Source of the DNA: a virus
Length of the DNA: 64,000 nt
Strand: one strand, 5' to 3'
Virus record (IMG/VR): IMGVR_UViG_3300036857_000203
Location: 1 to 64,000 of that record
Positions 1 to 64,000 of the stretch are shown here, in pieces (the stretch's first letter is position 1; each line of letters starts with the position of its first letter). Made by a program: the position numbers and the translations under genes. The notes under the pieces are model-generated. The model saw nothing but the letters and a program-made list of their open reading frames with translations. It was not told the DNA's origin and made no database searches.

Positions 1-3000
1 GCCAAGCCATTCGCTCTGGTAACGCCTTCGGCGGTGACCGCGCTGGCATCGCCGAAGGCATCCTCTCCGGGCAGCAGCAGCTGGCGCAGGCACCCGTCAT
101 CGCCGGCCTGAGACAAGCCGGCTATACCCAGGCGCTAGACGAGTACAACCGGCTCAAACAGTTCGGCCTGCAGGGTGCAGGCGCGGCGCTGGGCTGGGGC
201 GGACTTCAACAGCAGCAACAGCAGCGTGAGTTCGACGTCGCGCAGCAGAACGCGATGATGTCGTCGGCATATCCGTTCCAGACTTTGAACTGGTACGGCT
301 CGATCCTGGGCGGCATAGCGCCATTGCTGGGCACGACTGCTTCCGGTGCCAACAACCCGCCCGAGCAAAGTGGGCTGGGTGGCGCTCTGGGCGTTGGCTC
401 GGCGGCGGTGGGTCTGGGCAGTGCTGCGCTTGGTGCCTTCGGTGGCGGTGGTGGCAGTGCTCCCGGTGTTGGTCCTGGCGGCAAGCGCGGCGGCATCGTC
501 GGGCATGGTGGTATCGGGAGCTACGCACGCGGCGGCGGCATTGTCGATCTTGAACCGGGCGAGTGGCGCTATGCCGAGGGTGGCTCGGTCTGGGGTGACA
601 GCGACGACGAGGACCGACCCAGCGAGAGCAAGGCCGAGAGCTACAGCAGAGAGCCAGAACCTTTCCGCCCGCCAGAGACGACGTCGACCACAGCTGGCGG
701 CAGCTGGGGGCGCAATGTCGGTCAGCTCAAGACCTCGGCGCGGCAGCTGCCGCAGCCGGTGTTCCCGAGCGCGGGCGGCGGTGGCGGCGGGCAGCAGAAG
801 AGCGAGGCCGAGCAGTGGCTCAACCTCGGCAAGGGGGCGCTCGATCTCGGCATCAAGGCAGCGCCGTATCTGGCGATGTTGTCCGATCCCAAGACCAAGA
901 CCGATGTCCAACGTGTGGGCAGGACCGACGACGGCGAGCCGCTCTATGGGTTCCGGTATCGTGGCGATCCGAAGAGCTATCCCAAGGTGGTCGGGCCGAT
1001 GGCTCGGCCAATGGCCTGGGGTGGATACATTCCGCGCTTTGCCGACGGCGGTCCCACCGACGAGGACGACCAGCTCACGCTCACCGACCTGGGCGTGCTG
1101 TCTCCTGGTGGGAGAGAACTCCCACCCTCGATTGCTGGCCCGGTGCGCGGCTCGCCCGGCGGATTGCCGGTATCGGCCGAGGACATGCCCAACCTCGCGC
1201 GGGTGCGGGAGCGGTTTAGACCGGTTCTAGAGAATGATCCCAAGCTGGCGCGGCAGTTCGACGTCAACACCACGGCCGAGGTGGGTACGGACCCTGGGGC
1301 GCGGCGCTTCTATCAGGCGCTCACGCTCGACCGCGCTGCAGCGCGCGGCGAGAGTCTCCCGTATACGCTGAGCCGGGGGCCTGGGACGCCAGACCGGTTC
1401 TATCCCGCCTCGACCATGGCGGCGACCCGGCCGTCAGGCATGGGGCCAGCTCCCTCGCTGTGGATGGGCGCCAACCCAGCGAATTACGGCACCGGCAATG
1501 CCAGCTACGACCCACGCACTGGTCGCCATGTGGGGTTCGCGGGAGGTCCTCAGACGGGCTCCATACAGACCGGCAGCGGGATAGAGCGAGCCGGCGTCGA
1601 AGGGCCTGATCTGCCGGCGGTGCGGCGCTGGGGCTACGCGGGGCCGACGAGGACCGCCATTGGTCCCAGTGGTCCGCAGGGCACGGGTGTCATCTCGGCG
1701 AAGATGATCGACCGGGGCGAGCAGCTTGAGACCGGTCCTAGCGCAGCAACTGGTCCTGGCGGCACCCGCAGCAGTGGCGAGCGTACCGGCAGCATGCAGC
1801 CTTCCCTGCGCGCGGGCGAGACGAAGGATTACCCCAGCCTCGCCAAGCCGGCGCCGACGTTCGCGCAGCGGCTGGCGACCAATCCGTTCTGGCAGTTCGG
1901 CACCGCACTCATGGCAAAGCCGGGGATCAAGGGCCGCGAGCTGTCGGCCATTGGTGGCGCTGCTCAGTTCATGAGTGAGCAGCAGATTAAAGAGCGCAAC
2001 CGGGTGCTCGACGAGAAGCCGCAGATGATCAAGCAGGACGACGGCTCGATTGGTTTCCTGAGCAGCGATGGCAAGTTCACCCAGATGTTCGGGCCGAGTG
2101 CATCTGAGCAGCGCGAGGCGCAGAAGCACGCCCGCGACATGAGCCTGCCGAAGGAGGTCACCACCGAAAGAGAGGGGCGGTTCGGCAGCACTCAGACCAT
2201 CAAGACGCCGTATGTCTGGGATGAGCGGCAACAGAAGATGGTTCCGATGAACCCGGCGGCGACGCCGCAGCCAGAGACCCCGCAGGTCGCACCACCGGCA
2301 GCGCCTCCGCAGCCACCTGCAGCGACCCCTCCGCAGCAGCCGGCGCCAGATCAGCCGGCGCCACCGACCTCGCAGCGTCCGGTACGCCAGACCCAGGCAG
2401 CGGAGCCCACCGACTGGATGGAGATCGGTGCCAACACCGGCACGTTCTACAGCGCCTCGACGCAGCAATATAAGCAGCCCGATGGTTCCATCGTCCCTGC
2501 GCTCGATAAGGGCGTGCGGCCCACGATACCGTCGCAGACGCCCGCCGCTTCTGGGCCGGCGGTTGCGGCTGAAGGACCGGGCCTGCAGAACACCCAGCGC
2601 GCTTGGACGAGCGGCGAGGTCGCGCCGGCTGGTAGCATCACTGATCCAGCGGCGCTGGCTGTGCGCCGCAACGAGGCTGCACTGGCGGGGCTGTCGCCAG
2701 AAGATCAGCAGACGATCAAGAATATCGTCGACTACAAGGCCGATCCCAACAAGCTGTTCGTCGGCAGGACGGCCAACCTGCGCGATCCTGCGATGCGCAA
2801 GGCGCTGGAATACGATCCCACTTACAATCCTCAGTTATTGGCGCAGCGGCAGAAGGCTGCAGTCGCCTTCGGCGTCAATGGCGTAGAGGCGCGCAACATC
2901 CAGTCGCACGACACCGCTATCCAGCATCTGGGTCGCGCCATGACCAACATCGAGCGGCTCAACAACTATGACTATCAGTGGGTCAACCAAGCCAGGGACT

Positions 3001-3512
3001 GGGCGCAGAAGAAGATTCCCGGCATGCGTGATCCCGCACTGCAGCAGGCCATTGGCGCGCTGGACTTCGACTACCATGCCGTGGCGAGCGAGCTGATGCG
3101 TGCCTTCCGGGGCACCGGCTCGGCAAGCGAGCGCGAGGCACATCGCATCGCCGAGAAGCTCAACGTCTATGCGCCGTTGGATGTGCAGCGCGAGACCATC
3201 AGGGAGGCCACCGAGCTGCTCTACGGTCGTGTCGAGGCCTCGGCCAAGACCTACAACAGCGCGGTTGGCCCGGGCTACGAGCGCTCGCCGGAGTCCTGGC
3301 TGAGTGGCAAGAGCCGCGAGACGCTGGGCCGCGCGATCAGCATCGATCCTAACAAGCCGATCCCGGCGGCACCCACATCTGGTGCTACGCCGCAGCAACC
3401 GCAGGGGCCGGGCGCTCTGTCTGCCGAGGATCAGAAGGCGGTCGATTGGGCGCGGCGCAATTCTGATAATCCCAAGGCGAAAGAGATACTGCAGCTGCAC
3501 GGGTTACAGTGA
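1..3512 (+). CDS. Internal virion/DNA-ejection polyprotein (5'-truncated) with a truncated S74-type autocleavage motif and a putative cell-wall hydrolase-like domain
   Basis: Frame is open from position 3 (..GNAFGGDRAGIAEG.., Q-rich), so it extends upstream of the 255 start in the ORF track. Contains SDPKTKTDVQRVG..LYGFRYRGD..VGPMA (S74-like) and several (F/Y/M)AxGG motifs. Confidence 0.7.
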   Translation, partial: QAIRSGNAFGGDRAGIAEGILSGQQQLAQAPVIAGLRQAGYTQALDEYNRLKQFGLQGAGAALGWGGLQQQQQQREFDVAQQNAMMSSAYPFQTLNWYGSILGGIAPLLGTTASGANNPPEQSGLGGALGVGSAAVGLGSAALGAFGGGGGSAPGVGPGGKRGGIVGHGGIGSYARGGGIVDLEPGEWRYAEGGSVWGDSDDEDRPSESKAESYSREPEPFRPPETTSTTAGGSWGRNVGQLKTSARQLPQPVFPSAGGGGGGQQKSEAEQWLNLGKGALDLGIKAAPYLAMLSDPKTKTDVQRVGRTDDGEPLYGFRYRGDPKSYPKVVGPMARPMAWGGYIPRFADGGPTDEDDQLTLTDLGVLSPGGRELPPSIAGPVRGSPGGLPVSAEDMPNLARVRERFRPVLENDPKLARQFDVNTTAEVGTDPGARRFYQALTLDRAAARGESLPYTLSRGPGTPDRFYPASTMAATRPSGMGPAPSLWMGANPANYGTGNASYDPRTGRHVGFAGGPQTGSIQTGSGIERAGVEGPDLPAVRRWGYAGPTRTAIGPSGPQGTGVISAKMIDRGEQLETGPSAATGPGGTRSSGERTGSMQPSLRAGETKDYPSLAKPAPTFAQRLATNPFWQFGTALMAKPGIKGRELSAIGGAAQFMSEQQIKERNRVLDEKPQMIKQDDGSIGFLSSDGKFTQMFGPSASEQREAQKHARDMSLPKEVTTEREGRFGSTQTIKTPYVWDERQQKMVPMNPAATPQPETPQVAPPAAPPQPPAATPPQQPAPDQPAPPTSQRPVRQTQAAEPTDWMEIGANTGTFYSASTQQYKQPDGSIVPALDKGVRPTIPSQTPAASGPAVAAEGPGLQNTQRAWTSGEVAPAGSITDPAALAVRRNEAALAGLSPEDQQTIKNIVDYKADPNKLFVGRTANLRDPAMRKALEYDPTYNPQLLAQRQKAAVAFGVNGVEARNIQSHDTAIQHLGRAMTNIERLNNYDYQWVNQARDWAQKKIPGMRDPALQQAIGALDFDYHAVASELMRAFRGTGSASEREAHRIAEKLNVYAPLDVQRETIREATELLYGRVEASAKTYNSAVGPGYERSPESWLSGKSRETLGRAISIDPNKPIPAAPTSGATPQQPQGPGALSAEDQKAVDWARRNSDNPKAKEILQLHGLQ

Positions 3513-6500
3513 TGGCCGACGACTTCGACCCAGATGCCTATCTGGCGGGGAAGCGTTCAGCGCCGGCTGAACCAGAGTTTGACCCGGATGCTTACCTGCG
3601 CAGCAAGGCGCCACCTGAACGCGGCGTGCTGCACCGTGCCGTTGCGGCTCCGTGGGAGAGTATCAAGGAGAGCGGGCGGGCAATCGCCGCTCCTTTCATC
3701 CCGCCGAAGACCAAGAAGGAAGCGGAGGAGAGGGGAGGTGTCCTCTCCAGTGCAGGCGAGGTCGGCGGTGCCATCCTCAGCGCGGCCGGTGCAATCCCAG
3801 GCGCCATCCTTTCGCCGGCACAGTCGCTGGTCTCATCCGGCTTGGCGGCGATTACACCCGGCGAGAAGACCTCCGAGCAGAAGTACGAGGAGTGGATGCC
3901 CAAGGTGGGCACCGCCTTCATGGGGCTGGGACGAGCGCCGGGCGTCGCGGGCGCTGGCAAGTTCCCGATGCCGGACCCGATCCTGGCACGCACGAAGAAG
4001 GTCCCAGCCCAGGGCAAAGAAGCCGAGGCTGGGCGCTTCCTGGAGTCGCAGGCGACCGACCCAGCCAAGCTGCGGGCCGACCTTGCTGCGGCCGACCAGG
4101 AGATCGTGCCGGGCTCCCAGCCCACCACGCACCAGCTGACCGGACAGCTCGGGCAGCAAGAGCGGGTTGCCGCGCGCACCGATCCCGAGATGGTGGAGGC
4201 GTTCAAGCAGCGGCAGGCGGCACAGAACCGCGCCCGCCAGCAGGCGTTTGAGGGCGCCGAAGGGACAGGGTCGCCGGCCGAGGTCTCGCAGCACCTGCGC
4301 AACGAACTCAACGCGACGAACGCTGCCAACGAGGCTGCCGTCAGGACTGCTGAGCAGCGGGCTTTCGAAGCCCAGCAGCGGCTGGGCGCCGAGTACGACC
4401 CCACTGTCATGGGCGAGCGCATGCGCCGCGAGATCGAGATCGCGGAGACGGCGGCGCGCGAGCGCGAGCGTGGACTCTGGCGGGCGGTCGATCCCGAAGG
4501 CACGCTGGTTGCTGATCCCGCCGGCATCCAAGCGGTCGAACGGGGCATCTATAGCCCCGCAAGGATGACACCCACGGCACGGGCTGGGGTCTCCCAGGGC
4601 GAGGCAGAGATCAGCAACCTGATACAGAACTACGGGCGCTACATCCCGTTCCAGGAACTCACCGACTTGCGCTCTCTGGTCTCGACGCGCATGCGGGAAG
4701 AGCGCATGGCGCGCGGCGCCAACTCGCCATCGTTCGTGCGCCTCGTGCGGATGCGCCAGGGCATCGAGGATGCGTTGGTGTCGAGCGTGTCTGATGTGCA
4801 GCCCACAGGCGTGGCGCGCGGAGCCGGCGCCATCGGCGCCCAGGAGCGGGTGCAGGCGGCAAGCGCGGCCACCCGGCAGCGCGCCGAGCAGTTCAATCCT
4901 TTGCGCAACATCACGCGCAGCGAGGCTGGCGAGGCCTACAAGCTGGGACCGTCCTCGGTCCCGGGCAAGATCGTGCTGCCGGGAGCCAAGGGCTACGACA
5001 GCGTGTCGAACTATCTGCGCGCTGTCGGTAACGACGCCGGCATGTCCACGGTGCAGGATGCACTGCTTGGTCGTCTGCGTGCCGAGGTGTTTGACCGCGC
5101 CGGCACGTCACAGCAGGCGCAGAACAGGCTCGAAGGCTTCTTCCGCCGTTACGGGGATACGCTACGTGCCATCGATGAGCGTGACGGCGGGGCGTTCTCG
5201 CAGCGGCTGCGCTCGGCTGGTGGTGCCCAGGGCGCCGTCGAGGCCGCACAGCTGCGGCAGCGGACAGCAGAAGCCGCGCAGGCTACTGATCAGTTCAGGA
5301 AGTTGGCGGGCCTCACCGAGGAGGCCGACATTGCCAAGACCATCGGCAACATCTTCGGCAAGCAGGACTCCGTGCAGCGTGCCGCCGACCTGATGCGCCG
5401 GCTCGTCGGCAACCCGGCGGCAGAAGAGGGCGCTCGCCGCGCCGTTATCCAGCACATGCGCAATGTCCTGACCGGTGACGTGCTGGTGGGCGACACTCCC
5501 AACGTGCGGGCGCAGGCGTTCCAGAAGTACGTGCGGCTCAACAAGCCTGCGCTGCAACAGATACTGCGGCCCGAGCAGATCGAGACGCTGGAGCTGATCG
5601 CGCGCGACCTCCTGCGCGAGACCCGCACCAACCAGACCAAGGCTGTGGGCGGTGGCTCCGACACCTATCAGATGTTCAAGGCTGGCGAGCAGAAGCAGGG
5701 GGCGATCAGGAGTATTGCTAAGCGGCTCACCAGCCCGCTGGTGGGCAAGGTCATCACGCACTGGCTCGCCGGCACCTTCGGTGGCCCGGCTGCGTCAGTG
5801 GCGCTGGCGGTGGGTGAGGGCGGGCTTGAGGCCGGGCGAGCGGCGCGTGCCGGGCGCCGGGCGCAGGAGGCCATCGACATCCAGCGCATGATCGATGAGG
5901 CCATGCTCGACCCTGCCAAGGCGAAGCAGTACCTCGGCAAGACCCACACCTACAAAGCAAGGACCCCAGGTGCAAAGACCATCCTCGGATATGAAGCAGG
6001 CGCGGCCGAGAAACAACGACAGTCGATCCCACGCCAATCGGGCGGTGGTGTTCCTGCGATTGGCGGCACAGGAGGGCGATCCCCGGGAGCGAGAGAGATT
6101 GCTCGCGCTCGCCAAGCACGCCAAGGGGCAAGCCAAGCTCTACGCGATGGTGGAGAGGCGGGGCAGCAAGAAGCCGATCAAGGCTCGCGTGAGAAGCTAG
6201 CCACAGCACTGACCAGTGCCGGGCCGTTCGGCGGCTCGCCTGCCGGTGGCGGCGAGATGACGGGGGGTATGTTCAAGACCAAGGGCAAGATGGGCGAGCC
6301 GTTGACGCGCCAGAAGGTGGTCGACACTCTGCGCCAACACGGCATCACCGATCCCGAGGTGCTCAAGGGCTGGACCGAAGGCTGGGCCCATACCGCTGAG
6401 TCGCGTGCTGCGGGTGGGGGCGTCGATGAAGAGGGTGAGAGCCTCACGCAGCCGCTGTTCACCGACAAGGACCCCGACGACGATCCGGTCGACTACGCGA

Positions 6501-9500
6501 GGCGGATGCGGGGCTGGGCTGCCGGGCGCCGCGATCCGGGAGAGTACAAGCCCAACCTCATGCGACCGGAGATGCGGCCCGAGGAGGTTGAGCAATACGA
6601 GGGCTGGCGTGGCCCGACCGGCCGGCGCTTCCTGCAGGGGGGTGGGGGTGTGGACCCGACGCCGCCGCCGGTTCCCGACCCGCCGCCAACACCGGAGCCG
6701 ACGACCGACGCAATCGCTGGCTCGGACCTGATCCATCCATCCCTGCCGTTCTCGGACCAGGATCAGCAGCGCAAGCAAAGGGGTCTCGGCCTGATCCCAG
6801 GCATGTTTGCGGAAGGCGGTGGAGTGGACGATGACAAGCTCCCGCTTCCCGGCCAGAGCATCGGCCTGGGCAAGGAGCCGCGCGTGCCGCTGCCCACCAA
6901 CAAGGCCGGCGAGACCCTGCCCGAGTACATCGTCAAGGCCTGGGGGCGCGGCGCCCGTGACTGGGCGACGACGCCGGGCCGCGCCTACCGCGAGGGTCTT
7001 ACCCCCGAGGAGGAGACGAACTGGGGCGCCGGCACTGCCATGGGCATGATGGGGACCGGCACACCGTTCGCTGGTCCGGGTCTCGGTATCTTCGGTGGGC
7101 GCGGCGCGCACACGGCGAACCTCAAGATGCTGGAGAAGGCTGAGCAGATGCGTGCCAAAGGCGCCAGCCCGGAGGAGATATGGAACCAGACCGGCTGGTA
7201 TCGCGGCGCCGAGGGCAAGCCCCGCTTTGAGATATCAGATGCAGAAGCGCGGTTGGCGGAGCTTGATCCCGACCAGCTCAAGCGCGCCCGCGCGAGCGGC
7301 ACGGCACATCGGTTCAGCCCGGTTCTTAGCGACGTGCTGGAGCACCCCGAGCTGTATCGGGCCTATCCCGAGATGAAGGGGGTCACCGGAGAGGTGGTGA
7401 CCGATCCTCTCGGGCCTAGATACGGTGGTTTCTTTCAGCAACCCCAGCCGACTCTTGTGGGCGTGGACCCGCCCTACATCAGCGTGACCGGCCAGACCAG
7501 CGACCTCGCGCTCGAAGCGCTGCTGCACGAGGCGCAACACGGCGTGCAGAACCTGGAGCGCTTCACGCCCGGATCAAGCCCGGCCCTGGCCGCCAAGGTT
7601 GTCGGACGGGGGCGTCTTGGCCAGATGGCGGAGGTGCTGGCGCAGGATAAAGGGCTGGATTACCGGATGCTCTCGCCCAAGCAGAAGCAACAGTTTCGCG
7701 ACGAGGCCGGCGTCACGTCCTACGAGCTGATGGCCGGCGAGGTCGAGCCGCGCAACGTCCAGCTCCGTTGGAGGAAGGGCATCTCCCAGCTGCCGCCCTG
7801 GGAGACGGAGAACCCGGGGCGGCCATACCAGCTCGTCCCCTCGGGCCAGAAGCGCAAGCCCTTCGTCAAGCCGGTTCCCTACCAGGAGGGCGGCGCGGTC
7901 GAGGAGGAGAAGCCGCCCGAGATGCCTCCCGCCGTCATGGACAGCTGGGGTGATCCGTTCGAGCACGCTGCTCAGCGACAGGCGCGGGCGGTGCGGCCAA
8001 GGTCAGTCACCCAGGAGGGACGTAAGGAGGGCTTGGCGACCCGCGCCATCGAGAGCATGGCCCCTGATCCGACCTCGCCGCTGGACATCGGCATGACCGT
8101 GGCGGGCGGCCCCTTCGGCCGCGCTGCCAAGGTTGGCGCGGTCAGCCTGGGCATGTTGCTCGAAGGTCTGTCCCCAGCAGAGGCCGGCAGGGTCAAGACA
8201 CTGGTTGAGCTGGGCGTCGATCCGGCCGTCATCCGGCGCATCCTGAAGGGAACCAAGGAGCAAGGTGGCGGCACCTTCCCATTGCATGGCCCATCGCCAA
8301 CCGAAGGCCTGATGATGGGCAAGTACAGCAACGTCGACCCTCGCAGCCTCAGACTGCCGCCTGGGGAAGAGCTGTCCCGCAAGAACCTGGATGAGTTCAT
8401 CCGGCGTAACTACAAGACGCTGGAGGACAAGGATCGCTTCATTGGAACATGGCGCGATCCTGATACGGGCAAGACCTACGCGGAGGTATCGCAGCGCTTC
8501 CCGGCCGAGGATGTTCGACAGGCGGTGAAGTTCGGCGAGCGCACCGGACAGATCGCCGGCTACAACCTTGGCAAGGGCGAATCATTCCCGGTTGGTAACT
8601 GGCAGGAGTTCATCCGCTCGCCTGAGTTCCGCAAGCGCATGGCCGAGATGGAAGAGGTCGGTCATGAGTATCTCAAGGGCCAGAAGTACCCGGACTGGTG
8701 GACGAACGTACCGTTCGCGCGGGTGTACGGCGAGCGGCGTCTGCCCCAGGTCGCCGGCTACACCGCATCGACCGCGCCAAACGCGGCGCCACGCGAGAAC
8801 CTGCAGACCATGTCGGAGTACATGCGCCGCTCGATCAGGGGCGAGCCGATCGTCCAGCCCAGCTGGCGGATACCGGAAGGCACCATGAGCCGTCAGGCTG
8901 GCTCCGAGATCGGCATGGAGCAAAGCCGCATCCCCAACCTATTGAAGTCCGAGCGTGGCGCGCTGGGTGAGTTGCAGCGCAACAAGGTGCGCGAGGAGGC
9001 TGCAGCCTTCATGGGTGACCCCGGCGCCGTGGTGCTCGACCGGCATCAGATCAGGCTGTCGGAAGCCCCCGAGCGCAACATCTTCGCTGGTGTTGGAGAG
9101 GGCACGATCGGATCACGGCCGCTCGCTGGTGGGCAGCTCAATGATTACGAGAAGCTCAAGCGTGAGTTCACAGAGCACGGTGCCCGAACCGGGCGCGATC
9201 CACGCAGTCAAAGCGCTGATATCTGGACCGGTATCCGAGACACTATCCAGAGAACCGACGAGCTGTATGGCACGCCGTACCGAGGCTCGGCTATCCCCGG
9301 CGAGAGCAAGTCTTATGCTGATCACTTCGAGGACTTGCTGGAGGACAAGGCCAAGCACCTCAACATCAGCAAGGCGAAGATGGAGAGCGAGCTGAACAAG
9401 GGCAACGAGAACCTGCTCAGCTGGCTTCTGGTGACGACCCCGGCGCTTTACGCGGCTTATCGGCAGATGCAGGCACCTCGCGAAAGCGGAGCGCCATCCA

Positions 9501-9535
9501 GCGGAGGAATCCCGCGTGGCGGCGGCGAGCTATGA
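3509..9535 (+). CDS. 2008-aa large polyvalent/internal virion protein with an LPD23-like HExxH metallopeptidase, a SAM-lyase-like domain and a HhH glycosylase-like C-terminal domain
   Basis: IWNQTGWYRGAEGKPRFEISD..LEHPELYRAYP..LLHEAQHGVQ..GEVEPRNVQLR; IGTWRDPDTGKTYAEVS..GQIAGYNL; VVLDRHQIR..QSADIW. Domains are separated by xxxGGxV motifs. Confidence 0.7.
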   Translation: MMADDFDPDAYLAGKRSAPAEPEFDPDAYLRSKAPPERGVLHRAVAAPWESIKESGRAIAAPFIPPKTKKEAEERGGVLSSAGEVGGAILSAAGAIPGAILSPAQSLVSSGLAAITPGEKTSEQKYEEWMPKVGTAFMGLGRAPGVAGAGKFPMPDPILARTKKVPAQGKEAEAGRFLESQATDPAKLRADLAAADQEIVPGSQPTTHQLTGQLGQQERVAARTDPEMVEAFKQRQAAQNRARQQAFEGAEGTGSPAEVSQHLRNELNATNAANEAAVRTAEQRAFEAQQRLGAEYDPTVMGERMRREIEIAETAARERERGLWRAVDPEGTLVADPAGIQAVERGIYSPARMTPTARAGVSQGEAEISNLIQNYGRYIPFQELTDLRSLVSTRMREERMARGANSPSFVRLVRMRQGIEDALVSSVSDVQPTGVARGAGAIGAQERVQAASAATRQRAEQFNPLRNITRSEAGEAYKLGPSSVPGKIVLPGAKGYDSVSNYLRAVGNDAGMSTVQDALLGRLRAEVFDRAGTSQQAQNRLEGFFRRYGDTLRAIDERDGGAFSQRLRSAGGAQGAVEAAQLRQRTAEAAQATDQFRKLAGLTEEADIAKTIGNIFGKQDSVQRAADLMRRLVGNPAAEEGARRAVIQHMRNVLTGDVLVGDTPNVRAQAFQKYVRLNKPALQQILRPEQIETLELIARDLLRETRTNQTKAVGGGSDTYQMFKAGEQKQGAIRSIAKRLTSPLVGKVITHWLAGTFGGPAASVALAVGEGGLEAGRAARAGRRAQEAIDIQRMIDEAMLDPAKAKQYLGKTHTYKARTPGAKTILGYEAGAAEKQRQSIPRQSGGGVPAIGGTGGRSPGAREIARARQARQGASQALRDGGEAGQQEADQGSREKLATALTSAGPFGGSPAGGGEMTGGMFKTKGKMGEPLTRQKVVDTLRQHGITDPEVLKGWTEGWAHTAESRAAGGGVDEEGESLTQPLFTDKDPDDDPVDYARRMRGWAAGRRDPGEYKPNLMRPEMRPEEVEQYEGWRGPTGRRFLQGGGGVDPTPPPVPDPPPTPEPTTDAIAGSDLIHPSLPFSDQDQQRKQRGLGLIPGMFAEGGGVDDDKLPLPGQSIGLGKEPRVPLPTNKAGETLPEYIVKAWGRGARDWATTPGRAYREGLTPEEETNWGAGTAMGMMGTGTPFAGPGLGIFGGRGAHTANLKMLEKAEQMRAKGASPEEIWNQTGWYRGAEGKPRFEISDAEARLAELDPDQLKRARASGTAHRFSPVLSDVLEHPELYRAYPEMKGVTGEVVTDPLGPRYGGFFQQPQPTLVGVDPPYISVTGQTSDLALEALLHEAQHGVQNLERFTPGSSPALAAKVVGRGRLGQMAEVLAQDKGLDYRMLSPKQKQQFRDEAGVTSYELMAGEVEPRNVQLRWRKGISQLPPWETENPGRPYQLVPSGQKRKPFVKPVPYQEGGAVEEEKPPEMPPAVMDSWGDPFEHAAQRQARAVRPRSVTQEGRKEGLATRAIESMAPDPTSPLDIGMTVAGGPFGRAAKVGAVSLGMLLEGLSPAEAGRVKTLVELGVDPAVIRRILKGTKEQGGGTFPLHGPSPTEGLMMGKYSNVDPRSLRLPPGEELSRKNLDEFIRRNYKTLEDKDRFIGTWRDPDTGKTYAEVSQRFPAEDVRQAVKFGERTGQIAGYNLGKGESFPVGNWQEFIRSPEFRKRMAEMEEVGHEYLKGQKYPDWWTNVPFARVYGERRLPQVAGYTASTAPNAAPRENLQTMSEYMRRSIRGEPIVQPSWRIPEGTMSRQAGSEIGMEQSRIPNLLKSERGALGELQRNKVREEAAAFMGDPGAVVLDRHQIRLSEAPERNIFAGVGEGTIGSRPLAGGQLNDYEKLKREFTEHGARTGRDPRSQSADIWTGIRDTIQRTDELYGTPYRGSAIPGESKSYADHFEDLLEDKAKHLNISKAKMESELNKGNENLLSWLLVTTPALYAAYRQMQAPRESGAPSSGGIPRGGGEL

Positions 9536-9644
9536 ACAGCTCGCGCTGTCGCTCGAAGCGTTCGCGCTGGAGCAGTTCAGCCCAGGCCTGATTGTATTGT
9601 TGCTTCGTCCAGCGTCGCATGCGTTACAGGTATAGCTCGGCAGC

Positions 9645-10052
9645 ATGAAAGTCAATCGCGCAGCGTTCCTCTACCTGGACCCGGTGCGGCCGGCGGCGAA
9701 CTTCGCCCAGTGCGTGCGCTGCCGCGACTGGGTGCGCGGCGATCGCAAGTGCGTGATCCATGGCCCAACGGTCAACGTGCCCGGCACCGCCTCGTGCGGC
9801 TTCTTCGTTGACGGACCCACGCAGCCACCAGGGACTAAGACCCACGCCTGGGTGACGCCCGAGGAGTCGGGTCTCGTGAACCGCGATGTGCGCTGCGAGA
9901 ACTGCAAGTATTACGAGAACGAGGACAATGAGAGTGAGTGCGGGCTCTTCCGCATGTTGAACGGCTGGCACCACGACATGTTTGAACTGGATGAGAAGGT
10001 GGACAAGCACGGCTGCTGCAACGCTCAAACACCGGGAGGCGACCATGGTTGA
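9645..10052 (+). CDS. Cys-rich hypothetical protein with two CxxC modules
   Basis: AQCVRC..C..CGFF and RCENCKYY..C..GCCNA. Confidence 0.65.
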   Translation: MKVNRAAFLYLDPVRPAANFAQCVRCRDWVRGDRKCVIHGPTVNVPGTASCGFFVDGPTQPPGTKTHAWVTPEESGLVNRDVRCENCKYYENEDNESECGLFRMLNGWHHDMFELDEKVDKHGCCNAQTPGGDHG

Positions 10053-10248
10053 GCGGGTGATCTACGCGCTGATCTACATCTGCGGGATCGCGCTCTGCTA
10101 CTTTCTTATTGTCTGGGTACTTGGGGCTATAGGCCTGCACCTGCCGGCGATGGTGTTGAACATCCTCATGGTGGTGCTGGTGCTGGTCGCGATCCTGATC
10201 CTGTGGCGGTTGTTCGCGGGCGCCGGCATCCCATGGTGGCCGCGCTGA
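10045..10248 (+). CDS. Small two-TM membrane protein (holin candidate)
   Basis: MVERVIYALIYICG.. with two hydrophobic helices, GGAGG RBS, upstream of the endolysin. Confidence 0.55.
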   Translation: MVERVIYALIYICGIALCYFLIVWVLGAIGLHLPAMVLNILMVVLVLVAILILWRLFAGAGIPWWPR

Positions 10249-10510
10249 TGCGTGACCGTGGCCATAACGATCTGCCGTGGGCGATGGTCATTCTAGTGAC
10301 GACAGTCATCTTGACGTTGTTCGTAATCTGGTTGTTCTCTCACTAGCGTACGGTCAGGGTGAGAGCGCGCCGGCCGCACGCCGGCACTGCGGCAGGAGGA
10401 TTACGGACACTCTCTGCTACGACAGTCTGTTTACCGCACCGGGGCCCGGCGGCCTCGAACCACGCCGGGTCCTGCGTGGTACCATAACGACCTGATTCGG
10501 AGGTCGTTTC

Positions 10511-12097
10511 ATGGCCGATATCCCGCCCTGGCTCTCTGTGATGCGGACCCTGACCGGGACCAAGGAGGTCTCAGGTCCCGAAGCCAACCCCGTCATTACC
10601 GGCATGACCACGGAGATTGCCCGCATCTGGGAGGATGTCCCGGGCATGGCGACCTACTGTAACCAGCCCGCCTGGGACAGCGACGAGACGGCATGGTGTG
10701 GGGTGGCCGCCGGCTTCTGTGTCAGCGAGGCCGGCTATATGCCCCCGTTCGGGGCAACCGACACCGACAAGTTCGGCTGGGCCGATAGCTTCCGCACCGA
10801 TCCCAACTTTGTGCAGCTCTCGGACTATGTGCCGGGTGCGATCGTAGTGATGACTAGAAGTGGCGGTAATCACGTCACGTTCTACGAGAGCGATGCCGGC
10901 GGCGGCTACATCAACTGCCGGGGTGGCAACCAGAGCAACAGCGTGAACGTCTCCTCGTTCGCGAAGTCTGGCGTCACCGGGATCATGTGGCCGCGCGAAG
11001 CGCCGATGCCGGACATCCCGCGCGGCACCATCCAGAAAGGCTCGAAGGGGCCGGACGTCGTGGCCTGCCAGACGATCCTCGGGGTGTACCCGGCGGACGG
11101 AGACTTCGGAAGCATCACTGACAGTGCCGTGCGTGGCTATCAGGCAGCGTGTTCTATCTCGGTCGACGGCGTGGTCGGCCCCACCACCTGGGGCAAGCTC
11201 GATGATCTCGACCTGCGAGTAAAGAAGGGCAACGACGGGCTCCCTCCTGAGTTGATCGGCGAGATCGTCGACGTTGCCGAGAATAGCGCCATCGCGAACT
11301 TCAGCTGGAAGGATCGCGGCAAGGCGCCGCTTGGCTACACCGCCGGTATAGCCCTCTGCTTCGCGCTCGCCCTTGACCGGCTCAATGCCGAGGACGAGGC
11401 GGCCTGGGAGATGGCCAAGGCCAACACCCACAACGCCGACAAGGACGTATTCGCTTGGTACGCGAGTGAGTTCACCAGCCAGGGCATGGACAACAGCGAA
11501 GATGCCGATCCGGAAGATCGGCTACGGCACCTGTTCGCCTTCATGCTGGGCCTGGGGCCACGAGAGTCCTCTGGCCGGTACCCCGAGGGCCGCGATCAGT
11601 CCGCGAGCAACGTGTCCGCCGACACAGCCGAGGCGGGAATGTTCCAGACCTCCTGGGATGTTCGCTCGTGCAGCGAGAACATCCCGCCGCTGCTCACCCA
11701 ATACTGGGCCAACCCCTGCGGCTTCCGCGAGGCGTTCAAGAAGGGTGTCACGCTCAAGTCATCTGATCTGGGAGGCTATGGCAGTGGACCCGGTGCGCAG
11801 TACCAGTTCCTGTCAAAGTTCGCACCCTGCTTTCATGCTCTAGTCACTGCGCTGGGGCTCAGGGATCGGCGCCAGCACTGGGGTCCGGTGAACCGCAAGG
11901 AGGTGCAGCTGCGGGCCGAGGCCGATCAGATGCTCTCTGCCGTGCAAGCGATGGTCGAGGATGCGCCGGAACCGGAGCCGCCCGAGCCTGAGCCGAGCGC
12001 GAACCGGGTCGACATCATCGCTGAGCACGTTGACGAGATCACCATCACCGGGGATGTCGATGTCACCCTCAATGGCGAGCCCTATGAGCAGCAGTAA
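10511..12097 (+). CDS. Modular endolysin: CHAP/NlpC-like (TIGR02594-like) domain, peptidoglycan-binding domain and a third putative catalytic domain
   Basis: DETAWCG..GNHVTFY..GGNQSNSV; GSKGPDV..DGDFGSITDSAVRGYQ..DGVVGPTTW; RESSGRY..AGMFQTSW. Confidence 0.85.
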   Translation: MADIPPWLSVMRTLTGTKEVSGPEANPVITGMTTEIARIWEDVPGMATYCNQPAWDSDETAWCGVAAGFCVSEAGYMPPFGATDTDKFGWADSFRTDPNFVQLSDYVPGAIVVMTRSGGNHVTFYESDAGGGYINCRGGNQSNSVNVSSFAKSGVTGIMWPREAPMPDIPRGTIQKGSKGPDVVACQTILGVYPADGDFGSITDSAVRGYQAACSISVDGVVGPTTWGKLDDLDLRVKKGNDGLPPELIGEIVDVAENSAIANFSWKDRGKAPLGYTAGIALCFALALDRLNAEDEAAWEMAKANTHNADKDVFAWYASEFTSQGMDNSEDADPEDRLRHLFAFMLGLGPRESSGRYPEGRDQSASNVSADTAEAGMFQTSWDVRSCSENIPPLLTQYWANPCGFREAFKKGVTLKSSDLGGYGSGPGAQYQFLSKFAPCFHALVTALGLRDRRQHWGPVNRKEVQLRAEADQMLSAVQAMVEDAPEPEPPEPEPSANRVDIIAEHVDEITITGDVDVTLNGEPYEQQ

Positions 12098-12336
12098 TCT
12101 GCCCATGCACACGCTTCCGCAGCATCAGTATCCCAGGCTGCGGGGTTATCAGGTGGGAGAGGACGGTGAGGTCACTGTTCATCTTTGTCTCGGCCTTCCT
12201 TGTTGTGGTCTTGATCTGCTGATCGAGCACCCGCCCACCATGACGGCGCTGGAACTCTACCGCATTGCGGGGGAGTTCGTTGCAATGCGGGAGCGAGTCA
12301 AGCAGCTACCGAGCTTCCAGAGCTGTCGGATACCCC

Positions 12337-12549
12337 ATGAGCCCGACCGCTGAGATCGGTAAGACGGCAAACGCCGCGATCGAGGCGCTCAAGACCTCGC
12401 CGGCCTTGCTCGTCCTGACGATCTTCATGGTGCTCTACATCGGCTTCAACAGCTATCTGGGCCTGCAGGAGCGCGATCGATGGAAGGAGCTGGTCGAGAC
12501 CGCCATGAAGTGGTGTCCGGCAGGCACGTATGAGAGGCCGAAACAATGA
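12337..12549 (+). CDS. Small membrane protein (lysis cassette)
   Basis: One TM helix; resembles 13047-13247 (ALKTSPALLVL vs ALSSTPLVLSL; ..RW...AM/L..C). Confidence 0.55.
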   Translation: MSPTAEIGKTANAAIEALKTSPALLVLTIFMVLYIGFNSYLGLQERDRWKELVETAMKWCPAGTYERPKQ

Positions 12550-12720
12550 GGCGTGAACGGGTCAAGCAGCTTCCGGCGTTCAGTGTGTGCGCGGTTCCCC
12601 ATGAGCAAGGTTGAGTTCAACCTTGGAGGGGTGCTGCGCTTCATCACTGAGCCGGATAACGCCGGAGCCTTCTTCACGATCCGCTATCGAGACTTCGAGA
12701 TAACCGCAAGAGGGAAAGAT

Positions 12721-13050
12721 ATGGCATACACACTGTCGGTTGGCACACAAGTTCATGTTCAGGTTGCCTACGTCGACTCGGCCGGCAATCCCGCCACGGT
12801 TGATGGTGAGGTGGGCTGGAACAGTTCCGACGAGACAATCGCCACGGTCACGGTCGAGAGTGGCGATACGACGAAGGCGTTGGTCCAGGCTGTTGGCAAG
12901 CTCGGACAGGTTCAGATCACGGCCACGGCAGATGCCGATCTTGGCGATGGCGTGCGCCCGCTGGTGACGCCAATGGATGTCGAGATCGTGGCTGGCGAGG
13001 CGGTGGCCGGAACCATTACCCCGGTGGGCGCCGCTGAGCCGATCCCGTGA
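12721..13050 (+). CDS. Ig-like domain protein
   Basis: YVDSAGNPATVDG.V.WNSSDETIATV..GQVQITATADADLG. Confidence 0.6.
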   Translation: MAYTLSVGTQVHVQVAYVDSAGNPATVDGEVGWNSSDETIATVTVESGDTTKALVQAVGKLGQVQITATADADLGDGVRPLVTPMDVEIVAGEAVAGTITPVGAAEPIP

Positions 13051-13247
13051 ACTCTGGCATCACAGAACAAGCTGGCAAGACAGCACAGGCGACCATCTCG
13101 GCGCTGAGCAGCACGCCTCTGGTCTTGTCGCTGGTGATCTTCAACATCCTGTTCATGGGGCTGATCGCCTGGAGTACGCACGAGAGTGGCGCGCGCTGGG
13201 AGCGGATGATGCAGAAGGCTCTGGAGACTTGCGCCTCGAAGACATGA
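13047..13247 (+). CDS. Small membrane protein (lysis cassette)
   Basis: One TM helix; paralogue of 12337-12549. Confidence 0.55.
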   Translation: MNSGITEQAGKTAQATISALSSTPLVLSLVIFNILFMGLIAWSTHESGARWERMMQKALETCASKT

Positions 13248-13627
13248 CGTTTGGCACCCGGTTCCTGCTTACGGTCGTGATCGTGCTGGCGATCCTGTTC
13301 GCGCTGGCAGCGTTGGGCTATTTCACCGGCAACTGGGATGAGGACGAGAGCGCGCGGCCGGGATACGGGCTGGCGAGCGCGAAGAGCCAGATCATCCAGC
13401 CGGAAATATGTATGGACGAAGCCACGCGCGAGCGTATTCGCGACATCGTACTGGAAGGCATAGACGAGGCCCTCAAAGAGCACACCAAGCACATCTTCTC
13501 TATCTGGTTAAAGGACAGCACCGACCAGCCACGACGAGCGGTCACCGGCATGGCAACCGGCATTCGTGCATATCTCGGGAGTCGAGCAAACGCTTTGAAG
13601 TGGATGCCACCCGTATGTCCGGGATGA
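13244..13627 (+). CDS. Membrane-anchored hypothetical protein (spanin-like position)
   Basis: N-terminal TM helix followed by a helical domain; last gene of the rightward operon. Confidence 0.5.
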   Translation: MTFGTRFLLTVVIVLAILFALAALGYFTGNWDEDESARPGYGLASAKSQIIQPEICMDEATRERIRDIVLEGIDEALKEHTKHIFSIWLKDSTDQPRRAVTGMATGIRAYLGSRANALKWMPPVCPG

Positions 13628-13926
13628 AGAACCCCGGCGCTGGATGACGCTCATACGGTGGTGATCAGTCCAGCTGCAGCTTGCTGAAGCGCGCCTCGGC
13701 CGGGTCGGGTGGCTCTGGTTTGGGAGGCTCTGGTTTGGGAGCCAGTGATGCCGGCGGCCGGGACAGAGACAGATACCTGTACAGCTCCGTATACTGGTTC
13801 GTCTGTGCCAGAGCCATCTGCTCGGCCTGTTGTCGCTGCGCTTCCATCGATCGATAGTAGGCAGCGGGGGGAGGCGGATCGCAGACGCCAAGCACGACGG
13901 GTGGCCCTCCTCCGCTCTTGCACATG

Positions 13927-14307
13927 TCACTTCCCATTGTAGCGCTGGAAGCTCTGCAGCAGCTCGCTCGACATATCCTCCAAGTCGCGCTCTAGCTTCT
14001 GGAGTTCCTCCCACCTCGCCTTTGCTTTGGCACGCTGCTCCTCTGCTTCCGCTTCGATCTGGTGGAGGAGGCCCTCCGCGCGAGTGACTTGGCGGCGCGC
14101 CGCTTCGATGGCTGCGTCGTAGAGCTTGTCAGTGAGTTCGACAAAGCGTGGTACTCCTTGGTTATGATGCAGCGGCGGCTTGTTGGGTGGGCGCGCATTG
14201 AGATCGCGGGCCACACCCTTCAGCGCCGCTTCGACGCGGCTAATATCATGCGCCGTGTCGGCATTCGCCAGCACCTGCTTCATCGGTACCTTCTGTTGCT
14301 CGTCCAT
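13927..14307 (-). CDS. Coiled-coil hypothetical protein
   Basis: AAAGGA RBS; heptad-rich C-terminus. Confidence 0.6.
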   Translation of the reverse strand: MDEQQKVPMKQVLANADTAHDISRVEAALKGVARDLNARPPNKPPLHHNQGVPRFVELTDKLYDAAIEAARRQVTRAEGLLHQIEAEAEEQRAKAKARWEELQKLERDLEDMSSELLQSFQRYNGK

Positions 14308-14522
14308 TGTCGTGTCCTTTCACTCGCCTAAGTCTCACATCCTTGACGATCTCGCGGCCCAGCTCGGTGATCTCCCAGCCGTCAGGGTCGGAAACCTTGC
14401 GCAGGTAGCCTCGGATCACCAGCGCACGCCACACTCCATAAGGGAAGTTGATCTTCTCCCGCGAGCTGAACGGCAGGTAGTCGACTGCCGCAGCAGCCTT
14501 CAGCACGATGCACTGTCGCCAG

Positions 14523-14972
14523 CTAAGCAGTACGCTCACGCAGCATTGCCTCGATCTCATCACGCAGTTGCTTGCGCGTAATCCCTGGCATGATTTCTTC
14601 GATGATCACGTTGGTGATCTTCTCCGTCAGAAGGCGGAGCTGTTCGTCGCTGATTCGCGTCAGGCTCTTACCCTTGGCCTCGATCTTACGTGTGTGTGGA
14701 TCGTAGATCGCTTTGCTGTAGCCGACACGCACCTTGAACGCTTCCATGGCATGATCCTTGTCGAGAAATTCGTCCGAATTGTTTGCAACAAGATGAACGA
14801 GAGCCCAAAGATACCGTAGCAACTGGATGTTCTTCTCACGTCTGATGGTGGCAGTCACATCGCTGTCCATGGAGATGATATGCAGGTCCTCTTCCGCCAT
14901 TTCAGAGGACGGAAACAATCCGACCTCACCACGATAGTGGGCACGACGCTTTCGAAGAAAGGTTTCGATCAC
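14523..14972 (-). CDS. NinB/DUF1367-like recombination accessory protein
   Basis: GTG start after AGGAGG. RREKNIQLLRYLWAL..FKVRVGY..KSLTRISDEQ. Located downstream of the ERF gene. Confidence 0.6.
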   Translation of the reverse strand: MIETFLRKRRAHYRGEVGLFPSSEMAEEDLHIISMDSDVTATIRREKNIQLLRYLWALVHLVANNSDEFLDKDHAMEAFKVRVGYSKAIYDPHTRKIEAKGKSLTRISDEQLRLLTEKITNVIIEEIMPGITRKQLRDEIEAMLRERTA

Positions 14973-14987
14973 GTCGCGCCCCTCCTT

Positions 14988-15069
14988 GCCTGCCTCACCT
15001 CGCCGAGCCAAGCCACACCGAGGCCTGTCTTGCCGTGACGAGCCAAGCCGAGCCGAGCCGCGCCATGAA
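14988..15069 (-). ncRNA. Stand-alone GGC-NN guide unit B (14 pentamers plus GGCAGGC end)
   Basis: Intergenic minus-strand sequence AT GGC GC GGC TC GGC TC GGC TT GGC TC GTC AC GGC AA GAC AG GCC TC GGT GT GGC TT GGC TC GGC GA GGT GA GGCA GGC; same grammar as the main array. Confidence 0.8.
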
Positions 15070-15075
15070 CGGGCA

Positions 15076-16212
15076 TCATTGGGTGCTCGGCAACCCTCCG
15101 CCCGTATCCTCATCATCCGGCGGATTGAGCCGCATCTCGGTGCGCTGCCATTCCGCCATCAGCATGCTCCAGTCGCTCTCATCAAAGTCGTTCTCGCGTG
15201 GGGCGACATACTGGTTCCAGAACGCCTCGGCAGCTTCCATGCTTTGCAGCTGGGCGAGTTGATTGGCGACCCAGTTCAGCGCCTCGCCTGGGTCGCTCGG
15301 CATGTTGCCGCCGCCGACCTCCGACAGGTCATTGAGCCGGCGTCCAGTCGCGGCCTGAATCATGTCGTAGGTGCCGGGGAAGTTATCGCTGATGTTCTGC
15401 AAGATCGGCTCGTTGATCGCATCCCAGGCTCTCACCTCGTCCACCGACTGCGCCTTGCCGATGTAGCGGATGAAGGCGCTCGCCCACTCATCTGGGCCCT
15501 TGCCCTGGCCAAGCACGATGCGATGCGGCTTGCTGTCGTCTGGTGTTGTCTGCGCGGGCGCCGTCTCGGCTGGCCGCTGCGAGGGCCCCGGCACCGGAGC
15601 CTTCTCCTGACGCTGATTCGCGTCCTCGTCTACATCGGGGAAGTCACCGGCAGGCACCTGGAACAAGGCCAGCAGGAAGTATTTGCGCGCGTTGGTGTGG
15701 CACTTGGCGACCGCCTTCTCGTCCCAGTTGCCCTTGCGATCGCGCGAGATGCACACCCCTGTGAAGCGCGGCTTCTCGGGCCATACCTCGCCCGATGAGT
15801 GGAGGATGCTGAACTCGTAGGTGACCGCGAGCCGGTTGCCCTCCAGTATCTCCTTGGAGACCTCGTTCTGGATCACGGCCAGACCAGCGGCGCCCATCAG
15901 CGGCGTCACCGCATAGAGCACGTCCTCCATGCGGGCATAGTTGTAGCCGAAGTACTCGTTCCGGCCCCGCTTCTCGATGGTATCGACCTTGGACATGACG
16001 GCGGCGATGGCGCCGGCAATGTGCCCGACCGGTGAGCGAAAGAACGGCGTTTCGCTGCGCGGAGCCACCGGGCCACCGTTGGTCTTCTGCGGGAGGGCCT
16101 GCTGCTCGCGCACGGCAATGGCGCGCTGAGCAATACCGCCGCCGAGGCCGCCCGGGCTCGGCTCTTTAGGCGTTGGGCTTGGAACGAGGGGCCGGCGTGG
16201 GGTGGTGGTCAT
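15076..16212 (-). CDS. ERF-family single-strand annealing recombinase
   Basis: IEKRGRNEYFGYNYARMEDV..GLAVIQ..KAVAKCHTNARKYFLLALFQVPAGD. Confidence 0.85.
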   Translation of the reverse strand: MTTTPRRPLVPSPTPKEPSPGGLGGGIAQRAIAVREQQALPQKTNGGPVAPRSETPFFRSPVGHIAGAIAAVMSKVDTIEKRGRNEYFGYNYARMEDVLYAVTPLMGAAGLAVIQNEVSKEILEGNRLAVTYEFSILHSSGEVWPEKPRFTGVCISRDRKGNWDEKAVAKCHTNARKYFLLALFQVPAGDFPDVDEDANQRQEKAPVPGPSQRPAETAPAQTTPDDSKPHRIVLGQGKGPDEWASAFIRYIGKAQSVDEVRAWDAINEPILQNISDNFPGTYDMIQAATGRRLNDLSEVGGGNMPSDPGEALNWVANQLAQLQSMEAAEAFWNQYVAPRENDFDESDWSMLMAEWQRTEMRLNPPDDEDTGGGLPSTQ

Positions 16213-16565
16213 TGGTCATCCTTCCAATCGTCTTCCTGTTCCTTGATCCTGGCTTTCAGCGCATCAACCGCAGCCTTGTTCTCGAAATGCAGTTCTCGCA
16301 TAGAGACAGTGCACTCTGTCGTGTATTCGTTAGGTTCTTGGATGTGCAAGCCGTCCTCGTAGAAGTAGAACGCGGCGTTCTTCAGGTACGTCTCGATTGC
16401 CTCGTGGATGATCTTGCGAATGAGGGAGTGAAACAGCGATTCATCGACGTTGATGTCGATCGAGTAGCGATCTTTGTCGATCGATACTGCCTTCCACAGG
16501 TCTTCGGGCCATTCACCCAGCTCCCAGGCCGTCAGGTCAACCTTGATAAGTCGCTTCTTTGTCAC
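16209..16565 (-). CDS. Hypothetical protein
   Basis: Translationally coupled between neighbouring genes. Confidence 0.55.
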   Translation of the reverse strand: MTKKRLIKVDLTAWELGEWPEDLWKAVSIDKDRYSIDINVDESLFHSLIRKIIHEAIETYLKNAAFYFYEDGLHIQEPNEYTTECTVSMRELHFENKAAVDALKARIKEQEDDWKDDQ

Positions 16566-17467
16566 ACGGCCCTCGCGTCCTCGATTACGGTAACTCCTGG
16601 AACCTTGGCCCCCGCACGCACCGCCCTGTTGGCGAGCATCTGCACGGTGCCCCTCACGTCTTCGCTGTCCTCGAAGAACTTCAGACAGACCGCGTAATCA
16701 TCGATCCGCGCCTTCTTGGTCGACTTGAGCGTCTGGGCGCGGCCACGAGTACCAGCACGGGGACGAGGGGCATCAGCTGCAGCTGGCTCGCCCCTCGCCG
16801 CCGCTGCCTCGGCTTCCTGTTGTTGCGCCTCCGTCTGGCGCTGGAGCCAAGGCGTAGTGAGCCGGTACTTCAGGTTCTTGTAGACCTCGGCGGCAGTCTG
16901 GAGCGGCGACCACCGCGCTTGTATTCGCTTGAGTTCTTCGTCGTGGGGCTTGCGGTCGGCCTTGCGCTGCTCCTCGGCCTTCTTCCAGAGTTCCGCCAGA
17001 CGATCGGCGAGGTTGGCGATCCTGTTGGCTTCGTCCTGGTCCTGGATAGGTCCGCCCTTCAGGCGCTCCTCGGCCTCGCGCGCCAGGGGCTCGATTGCGT
17101 CCCGTAATCCTTCGAAGCTCTCATCGTCGGGCGGCTGGTTGTCGCCCATAGCGACCAGTTCGTGCTCGTCCGGCCACAGCCCACCGTTCTGAGCAACCTC
17201 ACGATAGGCCTGCTCGCTTACTGGGTGCTGACCGACCCGCGTCCAGAGTTCCAGGGCGCGCTGGGGCGTCACATCATCGTCGCCAATACGACAGTGCAGC
17301 TGACCGTTCTCGTTGGGCCAGTACGCGACAGGCCGGAACGTGCGCCGCGCGCCGTAGTGCTCCTTGCGCGGCTCCCGGTAGAACCCAGCCTGTGGGTGGC
17401 TCGGGCTCATCTGCACGGGCTTGCCGTTGAGCCGGTCGTGCCAGTACTGCCATTCCCATTCAGCCAT
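16562..17467 (-). CDS. Conserved phage recombination-region coiled-coil protein
   Basis: MAEWEWQYW..PQAGFYR..; coiled coil ..RKADRKPH..; C-terminal VPGVTVIE; GGAG RBS. Confidence 0.65.
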   Translation of the reverse strand: MAEWEWQYWHDRLNGKPVQMSPSHPQAGFYREPRKEHYGARRTFRPVAYWPNENGQLHCRIGDDDVTPQRALELWTRVGQHPVSEQAYREVAQNGGLWPDEHELVAMGDNQPPDDESFEGLRDAIEPLAREAEERLKGGPIQDQDEANRIANLADRLAELWKKAEEQRKADRKPHDEELKRIQARWSPLQTAAEVYKNLKYRLTTPWLQRQTEAQQQEAEAAAARGEPAAADAPRPRAGTRGRAQTLKSTKKARIDDYAVCLKFFEDSEDVRGTVQMLANRAVRAGAKVPGVTVIEDARAV

Positions 17468-17723
17468 TGCTCCTCCGCACGATGTTGCGCCAGACGCGCT
17501 CTTTGCCGAGTGCCCTCCCAGCGGCTTCAATAGTTGCGTTCTGCGGGCGCTTGGTGCCCTCGGGATTGAACCACGCCCTCATGCAGGCTTGGGATGGGCC
17601 GCCACCCTTCACGACTGATGACAGCTTGGTGTCACCCAGCATCTGCTGGATTTGGTAAATGACCGGGTCTTTGTCGCGGAACGTGTAGGCGCCGTAACCG
17701 TGTCCGTTCTTCTTTGCCATCAC
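17460..17723 (-). CDS. Small HTH-like regulator
   Basis: YTFRDKDPVI..SQACMRAWFNPEGTKRPQNATIEAAGRALG. Confidence 0.6.
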   Translation of the reverse strand: MMAKKNGHGYGAYTFRDKDPVIYQIQQMLGDTKLSSVVKGGGPSQACMRAWFNPEGTKRPQNATIEAAGRALGKERVWRNIVRRSNG

Positions 17724-18082
17724 GCACCTTTAGCCACTGTATAGGTGAAACTACCCGTCTTGCCCTTGCCCGCCTTGCGGCGAGTAAGGACCTTCGCCTT
17801 CAGGGCGCCGTGGAGCACGTTGGAGTAGCTCTTCTCGCTGAGCCCGTGCGTCACACAGAACTCGCGAATCGTGCTCGGCCCCTTCATCTCGGTAATCTTG
17901 TTCTCGCGCAGGTACTGCATCAGCATCCCAACGCGATCCTGCGCTTTCGCGCGCACCTTGCCGTTCTTGACCTGGGCATTGGCGACGGGCTGCGGTGGCT
18001 TCATCTCCAGGACATGCCCGGAGAGCGCCCAAAGCACGTAGGAAAGTTTCCGGTCGTCAACGAATATCTCGATCCTAAACAT
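17720..18082 (-). CDS. Basic hypothetical (winged-helix-like) protein
   Basis: GGAGG RBS; Lys-rich C-terminus. Confidence 0.55.
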   Translation of the reverse strand: MFRIEIFVDDRKLSYVLWALSGHVLEMKPPQPVANAQVKNGKVRAKAQDRVGMLMQYLRENKITEMKGPSTIREFCVTHGLSEKSYSNVLHGALKAKVLTRRKAGKGKTGSFTYTVAKGA

Positions 18083-18142
18083 TGGCTGGCCTCCGATAAC
18101 GACGACGGATGCGCTCGCGGTTGATCTCGTAGAGGTTCTTTC

Positions 18143-18478
18143 TCACTGCAGTGTCCTTCCATAGGGTTGGTGTGGAGAGATCGGCGGCGCCTGGGACTCC
18201 GCCAGGATGTGCTGGTGCATGCGCGTGAGGCATTCGTTGGCGATCTTGTCCAGCTCAGTCTCCATCTCCTTGCGCCACTTCTCGGTGATGCGCGGAGAGA
18301 TAAGCCACATGAAGGCGATGCCGGCGTGGATGCCAGAGCCGAATATCCAGACTAGCTGCGCGGGAGGCTCGTTGTAGCCATAGAGCCCAACCCCAGCGAA
18401 CGCGATGCACATCACCGCGCCGTACGTGATGGAGAAGCCCCTGCTCATCAGCACTTCAAGTGCGCGGTCTGGTTTCAC
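18143..18478 (-). CDS. Two-TM membrane protein
   Basis: Two hydrophobic segments. Confidence 0.5.
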   Translation of the reverse strand: MKPDRALEVLMSRGFSITYGAVMCIAFAGVGLYGYNEPPAQLVWIFGSGIHAGIAFMWLISPRITEKWRKEMETELDKIANECLTRMHQHILAESQAPPISPHQPYGRTLQ

Positions 18479-18601
18479 GTTTCACCTTTGGGAGCGTCAC
18501 CTTCACCTTCTTGGCGCGCTGCGTGTAGATCGCCTTGCGCACGCCCTTGGAGCCCGCGCCCGGCCACCGCTTGGTCTTGTTGAGCGATACCATCCTTGTC
18601 G

Positions 18602-19159
18602 TCATCGCTTCACCACTGTTCCATCCATCTTGCGCTTGAAGCGCTTGTCGAAACCGCGTGAGCGAAGTGTGCGGGCTGGACGAATGGCCACTGCTGAGAC
18701 GTCATCAGCTTTCCGGCACTGTCCGTCCAGCCCTATCCGCAGCTGCGAGACTGCGGAGTTCTTGACTTGTCTGGAGGCCGGACGAGGGGCTGCTGCGACG
18801 TGAGCACCATGTCCAGCATGCCGTTTAGACTCGCCCGACCCTGTCCGCAGCGTAGGTGCTTCCGCTGCGGCATTCATAAACGGTTCGTTCCACGCCCGGA
18901 TGCGTCGGCCCTTGTCGATGATCTTGCGATCTCGCTTTGTCTTCTCACGGTGGGCCTTGATCGGGAGCGGAGTCAAGTTCCAGAACCTGTCGGCATCCGG
19001 GTGGCCACTCTCGTGAAAGATGTTGTGATCAAAGTGGTAGAGCGAGATGATCTGGTCTTCCGTCATCTGCTTTGCGTCGTTATACGGAACACCACCCGGC
19101 AAGCGCAGCAGTGTTGCTGCAAGCTTCGTCTTCAAGCTGATGTGCTTGCGTTTAGCCAC
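18602..19159 (-). CDS. HNH-like endonuclease
   Basis: YHFDHNIFH..WNLTPL..HREKTKRD..FKRKMDGTVVKR. Confidence 0.65.
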   Translation of the reverse strand: MAKRKHISLKTKLAATLLRLPGGVPYNDAKQMTEDQIISLYHFDHNIFHESGHPDADRFWNLTPLPIKAHREKTKRDRKIIDKGRRIRAWNEPFMNAAAEAPTLRTGSGESKRHAGHGAHVAAAPRPASRQVKNSAVSQLRIGLDGQCRKADDVSAVAIRPARTLRSRGFDKRFKRKMDGTVVKR

Positions 19160-19183
19160 ACCCAGATATATACATTACATGCC

Positions 19184-19378
19184 ATGACAGTCAACAACGA
19201 CACCCCAACTATCCAGGTCTCGTTTCGGTTGGATCGCGATCTGGTCGAACGCATGCGCGAGGTTGCGAGTTCCAAGGACTGGCCGCCGCCGCCCAGCCAG
19301 ACCGAGATCGTCTCCCGAGGCATTGAGCTGGTCTTGTCCAAGCTCAAGAGCAAGCGGACTCGGGCGCGCGCAGCATGA
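19184..19378 (+). CDS. Ribbon-helix-helix regulator
   Basis: IQVSFRLDRDLVERMRE..SQTEIVSRGIE; divergent from the leftward operon. Confidence 0.7.
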   Translation: MTVNNDTPTIQVSFRLDRDLVERMREVASSKDWPPPPSQTEIVSRGIELVLSKLKSKRTRARAA

Positions 19379-19498
19379 TGATCCACATCGTGCTGCTGCA
19401 GGGCGTCCGGCCGGTCGAGGCCTGGACCGACAAGCTCTATGCCATGCGCCGGTCGCAGGAGCTTGGCGGTGGAAGTGTGATGACACTGGAGCTTCGCA

Positions 19499-20125
19499 GT
19501 GAGAACACCCCCGAGACCGCTGCCGACAACGCGATCGCGGACGCGGACAGGGAACCCAGGGCGCGACCCGCTCAGCGAACGCGGAGCTGATTGCTATCCG
19601 ACCCCGCCCGAGGCCACCTGGGCTCTCCTGAGAGCTGAGCAATTACCGGAATACATCTGGGAGCCGGCGGCCGGGCGTGGTGCCATCGCGGGCGTGTTGC
19701 GTGAGGCTGGCCACAGGGTCTCCTGCAGCGATCTTGTGGACTACGGCGGCCTGGATCAGCACGCCGACTTCCTGATCACCGTGGGTCCGCCGGTCGGATG
19801 CACCTGCATCGTCACCAACCCTCCCTACAAGCTCGCGGCACCGTTCGTGCGCCATGCGATCAAGCTCGTCCCGAAGGTGTGCATGCTTCTGCGGTTGGCG
19901 TTCCTGGAAGGCACCGGCCGCGACGATATCCTGGACAAGCTCACGAGGGTGCACCTGTTTAAGAACCGGCTCCCGCGCATGCACAGAGACAATTGGAATG
20001 GTCCGAGGGCCACCTCCACGATCGCCTTTGGGTGGTTTATTTGGGAGTGCGAGCACCAGGGGCCGGTCGCGCTGCATCGCATCAGATGGGAGAAGCTAGA
20101 TGGCAATGCGGATCGCGCTGCTTAA
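19499..20125 (+). CDS. DNA amino-(adenine) methyltransferase
   Basis: DCYPTPPEAT..IWEPAAGRGAI (SAM-binding motif I)..IVTNPPY (motif IV); start uncertain. Confidence 0.85.
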   Translation: MRTPPRPLPTTRSRTRTGNPGRDPLSERGADCYPTPPEATWALLRAEQLPEYIWEPAAGRGAIAGVLREAGHRVSCSDLVDYGGLDQHADFLITVGPPVGCTCIVTNPPYKLAAPFVRHAIKLVPKVCMLLRLAFLEGTGRDDILDKLTRVHLFKNRLPRMHRDNWNGPRATSTIAFGWFIWECEHQGPVALHRIRWEKLDGNADRAA

Positions 20126-20336
20126 TACGCAGATAGCTCTGCGCGCGCGCCAGATCGCACACGAGGCGACCAGGACCTGCAAGGGTGAACTGTTGCCCCC
20201 CGATGACGACCATCACACGCCGAAGTGCAACAAGCTCAAGCACGAGATCGAAGACCTCTGTCGGCTAATCAAGCTCGCTTCGCACCAAGGTGAACGGCGC
20301 GAGGAGGCGGAACCGTTTGCGCTGTCGGTGGAATAG
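20100..20336 (+). CDS. Hypothetical protein
   Basis: ORF in the rightward operon. Confidence 0.45.
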   Translation: MAMRIALLNTQIALRARQIAHEATRTCKGELLPPDDDHHTPKCNKLKHEIEDLCRLIKLASHQGERREEAEPFALSVE

Positions 20337-20348
20337 ATTGGTAGTTCG

Positions 20349-21086
20349 ATGCTGATAAGGGACTGGTATCGGCAGCAGAGACCGCTGATGGAGGCGCACG
20401 CTCGGCAGCGTGAGCGGCTGAACTACGGCGCAGGCGGGCGGCTGTGGGGACCACACAGAGAGATAGCCGGGATGGAGGGCCAAGCCTCGCTGGCGTGTGC
20501 CACCGGCAGCGAGATTCAGATGATCGACTTCGCGCAGGGCGGCGACGGCGGCGTGGACGTCTGGCTGCTCCTGTTCTTTGATGGCGAGTACCACTGGATC
20601 AAGGTTGATGCGAAGGGCGTATGGAACAAGCCGGTCTACATGCTGATCCCGACCAGGGACCTCGTCCATCGGACTGAGCCGCTGACGTTCGATCCTGTTG
20701 GAGGCAGGCTCCAGGTCGGCGCAGTGGTTGCAAACACCATCTACGTCCAGGCCTATCGCCACCGGGGCCAGGATGGGAACGAGAACAACGTCGATCTCGG
20801 CCCCTGGCCAATCAACGGCTGGGCGTGGGGCCATGAGGTGATGAAGTACTCGGCGGATTGGTACAAGGGGAACAATAGGTACGTCCACATGGTGCCGTCC
20901 TGGGGCGAGGAGAGCGTGCTCCACCCCATGGAGGAGCTGATGGCGATGTACTGTGACCGGTGGCGCATGCAGAACCTTCGGGAGCGGGTCGCCATGTACT
21001 GCGATGACGTGACGCTACGTGGAGGATACGGGGGACAGCCCCCACATGGTGGTGGACGACCAACACAGGAGGCACATCATGCCTAG
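20349..21086 (+). CDS. Hypothetical protein, possibly a PD-(D/E)xK nuclease
   Basis: E..G..GE/Q..GDGGVDV..IKVDAKG motif. Confidence 0.5.
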   Translation: MLIRDWYRQQRPLMEAHARQRERLNYGAGGRLWGPHREIAGMEGQASLACATGSEIQMIDFAQGGDGGVDVWLLLFFDGEYHWIKVDAKGVWNKPVYMLIPTRDLVHRTEPLTFDPVGGRLQVGAVVANTIYVQAYRHRGQDGNENNVDLGPWPINGWAWGHEVMKYSADWYKGNNRYVHMVPSWGEESVLHPMEELMAMYCDRWRMQNLRERVAMYCDDVTLRGGYGGQPPHGGGRPTQEAHHA

Positions 21087-21384
21087 CGAATTATTCGACT
21101 CTGACAAGCTCATCGCATGGCTGCGCCAGCAGCCGCCCGACGAGGAATACACCTGGAGCGATCCGGTGTTCTGCCTGATGGGGCGCTACGTCACCGACGT
21201 GGGGAGGCCCAAAGACCTCTACGGCTATAGCGACATGCCGCACTATCACGAGATTGCCGAGACCAAGCCGCACACGTTCGGAGCAGCGCTCCAGCGGGCC
21301 GAGGCACTCAAGGCGCTGCCGGCACCCGCGCTGCAGATCGAGGACAAGAGCCGCGAGCTGGTGACGGTGGAAGCGGCGGGATGA
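21079..21384 (+). CDS. Hypothetical protein
   Basis: GGAGG RBS; LIAWLRQQPPDEEY..C..TFGAALQRA. Confidence 0.6.
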   Translation: MPSELFDSDKLIAWLRQQPPDEEYTWSDPVFCLMGRYVTDVGRPKDLYGYSDMPHYHEIAETKPHTFGAALQRAEALKALPAPALQIEDKSRELVTVEAAG

Positions 21385-21860
21385 ACTTCTGGGCGGACCT
21401 TCAGTACGAACCGGAAACCGGTAAGTTCTACCGGCTGAAGTCCGCTCGCAGCGTGAAGGCTGGAGATGAGGCTGGTTGCCTGAACCCCTCAACTCAGTAT
21501 TGGATCATCCGCGTCGGAGGGAGAAGTTATCGCCGTGGGCGATTGGCATGGCTTTATATGACCGGTCGCTGGCCGATCGCGCAGATTGATCACATCAATG
21601 GGGTAAAGACTGATGACCGGATCGAGAATCTCCGAGAGGCGACTAATTCACAGAACGCCTTAAACAAACGACGGACACGCCAGAACACATCAGGTTTCAA
21701 GGGCGTCACTTGGCATAAACGCACTCGCCGCTGGCATGCTCAGATCAACATCGGCGGCAAGAATAAGTACATCGGTAGTTTCCGGTCTCCCGAGGAGGCC
21801 CATGACGCTTATTGGCGGGCTGCGCAGGATGGTCACGGTGCGTTTGGGAGGAAAGAGTGA
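21381..21860 (+). CDS. HNH-AP2 homing endonuclease
   Basis: IDHINGVKTDDRIENLREAT..SGFKGVTW..WHAQI..YIGSF..EEAHDAY. Confidence 0.9.
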   Translation: MNFWADLQYEPETGKFYRLKSARSVKAGDEAGCLNPSTQYWIIRVGGRSYRRGRLAWLYMTGRWPIAQIDHINGVKTDDRIENLREATNSQNALNKRRTRQNTSGFKGVTWHKRTRRWHAQINIGGKNKYIGSFRSPEEAHDAYWRAAQDGHGAFGRKE

Positions 21861-23467
21861 AGGAACTCAGACCTTACCAAGAAGACGCCCTCCAGGCGAT
21901 CCGGCAGACGGTAGGCCAGGGGGTGAAACGTCTCGTGTGTCAATCACCTACTGGGTCAGGCAAGACGTTGCTCGCGGCAACGATCGTTGACGGCGCGCTG
22001 CGCAAGGGCAACCGGCTGTGTTTCACGGTGCCGGCGATCGACCTTGTCGATCAGACCGTGGAGATGTTCTACGCCCAGGGCATCAAGGACGTCGGCGTCA
22101 TCCAGGCTGACCACCGGATGACCAACTGGCAGATGCCAATCCAAGTCGCGAGCATCCAGACTATCCGCTCGCGCGGAATCTATCCCGAGGCCCAGGTCGT
22201 CGTCATTGACGAGTGCCACCAGTTGCACAAGGCGCACGTCAAGTGGTTGAGCGATCCTGACTGGCAAGCAGTGCCGTTCATCGGGCTCAGTGCAACTCCC
22301 TGGACGCGCGGCCTCGGGAAGCACTTCTCGTCCTTATTGGTGATGTCTACGACGAAAGAGCTGATCGAGGAGGGGTACTTATCCAGGTTCCGGGTGTTTG
22401 CGGCGGATCATCCTGATCTGAGCAATGTTCCGACCATGGGCAAGACCGGCGATTACAAGGAAGCGCCGCTGTCCACCGTGATGAGCCAGCAGCAGCTGAT
22501 GGCGAACGTGATCGAGACCTGGAGGGTGCGCCACAACGCTGACAAGACGCTGTGCTTCGCAGTTGATCGTGCGCACGCGAAGTCGCTGCAAGAGCGCTTC
22601 CTCGACGCTGGCATCTCATGCGCGTACCAGGACGCCAACACACCGAGCGCAGAGCGTGCAGAGATCAAGAGGAGATTCCATAGTGGAGATTATCGTGTGG
22701 TTTGCAGTGTCGGAACATTGTGCACGGGCGTCGACTGGGACGTCAGATGTCTCGTCTTGGCAAGGCCGACGAAGAGCGAAATGCTTTACGTGCAAATCAT
22801 TGGTCGAGGCTTACGAACGGCTGAGGGCAAGACTCACCTGCTTGTTCTCGATCACACGTCCACAACGGAGCGGCTCGGGCTGGTGACCGACGTTCACCAC
22901 GATAGCTTGTCGATGGGCAAGCTCGATGAGAATAAGGCTGCTCCGCGTAAGCCGCCGCTGCCTCGACCCTGTCCGCAGTGCAGCTGCCTGATGGCGGTCG
23001 GTGTACGAGTCTGCGAGGAGTGCGGCTTCGAGCGCAAGATCGTGTCGAAGGTCACCGAGAGAGACGGTCAGCTGGTGGAGTTCGATGGGACGTTTCGCAA
23101 GAAGGGCAAGACTGATCCCAAGTTGCTGCCGTATTCGTTCGCGGAGAAGATCAAATACTTTCAGCAGCTGCGCGGCTATGAGGTAATGCGTGGCTATCGG
23201 AAAGGTTGGGCCGCGAATCAATTCCGGGAGAAGTTCAATGAAGGCTGGCCCCCGTGGTCCTGGAACGATCTCGCACCAATGGCGCCCGGCCCCGAAGTCA
23301 CGTCCTGGATCAAATCCCGACTCATTGCATGGGCACAGAGTAAAGCTCGAACTGCTAGCGCTGCAGCTGGCACTCCACGGTCCGACAGCGGTAACACCCA
23401 GCGCAGTTCGTATTCTGGCGCGAAGCCCGCTGTGGCTGGAGACGAGACTACTCCTCCGTGGGAGTAA
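21857..23467 (+). CDS. Superfamily 2 (DExH) helicase with C-terminal zinc ribbon
   Basis: LRPYQ, SPTGSGKT, VIDECH, LSATP, GVDWD, QIIGRGLR, CPQC..CEECG. Confidence 0.92.
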   Translation: MKELRPYQEDALQAIRQTVGQGVKRLVCQSPTGSGKTLLAATIVDGALRKGNRLCFTVPAIDLVDQTVEMFYAQGIKDVGVIQADHRMTNWQMPIQVASIQTIRSRGIYPEAQVVVIDECHQLHKAHVKWLSDPDWQAVPFIGLSATPWTRGLGKHFSSLLVMSTTKELIEEGYLSRFRVFAADHPDLSNVPTMGKTGDYKEAPLSTVMSQQQLMANVIETWRVRHNADKTLCFAVDRAHAKSLQERFLDAGISCAYQDANTPSAERAEIKRRFHSGDYRVVCSVGTLCTGVDWDVRCLVLARPTKSEMLYVQIIGRGLRTAEGKTHLLVLDHTSTTERLGLVTDVHHDSLSMGKLDENKAAPRKPPLPRPCPQCSCLMAVGVRVCEECGFERKIVSKVTERDGQLVEFDGTFRKKGKTDPKLLPYSFAEKIKYFQQLRGYEVMRGYRKGWAANQFREKFNEGWPPWSWNDLAPMAPGPEVTSWIKSRLIAWAQSKARTASAAAGTPRSDSGNTQRSSYSGAKPAVAGDETTPPWE

Positions 23468-23593
23468 TCTGTTCACCGGGGCCGAGATCAACATCTTGAT
23501 GGGCGGAGTGCACCCCCATGGCTGTTGCTGCTGGGGGTGCATCCGTCAGTTACGACAGCGGGTGATAGCCCACCGTCGCAGGCTGGAGGCTAA

Positions 23594-24152
23594 GCCTGCC
23601 AAGCCCGGCCAGGACTGAACGCACCAAGCCAAGCCCGGCCCTGCCTTGCCTCGCCTCGCCAAGCCCTAGCTAGCCGGGCCAGGACTGCCACGCCAAGCCA
23701 AGCCCTGTCAGGTCCTGGCGTGCCGTGCCTTGCCGTGCCGTGCCTGCCGGGCCAAGCCGTGCCTGTCCGAGGCCTGCCGCGTCTTGCCGGGCCTAGCCCT
23801 GCCGGGCCTGCCGCGACATGCCGCGTCTTGTCAGGTCGGGACATGCCGGGCCATACCGCGCCCGCCTTGCCTCAACTGCCGCGACATGCCGAGCCTGGAC
23901 CTGCCATGTCCAGCCGTCCGAGCCGGGCCAATGCCACGCCTGCCGAGCCAAGCCAGCGTCGGGCCAAGGCATGCCGTGACATGTCATCCACGTAGATGAC
24001 GTGCCTGCCATGCCCCGCCTTGCCGCGCACCGCCGGGCCGAGCCTCGCCGGGCCAAGCCCCGCCGCACCGGGCCTGCCGGGCCGCGCCATGCCGAGCCAC
24101 GTCCCACCGGGACGCGCCACGCCAAGCCGCGCCGAGCCTGCGTTACCGTGCC
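23594..24152 (-). ncRNA. GGC-NN pentamer array: eight 59-70 nt guide-like units plus a 19-nt remnant
   Basis: The minus strand reads GGC-NN with 5-nt period (minor GGT/GTC/GAC/GCC variants). Register is reset by a 4-nt GGCA step. Units: 24075-24138, 24006-24074, 23941-24005, 23877-23940, 23809-23876, 23745-23808, 23686-23744, 23616-23685. Starts about 8 nt after the stop codon of 24161-24691. Confidence 0.85.
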
Positions 24153-24160
24153 TAAGACTT

Positions 24161-24691
24161 CTACCGTTGGGCCGCAGCCCTCGGTCTCTCCCCCGGCCGC
24201 CGACGCGGCGGCTGCGGGCGAGATGGCGGTTTCTTCTCGTCGTCTTTGCCAAGCTCATTCACGATGCTGTCGAGCCGGGCGTAGAACTCGCTTTCCAGTT
24301 TGGTTGTTCGCGCATGACCATGTGCATCGACCAGCAAGTTGCGGACTCGATCCATGAGCACTGCCAGGATGCGCGAGTTCTTCTCCTTCGTTGCACTCGC
24401 AACATCGACGTACGTGCCGACCGCCGACCTGGGATCGGGGTCGTGCCGATATCGCGGAAGCACGCGCGAGAGATCGATGTCGTTGATCTCGGGACGGGGA
24501 CAGCTACGGATGATCTCCTCGGCACGCGCCAAGAGATACCTTCGATGAACTCGCGCCGGGTCCCAATCGAACAACTTGTTCAACTCGCTGTTCTGATCCC
24601 TCCCCGCCTCCACGACATCGCGTGCGTTGATCGTGCCGTTACCGTCGCGCAGCTCATCGAGTGCGGTGATCTGCTCGGTCGTAAGATTCAT
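24161..24691 (-). CDS. Accessory protein of the RAMP-array locus (unknown function)
   Basis: Overlaps the RAMP stop codon by 4 nt. GTINARDVVEAGRDQNSELNKLFDWD..YLLARAEEIIR. Confidence 0.8.
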   Translation of the reverse strand: MNLTTEQITALDELRDGNGTINARDVVEAGRDQNSELNKLFDWDPARVHRRYLLARAEEIIRSCPRPEINDIDLSRVLPRYRHDPDPRSAVGTYVDVASATKEKNSRILAVLMDRVRNLLVDAHGHARTTKLESEFYARLDSIVNELGKDDEKKPPSRPQPPRRRPGERPRAAAQR

Positions 24692-25506
24692 GTGCTCGCT
24701 CCTGGTTGCTCGGGTTGATCGCTTGAACGAGAGCGCGTTACGGGATCGCGCCGCCGCATCACCTCAGCGTCGTACCAGCCCAGCAAGTCGGCGCTCTCTT
24801 CGTCAGCGAACGATGGATCATCGAGCGCTGCGAGCTGTGCCTCGCGCCCCTCTTTCTCGACAATGTCCATCCATTCGGGATGATCGTGGCTCACGACATC
24901 CCAGGAGCCGAAAGAGAATGCGCCGCGTTCCTGGCGCCCGTCGCCGACACCGACAATCATGCCGGCGTTCATCGCTAGATTGAGCACGTCGTCGAGCGTG
25001 ATCAGGTCGCGCACATAGCGAAAGCTCATGGAGCACGCCCAGCGCGGGAAGTAGGCGCGCGTGCGGATGTCGGGCGTCTTGGCGATGCCGGCCTGCCGCA
25101 CCATCGACATGTGCAGCTGCGGGATGCCGTACAGGAAGATCGTCGGCGTGGTTACGGTAATGAGCCGGCCCACTTCCGCTCGTGTTGCGCCCGGCGTGTC
25201 GACTGCCGCCTGGGCGAGCGCTTTCTTGATGCTGTTGCCGGGGAGGTGGACGGCGGCTGGCGCATCGGCGTCGCGGCAGCGATAGACCGAGGCGCGGAAC
25301 TCTTCGAGCGGATCGTGCTTGAGGGTGGCTGCGCGTGCTGCCCGGTTGGGAGCGCGTGGGGGGAGGAGTATCTGGCGCTTCGCCTTCTCGGTGAAGCGGT
25401 TCATCACGAGCGCGCTTGTGCCCAGGAGATGGAGAGTCGCGCCCACCATCTGCAATCGACTGATGAGCGGGCGCTCCGCACCAGTCTGCTTTGCCGCTTT
25501 CGCCAT
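24688..25506 (-). CDS. Cas7/Csm3-like RAMP-fold RNA-binding protein
   Basis: RAMP hallmarks: N-terminal strand ATLHLLGTSALVM, HLPGNSIKKAL (cf. IPGSSLKG of Csm3/Cmr RAMPs), a long insertion MVRQAGIAKTPDIRTR, and a C-terminal Gly-rich loop GMIVGVGDGRQERGAFSFGSW. Confidence 0.75.
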   Translation of the reverse strand: MAKAAKQTGAERPLISRLQMVGATLHLLGTSALVMNRFTEKAKRQILLPPRAPNRAARAATLKHDPLEEFRASVYRCRDADAPAAVHLPGNSIKKALAQAAVDTPGATRAEVGRLITVTTPTIFLYGIPQLHMSMVRQAGIAKTPDIRTRAYFPRWACSMSFRYVRDLITLDDVLNLAMNAGMIVGVGDGRQERGAFSFGSWDVVSHDHPEWMDIVEKEGREAQLAALDDPSFADEESADLLGWYDAEVMRRRDPVTRSRSSDQPEQPGAST

Positions 25507-25582
25507 ATTGAGGGTTCCTGTGATCGAGTGTATATAGAACAGGCGGATGCCTATCCAACGCAGACTATATCAGGAAACTACG

Positions 25583-25792
25583 ATGCACAAGCGGGAAGAG
25601 TCGGCGAACCTGAACGAGGGACTACGCGCCGCGATCGACGCTTGCGGTTCGCGCTATGCCCTGGCCAAGCGGCTCGGCCTGACACCGGTAGCAGTGCTTG
25701 ATTGGTGGCGCATCCCGGCGGACTTGGTGGTCGAGGTGGAGAGAGTATCGGGCGTGCCCCGCGAGAGGCTACGCCCGGAGCTGTACTACTAA
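25583..25792 (+). CDS. Cro/YdaS-like HTH regulator
   Basis: AIDACGSRYALAKRLGLTPVAVLDW..IP..VERVSGVPRERLRPELY; divergent from the RAMP gene. Confidence 0.85.
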   Translation: MHKREESANLNEGLRAAIDACGSRYALAKRLGLTPVAVLDWWRIPADLVVEVERVSGVPRERLRPELYY

Positions 25793-26337
25793 CGCCCGCG
25801 CAGGAAGCGCTCAGCCTCGCGACCGGTGAGCGGCGGCTTGCGCAGCTTGCCGGTCAGCGCGGCTTGCTTGTGCTCCTCACGCACCCTACGCTTCTCCTTC
25901 TCCACGAGCCGCCTCTGCTCGACAGTGGGAGCTTTGTTGTGACTGTTAGCGACGGCGTAGGCCGCCTCAGCGACATCCTTGGCGAGAGGGCTCCGCTTGA
26001 GATAGGTGGGAATCTCAAGCTCATCCAGCTGACCAGCAAGTGGTTTGTCGCCGGGCTTCTCCTGCACGACGGGCGCGTCGTTAACGTCGCTCCGATCCTC
26101 GGCTACATGCACGGCTGGACCCGGCAGCGGGTCCTTCGCTACGCCCGCATCCGGCACTGGACGGCCACAGAGCTTTGAAGCTTGCCGCAGCCTAAGCCGG
26201 TCGAGCGTCTTGCGCAGACCAGGAAGCTTGACCTCGGCATTCACCAGGGCCGCGAGCGCGCCGTTGCGTTGCATCTCCAGGCGAGCGACTTGGGCACGCA
26301 GAAGGCGGATGTCTCTTTGGAGCTTTGTCTCTTTCAT
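25789..26337 (-). CDS. Hypothetical protein
   Basis: MKETKLQ.. after CATGAAAGG and a strong promoter; contains LEIPTYLKR. Confidence 0.6.
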   Translation of the reverse strand: MKETKLQRDIRLLRAQVARLEMQRNGALAALVNAEVKLPGLRKTLDRLRLRQASKLCGRPVPDAGVAKDPLPGPAVHVAEDRSDVNDAPVVQEKPGDKPLAGQLDELEIPTYLKRSPLAKDVAEAAYAVANSHNKAPTVEQRRLVEKEKRRVREEHKQAALTGKLRKPPLTGREAERFLRGR

Positions 26338-26370
26338 GGTGTTACCTTTCATGTATCGCACTAGATAGGT

Positions 26371-26406
26371 AGTGTAGCACATCTGCAACACTATGTCAAG
26401 ATGGCA
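26371..26406 (-). promoter_or_regulatory. Sigma70-like promoter with overlapping operator
   Basis: TTGACA-17 nt-TACACT on the minus strand; TGTCAAGATGGCA at 26394-26406. Confidence 0.7.
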
Positions 26407-26512
26407 GATACCTATCTCAGTGGCATCTGACAGCCGCCCATTATTGCGATTACGCTGATGCAGATCGCCACCGCCAGGACGAGGATCGCCACCTCGCGCA
26501 TGGTGTAATGCC

Positions 26513-27097
26513 TCATCGGCCAACCCTCTCTGAGGCCGGCACCCAATGCGTGAGTGGCCACGGCACATTGCGCTGATCAGGATGATCACCCGGCCATCCG
26601 TTGCAGTGCCCGATCTCGTGCCGCAGCAGCAGACCAGTGTTCCAGCCGCGCGTACGCATCACCTCGTCCTCGACCAAATAGATCACGCAGCTCTTAGCGT
26701 TGTGACGGGCGCATGCCAGCATCTTTGGATTATAGACGTTGCATGCTGCGCGCAGCGCTTCGAACGTCGGCAGCATTATGATCGTCAGGTCGCCATCGTA
26801 GGGCTTGTCGTACTCAGGTGGCGGCAAGATCGGATACTGCGTCTGCGGCGGACGTGGTGCCGGCGCCAGATACCCCATGTCATTCGGATTGTGGGGTCGA
26901 TTGTTGGTGGGCTGGAGATCAGCCTTGGGCGCCGGGGGCGGTATGGGCACGACCTTGGAGGGCAGCGGCACGATCTTGGGAGCGGCTGTGATGTTGTTCA
27001 CGCGCTGGGGGTGGACCGGCGAACTGATGCTGATCACCCCCAGCGTTATTGCCGCCAGAGCAAGCGCGAACCAAGCTAGCTGCTTGTCGGTGAACAT
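26513..27097 (-). CDS. Secreted or membrane-anchored HExxH metallopeptidase-like protein
   Basis: N-terminal hydrophobic helix, Pro-rich linker, LLRHEIGHCNGWPGDH. Confidence 0.65.
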   Translation of the reverse strand: MFTDKQLAWFALALAAITLGVISISSPVHPQRVNNITAAPKIVPLPSKVVPIPPPAPKADLQPTNNRPHNPNDMGYLAPAPRPPQTQYPILPPPEYDKPYDGDLTIIMLPTFEALRAACNVYNPKMLACARHNAKSCVIYLVEDEVMRTRGWNTGLLLRHEIGHCNGWPGDHPDQRNVPWPLTHWVPASERVGR

Positions 27098-27271
27098 GTT
27101 GGACCTTTCATGCGTTACCTGTGAGGATTATCCCCACAGCGATGACGACGATGACGACAAAGATAGTTGCGCGTATAGATGTTCCCGCCGAGAACATCTA
27201 ATTCGGGCCGTTGTGTATGCGGTCGAATACCTGCCCCATTGTGTGGGTCTATGTGTTGAAGTGACGTCATT

Positions 27272-27487
27272 TCAGCCCAGCTGGCTCACGATCTGCTCGA
27301 ACTTCCGCTCGCTGGTGGTGAGCCGCATGATCACCAGGAGCCGCAGCAAGCGTGCTGCAGGCTCTGGGATGGTGGCGCCCTCGGCGTAACGGTAGGGCGT
27401 ACGACGCCCGAGACCGAGGACCTGGGCCATACGCAGATGCGTCCAGCCCAGGGTCTCTCGTGCATTACGGTATTCGCTCGTGGTCAT
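27272..27487 (-). CDS. XRE-type HTH protein
   Basis: EYRNARETLGWTHLRMAQVLGLGRRTPYRYAEG..IPEPAARLL. Confidence 0.8.
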   Translation of the reverse strand: MTTSEYRNARETLGWTHLRMAQVLGLGRRTPYRYAEGATIPEPAARLLRLLVIMRLTTSERKFEQIVSQLG

Positions 27488-27495
27488 GGTCTCCT

Positions 27496-27690
27496 CTAAT
27501 CTTCCATCAGTGCTGATCCAGGATCGACGTTGCCCTCGATGATGAAGCAGTCCTTGCGTGTCAGCGGCTTGCCGCCGTTGAACTCCAGGCTGATCGTTGA
27601 GCCTGGGAGCCAGACCTTGACCTCGCGGTCCAGGTCCTCGGGTTTGACTGCGTCGATGATCGTCCGCAGCTGTCGAGCGCTGAGGCTCAT
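27496..27690 (-). CDS. Hypothetical protein
   Basis: Coupled ORF in the leftward early operon. Confidence 0.5.
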   Translation of the reverse strand: MSLSARQLRTIIDAVKPEDLDREVKVWLPGSTISLEFNGGKPLTRKDCFIIEGNVDPGSALMED

Positions 27691-27918
27691 CGTCCTCTCT
27701 CCTTCAGAAACGCGATGGTGGCCGCAATCTCCGCAGCCCAGGCCTCCAGGTCGGCGATGGTGTGCGCGACGTTGGAATGCTGTCGCAGCGTCTCGGTGCG
27801 GATGTCCGCCAGCGAGAGCGGCAATGGCCTGTTCTCGGTGGGCTGCGATGGCGTCGGGACCGGCGGATCGCTCAGCAGCGGCCCGTGCTCCTGGATGGCG
27901 TCCTCCAGGGTGCTGATC

Positions 27919-28746
27919 TCACGCTTCTTGTGCTTGCGCTTCGCCATGGTCTTGCTCCTTTCTGAGTTGGGTTGAGACATAGTCGTGGTGGTCGAACGGG
28001 ATTACCGGAATGTTGTCGGCGAGCCCGTCCAGGTCGGGGCAGTCGCCGCCGATGTAGTTGGCGACCATGTGCCCGATGATCGCGCCCTGGTGGCGCTGGC
28101 GTAGCTGATAGGGCTTATCGGCGTCGGGCGGCAGCACGGTGAGCACATCGAAGAAGCTGTAGGACCCCCCCTTGTGCCGCAGCACGCCCACGGCAGTCAG
28201 TTCGGTGTTGGCGAGGCTGATCGACGTGTTCCGGTGCTTCTCGCTCTCGCGCATGATCATGCCGGCGAAGCCGCACATGGCGACCATGCCGCCGGCCTCA
28301 AAGATGTCGAGCTTGCTGCGCTCGGCAATGCCGCCCAGGGCGTGCCAGGAGAAGAACGCGAGCTTGGTGCGCTGAGCACTGAGCTTGCCTCTGCGCTGTA
28401 GCCGCATGACATAGGTGCGCACCATCACGCCATGCTCGCGGCCCGGGACCAGCGGATGCTTGTCCACCTCCCAGGTGAGTAGCTCCACGATGGCAGAGCG
28501 CTTGCGCTTGAAGTGCCCGTTGACGAAGCAGCAGCGCTCGCCCTGGGCGGCCTTGAGGCGCTGCACGCCGGCCATGAACTGGTCGGCAGCTTGCCTGGGG
28601 CCGCCCGTGATCGAGCCCAGGAACTTCTCCATGGCCTGGGTCCAGAGCGTGCAGCCCGGGGTGAGTATGCCGGCGCCCATCATCTGGCGTTCAGCCAGAT
28701 CGCGGGTGAGTTGCGCGATGAAGATGCGGCCGGCGGTGCTGATCAT
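27919..28746 (-). CDS. Hypothetical protein
   Basis: 275-aa ORF in the early operon. Confidence 0.6.
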   Translation of the reverse strand: MISTAGRIFIAQLTRDLAERQMMGAGILTPGCTLWTQAMEKFLGSITGGPRQAADQFMAGVQRLKAAQGERCCFVNGHFKRKRSAIVELLTWEVDKHPLVPGREHGVMVRTYVMRLQRRGKLSAQRTKLAFFSWHALGGIAERSKLDIFEAGGMVAMCGFAGMIMRESEKHRNTSISLANTELTAVGVLRHKGGSYSFFDVLTVLPPDADKPYQLRQRHQGAIIGHMVANYIGGDCPDLDGLADNIPVIPFDHHDYVSTQLRKEQDHGEAQAQEA

Positions 28747-29207
28747 CGCAGCATCCCCATGAAGCGGCCCTGCATCGCGTCGTAATCGTTCATGTGTAGC
28801 GGCGAGAGCGTCGCCGGCCCACGCTCGGGGCGCAGGATGAAGAAGTTCCCAGAGAGCACGTTTCCCCAGCGATCCTCGGCATTGATTATCAGCACCTCGC
28901 GCCGGTCAGGGTGCTCGCTCGGGCGCGGTCCCTCTTTCGCTTCGGTCATCGTGTTCACCGTGGCAATCCAGGCCTCGCAGATGAAGGCTAAGCGCTTCAC
29001 ATGCTTTGCCTGGAACATCATGCGCAGCCCGCGCTGGGTGATGTCCTTCTCCTCGTCGCTCGACCAGGGTGTGGCGATCAAGACGTGCTCATCATTGCCA
29101 TCGACGACATGCCACATCGGAAGAATCTCCCCGCTCTCGCCGAATATCCGCATGGCGTTCTCGGCAGCGTTGGCAAAGAAGTCTTCAAGCTCGGTCTTGG
29201 GGGTCAT
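28743..29207 (-). CDS. Hypothetical protein
   Basis: FICEAW..PSEHPDRREVL motif seen in phage early proteins. Confidence 0.65.
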   Translation of the reverse strand: MTPKTELEDFFANAAENAMRIFGESGEILPMWHVVDGNDEHVLIATPWSSDEEKDITQRGLRMMFQAKHVKRLAFICEAWIATVNTMTEAKEGPRPSEHPDRREVLIINAEDRWGNVLSGNFFILRPERGPATLSPLHMNDYDAMQGRFMGMLR

Positions 29208-29303
29208 GTCTCGCGTCCCTTCATGTTCTCCGGTAATCACGCCCGCCCCGGAAGCTCCTCAGCAAACAGGGCGGGCGCTTATCCGCTGGGAGCGGTCGGG
29301 GGA

Positions 29304-29525
29304 CTATTCCCCAGCGGCATCTGGCGGCAGGAGCCTGCCATCGACGTACCGGTAATTGACCGGGTCGTCGCTCTCTACGACGCGGGTCTCGCGCACCATC
29401 ATCCAGCGCATGGAGAGGTCGAAGACGTTCTGCTCGGCCTCCTCGCGAGTGGCGAATCGCAGTGCGTTGCCGCACCATTGCCCAGAGTTGTCGGCGATCA
29501 CTTCGGGGGCGTAGCTCTTGGGCAT
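29304..29525 (-). CDS. Conserved small phage early protein
   Basis: MPKSYAPEVIADNSGQWCGNALRFATREEAE..RVVESDDPVNY. Confidence 0.7.
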   Translation of the reverse strand: MPKSYAPEVIADNSGQWCGNALRFATREEAEQNVFDLSMRWMMVRETRVVESDDPVNYRYVDGRLLPPDAAGE

Positions 29526-29526
29526 G

Positions 29527-29805
29527 TCAGTCTTTCCTTTCATGGTCTGGGTTGGGGTCCTTGGCTTCACTGTCAAACACCATTGCCGCTGCCTCCAGGA
29601 ACTTCTTCTTGTTCTCCTGGTGTGCGCCATGCACCTGCACGACGATCATGGCGGCGGCCTTGAGAAACATCGCGATAAGACATGAGAAGACATCGCGCCG
29701 CCGGCCAGCAATCTCAAATGCCTGAGTCGTGTCCTTGATCAGGTGATAGAGCTTGCCCTCGGCATAGCCCTGCAGGTCCTGCTGGAGTTGGGTGAGCGGC
29801 ATCAC
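29527..29805 (-). CDS. Hypothetical protein
   Basis: Coupled ORF. Confidence 0.5.
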   Translation of the reverse strand: MMPLTQLQQDLQGYAEGKLYHLIKDTTQAFEIAGRRRDVFSCLIAMFLKAAAMIVVQVHGAHQENKKKFLEAAAMVFDSEAKDPNPDHERKD

Positions 29806-30074
29806 ACGGGCTCCTTCTGCCAGATGCCCTGGGCAATGCAGGCAATCTGAAGCTCGCGTTCAAACGCCTTCACGACACGCTTGAAGGTGGCCTTCGTCGG
29901 GTCGCAATGGCGGGTGCGGCTCCAGGTGCCGCTGCTTACGCTGTATTCCCATTGGCTCCATTCCCAGGCGGGATGCGCGGCTACGCGGGTGCGCTTCACC
30001 CGATATTGCTGATCGCCCACGACAATGTCGTAGCGCTCGGTGACGTTTCTCCAATCAATGGCTGGCTTGGTCAT
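29802..30074 (-). CDS. Hypothetical protein
   Basis: CATGAAAGG RBS. Confidence 0.55.
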   Translation of the reverse strand: MTKPAIDWRNVTERYDIVVGDQQYRVKRTRVAAHPAWEWSQWEYSVSSGTWSRTRHCDPTKATFKRVVKAFERELQIACIAQGIWQKEPV

Positions 30075-30272
30075 GTTTCAGTTCCTTTCATGGGTTCACG
30101 GCGGATAATTTCGGCGCGCTGGCACTCCCAGCCGCGTTCGTCCGCGACAGCGCCGGCCACTGCCAGGGCGGTGGCATCGTCAGTGGCGTTCACGGTGAGG
30201 CTCTGAGGATCGAAGACATCCAGCGAGCCCTCGGGGCGGACGTGGACGAGGAGGAGATAGCGGGTCATGGGT

Positions 30273-30617
30273 TTAGTGGTCATGGTGCCAAGTCACTTTG
30301 CCGCCATGACCAACGTGGGCGTGCATGCCGGCGTGGGTGTTGGGAGCGCGACCCGCTAAGGCCTGAGCTTGACGAACGAGTTCAATGAACATTGGCGACC
30401 CGGTCTTGGCCAAGATTCTGAACGAGCACGCATCCGACACGCCGTCCTTGCTCGTGTCCTCCCAGCCGGCGAAGGCGGGCGCGCCGGTTGCGGGATCGAT
30501 CACGAGGCGGATGCGCCCAGCAGCGAGCCCCTGGGCGAGGCGGGTGACCGCCTCGCGTACTTCCTTGGCGCGCTCCTGGATGGTCTGGCGCGGACGCAGT
30601 TTCGTGTCGCATGCCAT
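30273..30617 (-). CDS. Small partner of the AAA module
   Basis: MACDTKLRPRQT..FAGW..DGVSDAC; GAGG RBS. Confidence 0.65.
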   Translation of the reverse strand: MACDTKLRPRQTIQERAKEVREAVTRLAQGLAAGRIRLVIDPATGAPAFAGWEDTSKDGVSDACSFRILAKTGSPMFIELVRQAQALAGRAPNTHAGMHAHVGHGGKVTWHHDH

Positions 30618-30627
30618 AGTGCCCTCC

Positions 30628-31410
30628 TCACAGGTCCAGCTGGCGCGGCGTAGCGCTGTAGCCCTCGAAGGGCAGATCATCGTCCAGGTCCACGCCCCGG
30701 CCCTCGCCCTCGCTTGCCTCGACCGGGGCGGCGTCGTCCAGGTCCAGGAACGAGATGCGGGCTTCCTCCAGGCGCTGGATGGCGACGTTGTCCACCTCAA
30801 CGGCAGCGCCCTCGCCGGCCTTGACGATGTCGCGGGCAACCTTCCTGGCCACCTCGATGGCCTTGCTCACGCGCTCGCTGGCGTTGGGTTCCAGCATCTT
30901 GCCCAGGGTGCGGGCTTCGTTGGCGGCCTTGCGGATGGCCTGGGGATCGAGGTTCTTGACGCCATCGCGCATGGCGTCGACGAAGTCGCGCACCTGTTCG
31001 TTGATGGCGCGCACCGCCTCTACGTCATCGGCACTCACGCGGCCGATCATCACAGTGACGCCCACGTAGGTCCAGGTCGCGGTGGCGTTGAAGTCCTCGG
31101 CAAGCTGGCGCGCCTCGCGCACCGCCTGACGAAGCCTCTCCTCGCGCTCGGTCGGGCACATCAGGCCGAAGTCGCCGGCCTTGACGCAAGCCGACTGAAT
31201 CTTGGAGCGGGCAGCGGAGCGGACCTTGGAGGCGCGAGCTTGCTCGGCGGGGTCCTTGGTGGTGCGCTCGGTTTCCCAACGGGCGCGGCCCTCACCCTCG
31301 GCAGTGATATGATCCTGCTCAAGCTCCAGGGTCTTGTACTTGACGTTGCCCTTGACGGTGGTGCGGGCGCGCACCAGCAGGCCGGGGCGGAGGGTTGCGA
31401 TATCAGACAT
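30628..31410 (-). CDS. DUF3150-like partner of the Ycf46-type ATPase
   Basis: Helical protein ending in R.LDL motifs, like the ATPase; adjacent to it. Confidence 0.6.
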   Translation of the reverse strand: MSDIATLRPGLLVRARTTVKGNVKYKTLELEQDHITAEGEGRARWETERTTKDPAEQARASKVRSAARSKIQSACVKAGDFGLMCPTEREERLRQAVREARQLAEDFNATATWTYVGVTVMIGRVSADDVEAVRAINEQVRDFVDAMRDGVKNLDPQAIRKAANEARTLGKMLEPNASERVSKAIEVARKVARDIVKAGEGAAVEVDNVAIQRLEEARISFLDLDDAAPVEASEGEGRGVDLDDDLPFEGYSATPRQLDL

Positions 31411-31452
31411 CGTGGGTTCCTTTCACCGGGTTGGAGTAACCCGTGCCACGTG

Positions 31453-31481
31453 TATATGTCACCGTGGCACGGTCTTGTCAA
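31453..31481 (-). promoter_or_regulatory. Sigma70-like promoter with palindromic operator
   Basis: TTGACA-17 nt-CATATA; TGTCACCGTGGCA at 31457-31469. Confidence 0.7.
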
Positions 31482-31487
31482 TACATG

Positions 31488-33110
31488 TCATGCTAAGTCT
31501 AGCGCACGCTCGGTAGAGAACGCCGGACGCTCGGCGTCGGGGGTGGTGGCGAGACGAGCGCGCTTGCTCCAGGTGCGCAGGCGCTTGACTTGGTCGGCCA
31601 TGCTGTCCACCAGCGGCACGACCTTGCTGGCGGCGTTGAGGATGTCGGTGGCTGCGAGCGCACGCTGACCATCGGTGAAGCTCGCGAACAACGCCTCCTG
31701 CACGAGGTTGGCGACCTCTGCCGCCGTGAAGGTGTCGGTGGCTTTGACGATGGCCGCCGTGTCCTCGGTGCTGAACGGCTGGCGCTTGAACTTGGCCAGG
31801 GTGACGTTGAGCACTTCGGCGCGCTCGCGCGCAGTCGGAACGTCCAGGAACCACATCTCATCCCAGCGCCCCTTGCGGAGAAGCTCGACGGGGAGCCGGT
31901 CAGGGTCATTGGCCGTTGCCAGGATGAAGGCCTCGGACTTGCGGTCATTCATCCAGCTGAGCAACACCGCGAGTTTGTCTGCGGCCACGCCGCCGTCACC
32001 GGCAGGACCCGCGCCACCGGAGAGGGTCTTGTCCACCTCATCGAGCCAGAGCACGCACGGCCCCAGGGCATCGACGGTGTCGAGCATGGCGCGGATATTC
32101 TGCTCGCTCTCGCCCAAGAACTTGCTGCCGGTCGCGCCCAGGTCGCCTTGGACGAGCGGGCATAGCCATGACGTGGCGAGGGCTTGGGCAGTGAAAGTCT
32201 TGCCGCTGCCGGGAATGCCCACGAGCAAGCAGCCCTTGGGGCGCTGGATGCCGTAGGCACGAGCCTCGGGGCTCCAGGCGAGCTTGCGCTGGACAAGCCA
32301 GGGCTTCAGGGCATCGAGCCCGCCCACCGCGTCCAAGCCGCCAGGGAGCGGCTCAACCCAGCGCAGCATGCCGTTGGAGGCGATGATGCGCTTCTTCTCC
32401 TCACTGATCACCGCTGGCTCGATGGCGCGGCTTTGCACGATGCTCTTGGCGAAGCAGCCTTCGGCCTGCGGGCCGGTGAGGCCGACAGCGGCGTCCACGA
32501 TGGCTTCGCGCTTGCCGTTGAGCGGCTGCACCTTGCCAGGGTTCTGCCGGATGGCAGTGGCAATGGCCACATCGGCCATGCGGCCAAGCTCTTCACGGTC
32601 GGGCAATGGCCACTCCACCGTGACGGCGTCGTTGGCAACATCACTCGGAACCTTGGCCCCAGGCGCAAGCACGATGACGCTGGTGCCGGTGGCGGGCAGG
32701 GTGCGGGAGAGATTGCGCAGCCAGCGGGTGACGGTGACACCCGGGCCGCCATCGCACCACTTGTGCAGATCGCGGAGAATCCAGACCTCCTTGCCGCCGT
32801 CACGGGAACGCTCGCTGATCTTCTTGAGCAGGCTCACCGCATCGATGGGGGCGTTTGCCCCACCCTGGAGGGCGGCTGCGATGGGGTCGGTGGAGGCATC
32901 GTTGCCCATGCCGGCGACGGGATTGCCGCCCACATCGGTGGCACCCTCGGCGCAATCCCAGAAGAACGGCATGTAGCCCGCGCTCTTGGCGGCTTCGATC
33001 AGGCATAACTCGATCCGCCTCTCCTCGCGGGAGTTGACCCAGAGCACGCCGTTGCGTGCCTTGATCAGTGATGCGACATCAGCGCCCTGGACTTGAGACT
33101 TGGTCGGCAT
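31488..33110 (-). CDS. Ycf46/SpoVK-like AAA+ ATPase
   Basis: Degenerate N-terminal AAA domain (WVNSREERR, ILRDLH), VGGLDALKPW, GIPGSGKT, WLDEVDK, ATAND..ELLRKGRWDE. Confidence 0.9.
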   Translation of the reverse strand: MPTKSQVQGADVASLIKARNGVLWVNSREERRIELCLIEAAKSAGYMPFFWDCAEGATDVGGNPVAGMGNDASTDPIAAALQGGANAPIDAVSLLKKISERSRDGGKEVWILRDLHKWCDGGPGVTVTRWLRNLSRTLPATGTSVIVLAPGAKVPSDVANDAVTVEWPLPDREELGRMADVAIATAIRQNPGKVQPLNGKREAIVDAAVGLTGPQAEGCFAKSIVQSRAIEPAVISEEKKRIIASNGMLRWVEPLPGGLDAVGGLDALKPWLVQRKLAWSPEARAYGIQRPKGCLLVGIPGSGKTFTAQALATSWLCPLVQGDLGATGSKFLGESEQNIRAMLDTVDALGPCVLWLDEVDKTLSGGAGPAGDGGVAADKLAVLLSWMNDRKSEAFILATANDPDRLPVELLRKGRWDEMWFLDVPTARERAEVLNVTLAKFKRQPFSTEDTAAIVKATDTFTAAEVANLVQEALFASFTDGQRALAATDILNAASKVVPLVDSMADQVKRLRTWSKRARLATTPDAERPAFSTERALDLA

Positions 33111-33144
33111 AGGAGGATTACCTTTCATGGGTTACGGGAATACG

Positions 33145-33173
33145 TATATGCCACGGTGGCATCCTGGTTTCAA
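33145..33173 (-). promoter_or_regulatory. Sigma70-like promoter with palindromic operator
   Basis: TTGAAA-17 nt-CATATA; TGCCACGGTGGCA at 33149-33161. Confidence 0.65.
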
Positions 33174-33312
33174 GCCCCACGGCGAAAGATTACATTGATC
33201 ACAGCGAGCGCGGCTATTACGACGACAACGGTGCCTGCTGTGGTCTGTAAGCTGTAGCCGTTCCAAAGCGTAATTGCCGCCACAATAATCACGGTTGCCC
33301 AGTTATCGCTGG

Positions 33313-33516
33313 TCATGACGCGCACCCCTCGCACACGACTTGGACGTGGCGCACGCTCGCCTTGGGAAACTTGGCCTGAAGCTCGGCCCGCACGAGGTGG
33401 GCTGGGGCATCGGCGTGGAACGGCAGCGGATAGGTGCCGGCGGGATAGGCGCCGCCCTCGGGGAAGGTGGCGGTCCAGCAATGGCCTGGGCGGTTGGGCT
33501 TGATGACGATGGTCAT
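33313..33516 (-). CDS. Hypothetical protein
   Basis: CATGAAAGG RBS; YPLPF motif. Confidence 0.5.
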   Translation of the reverse strand: MTIVIKPNRPGHCWTATFPEGGAYPAGTYPLPFHADAPAHLVRAELQAKFPKASVRHVQVVCEGCAS

Positions 33517-33544
33517 TGTCAGGTTCCTTTCATGCGTGTATAGC
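33516..33544 (+). promoter_or_regulatory. Putative promoter for guide unit C
   Basis: TTGTCA-17 nt-TATAGC; predicted start about 33550, immediately before the first GGC. Confidence 0.55.
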
Positions 33545-33551
33545 GGTTGAT

Positions 33552-33640
33552 GGCAAGGCAAGGCGCGGCAGGGCACGGCCCGGCGATACAGGGCTGGGCC
33601 CGGCACGGCGCGCCTCGGGGGGGGGTCATGCCCCCTCCCC
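33552..33640 (+). ncRNA. Stand-alone GGC-NN guide unit C (13 pentamers) followed by a G/C hairpin
   Basis: GGC AA GGC AA GGC GC GGC AG GGC AC GGC CC GGC GA TAC AG GGC TG GGC CC GGC AC GGC GC GCC TC, then G9-TCATG-CCCCCTCCCC. Confidence 0.8.
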
Positions 33641-34336
33641 AATATCGAGCTTGTCTTCACCCCAGGGCAGGCCATAGCGGACGGCGCAGGCCTTGCCGTA
33701 GCCTACTGCGAGGCTCTTCTTGGCGGTGGGGCTGTCGCCGCCCAGGGCAAGGTTGCAGAACACGCAGCGGCCGGTGAGCGTGGCGCTCTCCTTGGCGACC
33801 TTGGCCGGCTCGCAGGCGAACTCACGCAGGCGCTTGGCGATGGCCTCGGTGCGACCGTTGGCAACGCGCGCCGGCTGATACTGCCCATCGACCGTTACGC
33901 GGCCCAGCCACACGCGGCGCGGGCCCCAGTCGCCTTCCTCGAAGACGTCATTGTCCTTCACATCGATGCTGCCGGGGACCTTCGCCTTGGCGCTGGCGAT
34001 CGAGAGGCGAACGACGGTGTCGGCCTCGGGGACGGCCAGGGTGATGGCGGGCTTCTTGAGGCTGACCTTGGCGCGGTCGAACAACTGCAACACGCCGCCC
34101 AGGTCGCCAACGGCTTGAATGGCCTGCGCGGGCTTGGCCTGGGGCGCTAGCGACCAGACCTGATCGCCGTAGCGGTTCTTGCCCTGGTAGGTACCCAGGG
34201 TGACTTCCTGGGTGCGGCCGTCGCGCTTGTAGACGATGACGGTGCCACCGGGCTCGGCGTTGGCGGCCTTGTCCTCGGGGATGCGAACGCCCCAGGTGGT
34301 GGCGTCGAGCTTCACGTAGGAGGTCGGGAAAGACAT
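33626..34336 (-). CDS. DUF6011-like Zn-finger early protein
   Basis: C-terminal GRCVFCNLAL..SLAVGYGKACA..LPWG; start MSFPTSY after CATGAAAGG. Confidence 0.75.
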   Translation of the reverse strand: MSFPTSYVKLDATTWGVRIPEDKAANAEPGGTVIVYKRDGRTQEVTLGTYQGKNRYGDQVWSLAPQAKPAQAIQAVGDLGGVLQLFDRAKVSLKKPAITLAVPEADTVVRLSIASAKAKVPGSIDVKDNDVFEEGDWGPRRVWLGRVTVDGQYQPARVANGRTEAIAKRLREFACEPAKVAKESATLTGRCVFCNLALGGDSPTAKKSLAVGYGKACAVRYGLPWGEDKLDIGEGA

Positions 34337-34375
34337 GTTCAGTGGCCTTTCATGGGTGAGAGCGACAACGGGATA

Positions 34376-34404
34376 CACGTATAGCACCGCAATGCATCTG
34401 TCAA
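34376..34404 (-). promoter_or_regulatory. Sigma70-like early promoter
   Basis: TTGACA followed by GCTATACG at promoter spacing; head of the leftward early operon. Confidence 0.55.
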
Positions 34405-34943
34405 TGGGTGGATTACGGTAATCGTCGCTGCGGTGCAGCAATAAGTTCCTGGGTGGGGATAGTGGGGATAGCGCGCAAAGGGCTTCCCGAATCAGACGCA
34501 ATCGCTTAAACGCATCAAGCCCCACAAGGATCGCTCCCTGCAGGGCTTGGTTTATGTCCGCGAGCTTGGTCGGCGCTCGGACACAAGGTCTGAAACACAA
34601 GACCTTGTACTCCGCCCCCCGACCAACAGCAAGCGGTAGATGCGCTCGATGGAACGCGACCATCGAGGCGGTGCGCTCTCAACGTTGCCGGAACCGCACC
34701 TTCCGGCACGCTAGCGGAGCATTGGCGGTGCCTCGCGCGCGCGTGCGCGGCAGCGGATATCTGGAGAGAAAGAGAGGGGTCTACCGAGTAGAGCACTATC
34801 TCTCACACTCACTGTTACCTTTGGATAGAACAGAAAGGTTCTTAGTAATTAGAAAGAATCTTTCTAGAACATCTAAGGAAGATAGGAAGAGGAGAGAATG
34901 GTGGTAAGGCACTAGAGGGGCAGAACCGGGTTGTAACAACTGA

Positions 34944-35420
34944 GTGGATACTGCCACGATGGCACGAGACAACTGGAGACGCATAGCGCAAGAGGCCTGG
35001 AATGCTCCTGGCTGGAAGCAAGCGGCCACTGAATACGCTCGTGATCCGCATGGATTACTTGATGACATGCCAGCAAGGGACCCTTGGGTGCGCCGGCATC
35101 AGTGGGAGAGACACAAGCGGCTTGTGCAGTTGGAGCGGGTACTGATTGGCATTGCTGTGCATGGGCCAAGCACGATGCAAGAGCCTGAGCATGCGAAGTT
35201 CATTGCGTGGGCCAAGGTGAGCTGGCGGTATACATATACGCAGATCATGGCCAAGCAGCGCGAGGAGTGGTTGAGGCGCGAGGCCGAATCGCGTCAAGCT
35301 CCTGCTGCCCATCCTGCTGGCTGTGCGTGTTGGGACTGTGTGCTGGCGCTGTATGGGGCAGCTGCCAAGCACCGTGCGGTGCTCGACCAGAGGGCGAGGG
35401 CAAAGGACGAGGCGTTCTGA
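34944..35420 (+). CDS. Hypothetical protein
   Basis: AWNAPGWKQAATEY motif; HPAGCACWDC. Confidence 0.55.
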   Translation: MDTATMARDNWRRIAQEAWNAPGWKQAATEYARDPHGLLDDMPARDPWVRRHQWERHKRLVQLERVLIGIAVHGPSTMQEPEHAKFIAWAKVSWRYTYTQIMAKQREEWLRREAESRQAPAAHPAGCACWDCVLALYGAAAKHRAVLDQRARAKDEAF

Positions 35421-35596
35421 TGAGCCCGGAGCAGGATGATAAGGGAGCGTGGTTCATTACGTTGCCCAATGGCGAGCGGGCGGAATTTGGCAGCAACGCT
35501 GAGGCGTGGCGCTGGCTTGACCGGCATGAGCGGCGCGAGACGTGGGTGAGCAGCAAGGCACAGTGGCGCATGCCGGCAAAGTACGATGCGCCGTGA
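35420..35596 (+). CDS. Hypothetical protein
   Basis: FGSNAEAWRWLDR motif. Confidence 0.5.
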   Translation: MSPEQDDKGAWFITLPNGERAEFGSNAEAWRWLDRHERRETWVSSKAQWRMPAKYDAP

Positions 35597-36619
35597 TGGT
35601 ATCGTGGTGGGACACATATTAGTGTCACGGTGGCAGATAAGTTCCAATGGAAATGGAGGTACCAAGGTACGCGGTTGTGGTCTACAACCAACAGCTGAAA
35701 TGGCCGTACAGCGGTTTCTAGCGCTGGACCTTATGCAGGGTAGCTCCCCGTAGTCAGACCCCGCAGAATCGCTTCTAATGGCGAATGGCGATGGGGTCGT
35801 GTAGTCACATATTGACATGTAAAGCGTCAGATGGTTGCAGATGTAACGATCGGGCTATGAGCTAAGTGCCTGATATTGTTGGTAGTCGCCGGAAACTACA
35901 ATCAACTACGTAGCTATACGTTGCTACGCATGTAGTTGGGGGTACGCAGATGCCACAGACACAGGACTTTGCGGTTGGCCCCGGCCCGGACGGCAAGCCG
36001 CTCTTGCATGTCGCGCACTGCCCAGCGGTGCGTGCCCAGGCCGAGGCGGGCGAGCCGGTGATGACGCTGATCGGCTGCGAGCGCCACCCGCGCGAGCTTG
36101 ACGTTGCCAAGCACGATTGCCTGCGCGAGACCCTGTCATGATCGAGCCCACCTACACGATCGAGCACGACGACGGCAGCGGCGACCTGCCGGGCTGGTAC
36201 GTGCGCCGCACCCTCCCTACGCCAGTGCGATCGCCCCCAGGCGGCGCCGTCTCCATCGCCGGCCCCTTCAAGCATGAGCGCAGCGCCCAACGCTGGCTGA
36301 CCTTGCGCAGGCTCGAAGGCTCGCTGACCCGCATGCTGCCCATCCCACCCGCCAGCATGATGCGGCGCGAAGGTCCAACAGCATGAGAACAAGGGATGGC
36401 CAATGGCTGCGTGGACGCCTGTGCGGCAAGGGCACATCAGTGGGCCGCGACACCACAGTGCGGTTCGTCTGCGCTCAGTGCGGTGCAACAGCTGCCAGCG
36501 CCCAGATGCTGTGCTATCCAATCCCGGCGCAATCGCCCAGCGGAGCCCGTACAGCCCTCGACGGCGACCCGGAGCTGGGGTAGAGGTCGACAGGTCGCGG
36601 TCCAGCAGAAACAGCTGTA

Positions 36620-37078
36620 ATGGCTAAGAGAACACGGTCTAAAGCCAGACCGAAACAAGCCGTAGTCCAGGCACCCGACGATGCACCCGCCCAAGTCGCT
36701 AGACGCCGCGCCAACGGCCAATGGCGGCCAGGGTATTCAGGCACGATGGGCACCGACGCGGCACGCGCACGGCGTCAACTGAATCTCTCGACCATCTCGG
36801 CCCTACAGTCCGCCTTCGACCGTTACGGTAGATCGGCCATCGAGAAGGTCGCGCGTCAGCAGCCCGCGATCTTCCTCAAGATGTTGGTATTGCTTGTCCC
36901 GCGCGAGCTTGAGATTACCCAGGCGCAGGGCCCGCGCGGGATGAGTGACGAGGCATTGGAGCAGGCTGTCCAGGCCATCGAGGGCTTCCTGGCCAAGCGC
37001 GCCGCCGGCCCTGGCGCCGACGCGCGGGTGATCGAGGCGCAGCCAGCGGCGGATGATCCATCCGCTGACAAGCCTTGA
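36620..37078 (+). CDS. Putative terminase small subunit (DUF5681-like)
   Basis: RRANGQWRPGYSG..G; AIEKVARQQPAIFLKML..PRE..MSDEALE. Confidence 0.6.
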   Translation: MAKRTRSKARPKQAVVQAPDDAPAQVARRRANGQWRPGYSGTMGTDAARARRQLNLSTISALQSAFDRYGRSAIEKVARQQPAIFLKMLVLLVPRELEITQAQGPRGMSDEALEQAVQAIEGFLAKRAAGPGADARVIEAQPAADDPSADKP

Positions 37079-37394
37079 TCCATAAGGGATATTCGGCGAA
37101 GTTCCCGTTCTGCCCATATCCTTACCCACACCCCAGGTCGCGACCCCACCCCAGCGCCGTTACCGTAATCCATTGATATTACGGGAGAACCGCGCGCCGC
37201 GCCACGCAGCCCCAGGGCAGGGCGCCCGGGCCCCCGAGGGGGGGTGGGGGGGGCGGCACAGAGAGCAGCTCATGGCTCAGGCCCCTCCCCCAAATCCCTC
37301 GCATTTCTCGGTCCCCGACCCACAACCAACTGATCTTACTATGATTTCGTCCGGGTTGCGCAGCAGACCCCCGGCCTTATTTCTGCGTACCTCC

Positions 37395-37895
37395 TTATTT
37401 GTGAAATTTCGCGCGGTGTTTCCGGGAGCGCAGGGTGGAGGGGCTGGGGTTTGCAACACGAGGACGTCCGCCTGGGTTTGCAACGCCCCCCTTTGCAACG
37501 CGCTTGGGGTTTGCAACAGTGGGGTTTGCAACGGGTGGTGACGATGGCGAGGTATGCGGGGTATCTGCGGCCGGTCCGGGATGCGATCTTGTACCGGCGT
37601 CGGCTGGGGTGGTCGTGTTTGGAGATTGCGCGTGACCTGATGGCGCGTGGGTTGGTGGAGCGGATGTGGGATGAGCGGCTGGCGAACTCGGTGCGGTATC
37701 TGTTGCGGCGGGAGGGGCAATGGGAGCCGCTGCCTTGGTGGAATAACGATCCGGCACGAGTGGCCGACGTTTCGGCTTGGGAGGAGGAGCTGGTGCTTTG
37801 GCTTCGGCGCGGGGGGTGCCGTGTGAGGGGTTGAGGTCTGGACATTCGGTCGTCCAGTGGTCGTATGTCTGGCAGTGGCGGCAGTAGGGTTTCAT
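37395..37895 (-). CDS. Zn-knuckle, Pro-rich protein with VANP repeats
   Basis: CRHCQTYDHWTTEC; C-terminal VAN/VAK x5. Confidence 0.5.
   Translation of the reverse strand: MKPYCRHCQTYDHWTTECPDLNPSHGTPRAEAKAPAPPPKPKRRPLVPDRYSTKAAAPIAPPAATDTAPSSPAAHPTSAPPTHAPSGHAQSPNTTTPADAGTRSHPGPAADTPHTSPSSPPVANPTVANPKRVAKGGVANPGGRPRVANPSPSTLRSRKHRAKFHK
37446..37532 (+). repeat. Five copies of (GGGG)TTTGCAAC
   Basis: Copies at 37446, 37474, 37492, 37506 and 37521. Confidence 0.9.
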
Positions 37896-37909
37896 GAAAG
37901 GGTTCTCCG

Positions 37910-38194
37910 ATGGACGAGGAGCGCATTCATCACGAGGTGGTTCGCGGGGTTGAGCGGGTGGATGATCCGCTGATTGTGCAGCAGTGCAAGGTTGCGCTGG
38001 CGAGGTGTGTGGCGCTGGACGGGGTGTTTGTGGGGGTGGCGTTCGAGGGCTTCCAGGGGCTTGGTGGCGAGCGTGAGGAGGTTGCTGGCGAGCTGGTGCT
38101 CACGGTTGAGCTGGCGGAGGCGGTGGCTGAGTTGCTGGTCAAGGCGGTGGCGAAGGCCAGGGCGGCGGGAGCGGACCATGATACCCAGCAGTGA
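37910..38194 (+). CDS. Hypothetical protein
   Basis: GAAAGG RBS; plausible globular sequence. Confidence 0.5.
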   Translation: MDEERIHHEVVRGVERVDDPLIVQQCKVALARCVALDGVFVGVAFEGFQGLGGEREEVAGELVLTVELAEAVAELLVKAVAKARAAGADHDTQQ

Positions 38195-38407
38195 GGCGGT
38201 GGCCGAGAACGTGCGCAGGCACTGCGAGGCGATGGCTGAGGAGATCGCCCGGCGGTGCGAGGTGAAGGGGCTGGATCGGGTTCTGGTGATCCGCGAGAAC
38301 GCGGTGATGGTGCTGCTCGACTGGTTCCTGGGAGACTGGGTTCCACCGCACGGAAACAGTGCTAAGCTCCCGCTGGAAGGTGATTCTAACATTCCAGCTC
38401 AGGGAGA

Positions 38408-38740
38408 TTGAGCATGCCCAGGAGCCGCACGCGACCGATCGTCGGGGATATTGTCTGGTTGCTGGATGCCTCGCCGCCGACCGCCTATCCGACGGCGGCG
38501 ATCGTGGTGGGGATTGCCACCCCGGCCGGTTCCGGCTTCGGCATCGGCATGCCGGGCGCCGGGCCGATCCTCGACCTGTGCGCGTTCCTGGCCACCGGCA
38601 ATACCGCGCCTGCGCTCGGGGTGAGGTTCTATTACGGCACCCGCCCGCCACCCGGGGCGGTGAACTGGTGTACCATGCCGCGGGTGAACATGCCGGCCAG
38701 CCCGACCTCGTTCCCGAGCGGCGCGGCAGTCGGCGAGTGA
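38408..38740 (+). CDS. Hypothetical protein
   Basis: PIVGDIVW..AAIVVG..CTMPRV. Confidence 0.6.
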   Translation: MSMPRSRTRPIVGDIVWLLDASPPTAYPTAAIVVGIATPAGSGFGIGMPGAGPILDLCAFLATGNTAPALGVRFYYGTRPPPGAVNWCTMPRVNMPASPTSFPSGAAVGE

Positions 38741-38779
38741 TCCAGTTCATCCCGTTTGCGCAAACAGGAGGAGACCACC

Positions 38780-39097
38780 ATGGCGGGCGCGGCGAAGAGC
38801 GAAGGCGGCGAGACCCTGCACGAGCAGAGGAACCTGACCGAAGAGGAAATCGCGGAGCGCACGGCGGCCAAGCTCAAGGCTGACGAGGAGAAGAGCCAGA
38901 AGGTGCGTGACGAGCTGGACGCCGAGAGGAAGAAGGCCGAGGAGCAGGCCAAGAAGGAGGCCGAGGAGGTCAGGGCCGACAAGGAGAAGGCCGAGCAGGA
39001 GGCCAAGAAGGGCGCCAAGGCCAAGAAGGAGGAGCCCGCCGCGTCCCAGCCGGCCGCCGCCGCCCCAGCCGGCAGCCACGGCAGCCGGGCGCGCTAG
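38780..39097 (+). CDS. Charged coiled-coil hypothetical protein
   Basis: AGGAGG RBS; E/K/A-rich. Confidence 0.6.
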   Translation: MAGAAKSEGGETLHEQRNLTEEEIAERTAAKLKADEEKSQKVRDELDAERKKAEEQAKKEAEEVRADKEKAEQEAKKGAKAKKEEPAASQPAAAAPAGSHGSRAR

Positions 39098-39360
39098 CTC
39101 TCGCCTCGCAGCTTCCCGGCCAGCGCGCGGCAGTCGCCGGCATACATCGCTCGGTTGGCGAACAGCTCCAGCTTGGCTGGTGTTGCCAGATTGGCAGCCA
39201 GCGCATCGAGGAAGGCGGCGGCCTCGGTGTTCTGCGCCCGCAGTCGCTCGATCTCGTCGGCGCCGTCAAACGGCGCGTCATCTGGCGTGAAGCCCATCCC
39301 TGTCAATTCGCGGTAGCCCCACTCGTGTGGACCCATCAGCCGTTTAACGATATCGCTCAT
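39094..39360 (-). CDS. Cassette gene 1 with shared C-terminal module
   Basis: ..GADEIERLRAQ..AAAFLDALA..DCRALAGKLRGES. Confidence 0.65.
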   Translation of the reverse strand: MSDIVKRLMGPHEWGYRELTGMGFTPDDAPFDGADEIERLRAQNTEAAAFLDALAANLATPAKLELFANRAMYAGDCRALAGKLRGES

Positions 39361-39677
39361 GGCTTCATTCCAAACTCGGCGTCATCACAGGGCGCGACAT
39401 CGGGGTCGTACTCGCGCTCGCCCCGCAGCTTCGCCGCCATTGCGCGGCAATCGGCGGCGGCTTGCTGTTGCTCCTTCAGGTGATTGCCGATGGCTGGCCA
39501 GCGCGTCATGTGGTGCGCCAGCACGTCAAGGAAGGCGGCGGCTTCGGTGATCTGTTCGCGCTGTTGCGACCGTTCGCGCGCAAGCTCGCTGGCGTCCCTT
39601 GCAAGCTCGCGATAACACTCCGCGCACATCGCGGGGGCGGTATGGCCGCATGACCAATCCCACGTTCCCGGCCTCAT
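39357..39677 (-). CDS. Cassette gene 2 with shared C-terminal module
   Basis: AAAFLDVLA..AADCRAMAAKLRGE. Confidence 0.65.
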   Translation of the reverse strand: MRPGTWDWSCGHTAPAMCAECYRELARDASELARERSQQREQITEAAAFLDVLAHHMTRWPAIGNHLKEQQQAAADCRAMAAKLRGEREYDPDVAPCDDAEFGMKP

Positions 39678-39916
39678 GTCTCGCCCCGCAGCTTGCGCGC
39701 CAGCGCGCGGCAGTCGGCGGCTTTATTCGGCCAATCGTCGCGCTCGAAGATATCCGCCAGTCCGTCGAGGAAGGCGGCGGCGCGGCGGTTGCGCTCCTCG
39801 GCAAGCTCCAGCTTGTTCCAGACTGTCTGGTTCTCGGCGCGCAGATGCTCCAGCTCGTTGCGCTCGTCCTGCGCCCGCATCGGCCAGGGCTTGTCAGGTT
39901 CGCTCTTGTTGTTCAT
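39674..39916 (-). CDS. Cassette gene 3 with shared C-terminal module
   Basis: AAAFLDGLA..AADCRALARKLRGET. Confidence 0.65.
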   Translation of the reverse strand: MNNKSEPDKPWPMRAQDERNELEHLRAENQTVWNKLELAEERNRRAAAFLDGLADIFERDDWPNKAADCRALARKLRGET

Positions 39917-40098
39917 GGCATGTACATACATGCATGGTGGGCCATGGTGGGGATGTGCAAGCTCCATCCCCGGGGAAGGGGCGGCTTGCCGGGCTTCGCG
40001 GCTCGCCTGTTGCAGGTCCGCCGAGCCCGGCCTTGTTGGAACCATGAAAGGTATAACGGGCTCCTCGCGCGCTGCCGCCGCGCCTGCGTAGGGGCACC

Positions 40099-40302
40099 CT
40101 AATCGACGGCGTCGTATGCCTGCAACGCCGCCTGCAGGCCACTGGCACAGGCGCGGCAGTCCGCCGCCGCCTTCCGAAACTCGGGGATCGATGCCTGCAG
40201 CGATCGAGTGCTCAGATTATCCAGGCGGCTCGCCATGCCGCGCAGAAAGCCGGCGGCCAGGGTGAGGTTGGCAACGAGGTGGTCCTCGCGGTCGCTTGCC
40301 AT
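40099..40302 (-). CDS. Cassette gene 4 (diverged module)
   Basis: AAGFLRGMA..AAADCRACA. Confidence 0.55.
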   Translation of the reverse strand: MASDREDHLVANLTLAAGFLRGMASRLDNLSTRSLQASIPEFRKAAADCRACASGLQAALQAYDAVD

Positions 40303-40360
40303 CGGGGGGTCCTTTCATCTGGGTTGTATAAGTGATTGGTCGCAGCGAAGTTCGCAGGGT

Positions 40361-40753
40361 TCATGCCAGCTCGCCCAGCTCCTTGAAGCCCACCAGGATG
40401 TCGGGCGGCGTGGGAAGCTCCCCGCGCGTGTAGCGCCACATGTGCAGCACATTGGAGTAGTTGTTGATGTAGCGGCTCTTGGGTGGATGAAATTGGATCA
40501 CGCAGTCTTCCGGCTCCCAGCAGCGGTCCTTGACCCAACTCATCTCCAGCCAGTTCGGAATGCGGCGCCTTGTCGACACCGAGCAATGTTCCCAGCCCTG
40601 GGCTTCGGGATCGCTGGCGTCAGCCACGATGATGGTCAGCTTCTCGCCGCACGGCCCGGGCACCTCGTGGAAGGCGCCATAGCTGGCGCCCGGCGGGCTA
40701 CGGTACTCGCCGCGCACAATACGGTAATGCTCAAGATGTGGATCGATCTTCAC
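40361..40753 (-). CDS. Conserved phage protein
   Basis: GWEHCSVS..RIPNWLEMSWVKDRCW..IQFHPPKSRYINNYSNVLHMWR. Confidence 0.75.
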   Translation of the reverse strand: MKIDPHLEHYRIVRGEYRSPPGASYGAFHEVPGPCGEKLTIIVADASDPEAQGWEHCSVSTRRRIPNWLEMSWVKDRCWEPEDCVIQFHPPKSRYINNYSNVLHMWRYTRGELPTPPDILVGFKELGELA

Positions 40754-41730
40754 GCGCTCTCCTCATGGCGGCCAGCGCCTGCGATTTCGGCGGGCAATGT
40801 GGACCAGATGATGATGAACCGCGACCGAGACCCAGAAGCCCAGGTTGAACATGATCGTGCTCCACAGGAACAGCCATGCCCAGAAGTCTTCCATAACCCC
40901 CTCCCTCAGAAAGAAACCGCCGCCGGGTACGGACTGGGTTCCCGGCGGCGGCGGCTGTTCCCCTACGTAGGCGTACGACGCGGGAACAGTGCGGCAACGG
41001 CTTTGCATAGCATGGTAGACGACACTATGCACGCATATACCTGTGGATAAACGTATGTCAGGTACCCGACCCCCAAACGGGTCAACGGTCATGGCCAAAC
41101 AGCTTCTTCATCGCTTCGTTCCACTTCAGGTGCGCAGCCTGCAGCGCTGCGCTGGGCGGCCGGTCGGCAAGCCGCAGATCGGCCATCAAACCGTCGATCA
41201 GCACCGTCGAGGTGTTCAGGGCGTTGCCGAGAAGCGTATTGCGCTCGACGTGCTGCGCCAGATTCTGCGCCATGAACTTGTAGGCCATGTCCTTGCGCTT
41301 CACCTCCTCTTCCAGGCCAGCGATCTTGCCGTGGGCGGCATGTAGCTCCTGCTCCAGCTGCTTGATCTCGAAACTGTGCACATTGGCCCGCTCACGCAGC
41401 TCTTTCGTCAGGTCCTCAAGGTCCTGGGCGTGGTCCTCCTCGCTCACTTTGCGTTCCTTCAGCGCCGGATCGCCTGCATCGCCCGCCTCCAGGCCTCGTG
41501 CGCGGTCGCCAGCCCGGGGCTCATCACCTGTCCCTCTGGTAGCCATAGCATCAGCGCCTCGATCAGCTGGCAGGAACGATCGAGCGCGTGGATCACCAAC
41601 GCAGCATCGCGCCGGCATGCTGCCAGCTCGTCCTTGAGCTGCGCGACCTCGTGCAGTGCCTCGACCCCGTCGTCCATGCCCGCTGCTACCATGTATTGAT
41701 TATGGATACAACGGCGCGTATTGTCGAATC

Positions 41731-41931
41731 ATGGGGACAAAGCGCAAGCTTCCCACCGGGCCGGTCAAGGCCCTGCGCTCGTCGGCGATGATGATCCGCG
41801 TCACCGACGTCCAACGCCGCGCCTTCGAACGCCGGGCATCGATGTCGGGGCTCAGCACATCGTCGTGGGCCCGGATGATCCTGCTGCGGCAGGTCTCGCG
41901 CGAGGAATTGGAGGAGGGAGACGAGAAATGA
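41731..41931 (+). CDS. RHH-like regulator
   Basis: MMIRVTDVQRRAFERRA..GLSTSSWARMILL. Confidence 0.65.
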   Translation: MGTKRKLPTGPVKALRSSAMMIRVTDVQRRAFERRASMSGLSTSSWARMILLRQVSREELEEGDEK

Positions 41932-42224
41932 GCCTGGGTGAAGATCGCGTGCGGCTGGGGTTCAATCCCTCAGCGGATAACGTGGTGGATCAGTTCAAGC
42001 GGATGACCGCAGATTTGATCGATGCGTGCAACGAGAACAACAGCATCGGCAAGTCCTCCGAAGAGGGCCGGCTGTGGGCATTGGCTATGACGTACTATGA
42101 GATCGCTGCGATGTTCGCGGTGAAAGCAGCAACCGCATCGCAGAAGCCGAGCATCGATCCTGCGGTGAAAGAATATCCCGCCGACCATCCGGCGTCCGGT
42201 GACCTCGGGAGCGTGCCGCTTTGA
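41928..42224 (+). CDS. Acb2/Tad1-like helical-hairpin protein (possible nucleotide sponge)
   Basis: RVRLGFNPS..RLWALAMTYYEIAAMFAVKAAT. Confidence 0.55.
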   Translation: MSLGEDRVRLGFNPSADNVVDQFKRMTADLIDACNENNSIGKSSEEGRLWALAMTYYEIAAMFAVKAATASQKPSIDPAVKEYPADHPASGDLGSVPL

Positions 42225-42688
42225 GCTGGGTTGACGGCGAGGCGGCCTGGATTGCCGCGCACTATCTGCATGGCCACACCCAGCGCCAGATTGCCGATGA
42301 GCTGGGGCTTACTCCCGCCTGCATCAATGTCCAGGTCAGAAGGTTCTGTGAAGTGTGGGCACGGCAATCGGTGGAGCTGGTCTACGACAGTGCGCGCAAG
42401 GTCGTCCTGCGCCGCGCACTCGATCGCTATCTCATTGGCGGCGGTGTGCCCATTAAGCCGGACACGGCGACTAAGCGCGCCTTGCTGCGGCCAATCCCGT
42501 ACTTCGATGAGACTTACAGCAAAGCGCGTTATGAGCACGCTTGGCTGTTGCGGGCCGAGGGCGAATCCCTGCAAGTGATCGGAGATCGCGTCGGGGTCAG
42601 CAGGGAGCGGGCGGGCCAGATGATCCTGAAGTACGGCCGGACCATGACGTGGGCGATGCTGCGCACCCGGTTCAGGATTGCAGCATGA
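42221..42688 (+). CDS. Double HTH (sigma region-4-like) protein
   Basis: GHTQRQIADELG; GESLQVIGDRVGVSRERAGQMI. Confidence 0.7.
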   Translation: MSWVDGEAAWIAAHYLHGHTQRQIADELGLTPACINVQVRRFCEVWARQSVELVYDSARKVVLRRALDRYLIGGGVPIKPDTATKRALLRPIPYFDETYSKARYEHAWLLRAEGESLQVIGDRVGVSRERAGQMILKYGRTMTWAMLRTRFRIAA

Positions 42689-44409
42689 CCGACACTGCCG
42701 TCGCAGCGCTCAACACCGGGCTCGATAAGTTTCCGATCACCGAGCAGCAGGCGCTTGAGACGCTCAAGACGCTCAAGGCGGAGATCGCCGTCCGCGCCAA
42801 TCGCAAGAAGCAGGCCAAGGCCGGCGGGCTGATCGAGTTCGTGCGCTACTTCTGGAGCGTGCTGGAGCCCGAGACCAAGATGGTCGAAGGCTGGCTCCTG
42901 GAAGCCATCTGCGAGCACCTGGAAGCGATTACCTTCGGCAAGATCACGCGCTGCCTGATCAACGTGCCGCCAGGATCGATGAAGTCGCTCATGGTGAACG
43001 TGTTCTGGCCCGCCTGGGAATGGGGGCCGATGAACATGCCGCACCTGCGCTACGTCTCTTTCAGTTATTCGAGCGGCCTGACCGAGCGCGATAACACCAA
43101 GTTCCGCAAGCTGGTGATGAGTGAGAAGTACAAGGAGCTGTGGGGTGAAAGGTTCAACCTTGAGAAGGAAGGCGAGATCAAGATCACCAACGACAAGACG
43201 GGGTCGAAGTTCGCGTCGTCGGTCAAGGGCATCGGAACCGGAGAGCGTGGAGATCGCGTGGTCATCGATGACCCTCACGATGTTCATAAGAGCGAATCAG
43301 ACGTGGTTCGAACTGACACCGTGCGCTGGTTTCGAGAGACGATCACGGATCGACTTAACAACCTTGACGACAGTGCCATCATCATCATTATGCAGCGCGT
43401 TCATCAGTCTGATATCAGCGGCTTTATCCTTGAGCAGGGTTGGGCGTACTGCCACCTCATGGTCCCCATGGAGTTCGAAGCCGGACGTGAGCCATTCAAT
43501 CCGCTCGGCTGGAAGGACCCGCGCACCGAAGATGGCGATCTCGCATGGCCCGAACGTTTCTCCCCCGAAGCGGTCGCCAACATCGAGCGCGAGAAGGGCA
43601 GCTTCGCCTACGCCGGGCAGTATCAGCAAAGACCTTCGCCCCGAGGGGGAGGAATAATCCAGCGCAACTGGTGGCGACCCTACACTGAAGCTGAATGCCC
43701 AAAGTTCGGCGTCCCGTGGCCGAAGTTTCCGGTGATGAGCTACACCGTGCTCTCGCTCGACACCGCGCAGACCGAGAAGAAGCAGAACGATCCCACGGCG
43801 GGCGTCGTGTTGGGTGTGTGCCGCGACATCTGGGAGAACCGGAGATTAATACTCATGTGGGCGTGGGCGGAACGCCTGGAGCTGTACGAGCTGGTCAAGA
43901 AGATCGAGGAAACCTGCAAGAAGTTCAAGGTCGACCGGGTTCTGATCGAGGACAAAGCCTCGGGTTATCCGGTCAGCCAGGAGCTGCGCCGTCGCGGGAG
44001 AGTGATCTCCGATGTGATGAGCCACAACCCCAAGACCGCCGACCGCGCTGACTTCGGTGTGACGCTCATTACGCCGGAAGGCGATCACGTCGCCCGCGCC
44101 TATGCCTGCCAGAACCTGTTCGAGTGCGGAATGATCTATGCCCCGGCCGAGGGCACCGGCATGGGCGACTTCCTGTTCAAGGATTGGGCCGATCGCGTCA
44201 TTGGCGAGCTGGCCGACATGCCCAAGGGCACGCACGATGATCTTGCGGATGCCATGACCCAGGCGCTCACGCATATGCGGAAATTGGGCCTCGCGACCCT
44301 GCCGGACGAGGACGAGCTGGAGGATCTGATCGAGAAGAAGACCTACCGGCGCGAGCCCTCTCCATTGTATCCGGCTTACGGCGGCGGATTGACCATTCCC
44401 CTGCGATAA
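42685..44409 (+). CDS. terL: Terminase large subunit
   Basis: LINVPPGSMKS, GTGERGDRVVIDDPH, IMQRVHQSD, YQQRPSP, SLDTA, LIEDKASG, THDDLADAMTQAL. Confidence 0.95.
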   Translation: MTDTAVAALNTGLDKFPITEQQALETLKTLKAEIAVRANRKKQAKAGGLIEFVRYFWSVLEPETKMVEGWLLEAICEHLEAITFGKITRCLINVPPGSMKSLMVNVFWPAWEWGPMNMPHLRYVSFSYSSGLTERDNTKFRKLVMSEKYKELWGERFNLEKEGEIKITNDKTGSKFASSVKGIGTGERGDRVVIDDPHDVHKSESDVVRTDTVRWFRETITDRLNNLDDSAIIIIMQRVHQSDISGFILEQGWAYCHLMVPMEFEAGREPFNPLGWKDPRTEDGDLAWPERFSPEAVANIEREKGSFAYAGQYQQRPSPRGGGIIQRNWWRPYTEAECPKFGVPWPKFPVMSYTVLSLDTAQTEKKQNDPTAGVVLGVCRDIWENRRLILMWAWAERLELYELVKKIEETCKKFKVDRVLIEDKASGYPVSQELRRRGRVISDVMSHNPKTADRADFGVTLITPEGDHVARAYACQNLFECGMIYAPAEGTGMGDFLFKDWADRVIGELADMPKGTHDDLADAMTQALTHMRKLGLATLPDEDELEDLIEKKTYRREPSPLYPAYGGGLTIPLR

Positions 44410-44423
44410 TTGGAGTTACGTGG

Positions 44424-44729
44424 ATGATTGCGGATATTCGTGATACCGACGAGGTCGACTTCCTGCGGCATTGGTCGGAACGGGTCTGGGACACCGTGCA
44501 GCTCGCGCAGATCAAGGCCATCGAAGAGCAGATGGTCAACTACGCCATGACGGCGTGGCGGCCGGCAGGAAGCATCCTCCCACCAAGCGACATCCTCATT
44601 ATCTGCGCGTGCGAAGAGGGCGTGGTGCTGATGGTGCAGAACCAGTTCGGCGAGTGGCGCACCTCGGAGGGCAAGCCGCACAAACCCCCCAGGGCTTGGA
44701 TGCCCTGCCCGGCGCCCCCCAAGGCTTAG
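44424..44729 (+). CDS. Hypothetical protein (DUF551-like C-terminus)
   Basis: AWRPA..AWMPCPAPP. Confidence 0.55.
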   Translation: MIADIRDTDEVDFLRHWSERVWDTVQLAQIKAIEEQMVNYAMTAWRPAGSILPPSDILIICACEEGVVLMVQNQFGEWRTSEGKPHKPPRAWMPCPAPPKA

Positions 44730-44803
44730 TGTAAGCCTAGCGAATCGCCGGCATTACGGTAGACTGCCGCCCGATCCTCCTTTGAGGGAGCGCGGGCTGG
44801 GTC

Positions 44804-45775
44804 ATGCTGATTCTTGCCTCTACCAGTGACAAGCTGCGGGTGAACTGCAGCGCCGGCACTGTCAATATCCATGCCAGCTGGCTCGACAACGTGTCGGGGG
44901 CGGTCAATCCGGGCCGGACCAATACCACGCTCACGGGCGCCGGCACCTTCGACGTCGTGGCGGCACCGGCCGCTGGCGTGTTCCGCAACGTCAAGACGCT
45001 CTATGTGCATAATCTCGACGCCACCAGCAAGGACATCACCGTCATCCACACCGACGGCACCATCGTCGCCGAGCTGTACAAGACTACGCTGGCCGGGCAC
45101 GCGACACTCTCTTACATCGACGAGCTGGGCTTCGTCAGCGACCTGTCGGCCACCCAGCTGGTTGAAGGGCTGGTGCGGCGTTGGACCTTCACCAAGATCA
45201 CCGCCACCAACGCGGCATGGCCGGTCCCAGCCGGAACCAGGGAGCTGAAGGTCGAGGCGTGGGGCGGCGGCTCGTCCGGTGCCGGCGCATCCGCTGGCTG
45301 GCGCGGCGCGGGCGGCGGTGGCGGCGGCTACGTGTGCAAGTTCTACAGCGGCATCATGGATGCGACCCTGAACATCACCATCGGTCAGGGCGGCCCTGGT
45401 GCCGGCGACGGCTCCAACGGCAACCCTGGCGCCAGCACCACGGTGGTCGGCGCCAACCTGGGCACCTTGACGGCCGGCGGCGGCCTGCCGGCTCCCCGCA
45501 CCGGGCGCTCGGAGGGCGGCTCTGGCGGCGGTGCCAGCGGCGGAGACATCAACATCAATGGCGGCGACGGTTACGCCAATGCCTTCAACTTCAACGATAG
45601 TCCTGACGGCATCTACGGCTTCGGCGGCGACTCGCCGCGTGGCGGCATGGGCGGCAAGGCCAATGTCACCACTCCCGGAGGCATCCCCGGTGGCGGCGGG
45701 GCCGGCGCCAACCATCCCGGCGGCACCAGTAGCGGCGCCGGGGCGCGCGGCGAGGTGCATATCTTCTCGCGATAG
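44804..45775 (+). CDS. Virion accessory protein with glycine-rich domain
   Basis: WPVPAG..VEAWGGG..GGGGGGY..ITIGQGG; N-terminal domain paralogous to 45801-46154. Confidence 0.7.
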   Translation: MLILASTSDKLRVNCSAGTVNIHASWLDNVSGAVNPGRTNTTLTGAGTFDVVAAPAAGVFRNVKTLYVHNLDATSKDITVIHTDGTIVAELYKTTLAGHATLSYIDELGFVSDLSATQLVEGLVRRWTFTKITATNAAWPVPAGTRELKVEAWGGGSSGAGASAGWRGAGGGGGGYVCKFYSGIMDATLNITIGQGGPGAGDGSNGNPGASTTVVGANLGTLTAGGGLPAPRTGRSEGGSGGGASGGDININGGDGYANAFNFNDSPDGIYGFGGDSPRGGMGGKANVTTPGGIPGGGGAGANHPGGTSSGAGARGEVHIFSR

Positions 45776-45800
45776 TGGGATACCCCAGGGGTAATGCAAG

Positions 45801-46154
45801 ATGCTGCTTCTGACCTCGGTCAATGATCTTCTGCAGATCGCGCTCAGCACAGCCGGGCCGGTCGACGTGCACACCAGCTGGGTCGATACCGTGACGGCGA
45901 CCGGAAGTATTACGCCTGGGCGCACCAATATTGCCGCGATCTCAGCCGGGCTGACGGTCGTCGTGAGCGCTCCTGTTGCCGGTGCCCAGCGTAACGTGAA
46001 GACCCTGCACATCCGCAACAAGAGTGCGGCACCATGTCAGGTGATTGTGATGCACAGCGACGGCACCAACACCGAGCACCTTTATGACACCACGCTTGGC
46101 GGTGGCGGCGCCCTGCAGTGCACCGACCAGGGCGGCTTCCGGTTATTGGGTTGA
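45801..46154 (+). CDS. Stand-alone paralogue of the N-terminal domain of 44804-45775
   Basis: VHTSWVD..PGRTN..RNVKTLHIRN..VMHSDGT..LY. Confidence 0.7.
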   Translation: MLLLTSVNDLLQIALSTAGPVDVHTSWVDTVTATGSITPGRTNIAAISAGLTVVVSAPVAGAQRNVKTLHIRNKSAAPCQVIVMHSDGTNTEHLYDTTLGGGGALQCTDQGGFRLLG

Positions 46155-46166
46155 TGTGAGAGCCAG

Positions 46167-48461
46167 ATGGCAAACGGTGTCGCTCCCACCGAGCATTACC
46201 TCAACGAAAGCGACCACTACCGTAATCTGGCGCGCAATCTTGAGATCGACAGCGGCGGCCAGGAGGGCGGCGAGGACGATCTGACCGTCGTCGTCCAGCC
46301 TGAGGCCGAGGAGCCAGTCGAGCAGATCGGCATCGAGCGCGCCGACGGTGCGCTGATTATCCGCCTGGACGGCAAGCCCTTCGTGCGCGAGCCCAAGGTC
46401 GCCGCCAAGGAGCACGACGCGAATTTAGCCGAGTTCGTCGACCAGATCGAGCTGGCTCGCATCTGCGACGAACTCTTGAACGGCATCGACAGCGATCTGC
46501 AGACGAGACTGGAGTGGCTGGAGCGGCGTGCGGCCGGCATCAAGCACCTCGGGCTGAAGATCGAGAACCCGCGCTCGCCTTCGGCCGATGCCGATACCGC
46601 CGTCGAGGGGCAGGCCACCATCCGCTCTCCCGTCATGCTGGACGCGGTCTTGCGCTTCCAGGCCAACGCCCGGGGCGAGCTGCTCCCGGCCGGCGGCCCA
46701 GTGAAGATGCGCAATGACAGCATGCCGAAGACGCCCCATCGCGACTTCATGGAGCAGCAGATGCAGGTGCCGCGCGAGCGGCGCGGAGACGACCGGGACA
46801 TCCAGGCCGACGCCCTGGAGATGCTCTTTAACCGTTACCTGACTGAGGTCGACAAGGAGTACTACCCCGATACGACCCGCATGTTCTTCATGCAGGGCTA
46901 TGGCGGCTGCGGCTTCAAGAAGGTCTACCGCTGCCCGATCAGGCGCCGCCCAGTGTCACGCGCCATCGATGCCGCCGATATCATCGTGTCCGACAACGAG
47001 GTGTCGCTGCACGAGTGCGGAAGGGTCACGCATCGTATCGAAATGCGACAGAGCGTGATGCGACGCATGCAGCTCGCCGGCACGTATCAGGACATCGATC
47101 TCACCACGCCGGTCGGGCCACAGCCCGATGCCATGGAGCAGGCCGAGAGCGACGTCGCCGGCCTCGCCAGCTGGTCTCAGCGCCCGGAGGATTACAAGCA
47201 CTGCGTCTACGAGACTTATTGCGAGCTGGACATCGCCGGCTTCGAGCACACCGAGAATGGCAAGATCACAGGTCTGCCTCTCCCATACCGCGTTTCCATC
47301 GACAAAGATTCCCAGACCATCCTGGAAATCCGCCGTAATTGGGCCGAGAACGACGACCGCTACATCAAGCACATGCCGATCGTGAAGTACCCGTTCGTGG
47401 ACGGCATGGGTTTCTACGGCATCGGCCTCCTGCACATCATGGGCAATGCCACCGCCGCGATCACCACGGCGTGGCGGCTGGCGCTCGACAGCGCAGGGTT
47501 CGCGTCCTGGCCGGGCTTCCTCTACAGCGAGACCGTCGGTCGCCAGGACACCATGACCTTCCGGGTCGGCCTGGGCGCTGGCGTGCGAGTGAACACGGGC
47601 GGCCAGCCGATCGCCCAGCACATCATGGACCTGCCGTACAAAGACGTGACGGCGGGGCTGGTGCAGGTCACCACGCACATCGAAGAAGAGGCCCGCCGGG
47701 TTGGCGGGACGCCCGAGCTGATGGTGGGCGAGGGCCGCCAGGACGTGCCGGTGGGCACCACCATTGCGATGCTCGATCAGGCGGTGAAGGTCTTGGACTC
47801 TGTGCACAAGGGCATGCACATCGCCCAGGCCGAAGAGTTCGGGCTGATGCGCGAGCTGTTCAAGGAGGACCCCGACGCGCTCTTGTGTGCGGAGCCGCAG
47901 GAGGGCGCGGTCTGGCAGTGGCAGCGCGAGGACCTCGTCCGGGCGCTCAACGACTGCAACCTGACGCCGCAGGCCGACCCCAACACCCCATCACACACCA
48001 TAAGAGTGATGAAGGCGGTCGCCCTCGTGCAGCTCGTCCAGCTCAACCCGGCGATGTTCGACCTGCACGCCGTGGTGCGAAGAGTGTCTACCATGGTTGG
48101 CTTGGGCAACATCGATGAGCTGTTCGCGCCCCCGCAGGCGCAGCAGGACGCCAAGACCGCCGGCAAGGCGGCCGAGCTGGCGCAGAAGGCGCAGAAGCTG
48201 GCGGCCGACGAGCGTGACTCTCAGCGCAAGGCGGCACTCCAGCAGTTGGAGATGCAGCTCAAGGCGCTGGTCGAAAGCGCGACCATTCAGGACAACGCGG
48301 CCGAGAGACAATCGCGTGAGCGCATCGAGGGCGCGAAATTGAGCCAGAAGAGACTTGAATTGGCGCAATCGGCATTGGTTCATCCGACCGCGACTCCAGT
48401 AGCGCAAGAGTTTCCTGGTCTTCCGCCGGGTATGCAGCTGCCGAGGGGGAGGCTCATCTGA
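46167..48461 (+). CDS. Portal protein
   Basis: 764 aa after terL; RFQANARGELLPAGGPVK, GCGFKKVY, GFYGIGLLH, PVGTTIAML, C-terminal barrel coiled coil. Confidence 0.92.
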   Translation: MANGVAPTEHYLNESDHYRNLARNLEIDSGGQEGGEDDLTVVVQPEAEEPVEQIGIERADGALIIRLDGKPFVREPKVAAKEHDANLAEFVDQIELARICDELLNGIDSDLQTRLEWLERRAAGIKHLGLKIENPRSPSADADTAVEGQATIRSPVMLDAVLRFQANARGELLPAGGPVKMRNDSMPKTPHRDFMEQQMQVPRERRGDDRDIQADALEMLFNRYLTEVDKEYYPDTTRMFFMQGYGGCGFKKVYRCPIRRRPVSRAIDAADIIVSDNEVSLHECGRVTHRIEMRQSVMRRMQLAGTYQDIDLTTPVGPQPDAMEQAESDVAGLASWSQRPEDYKHCVYETYCELDIAGFEHTENGKITGLPLPYRVSIDKDSQTILEIRRNWAENDDRYIKHMPIVKYPFVDGMGFYGIGLLHIMGNATAAITTAWRLALDSAGFASWPGFLYSETVGRQDTMTFRVGLGAGVRVNTGGQPIAQHIMDLPYKDVTAGLVQVTTHIEEEARRVGGTPELMVGEGRQDVPVGTTIAMLDQAVKVLDSVHKGMHIAQAEEFGLMRELFKEDPDALLCAEPQEGAVWQWQREDLVRALNDCNLTPQADPNTPSHTIRVMKAVALVQLVQLNPAMFDLHAVVRRVSTMVGLGNIDELFAPPQAQQDAKTAGKAAELAQKAQKLAADERDSQRKAALQQLEMQLKALVESATIQDNAAERQSRERIEGAKLSQKRLELAQSALVHPTATPVAQEFPGLPPGMQLPRGRLI

Positions 48462-48490
48462 CGAAGACACACCTCGATGCTCGCAAGGGA

Positions 48491-48928
48491 ATGGAGACGC
48501 CTGAGTATAGGGCATGGCTGAACATGCGCCGTCGTTGCCGCGCTAAGAACCGCTGGAGCTACAAGTATTACGGCGGGCGTGGCATCAAGATATGCGAGCG
48601 CTGGAGCAGCTATGAGAACTTCTTGGCTGACATGGGCCGCAAGCCATCACCGGCTCACAGCTTGGACCGGATCAATAACGACGGGGACTACGAGCCCGGT
48701 AACTGTCAGTGGGCGACATCAGTGCAACAGGTGCGGAATCGTCGTCACCCCGCGGGTCCTTCCGGGGCCAGAGGGGTCCTGATCAAGCGAGACCCGCGAG
48801 GTTACGTCTATATCCATGCGCGAATCTGGCAGAACGGTCGTCTCCGTCAGCTTGGCGCGTTCAATACTGTGGAAGAGGCGGCAGCGGCCTATGATGCTGC
48901 AAAGCGCGAATCAGGAGGCCTCCGATGA
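48491..48928 (+). CDS. HNH-AP2 homing endonuclease
   Basis: YRAWLNMRRRC..YGGRGIKICERW..SLDRINNDGDYEPGNCQWAT..LGAFNTVEEAAAAY. Confidence 0.9.
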   Translation: METPEYRAWLNMRRRCRAKNRWSYKYYGGRGIKICERWSSYENFLADMGRKPSPAHSLDRINNDGDYEPGNCQWATSVQQVRNRRHPAGPSGARGVLIKRDPRGYVYIHARIWQNGRLRQLGAFNTVEEAAAAYDAAKRESGGLR

Positions 48929-50085
48929 GCCACCCATACAAAGGTCAAGCGGACAGCTCGCAGCGCGCGCGTCTCAAGCGCCTCGGCGCCACCGCCGGCA
49001 AGAGCTTCGGCTCATCGGCGATGTACAGCAAGAAATCATACCCGAAAGGGGCTGGCACCCAGCGGGAGTACACGATCTCTGGCGGCAAGGCGAAGAGCCG
49101 GCCCGATCGCTTCGCCTATGGCGGCGGCGTAAAGAGCAAGAAGCGCCGGCCGCACGCAACGACCAATATCATCATCTCTCACGCTGGCGGCAGAGGCGGC
49201 TTCGGTGGTGCTGGTGGCCAGCCCGGTGGACCCGTTCCGGTGCCGGTACCCCGACCAGTGCCGGTGCCGGTCGGTGCCGGCCCGGGGCCGATGGCGCCTG
49301 GGCCGGCACCTGTACGCCCACCGATTGCAGGTGGACCGATGCCGGCAGGACCGCCGCCCATGGCGCGGCCTCCGATGCCGGGTGGCCCTCCCCCTGTCCC
49401 CGTACGCCCTCCCGGCATGAAAGCCGGTGGTGCGGTAAAGAAGGCTGCCAATGGTGGCTTTCTGAAGGAGAGCCCGGGCAAGGGCTATCCCGGTTACCCG
49501 CACTCACCGATCAAGGAGGGCGGCGACAAGGTCTCCGCACACAAGAAGGGTGGTGGCGTCAAGAAGCTGCAGTTCGGCGGTGGCTCGGGCCTGGGCTCGG
49601 GCGCAAATCCGGGGACCGCGCAGGGGCAGGGCCTCGCGGGGCTCCTCGGCACTGCGGCGCCTGGGCGCTCACCGATGCCGGCACAACGCGGCACGCCGAC
49701 GATCTCTGGGGTCGACCAGATTCCGGCGCAGCCGCTGACGGTGCCGCAACCCAAGCTCGCCAGCGCGTTCCTGCAGCGGCCGGCTCCTGGGACCACCACC
49801 ACCTTCAACAAGGGTGGTGCGGTGCATGACGATGAGGCGCAGGACAAGAAGCTCTTCAAGCGGATGATGAAGTCCGAGAAGCGGGCGGCCGGCGGCATCG
49901 TGAAGACCCCGGTCACCAATGCTTCCGGCGGCGGTGCCGGCGGCAAGGCGCGGCTCAAGAAGACCGGCGCCGCCAAGAGCGTGCCGGCCAAGACCGAAAG
50001 CGGGTCACCCAACCCCGGCCATAATCCAGCTCCTCGTGGGATGACCGGGTCGAGCTATCACCAGTGGGGCAAGGGAGTGTCCTGA
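48925..50085 (+). CDS. Basic, disordered head-associated protein with repeated xxxGGxV motifs
   Basis: FAYGGGV, MKAGGAV, HKKGGGV, FNKGGAV, RAAGGIV; HDDEAQDKKL. Confidence 0.7.
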   Translation: MSHPYKGQADSSQRARLKRLGATAGKSFGSSAMYSKKSYPKGAGTQREYTISGGKAKSRPDRFAYGGGVKSKKRRPHATTNIIISHAGGRGGFGGAGGQPGGPVPVPVPRPVPVPVGAGPGPMAPGPAPVRPPIAGGPMPAGPPPMARPPMPGGPPPVPVRPPGMKAGGAVKKAANGGFLKESPGKGYPGYPHSPIKEGGDKVSAHKKGGGVKKLQFGGGSGLGSGANPGTAQGQGLAGLLGTAAPGRSPMPAQRGTPTISGVDQIPAQPLTVPQPKLASAFLQRPAPGTTTTFNKGGAVHDDEAQDKKLFKRMMKSEKRAAGGIVKTPVTNASGGGAGGKARLKKTGAAKSVPAKTESGSPNPGHNPAPRGMTGSSYHQWGKGVS

Positions 50086-50337
50086 TTGGAGGGTCTCGAC
50101 AGTGCATTCGCGGCTGCGCTGCACCGCTGGCTGGTGCGCGAGATCAGTGGCGACGTCGCCGAGAATTACCAAGGGCAGCTGCGTGCGCTCTACACGGCGC
50201 ACGACTGGGACGCGGTGTGCCGGATCAAGGGCATCATCTTCGCTTATGACCAAGTGCTGAAGGTGATGGAAGAGATCGCCCGGAAGATGAACGAGCCGCA
50301 CGAGCGGCCACAATACGTGACGGGGAGAGTTAATTGA
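50086..50337 (+). CDS. Small head-morphogenesis-region protein
   Basis: DWDAVCRIKGII motif; located between portal and GroES-like genes. Confidence 0.55.
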   Translation: MEGLDSAFAAALHRWLVREISGDVAENYQGQLRALYTAHDWDAVCRIKGIIFAYDQVLKVMEEIARKMNEPHERPQYVTGRVN

Positions 50338-50837
50338 ACATTCCGATAATTGGCCGGACCAGCGAGCTGCCTCCTCCGAGGCTGAGTTCTCTGGCGACCA
50401 TGCACCAGGGGCCGATGCCGCCCTGGCGCACCGACGAAGAGAAAGAAGACTACAAGGCCGACCCGAAGGGATTCCTGCTCGATCGTTGGGCGCTGTTGGA
50501 GGACAACGTCGAGCCGTTCCACAACTGGGTGATCACGGCGACCTACTTCCTGCCCGACTACCTGGAGACTGCTTCGGGGCACAAGCTCTACCTGCCCGAC
50601 AAGACCCACGACGAAGCGTTGTGGCAGGGGAAAGTTGGTCTGGTGGTCGCCAAGGGGCCGCTGGCGTTCCTGGACGATGACCATGTCAAGTTCCAGGGCC
50701 AGAACGTCGAGATCGGCGACTGGGTGATGTACGACATCATGGAAGGACGTCAGTTCACCATCGAGCGGTTGCACTGTCGCAGGTTAAAGGACCTGCAGAT
50801 CGTCGCCCGCATCAAGGACCCCAGATTAATCTACTAG
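50334..50837 (+). CDS. GroES-like co-chaperonin
   Basis: ETASG..LYLPD..GKVGLVVAKGPLAF..VEIGDWVMY..RLKDLQIVARI. Confidence 0.8.
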   Translation: MNIPIIGRTSELPPPRLSSLATMHQGPMPPWRTDEEKEDYKADPKGFLLDRWALLEDNVEPFHNWVITATYFLPDYLETASGHKLYLPDKTHDEALWQGKVGLVVAKGPLAFLDDDHVKFQGQNVEIGDWVMYDIMEGRQFTIERLHCRRLKDLQIVARIKDPRLIY

Positions 50838-50864
50838 CGCCACCGCATTGGCGTGGAGGCAGTT

Positions 50865-51860
50865 ATGGCAGACGAGGTTAATCCCACCGCAGGGGAGAAC
50901 GAGAACCTCATCGTTAACCTGGACGAGGAGGACAACCCGGGCACAACTCAAGCCAGCTCAGGGGCGGACGGCAAGCCGCCACCCGTCCCCAGCCCATCGG
51001 CGCCCCCAGCGGCGCAGGAGGGCCTTGCCGAGCTGAACCGGCAAGTGGAGGCCGAGCGCGCCGAGCGCGTTCGCGTCACCCAAGTGGCGCAGCAGATCGC
51101 CCGCGAGCGCGATGAGGCGGTGGCCTTTGCGCAGGAGGCCGAGCGCAGGGGTGTCTCCACCTACGAGCTGTACAACGAGAACCAGATCAAGGCTGTCCAG
51201 GACAAGATGATCGCGCTGTCCAATGGTGCCGAGCAGGCCATGGTGGACGGCGATTTCAAGCGCGCACAGGCGCTGAACCTGGAGATCGGCCGCCTGGGTG
51301 GCAATCTCGCCGTGCTGGAGCGTGATCAGGCGATCCTGACGCAACAAAGGGAGCAAGCTGCGCAACAGGCGCGGCAGCGTCCGCAGCAAGCACAGCAACC
51401 ACGTCCTGCTGCGCCTGTGCAGCCAACCGACCCGCTGGAGCGCGCCATCCAGGGCAAGACCGAGGCGGCCAAGGAGTTCATCAGGAAGCATCCCGAGATC
51501 GTGCGCAGCGATGGCACCATCAAGCGGGTGGCGCTGGACGCCCACGAGCGTGCCCTGGACGAGGGGCACCGGGCGGACAGCCCCGGCTACTTCGAGTACA
51601 TCGAGAGGTCGATCATGGCACAGCAACCCCAGAACGGTGGGGGCAATCCTCCGCCGCGCGGCGCGCCCACTCTCCAGCATGGTGCGGCACCGGTCTCGCG
51701 TGGCGGTAGTCCAGGAGGTGGCGGTGGCGGCGGCAACGGCACCTTCGTGATGACACCCAAGATGCGGCGCCTCGCCGAGGAGCAAGGGGTCGAGCCGCGC
51801 GAGTGGGCCAGGAACTATGTGAGGCTTCTGGCCGAGGGCCGGATCACGCCCATTACCTAA
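50865..51860 (+). CDS. Capsid scaffolding protein
   Basis: Coiled coil, APVSR, C-terminal MTPKMRRLAEEQGV..WARNY; upstream of the head genes. Confidence 0.75.
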   Translation: MADEVNPTAGENENLIVNLDEEDNPGTTQASSGADGKPPPVPSPSAPPAAQEGLAELNRQVEAERAERVRVTQVAQQIARERDEAVAFAQEAERRGVSTYELYNENQIKAVQDKMIALSNGAEQAMVDGDFKRAQALNLEIGRLGGNLAVLERDQAILTQQREQAAQQARQRPQQAQQPRPAAPVQPTDPLERAIQGKTEAAKEFIRKHPEIVRSDGTIKRVALDAHERALDEGHRADSPGYFEYIERSIMAQQPQNGGGNPPPRGAPTLQHGAAPVSRGGSPGGGGGGGNGTFVMTPKMRRLAEEQGVEPREWARNYVRLLAEGRITPIT

Positions 51861-51875
51861 CCCAGGGGGTTAACT

Positions 51876-52451
51876 ATGATGGAAGTCCCGTCGCCCTTCC
51901 GAGAGGCGCCACATGAGGGCGGCCTCGCAGGAGGGCTTGCTGCCGGCGAAGCGATACTCCGGTCCGAGGTGCATGGTGAGCTGCGCGTCGATCCCGATCG
52001 TACTCGCCAGCATCAGGGCACTGCCTCTATCGATCCGTACGACATCGCCGACATCATGGCGAAGTACGCTCCCACCAGGGGCGATCCGACCAAGGGCAAC
52101 GTCAACAACGAGATCGACTTCAACTGGAAACGCTTCGAGACCTACGGCAAGCCCGACTTCGCCGAGGGCCGGATGTATCAGCAGCAGGGTTGGCGGGCGG
52201 TGCAGCACCATCACTTCCCGGGGCGCTTTGCGCCTCCTGGCACTCAGGGACCGGTGGTGGTCAAGGACATGATCCTGATGGAAAGGCCCATGCGCTTGAC
52301 AGTGCAGGCCAGAAATGAGGAGATACTGGAAGCGACTCGCGCTATGCAGGTGCACCGCCAGAAGGTGGCGGAGACCCCGGACGGTCACTCCGAGCGTGTC
52401 GTGTACGCCAACCGCACCCAGCGCGAGGCGATCTCTATCCCCGACGAATAA
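51876..52451 (+). CDS. Conserved head-region protein
   Basis: FNWKR..GWRAV..DMILMERP. Confidence 0.7.
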   Translation: MMEVPSPFREAPHEGGLAGGLAAGEAILRSEVHGELRVDPDRTRQHQGTASIDPYDIADIMAKYAPTRGDPTKGNVNNEIDFNWKRFETYGKPDFAEGRMYQQQGWRAVQHHHFPGRFAPPGTQGPVVVKDMILMERPMRLTVQARNEEILEATRAMQVHRQKVAETPDGHSERVVYANRTQREAISIPDE

Positions 52452-52563
52452 CGTCGGCGGCTTCAGGTAAGAGCGTCCACCGCCTGGACGCTGGGCACAT
52501 CCACCGCTCGGACTGCGGCGAAGCTCGCCAAGGCCGGCAACCCTTGAGGAGGGGAGCCAGCTC

Positions 52564-53154
52564 ATGGCGAACACCAATTCACCGTTTGGACTGCGCGCTG
52601 TCCGCCGTGGCGATGGTGCGGCTTGGACGAGCGCTCACAACACCCGCAAGATGCAGAACAACGCTGGCGCCTGCAATCGGGGCGACATCGTCAAGACGCT
52701 CGTCGATGGCACCGTTGCCGTCAGCACGACCGCCGACGCGGCTGTGAACGTCGGCGTCGTTGAGGGCTTCCACTACCTGTCGGCGGCCCTCGGTTATCCG
52801 ATCTGGACGAATTATTGGCCGGGCGCGGGTGCGCTCGGGCTGGTCGACGTCTTCGTCATCGATGACCCCAACGTGGTGTTCGAGATCATGGCGAGCGCCG
52901 GGCCGATCACTTTGGCCGACATCGGTTCCAGCGCGAACATCGTCATCAATGCGAGCACCACCGGCTTCTCCAAGTGGGCGCTCGGTGCTCCCGCCGCTGG
53001 TGCGGGCAGCGACGTGCTGCCGTTCAAGATCGTCGCGCTCGGCAACAATGGCGTGAATGTTGGCGAGAACGGCTACGACGCCGCTTCGGCGAACAACATT
53101 GTCGAGGTGGCGTGGAACGCCCACTACCTCAAGCCCGGCACGCTGTCGGTCTGA
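52564..53154 (+). CDS. Head decoration/cement protein
   Basis: MANTNSPFGLRAV..VIDDPNVVFEI; immediately upstream of the capsid gene. Confidence 0.75.
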   Translation: MANTNSPFGLRAVRRGDGAAWTSAHNTRKMQNNAGACNRGDIVKTLVDGTVAVSTTADAAVNVGVVEGFHYLSAALGYPIWTNYWPGAGALGLVDVFVIDDPNVVFEIMASAGPITLADIGSSANIVINASTTGFSKWALGAPAAGAGSDVLPFKIVALGNNGVNVGENGYDAASANNIVEVAWNAHYLKPGTLSV

Positions 53155-53183
53155 GGTCGGCAAAGGCAACGGAGGGATAGGTC

Positions 53184-54095
53184 ATGGCAATCGACATGGC
53201 ATCGATCAAGAACGAACTGTTCCCCGGCCTTGCCGCCGTGGAAGGTCGTTACAAGAAGATCGAGACCAAGTGGTCTCGGCTGTTCGAGAAGCGCTCATCC
53301 AAGATGGCGCTCGAAAGACGTACGCAGATGGCGTACCTGCCGCTCGCCCGTGAGAAGGGCGAAGGCGCTTCGACCTACTTCGATGAGAGAGCAGGTGAGC
53401 GCTGGATGTACAGCGCCGAGATGCGAGAATTGTCGCTCGGCTACATCATCACCCGGCGCGCTGTGGAGGACAATCAATACAAGGCGGAGTTCAACCCGTC
53501 CAATCTCGGCCTGCAGGACGTCTTCGCGACGACCAAGGAAATCTACGCGGCGAACATCTTCAACACCGGCACGGTGTTCGATCAGACCGTCGGTGGTGAC
53601 CAGAAATCGTTGTTCGCGATCGACCACCCGGTCGACGTCGGTGTGATCGGCAACCGGCCGGCAGCCGACATCGACCTCAACGAGAGTTCGTTGCTGACGG
53701 CGATGACCGTCATCCGCAACAACTGGGTCGACGAGCGCAACATCAAGATCAGTGCGCGAGCGGAACTGGTGCTCGTTCCAGCTGCCCTGGAACAGGTGAT
53801 CGTAAGACTGCTCCGCACTGAGCTGCGTCCGGGAACCAACGACAACGACGTCAATGCCATCCAGCACGTCGGCGGCGGGCTGCGCGACTACATCGTCAAC
53901 GAGTTCCTCACGTCGAACTTCGCGTGGTTCATCAAGACCGACAAGCGCGGGCTGATCTACTACGACCGCGTGCCGTTCGAGATGGACATGTACGTGGATT
54001 TCGACACTGATAACCTCAAGGTGAAGGGCCGCGAGCGCTACGCATTCAGCTACTTCGACTGGCGCGGCGTCTACGGGTCCTACCCCACCAGCTGA
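53184..54095 (+). CDS. Major capsid protein (Mu gpT-like HK97 fold)
   Basis: ELFPGL..KGEG..LGYIITRRAVEDNQY..GGDQKSLF..HP..DFDTDNLKVKGRERYAFSYFDWRGVYGS. Confidence 0.92.
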   Translation: MAIDMASIKNELFPGLAAVEGRYKKIETKWSRLFEKRSSKMALERRTQMAYLPLAREKGEGASTYFDERAGERWMYSAEMRELSLGYIITRRAVEDNQYKAEFNPSNLGLQDVFATTKEIYAANIFNTGTVFDQTVGGDQKSLFAIDHPVDVGVIGNRPAADIDLNESSLLTAMTVIRNNWVDERNIKISARAELVLVPAALEQVIVRLLRTELRPGTNDNDVNAIQHVGGGLRDYIVNEFLTSNFAWFIKTDKRGLIYYDRVPFEMDMYVDFDTDNLKVKGRERYAFSYFDWRGVYGSYPTS

Positions 54096-54101
54096 GCAAA
54101 C

Positions 54102-54127
54102 GTCGGCACATCCACGCATGTGCCGAC
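54102..54127 (+). terminator. Stem-loop after the capsid gene
   Basis: GTCGGCACAT/ATGTGCCGAC perfect 10-bp inverted repeat; weak U-tract. Confidence 0.5.
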
Positions 54128-54372
54128 ATTCATTCTGGGGAGGAGCTGATGGCGCGTCCACCTTCTGGTCCGATTGGCAACTCTCCCCGCGACTTGCGCG
54201 ATGACTTTGTCGGAGAGGAGCCCGACCCGTGCAAGGGCGGCGCGATCCCGACCAAGACGCGCGGCCCCAGGCGGGTCACCGGCAATACGTTCCACGCAAA
54301 GGTGAGTGGTGGCGGTGCGAGCAAGCGCGCCGATCGCGAGCCTCACTTCAGGCGGGGAGGCTTCGTGCGCCG

Positions 54373-55206
54373 ATGAAGAAGGACGATCCGAAGAAGAAGA
54401 AGAAACTGCCGTTCTATGGCCGGGCCTACGGCGGTGCCGCGCGACGGCGTGCCGACCGCAAGGCTTATCGTAGGGGTGGTGCGGTATCGAAGGCAGACGG
54501 CGAGCCGATCTCCCCCAACGAGCCTAATGCGCCGGTCGGCGGCAAGGTGCTGCAGACGTTCAAGAGGGGTGGCGTGGCCAAGCGTCAAGATGGTGGTGCT
54601 ACTGAGAAGCCGAAAGAGTCGCCGCGACCCTTTGACCGAGCGAATGAGCCGAAAGGTCTAGGTTGGGAGCCGCCGGGTGGCTGGAAGCCGCCAGATAAGG
54701 CGGTAACCGGGTCATCGATCGATAGGCCGACGTTGAGGCGCAGGAGCGGCGGCGCGGTAAAGAAGCGCGCCGTCGGTGGGACATCGGATGACGACAGGCC
54801 GACCGTGCCGAGGAGCAGCAGTGTCGACGACCTCACGACAGCCGGTCTCAAGCCGCTGCTCCCTGCCCTGGGTGCCGGTGATCTGACCGGCGGGCTCGGT
54901 GCCGGCGCCGCTGCTGCGCCACCCCCGCCCATGGCGGGGACACCGAGTGGACCGCCAGGGCCGGTGCCTGCGGGTGGGCCAGGGATGCGGCGCGGCGGCG
55001 CGGTGAAGAAGCGCCAGGACGGTGGCCCTACCGATGCCGAGCGCGAGGAGGGACTGGATCAGCTTAAGAAGAAGATGACCTCTCCGCTGGGCGGCAAGAT
55101 TGGTCGTTATCAGGAGGCGCAGTCCAGGAACATCGTTGATTCGCTACGGCCACGAAGCTTCGGTGGCCGTGCTGAGCCCGCGCTGCGCAAGAGCGGCGGT
55201 GACTGA
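54373..55206 (+). CDS. Basic, disordered protein with about 9 xxxGG motifs
   Basis: RAYGGA, YRRGGAV, FKRGGVA, RQDGGA, RRSGGAV, RAVGG, MRRGGAV, RQDGGP, RKSGGD. Confidence 0.7.
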   Translation: MKKDDPKKKKKLPFYGRAYGGAARRRADRKAYRRGGAVSKADGEPISPNEPNAPVGGKVLQTFKRGGVAKRQDGGATEKPKESPRPFDRANEPKGLGWEPPGGWKPPDKAVTGSSIDRPTLRRRSGGAVKKRAVGGTSDDDRPTVPRSSSVDDLTTAGLKPLLPALGAGDLTGGLGAGAAAAPPPPMAGTPSGPPGPVPAGGPGMRRGGAVKKRQDGGPTDAEREEGLDQLKKKMTSPLGGKIGRYQEAQSRNIVDSLRPRSFGGRAEPALRKSGGD

Positions 55207-55327
55207 TACCCGCGTGCGGCCCGTCTGCACACGCTCCACACGCGGATAGGGGAGGCTGGACCCGCGTTTAGGCCCTCCCCCTGGCGTACGGCGAGGTCCA
55301 GTCTCCCCGCACAATGAGGGAACGATA

Positions 55328-55579
55328 GTGGTAGCTCCGACGAACGCACTTCCGGTCCAGGATCAGGGCGCTGTTCCCTACGCGAAGGTCAAGGCGCTGC
55401 CGGTGATCTTGGTCACTGCCGGGGACCAGCCGTTTGCGCCAGTCGCCATTCTGCCGGTCAGGGTGTTCCCGAATGATGGCTCATATCCGGTCGCCAAGGT
55501 GCAGCCGCAGTATGCATCGTTGGTGGCAAGCGGGCCGCTCGCAAAGGTTACCCCCATCCCCATCGTTGTTGTGGGGTGA
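55328..55579 (+). CDS. Small protein with internal AKV..P repeats
   Basis: Three AKV motifs. Confidence 0.5.
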   Translation: MVAPTNALPVQDQGAVPYAKVKALPVILVTAGDQPFAPVAILPVRVFPNDGSYPVAKVQPQYASLVASGPLAKVTPIPIVVVG

Positions 55580-55582
55580 GTC

Positions 55583-56305
55583 ATGACGGCTGGGACCAAC
55601 ACCAGCAGGAGCTACAACTTCGCGCCCTCGCTCGCCGATGTGGTGATCACGGCCTATGGCCGTTGCCAGATCAGGCGCAGCGCCATCACGCCCGAGCATC
55701 TGCACGATGCCGCCATGGAGGCGAACCTGCTGCAGAGCGAGTGGTCGAACAACCAAGTCAACCTCTGGACCGTGGACTTGCAGAGCATCCCGCTGGTGCC
55801 CGGGAAAGCCAAGTACGACGTAGACCCAGCCACCGTGATGATCCTTGGTAGCTACATCGCAACTGGCAGCTCGCCCGAGAAGGATAGGCTCATCACCTCG
55901 CTCGACCGCGACACCTACGCGGCGTTCCCAGACAAGACTACGCCGGGTACTCCGAGCCAGTACTGGTACGATGCACAGATACTGCCGACAATCACGCTCT
56001 GGCAGCCGCCCGATGACATCGAGCCGCGCTGGCTGAAGTTCTATCGCGCGCGGCAGATACAGGATGCGCTCTTGCCCGATGGCCTGGAGCCAGAGGTGCC
56101 TTATCGGTTTCTCGACGCCTACGTCGGAGGTCTGGCGTGGCGGTTGGCTGTGCACTACGCGCCGGCCATGGCGGACAGCTTGAAGACGTTGGCCAAAGAA
56201 GCGTTTGATACCGCGAAGAACCGTGACGTCGAGAAGAGTTCACTACGCATCGTGCCGGCCATGTCGATATACACGAATGCGGTTTATTCCAAGGAGGATC
56301 GATGA
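55583..56305 (+). CDS. Head-tail adaptor / tail tubular-type protein
   Basis: NLLQSEWSN..VNLWT..PDKTTPGTPSQYWY..ITLW..VPYRFLDAYVGGLAW. Confidence 0.75.
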   Translation: MTAGTNTSRSYNFAPSLADVVITAYGRCQIRRSAITPEHLHDAAMEANLLQSEWSNNQVNLWTVDLQSIPLVPGKAKYDVDPATVMILGSYIATGSSPEKDRLITSLDRDTYAAFPDKTTPGTPSQYWYDAQILPTITLWQPPDDIEPRWLKFYRARQIQDALLPDGLEPEVPYRFLDAYVGGLAWRLAVHYAPAMADSLKTLAKEAFDTAKNRDVEKSSLRIVPAMSIYTNAVYSKEDR

Positions 56306-56784
56306 CGCCAGCTGAGGTTCGCGAGCTGTTTGATTACGATGCCAGCACAGGTGAGCTGCGCTGGCGTGGCGGGCGTAGGGCTGGTGGCATCGCTGGCATG
56401 GTGAACAAGGCCGGATACCGGGTGGTGTGGGGCAGGGGTGGCAAGGAATCGCGGAAGATGTTCTTAGCGCACCGCTTGATCTGGCTGTGGGTTTACGGTG
56501 AATGGCCGACTAAGATCGATCACATCAGCGGCGATAAGGCGGACAACCGGCTCGCCAATCTGCGACAGGCCACAAACTCCGGTAACAGCGCTAACTCAAG
56601 ACTTCAGGCCCGGAGTAAGAGCGGCTTCAAGGGCGTGTGGCGGCACGGGCCGGGTTGGGCAGCGAGCATCCGCAAGGACAATGTGACCCGTCACTTGGGC
56701 ACCTTTCCTACACCAGAGCTGGCATACGCTGCTTACTGCAGGGCCGCTGATTCGCTTCATGGTGAGTTCGCGAGGTTCGTGTGA
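56302..56784 (+). CDS. HNH-AP2 homing endonuclease
   Basis: AHRLIW..IDHISGDKADNRLANLRQAT..SGFKGV..HLGTFPTPELAYAAY. Confidence 0.9.
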   Translation: MTPAEVRELFDYDASTGELRWRGGRRAGGIAGMVNKAGYRVVWGRGGKESRKMFLAHRLIWLWVYGEWPTKIDHISGDKADNRLANLRQATNSGNSANSRLQARSKSGFKGVWRHGPGWAASIRKDNVTRHLGTFPTPELAYAAYCRAADSLHGEFARFV

Positions 56785-57089
56785 TGGGTGGATTCGCCCC
56801 GAAGGGCCATGCAAGGCTAGACCCCAGTAAACCCAGTGCCTTTGCACTGTGCGATACATGTGGCTTCATGTATTGCCACCGCGATCTCAAGTGGAAGGTT
56901 GAATGGACCGGCAACGAGCTGCGGCGCACCGGCTTCCTCGCCTGTCCGACCTGCTGGGATCATCCCAACTACACGCTTCGCGCCAAGGCTCTTCCGCCCG
57001 ACCCAGTGCCGATCCTCAATCCGCGCGGTACGGAGCAGAAGGCGACACCGCCGGTTAATCCAGACTTCGTGCCGCCGAAGATACCGTAG
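56781..57089 (+). CDS. Conserved Zn-ribbon protein of the tail module
   Basis: ALCDTCGF..LACPTCWDHP..DPVPILNPR. Confidence 0.75.
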   Translation: MMGGFAPKGHARLDPSKPSAFALCDTCGFMYCHRDLKWKVEWTGNELRRTGFLACPTCWDHPNYTLRAKALPPDPVPILNPRGTEQKATPPVNPDFVPPKIP

Positions 57090-57098
57090 GAGACGGAT

Positions 57099-57530
57099 GT
57101 GGCGACTGGGAACAAGATATATCCGCTCTGGAAGCAGGCGTTGATGCAGGAGCTGCCCGAGGACAAATCGCTCGATCAGGGCGGCATCGATCCATTGCAG
57201 GGTGTTTATGTCTCGCTGGTCGACACCGATGCCTACGTCTATTCGGACGGGCACGAGTTCTACAGCAGCATCGTGGGCGTACAGGGCACGCCGCAGATGC
57301 TGATCGATGCCACGGTGGTGGGTCGCATCTTTGCCGGCGGCACTGTCGTCTACACCAATGTTACCGGCACCAAGGTTGGTGGGCTGGTGCTCGCCCGGCA
57401 GAACGAGGGCGCGAACACTTCTTGGCGCCTCGTGCTTTACGAGGACACCGGGATTATTGGTCTTCCGCTCGTGCCTAGTGGCGGAAACATCATGGTCGAG
57501 TGGAACGTGCAAGGTATCTTTGGACTGTGA
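57099..57530 (+). CDS. Virion structural protein
   Basis: [23 protein letters not shown]-terminus. Confidence 0.65.
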
Positions 57531-57534
57531 ACCT

Positions 57535-57852
57535 ATGAGCAAAGACCCGCTCGATACCCAAGGCGCCGAGCGTGAACTCTTTGAGTCGATCGCCAAGCTG
57601 GTGGTCGGCAGGCCCAACCTTGTCGTGCAGAGCGTGGGGATGAACCTCATCGTCAATGCGATCCGGCAGACAGTGGCCAAGCGCAGCGATGCCGAGGCGA
57701 TGTTCGATGAGCTGTTCGGGCGCGGCAAGAGCGTGCTGCTCGACGTGCACTATGACTCTGTGACCGGCAATCGGCGCAGCGTCTTCCCGTTCACCCAGGT
57801 GATAAAGGCGCCCTTCCACGACGAAGGCAACGTGATCTTCCATGGGAAGTGA
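57535..57852 (+). CDS. Hypothetical protein
   Basis: Coupled ORF in the late operon. Confidence 0.55.
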
Positions 57853-57855
57853 TGG

Positions 57856-58212
57856 ATGCAGCCAGCCAACCTTCCGCTGGAGATATATCGCGGCGACAGC
57901 CAGCGCATGCGGGTCAAGCTCTATGTACCCGGTACGCCGCCGTCGCCGGTCGATCTGACTGACGTTGTCGCCAAGGCGCAGATACGCGACCGCCCGGCCG
58001 GCGACACGATCATCAACCTGATCTGCACCATCGAGCTTCCCAACATCATCGAGATCGAGCTGACGGCCGGCGACAGCTTCAAGCTTCCGGTCGCCGGGGT
58101 CTGGGACCTGCAGCTCACGTTCTCCTCGGGCGAGGTGAAGACGCCGCTGGCCGGGCAGGTGTCGGTCACCCCAGATGTGACGGACAGCACGCCCTTCCCG
58201 CAGCCGGTGTGA
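57856..58212 (+). CDS. Fibre-attachment (BppU-N-like) protein
   Basis: [38 protein letters not shown]. Confidence 0.65.
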
Positions 58213-58219
58213 GGGGGCG

Positions 58220-60226
58220 ATGAACGGCAGCGTCGAGATCGTCAACCTGGAGATCACGAGCTTCCTGGTCGAGGCCGATCTCCTGCTCGTGCCCGGTCCC
58301 GAGTTCGTTGAGGTCCAGGTCGACATCGGTCCGGTCGGTCCGGTCGGCCCGGCAGGGCCTGTCGGTCCCGTGGGTCCTATGGGGGAGACGGGTCCTCCCG
58401 GCCCGGATGGTGCTCCCGGGGGTCCCGGCCCGGCCGGCGCGGATGGTGCGGTTGGTCCGCAAGGGCCGGTCGGCGCCACGGGCGCTACCGGAGCGACCGG
58501 AGCGACTGGTCCGCAGGGTGATACCGGCCCGCAAGGCCCGGTCGGCGACCAGGGTCCTGCTGGCTCGACCGGGCCGCAGGGTCCGCAAGGGGTGCCCGGT
58601 ACGCCCGGGGCAACCGGGCCACAGGGGCCGCAGGGCGATACTGGCCCCGCAGGGCCGCCGGGACCGGGCAACGTCATCAGTGTCGGCACACCGGTCGCTG
58701 GTCAGGTCGCCGAGTGGACTGACGCCACGCACATCCAGGGTGTCAGCACCTACGCCAAGCTCGCCTCACCCGCGCTGACTGGAACGCCGACCGTCCCGAC
58801 TGCGGCGCCCGGTACCAACACCACCCAGGCTGCCAGCACTGCCTACGTCACCGCCGCCGACAATGCGGTGAAGACCCAGCTCATCGGCTCTGCCAGCTCT
58901 GGCATGGACACGTTGGGCGAGATCGAGAACTACATCCTCGCCAACATCAATCCTGTGCTCGGCAACAAGGCGGACATCAATTCGCCGACCCTGACAGGAG
59001 ACCCGAAGAGCGTAACCCCCGCTACTTCAGATAACGATACCTCCATTGCCACCACAGCCTACGTCAAGTCCAACCTCGCCAACTATCAGCCGCTCGATGC
59101 TGATCTCACGGCAATCGCGGCGCTGACTGGCACCAATGTCATCTATTACAGGTCCGCCGCCAACACTTGGTCGCCGGTCACCATTGGCACCGGGCTGACG
59201 TTCAGCTCGGGTACGCTGTCGGCGCCATCTGGTGGCGGCAACGTATCCAACGTCGGCACACCTACCAACGGTCAGTGGGCGCGCTGGACCTCGGCGACGA
59301 CCATCGAAGGGGTGGCAGCAGGTTCGACCGGCTTCGTGCTGAAGACCGGCGATACTATGTCGGGGACGCTTACTGTCATCCCGACCGGCAGCACCGATGG
59401 CGTGCTTCTGAGTGGTGTCACGACGCAGGCCCGCGTCCAGGCCACCGGCGGCACCGACGTCAGTTTGTTGCACGCCAGCAAGGGTACAGGGGCGCATTAT
59501 TTCTACACCAATGGCTTCAGCAATCTGCAAGCCGTGATCATCCATCAGACAACTAGTTCTGCGTATCTGCAAATCTCGGGCGGCGACGGCGTCACTAATT
59601 TATCGATGTCTAATGGCAGTAATGTTAGGGCGACGACGCCTGCCGCTGCGTCGAATGACACGAGCATTGCAACGACGGCGTGGGTGCAGGCCGCGATCCC
59701 CAAGGGTACTTTGGTGCAGATCGCGCGGGCGGATGTGTCGAGTGCGGTGGCGACGGTGGACTTCACATCAGGGATTAATACGACCTACGATGAATATGAG
59801 ATACATTACTTTAATGTGCGGGGTAATGTAGAAAACTCACTGCTGTTTCAAATCAGCCAAGATGGTGGGGCGACCTGGAAAGCAGATGGAAACTATCAAT
59901 ATGGTGGGTTTGCAGTTGGCTCTCTCGGTTCGCCGAGTTGGCTTCAACAAACGGCTTCAACTGGTGGGATAGCGTCTTACCCAACTGTCGCGGTAACGAG
60001 TAATGGGGCAATTAATGGAACTCTCAAGATGTGGAAGCCTAATTTGAACCAATTCAATATGATTATGGTTGATGCGGTGTCACACTATTCGGCCAGTTCA
60101 TTTACTCGTATCAGTATTGCCAATGGTTATGCGGGAAATACAAACGGATTTAATGCTATTCGTTTCTTCGTTAGTGGTAGCAACATCACGCAAGGCACCT
60201 TCATCCTATACGGGATCAAGAAATGA
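58220..60226 (+). CDS. Tail fibre with collagen-like GXY repeats
   Basis: Long G-X-Y run at about 58328-58668; three TxxxxxNxTxxAxTAxV fibre repeats; AT-rich C-terminal tip. Confidence 0.88.
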
Positions 60227-60373
60227 CCGATTACAAGCTGGTTGACGGCGAGCTATTCCCGCTTTCTCCCGAAGAGCAGGCGGAATTGGACAAGCAGCGC
60301 TCTACGCCAAGGGTCGCTACTGCGCCCTGGCTGAACGGACCTACTGTGGCGCAGGCCTTCGAGGAGCACATCA

Positions 60374-60727
60374 ATGTCAAGTCTTAATCACATTGCCGCA
60401 GCGAGAGACGACACCTTCGCCGGCCGCGTGACGATGATCTCGCTCAAGGTGGCGCAGAACGTGGCGGCGGAGGATCCGGGCGCGGCCGATCATGAGGTGC
60501 GGGTGCAGTACGCCCAGCGCATCTTCCGGGGCGCGGATCAGACAAAGTTACTATCGGCTCACGTCATTGCCAGCAATCCGACCATTCAGGCGAAGATCGA
60601 TGAGGAGCCCACGCAGTACGGCGCAAATGTCGGAGACGACGAGATCGAGTTTGCGCTGTCCAGCATCTGGACCGCCAGGGCCATGGCATTCGTTGACGTT
60701 CCCGCAACGCAGGTCGGGGGCGTCTGA
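60374..60727 (+). CDS. Hypothetical (fibre-associated) protein
   Basis: DDEIEFALSSIWTARA motif; follows the fibre gene. Confidence 0.6.
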   Translation: MSSLNHIAAARDDTFAGRVTMISLKVAQNVAAEDPGAADHEVRVQYAQRIFRGADQTKLLSAHVIASNPTIQAKIDEEPTQYGANVGDDEIEFALSSIWTARAMAFVDVPATQVGGV

Positions 60728-61101
60728 TGGCTTTCACTGTCCCTCCGTATGTTTACGAGATATTCGACCACGAATATCGGCGCCCCGAATGGTTCGGTAC
60801 TCCGACGACTGTTGCCGCTGGCTGGTTCGATGCCCAGAGGACGGTAACGGCATGGTTTGATGACGAGCTGATCAATGGGGCCGAGATCGTTCCCAAGCAG
60901 CTCGCCACACTCTGGGCGCCGTTCGTTGACGACGACGATGTGATCTTCAAGATGGAGGGCGAGAATGGCGAGTCGCTGATCACGGTGATCGTGTTCCCGG
61001 CGATGTTCGATGACGAGGACCTCATCTTCAGCCCGGTCGCGATCCGCAAGCTTGAGCCGCCGGATCGTTACCTCAAGAACGAGATCATCAGGACCCGGTA
61101 G
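60727..61101 (+). CDS. Hypothetical protein
   Basis: Acidic repeated FxDDDxIF motifs. Confidence 0.5.
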   Translation: MAFTVPPYVYEIFDHEYRRPEWFGTPTTVAAGWFDAQRTVTAWFDDELINGAEIVPKQLATLWAPFVDDDDVIFKMEGENGESLITVIVFPAMFDDEDLIFSPVAIRKLEPPDRYLKNEIIRTR

Positions 61102-61120
61102 AATCAGATAGGTTCGTGCC

Positions 61121-61468
61121 ATGTATCTGGGCAGAGAGTTCTCACCGCAGGAGTTCAACGAGTCCGAAGTGTTCGGTCTCGACTTCGTCAACGATCTCGA
61201 TGACGAGGAGCAGCTGCTGTCGTCGGTGTGGACGATCAAGGTGGCGCAGGGCTCCGATCCCAATCCTAAGGTTCACTTGCAGGGTCCGCCAATGGTGGTG
61301 GTGCCGCTCGGCAGTATCTGGAAGACGGCGACCATCCAGCGCATCGGTGGGCTGTGGCCGGACGTGACCTATGTGGTACGAGCGGTGGTGATCACCGACC
61401 GGGGAAATACCCGCAGCCTGTGGACGCATATCCGTGGAGTGAGAGAGCTGCAGCTGAGCTTCGGGTGA
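61121..61468 (+). CDS. Fibre-tail adaptor-like protein
   Basis: ESEVFGLDFVNDL..SSVWTI..YVVRAVVITDRG. Confidence 0.6.
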   Translation: MYLGREFSPQEFNESEVFGLDFVNDLDDEEQLLSSVWTIKVAQGSDPNPKVHLQGPPMVVVPLGSIWKTATIQRIGGLWPDVTYVVRAVVITDRGNTRSLWTHIRGVRELQLSFG

Positions 61469-61480
61469 GGAGACCGTGCA

Positions 61481-62299
61481 GTGACATACGATGAGGTCCT
61501 GACATCTCTGATGACGCTGGGCGCGATCCCGCTCAACAGCGAGGACTCGAACTTCCTGCGTATTATCACGGCGATGTTCAACTACGCCGAGGGCAGGATA
61601 TATCGCGAGCTGTCGTTCCTGGCGACCGACACCGTCGAGAAGGTCACGCTGCCGGCGATGGAGCGCGAGGTCGAACTCCCGGATAACGTCCTCACGGTGC
61701 GCTCAATCGGCATCTATGTGCCGCCGCCGTCTACGCCGACCCCCCCGCCCGAGGGGCCGCCCACGCGCCATATCCGCAGGCATTACCCGGAACGCATCTC
61801 GCCCGAGGCGCTCGACATCTTCTGGCCGCAGCCCAACTTCAAGCCCAGTGTGCCGAAGAAGTATGCCATCAGAGCCATCCGGTTGGTGGGTACTGAGGCG
61901 CCCAATCCCGATCCGCCGGGAACGCAGCCGCTGCCGCCGATCTACATCCCGGAGCAGTTCCGGCTGATTGCCGCTTTCATGCCGTCGCCCGATCGTATCT
62001 ACATCGGCGAGGTGTACGGCGGCATTCAGCCGAGGCCGCTTTCCGACAGCAATCCCGAGACCTACCTCAGCCGCTACTATGCCGAGCTGCTCATCGCTGC
62101 TTGCATGGTGTTCCTCACCGGGTATCAGCGCGATTACGGGGCACAGTCCGATGATCCGCAGCGGGCGATGAGCTGGGAGGCACAGTATCAAACGCTGAAG
62201 GCGGGCGTCACACAGGAGACTGGCAGGCAACGCGGCGAAGGACCCGGCTTCACGGCGCTGCCGCCGGCACAGCAGGCGCAGCAGCCGAGGTCGCCCTGA
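61481..62299 (+). CDS. Head-tail adaptor / tail tubular protein A-like
   Basis: MTYDE..YAEGRIYREL..PSPDRIY..LSDSNPETYLS..ELLIAACM..WEAQYQ. Confidence 0.75.
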   Translation: MTYDEVLTSLMTLGAIPLNSEDSNFLRIITAMFNYAEGRIYRELSFLATDTVEKVTLPAMEREVELPDNVLTVRSIGIYVPPPSTPTPPPEGPPTRHIRRHYPERISPEALDIFWPQPNFKPSVPKKYAIRAIRLVGTEAPNPDPPGTQPLPPIYIPEQFRLIAAFMPSPDRIYIGEVYGGIQPRPLSDSNPETYLSRYYAELLIAACMVFLTGYQRDYGAQSDDPQRAMSWEAQYQTLKAGVTQETGRQRGEGPGFTALPPAQQAQQPRSP

Positions 62300-64000
62300 T
62301 GCCGCTGGTCAAGCCGCGCGCAGACCCTGGCTTCCTCTCGCAGGCCACCCAGGTCCAGGCCGTCGGTGGCTGGTACGCCGGCAATCTTGTGCGCTGGCGC
62401 ACGGCACTGCTGGAGAAGATGGGCGGCTGGCGCCGGCTGATCCAGCAACCGTTTCCGACCATCATCCGCAGGATGCATGCGTGGCTCGATCTCGGTAACC
62501 TGAAGAACCTTCTCATCGCCTGCGACGACGGCGTGCGTCTGCTGGTCGAGAAGACGCTGTATGTGATGGGCCGCGCCCTCACCATGCAGGGCGGCTTTAT
62601 CCCGCAGCTGGGTGCGACGGCGGACGCGACAAGATTCAGCGTTGCGCTCAACGCCACCGAGGTGACGGTCAAGACGCCCGTCCATATCGCTGCTGGCGAG
62701 ATATTCTTCGTCAGGGTGCCGATCTCGATCGGCGGGCGGATCATCCTGGCTGGCTCGTCCTTCTCGGTGAAAGCTATCACTCCTACTGGCTTTACCTTTG
62801 ACATGCCGATGCCGGCGCTGGCGGCAGAGACCGATACCTATGGCATTCCGTTGCTCACCAACGACATCGTCAATGGGTTTACCGTCACCTGGAAAGCGCA
62901 TGGATTGGGGGTTGGTTCTCAGATCAAATTGTCGCAAGCGACATCGCTCAAGGTCGGTGCCGCTGGCGTGTGGGAGAAGGTGAAGTTCTCGGCGCCCGGC
63001 GGTTCGGCTGGGATCGTTGCCAGCGTGGTCGACGCCGATCACTTCACCTTCAACATGGGGACGCTCGGCACCGGCGACGGTGCCGGCGGTGCCTCGCATC
63101 AGGTCTATGTCGGCAGCTCCATCGAGATACCGACCGCTGGCAGCGTCATCGCGACAGCTGGCTCCGTCATTGGGGTGGTTCAGCCGACCACGCCCATCAA
63201 TCCGCAAAGAGACGCATGGTTTCTGGCCAACCTCGGCGAGGACGGGCTGGCGCTGGCCTCTGGACGGCAGCTGGAGGTGTACAAACCACCGATCAGCAAC
63301 GGGCCATTCCTCACCCCCGTGGGGGCTGGCTCGCCAGCGACCGCGCCGCAGAAGAGCAGAGGCATGATCGTGGCCATGCCGCAGGCGCAGGTGATCCTGT
63401 TCGGTACCGAGGTCGGCACCAAGGCTGCCGACGGCATCACGACGCTGTTCGGGGATGGTGTGGTCGATCCGCTGCTCATCCGCTGGTCGGATGTCGGCAC
63501 CTACGACAACTATCAGCTGGGAGTGGCCACCCAGGCTGGCAGCTTCCGGCTCTCGCGCGGCTCCAAGATCGTGGGGATGCATCAGGCGCCGCAGGCCACG
63601 ATGATCCTGACCGACACTGATCTGTGGCAGATGAGCTATATCGGCCCGCCGCTGATCTACGGCTTCACCATCATGGGCAGTGGATGTGGTCTGGCAGCGC
63701 CGCATGCAATCGGCACGATCGGGCGAACGACCATCTGGAAGGGACAGAAGAACTTCTGGCGGTTCGATACCGGCGTGCAGCCGTTGCCCTGCACGGTGTG
63801 GGATTACATCTTCGAGGACCTCGATACTGTCAACCGCAACAAGTGTCACGCTGCACCCAATTCCACGACCGGCGAGCTGGGGTTCTACTTCCCGTCCAAG
63901 ACCACGATCATTGGTGTCGAAACCAACCTGTTGCTGTTCTCGCAGGACTTCACCAGAGGCTGGCTGGCGAACAACGTCGTTGTAACGAGGCTGTCGACCT
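62299..64000 (+). CDS. Tail nozzle / tail tubular protein B-like (3'-truncated)
   Basis: MPLVKPRADPG..GGWYAGNLVRWR..EKMGGW..DPLLIRWSD..QAGSFRLSRGSKIV..MSYIGPPLIYGF; runs off the window, so absent from the ORF track. Confidence 0.85.
   Translation, partial: MPLVKPRADPGFLSQATQVQAVGGWYAGNLVRWRTALLEKMGGWRRLIQQPFPTIIRRMHAWLDLGNLKNLLIACDDGVRLLVEKTLYVMGRALTMQGGFIPQLGATADATRFSVALNATEVTVKTPVHIAAGEIFFVRVPISIGGRIILAGSSFSVKAITPTGFTFDMPMPALAAETDTYGIPLLTNDIVNGFTVTWKAHGLGVGSQIKLSQATSLKVGAAGVWEKVKFSAPGGSAGIVASVVDADHFTFNMGTLGTGDGAGGASHQVYVGSSIEIPTAGSVIATAGSVIGVVQPTTPINPQRDAWFLANLGEDGLALASGRQLEVYKPPISNGPFLTPVGAGSPATAPQKSRGMIVAMPQAQVILFGTEVGTKAADGITTLFGDGVVDPLLIRWSDVGTYDNYQLGVATQAGSFRLSRGSKIVGMHQAPQATMILTDTDLWQMSYIGPPLIYGFTIMGSGCGLAAPHAIGTIGRTTIWKGQKNFWRFDTGVQPLPCTVWDYIFEDLDTVNRNKCHAAPNSTTGELGFYFPSKTTIIGVETNLLLFSQDFTRGWLANNVVVTRLST

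What the first reader, a model, noticed from the sequence alone, without database searches (positions are those of the whole stretch)
33516..33640. Stand-alone guide C has its own promoter and matches a homologue of the adjacent gene
A 13-pentamer unit lies on the plus strand, opposite to all surrounding genes. It is preceded by TTGTCA-17-TATAGC and followed by a G9/C-rich hairpin, so it looks like a self-contained small-RNA gene. Its reverse-complement NN decode to [DE]-A-V-G-[HQ]-L-S-G-V-L-A-[FL]-[FL]. The neighbouring DUF6011-like gene has Q-A-V-G-D-L-G-G-V-L-Q-L-F at 34079-34117 (8/13 dinucleotides, 19/26 nt). It lies about 8 kb from the RAMP gene, implying action in trans.
Basis: partly seen in the sequence, partly recalled or inferred. 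Interest (0 to 1): 0.88.

Follow-up and report, generated by a model that had tools for sequence, protein, structure and literature searches.

The report
Detached VIPR guide RNA gene
This short five-base repeat is a stand-alone guide-RNA gene of the phage's VIPR DNA-silencing system; it spells a conserved motif of a neighbouring gene as sibling phages write it, so it is probably a weapon against relatives kept beside the phage's own poorly matching copy.

Summary
Window 33552-33616 (+) carries 13 GGY-NN pentamers, 11 of them with perfect GGC. It is antisense to the leftward operon, 7 nt after TTGTCA-17-TATAGC, and is followed by a G9/C-rich hairpin.

It fits VIPR, an RNA-guided silencing system described in three 2026 bioRxiv preprints. 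The 272-aa protein 8 kb away matches the solved SUSP1 Vipr by profile (E 5.8e-7) and folds as a Cas7/Csm3 RAMP.

Under VIPR's 1-nt-skip rule the guide matches the phage's own DUF6011-like gene at 19/26. That is 73%, below the preprints' 80% cut-off, and not significant on score alone. Across 157 homologue loci the top hits all fall on the same conserved motif, up to 23/26. Ten hits reach 20 or more, against 0.11 expected from shuffled guides. Skip rules 0, 2 and 3 give nothing.

A collinear sibling phage lacks the VIPR locus, guide B and guide C, and has an empty site at each. Its alleles match guide C at 22/26 and guide B at 23/28.

No perfect target was found. Transcription could not be tested.

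The scan has noted the same guide-beside-own-allele arrangement on other genomes (unchecked AI notes).

Verdict: a real vrRNA gene, a new variant in how a known kind is organised.

The parts
33516..33544 (+). Promoter-like element: TTGTCA (33516-21), 17 nt, TATAGC (33539-44). The -10 ends 7 nt before the first GGC.
   Evidence: Read. It scores 9/12 to the sigma-70 consensus and lacks the final T, so the tool scan does not call it. 15 sites of equal quality occur in 144,870 nt. It is partly built from ancestral spacer sequence: relatives have TAGAGC where this phage has TATAGC. Use as a promoter is inferred, not shown.
33552..33616 (+). Guide C: 13 GGY-NN units with NN = AA AA GC AG AC CC GA AG TG CC AC GC TC. 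Unit 8 is TAC and unit 13 is GCC. The functional end may be at ACGGCG (33605-33611), which would leave 11 full units.
   Evidence: 12 in-register units, 11 conforming. It is one of only three GGYNN tracts in the 72-kb genome. The region is non-coding: the 67-aa gene starts at 33516, as its homologues show.
33617..33640 (+). G9-tcat-gCCCCCTCCCC hairpin. It overlaps the stop codon (33626-28) of the DUF6011-like gene.
   Evidence: -21.1 kcal/mol on the plus strand and -21.0 on the minus strand. There is no U-run and no terminator call. A similar hairpin sits at the gene end of relative L083, which has no guide.
34080..34117 (+). Own near-target: codons QAVGDLGGVLQLF of the adjacent gene. It matches the guide at 19/26 (8/13 dinucleotides) with skip bases on wobble positions.
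   Evidence: It is the best hit in the whole genome, but 32 of 300 shuffled guides reach 19 or more somewhere. At 73% it is below the 80% NN-match cut-off used in the preprints.
33626..34336 (-). DUF6011-like gene (236 aa), first gene of the leftward operon. Its family is what guide C targets.
   Evidence: 39 proteins found at E<=0.001. 31 of the 38 non-self ones carry precomputed PF19474. The own protein gave no Pfam hit at E<=0.01. It matches phrog_4046, unknown function, at E 1e-12.
33313..33516 (-). 67-aa gene downstream of the guide-bearing spacer. It is a syntenic marker in relatives.
   Evidence: tblastn finds homologues in 11 loci. The order DUF6011 gene, 67-aa gene, AAA ATPase is kept in L080, L129 and L010; L081, L086 and L089 show the first two before the stored contig ends or the match breaks off.
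24688..25506 (-). vipr (RAMP) gene, 8.0 kb from guide C and on the opposite strand.
   Evidence: Profile A3 hits PDB 36pp_D 'SUSP1 Vipr protein' at E 5.8e-7, covering the G-loop GVGDgR. The AF2 model has pLDDT 87.6. Foldseek gives Csm3/Cas7/Cmr6 chains at E 1.5e-5 to 1e-3 with probability up to 1.00.
24161..24691 (-). 176-aa partner gene in the position of vap.
   Evidence: ORF. No Pfam or PHROG hit.
23594..24142 (-). Main vrRNA array. Units are separated by a 4-nt GGCA|GGC step (staggered type).
   Evidence: The same boundary is seen in related loci. Its last guide matches the sibling phage G001 at 28/34.
14990..15064 (-). Guide B, the second detached guide.
   Evidence: The own adjacent gene matches at 19/28 and the sibling G001 orthologue at 23/28.

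Best explanation
Guide C is a detached vrRNA gene of this phage's VIPR system.

Inferred steps: it is transcribed rightward, antisense to the leftward operon, from a weak sigma-70-like promoter. The RNA would start at or next to the first GGC. Vipr protomers made from the gene 8 kb away coat the GGC triplets and present the NN dinucleotides.

Following the published mechanism: the complex binds double-stranded DNA that reads NNxNNx... and blocks transcription.

Shown here: the NN string spells the most conserved motif of the DUF6011-like gene family ([DE]AVG[HQ]LSGVLA[LF][LF]) as relatives encode it.

Inferred: on co-infection or superinfection, a sibling phage's DUF6011-like gene would be silenced. 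That gene is the first in its early leftward operon, so the genes behind it would be silenced too. The phage's own allele, changed at 7 of the 26 read bases, would escape.
For: (1) The tract is a textbook vrRNA body: 13 GGYNN units, within the published 9-16 range. It is one of only three such tracts in the genome.

(2) A Vipr homologue is present. The 80 fetched related vipr loci (of at least 544 relatives found) show the same arrays.

(3) Target test. In 71 viral loci with DUF6011 homologues (420 kb), the guide gives 10 hits of 20/26 or better. Order-shuffled guides give a mean of 0.11. The top score of 23 is reached by 1 of 300 shuffles. Skip rules 0, 2 and 3 give maxima of 17-18 and no hit of 19 or more.

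(4) All ten hits of 20/26 or more in the viral set, and all 30 rows listed for the metagenome and genome sets, lie on the orthologous motif with the skip base on the wobble position.

(5) 21 of 142 unique homologue loci reach 80% or more. The own allele is at 73%.

(6) A degenerate 11-unit pattern scanned over all IMG/VR contigs hits only two places, both in DUF6011 homologues.

(7) Sibling phage G001 is collinear with the window from about 9.6 to 34.4 kb at 66-95% nt identity. It has short empty sites exactly where this phage has the VIPR locus (46 nt against 2,245 nt) and guide B (36 nt against 177 nt). Where guide C lies, it has an unrelated 306-nt spacer without pentamers.

(8) G001's alleles match guide C at 22/26 (22/24 over 12 units), guide B at 23/28, and the last array guide at 28/34.

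(9) No Vipr was found in G001 (the record is 72% complete).

(10) The promoter-like element sits at the right distance from the guide.
Against: - No perfect or near-perfect target exists in the collections. Exact patterns found nothing: the 12-unit pattern gave 0 hits in viral contigs, and the 11-unit pattern gave 0 in metagenome and 0 in genome contigs. The best match is 23/26.
- Expression is untested.
- The -10 hexamer lacks the consensus final T. There is no canonical terminator.
- Unit 8 (TAC) lacks both guanines that Vipr reads in the solved SUSP1 complex, and unit 13 is GCC.
- The guide lacks the GGCA|GGC boundary that ends the units of the main array and guide B.
- The closest homologues of the own gene (L080 and others) score 20-21/26, only 1-2 above the own allele. 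Self-immunity at 73% is therefore an assumption resting on a bioinformatic cut-off.
- None of the 80 related VIPR loci has an array on the strand opposite to vipr.
Confidence: 0.75

Rival explanations
1. Decaying relic. The tract was once a vrRNA gene or a stray array fragment, and is now neither expressed nor loaded. The matches to the DUF6011 family reflect past targeting only.
For: There are two broken units (TAC, GCC). There is no GGCA|GGC boundary. The -10 is imperfect and there is no terminator. No perfect target exists in any collection.
Against: 11 of 13 units are perfect. Broken units (GTC, GAC, TGC) are equally common inside the main array and in related arrays. The promoter-like site is correctly placed. 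The guide still reaches 85-92% NN match on a collinear sibling's allele.
Confidence: 0.12
2. Cis autoregulator. The guide's partial match (19/26) to the adjacent own gene is the real target, and it tunes the phage's own leftward operon.
For: The best own-genome hit is the neighbouring gene, 464 nt away. The same adjacency holds for guide B and for the detached guide of L169.
Against: Foreign alleles match better (up to 23/26). The own score is not above shuffled guides (32/300). The preprints report no self hits at 80% or more, and lower self-match than non-self match.
Confidence: 0.06
3. Not a guide at all. It is a minus-strand GCC-NN element in the operon mRNA or DNA, such as a binding array for another protein, or a repeat arising from composition. 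This was my first reading, before I saw the array context.
For: It lies in the 5' leader of the 67-aa gene on the operon strand.
Against: This does not explain the codon-register match to the DUF6011 motif, which appears only under the 1-nt skip rule. It does not explain the identity of the repeat with the array next to vipr. It does not explain its absence from all syntenic relatives.
Confidence: 0.03

Closest known systems
VIPR systems (Vipr RAMP + vap + vrRNA). The type examples are Escherichia phage SUSP1 and a Pseudomonas fulva prophage (type II). Sources: bioRxiv 10.64898/2026.04.26.720920 (Results read; passages) and 10.64898/2026.04.26.720927 (sections 5-6 read).
   Same: A RAMP protein homologous to SUSP1 Vipr. 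A two-gene operon. GGY/NN pentamer guides of 9-16 units. A 1-nt-skip match with the skip base on the wobble position. Targets lie in related phages. The self match is below 80%.
   Different: There is no conserved 3' pseudoknot tail. Array units abut through a 4-nt GGCA|GGC step. Guide C lies 8 kb from vipr on the opposite strand, with its own promoter-like element.
Staggered vrRNA arrays (legend of fig. S18 in 10.64898/2026.04.26.720920, seen as a passage; the figure and supplementary data were not visible).
   Same: The main array here, and the arrays of the three related loci I printed (L166, L168, L171), are continuous pentamers in which the end of one unit is the start of the next.
   Different: Guide C is a single unit outside any array and lacks that boundary.
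Solo or orphan vrRNAs of F5 satellites and of VIPR-null SUSP1-like phages (10.64898/2026.10.15.759431; abstract, sections 8 and 17, and passages read).
   Same: A stand-alone vrRNA away from an array. Self-match is lower than non-self match. It is used in conflict between related mobile elements.
   Different: That paper calls an array solo only if no Vipr lies on the contig or within 20 kb. Here vipr is 8 kb away on the same genome. Those solos sit at the former VIPR locus or in satellites, and target vipr, vrRNAs, satellites or host REP decoys. This one sits beside the own allele of the gene family it targets.
Virus-borne CRISPR mini-arrays aimed at close relatives, and free-standing homing endonuclease genes placed beside a resistant target allele. 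Both are recalled from general knowledge, not from any call.
   Same: The logic of a weapon against siblings, genetically linked to self-immunity.
   Different: A different machinery (VIPR, predicted to silence rather than cut). No DNA cleavage or gene conversion is shown.

Membership tests
VIPR system | A Vipr protein: a minimal RAMP with RRM core, G-loop and thumb. | tested here: met
   A profile of 44 homologues hits PDB 36pp_D 'SUSP1 Vipr protein' at E 5.8e-7 over positions 149-198, including the G-loop. A single-sequence search gives E 0.02. The AF2 model has pLDDT 87.6 and pTM 0.81. Foldseek against PDB gives Csm3, Cmr6 and type VII Cas7 chains, with 50 matches at E<=0.001.
VIPR system | An accessory vap gene next to vipr. 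| tested here: inconclusive
   A 176-aa ORF overlaps the vipr stop (24161-24691). It has no Pfam or PHROG match. Homology to vap1-6 was not tested, because no reference sequences were at hand.
VIPR vrRNA | A tract of 9-16 tandem GGY-NN units with variable NN. | tested here: met
   13 units at 33552-33616, 11 with GGC. It has the same motif and strand logic as the array downstream of vipr.
VIPR vrRNA | A non-self DNA target under the 1-nt skip rule at 80% NN match or more, with self below 80%. | tested here: met
   The best non-self match is 23/26 (88%; L022, L096). 21 of 142 unique homologue loci reach 80% or more, and the own best is 19/26 (73%). Other skip rules fail. No perfect target was found.
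VIPR vrRNA | Transcribed, and bound by Vipr as a ribonucleoprotein. | not testable with these tools
   No RNA run was listed for this DNA. Only a promoter-like site can be shown.
Type II VIPR vrRNA (SUSP1 clade) | An invariable structured 3' tail (pseudoknot) after the repeats. | tested here: not met
   Array units abut without tails. The hairpin after guide C is not shared with guide B or the array units, and resembles a gene-end hairpin of a relative that lacks a guide.
Solo vrRNA as defined in 10.64898/2026.10.15.759431 | No Vipr homologue on the contig, or within 20 kb. | tested here: not met
   vipr ends at 25506, 8.0 kb from the guide on the same record. The definition was read.

The most novel reading that the evidence does not exclude
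Detached guides and the resistant alleles beside them form linked weapon-plus-immunity cassettes. A sibling phage silenced at that gene can be rescued only by recombination that brings in the resistant allele together with its guide. The cassette would then spread through the phage population like an RNA-guided allele drive or marker exclusion. It would also make the targeted genes hot spots of mosaic allele replacement.

The following fit this reading:
- Guide C, guide B and the last array guide each lie beside the own orthologue of a gene they match in sibling G001.
- The detached guide of L169 lies within 250 nt of its best matches inside its own locus.
- G001's DUF6011 allele is 54% identical in protein, while the AAA ATPase two genes downstream is 92% identical.
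Probability: 0.3. Interest if true: 0.8.

Novelty: new variant of a known kind. Interest (0 to 1): 0.52.

Why it matters
VIPR was described only in 2026, and mainly in Escherichia and Pseudomonas phages with tailed guides placed next to vipr.

This locus shows a high-GC environmental phage of the staggered-array clade that also scatters single guides through its genome. One is antisense to an operon and probably has its own promoter. Each sits beside the phage's own, poorly matching copy of the gene it targets in a collinear sibling. That sibling lacks the whole system.

This gives three things:
- a concrete natural pair (this phage and G001) for testing sibling exclusion by VIPR;
- a measure of how many mismatches protect self (19/26 against 22-23/26);
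- a testable idea that guide and immune allele travel together.

It also shows that annotating vrRNAs only near vipr will miss guides.

Tried and rejected
- My first reading was a minus-strand GCC-NN protein-binding leader (for example TRAP-like). I dropped it after seeing the array next to a RAMP gene and the skip-rule result.
- A megablast of 23000-35000 against phage records found no match.
- Rfam at gathering thresholds gave 0 matches in the window.
- The tool's promoter and terminator scan of 32500-35500 gave 0 and 0.
- The search for related loci with the single DUF6011-like protein found no relative. The 17-sequence subset A2 worked.
- Exact target patterns found nothing: the 12-unit pattern in viral contigs, and the 11-unit pattern in metagenome and genome contigs.
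- The guide body itself (7 units, with Y at the third base) gave 0 hits in viral contigs.
- No iso-guide was found in 82 VIPR-bearing loci: the best was 16/22, within the shuffle range.
- A GGYNN caller on 157 DUF6011 loci found arrays only in L020 and L108. None was at the syntenic spacer.
- RNA evidence: no RNA holder was listed.
- My greedy parser for the array lost register. I replaced it with sliding 10-unit windows.
- The hairpin's strand preference is equal on both strands, so it says nothing.
- Word searches of the main texts of the first and third preprints for a description of dispersed guides found nothing relevant. The words were distal, dispersed, elsewhere, distant, homing, linked, standalone and solo.
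The preprints' data S3, fig. S18 and Tables 7-8 may already list such guides.

Full report
**What is there**

On the plus strand, TTGTCA (33516-21), a 17-nt spacer and TATAGC (33539-44) are followed 7 nt later by 13 pentamers in one register at 33552-33616. They read GGCAA GGCAA GGCGC GGCAG GGCAC GGCCC GGCGA TACAG GGCTG GGCCC GGCAC GGCGC GCCTC. After them comes a G9-tcat-gCCCCCTCCCC hairpin at 33617-40, which folds at -21 kcal/mol on either strand.

The tract fills a 109-nt spacer between two minus-strand genes. These are a 236-aa DUF6011-like gene (33626-34336) and a 67-aa gene (33313-33516), followed by an AAA ATPase. The guide-sense strand is therefore antisense to the operon.

A GGYNN caller on both strands of the 72,435-nt virus record finds only three places:
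- the roughly 550-nt array at 24142-23594 (minus);
- a second detached tract at 15064-14990 (minus, guide B);
- this one.

A tool pattern search gave 14 matches, against 0 for the reversed control pattern.

**What kind of thing it is**

The first preprint (10.64898/2026.04.26.720920; Results read) describes the system as follows:
- a minimal RAMP protein (Vipr) and an accessory gene;
- vrRNAs of 9-16 GGY/NN repeats;
- the NN dinucleotides pair with double-stranded DNA while skipping one base per unit, usually the codon wobble base;
- targets lie in competing phages, satellites and other VIPR loci.

The structural preprint (sections 5-6) shows one Vipr protomer per repeat, holding G1, G2 and Y3 and presenting N4N5.

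The third preprint (abstract, sections 8 and 17, and passages) describes solo vrRNAs in satellites and in VIPR-null phages. It reports self-match scores lower than non-self scores and uses an identity threshold of 0.8.

Here the 272-aa product of 24688-25506 (minus) behaves as a Vipr:
- a profile of 44 homologues hits PDB 36pp_D, 'SUSP1 Vipr protein', at E 5.8e-7 across the G-loop;
- an AlphaFold model (pLDDT 87.6) matches Csm3, Cmr6 and type VII Cas7 chains, with 50 matches at E<=0.001.

At least 544 viral contigs encode relatives. In the 80 fetched loci, 74 have called arrays. All of these are on the vipr strand, and all but one lie within 2.5 kb of vipr. In the three related loci I printed (L166, L168, L171), units abut through a GGCA|GGC step. 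This fits the 'staggered array' legend of fig. S18 (passage).

**Does the guide have a target?**

In the own genome, the best 1-nt-skip match of the 13 dinucleotides is 19/26 at 34080-34117. However, 32 of 300 order-shuffled guides reach 19 somewhere in the genome. The score alone means nothing; only the location, 464 nt away, is notable.

The decisive test is on homologues. I collected 71 viral, 80 metagenomic and 6 genomic loci encoding relatives of the gene. They comprise 142 unique sequences.

In the viral set (420 kb):
- the real guide gives 10 hits of 20/26 or more, against a mean of 0.11 for shuffled guides;
- its top score of 23 is reached by 1 of 300 shuffles;
- skip rules 0, 2 and 3 give maxima of 17-18 and no hit of 19 or more.

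All ten hits of 20/26 or more in the viral set, and all 30 rows listed for the metagenome and genome sets, lie on the orthologous motif with the skip base on the wobble position. That motif, AVGDLxGVLALF, is the most conserved N-terminal block of the family.

21 of the 142 unique loci reach the published 80% cut-off, while the own allele stands at 73%. A degenerate 11-unit pattern scanned over all of IMG/VR hits just two places, both in DUF6011 homologues.

Against this, no exact 11- or 12-unit target exists in viral, metagenome or genome contigs. The closest homologues of the own gene score 20-21, only slightly above the own copy.

**A natural sibling**

Record G001 (49,918 nt, 72% complete) is collinear with the window from about 9.6 to 34.4 kb at 66-95% nucleotide identity. 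Its AAA ATPase is 92% identical in protein, but its DUF6011 allele only 54%.

G001 differs from this phage at three places:
- It has 46 nt where this phage has the 2,245-nt VIPR locus.
- It has 36 nt where this phage has the 177 nt holding guide B.
- It has an unrelated 306-nt spacer, without pentamers, where guide C lies.

No Vipr was found in G001.

G001's alleles match three of this phage's guides:
- guide C at 22/26, or 22/24 over 12 units;
- guide B at 23/28, against 19/28 for the own allele;
- the last array guide at 28/34, against at most 15/20 anywhere in the own genome for 10-unit windows.

Five further relatives with the same gene order (L080, L081, L129, L086, L089) have a conserved hairpin in the spacer instead of pentamers.

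So guide C is an insertion or replacement specific to this VIPR-bearing phage. The three guide elements and vipr come and go together, which supports action in trans.

**How it most likely works**

Inferred: RNA polymerase starts near 33551, so the transcript opens with the first GGC and needs no 5' processing.

By analogy with the solved SUSP1 complex: Vipr coats the repeats.

Published mechanism: the filament binds DNA reading AAxAAxGCxAG..., forms the gapped R-loop and blocks transcription.

Inferred: because the target lies 220-260 nt into the first gene of the leftward early operon, binding would be polar on the genes behind it.

The promoter-like element is only moderately convincing. 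It matches 9/12 and lacks the final T. There are 15 equal-quality sites in 144,870 nt, so a chance placement in the right 40 nt has odds of roughly 0.4%. Relatives have TAGAGC where this phage has TATAGC, which suggests a promoter made from pre-existing spacer sequence.

The hairpin is not a canonical terminator. A relative without a guide (L083) has a similar hairpin over its stop codon. I therefore do not count the hairpin as part of the guide.

Weak points of the guide are unit 8 (TAC) and the missing GGCA|GGC end. Comparable broken units occur inside the arrays.

**Comparison and novelty**

The element passes the sequence-level membership tests for a VIPR vrRNA. It fails the test for the type II tail, and it fails the third preprint's definition of 'solo', because vipr is 8 kb away.

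Three things differ from the main texts I read:
- a detached guide in a VIPR-positive phage;
- its position on the strand opposite to vipr, which is seen in 0 of 80 related loci;
- its position beside the phage's own allele of the targeted gene.

The adjacency recurs. Guide B sits 201 nt from its best own-genome match. The last array guide lies next to the orthologue of its G001 target. The one detached guide among the 80 related loci (L169) has both of its best in-locus matches within 250 nt.

For guides C and B, the chance that a genome-wide best hit falls that close is about 1-2% each. This is my own estimate from distance over genome length, made after the fact.

This scan has noted the same arrangement on other genomes: 12 findings hold the search words, in at least 10 genomes, and 8 of them were shown. 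These are AI notes that I did not check.

Word searches of the first and third preprints' main texts found no description of it.

**Verdict**

Guide C is a real vrRNA gene, with confidence 0.75. It is a new organisational variant of a known system. Expression, loading onto Vipr and self-immunity all remain to be shown.

Noticed in passing
window 23554-25799, compared with G001:C1:39327-39373: The whole VIPR locus (array, 176-aa gene, vipr and its upstream region; 2,245 nt) is an insertion relative to a collinear sibling phage, which has 46 nt between the same flanking genes.
   Followed up: partly
window 14936-15113 (guide B at 14990-15064, minus), compared with G001:C1:31615-31651: Guide B is also absent from the sibling, which has 36 nt in place of 177 nt. 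It matches the sibling's orthologue of the adjacent gene at 23/28, against 19/28 for the own gene.
   Followed up: partly
window 23685-23600 (minus; last array guide) and the own gene region around 23100-23170: The last guide of the array matches G001 38878-38928 at 28/34, in the gene next to the VIPR insertion site. The own orthologous stretch loses similarity to G001 exactly there, while its flanks are 87% identical.
   Followed up: partly
L169:6135-6199: This is the only detached guide among 80 related VIPR loci, 3.8 kb upstream of vipr. Its two best in-locus matches (18/26) lie within 250 nt of it. The scores are low and were not tested for significance.
   Followed up: partly
L020:5837-6150 and L108:5660-7315: Two other phage contigs carry GGYNN arrays 1.2 to 3.3 kb downstream of their DUF6011-family gene.
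   Followed up: no
L080:1449-1500, with the same element in L081, L129, L010, L086 and L089: A conserved hairpin (CCAGGGGCGGCAATCCCGCCGTCCCTGG) sits before the 67-aa gene in relatives. In this phage it is replaced by the guide C segment.
   Followed up: no
window 24002-23975 (minus): A palindromic hairpin (ACGTCATC-TACGTG-GATGAC) interrupts the pentamer register at the start of the third array unit.
   Followed up: no
window 33547-33554, window 15070-15060 (minus), L169:6120-6139, L171:9896-9912: All four isolated guides begin with AT directly before the first GGC (ATGGC). Guides B and C share GTT[CG]ATGGC. This may be a common start context, but n = 4.
   Followed up: no
window 33617-33625: A G9/C9 homopolymer lies directly after the DUF6011-like stop codon. 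Such a run could change length by slippage.
   Followed up: no
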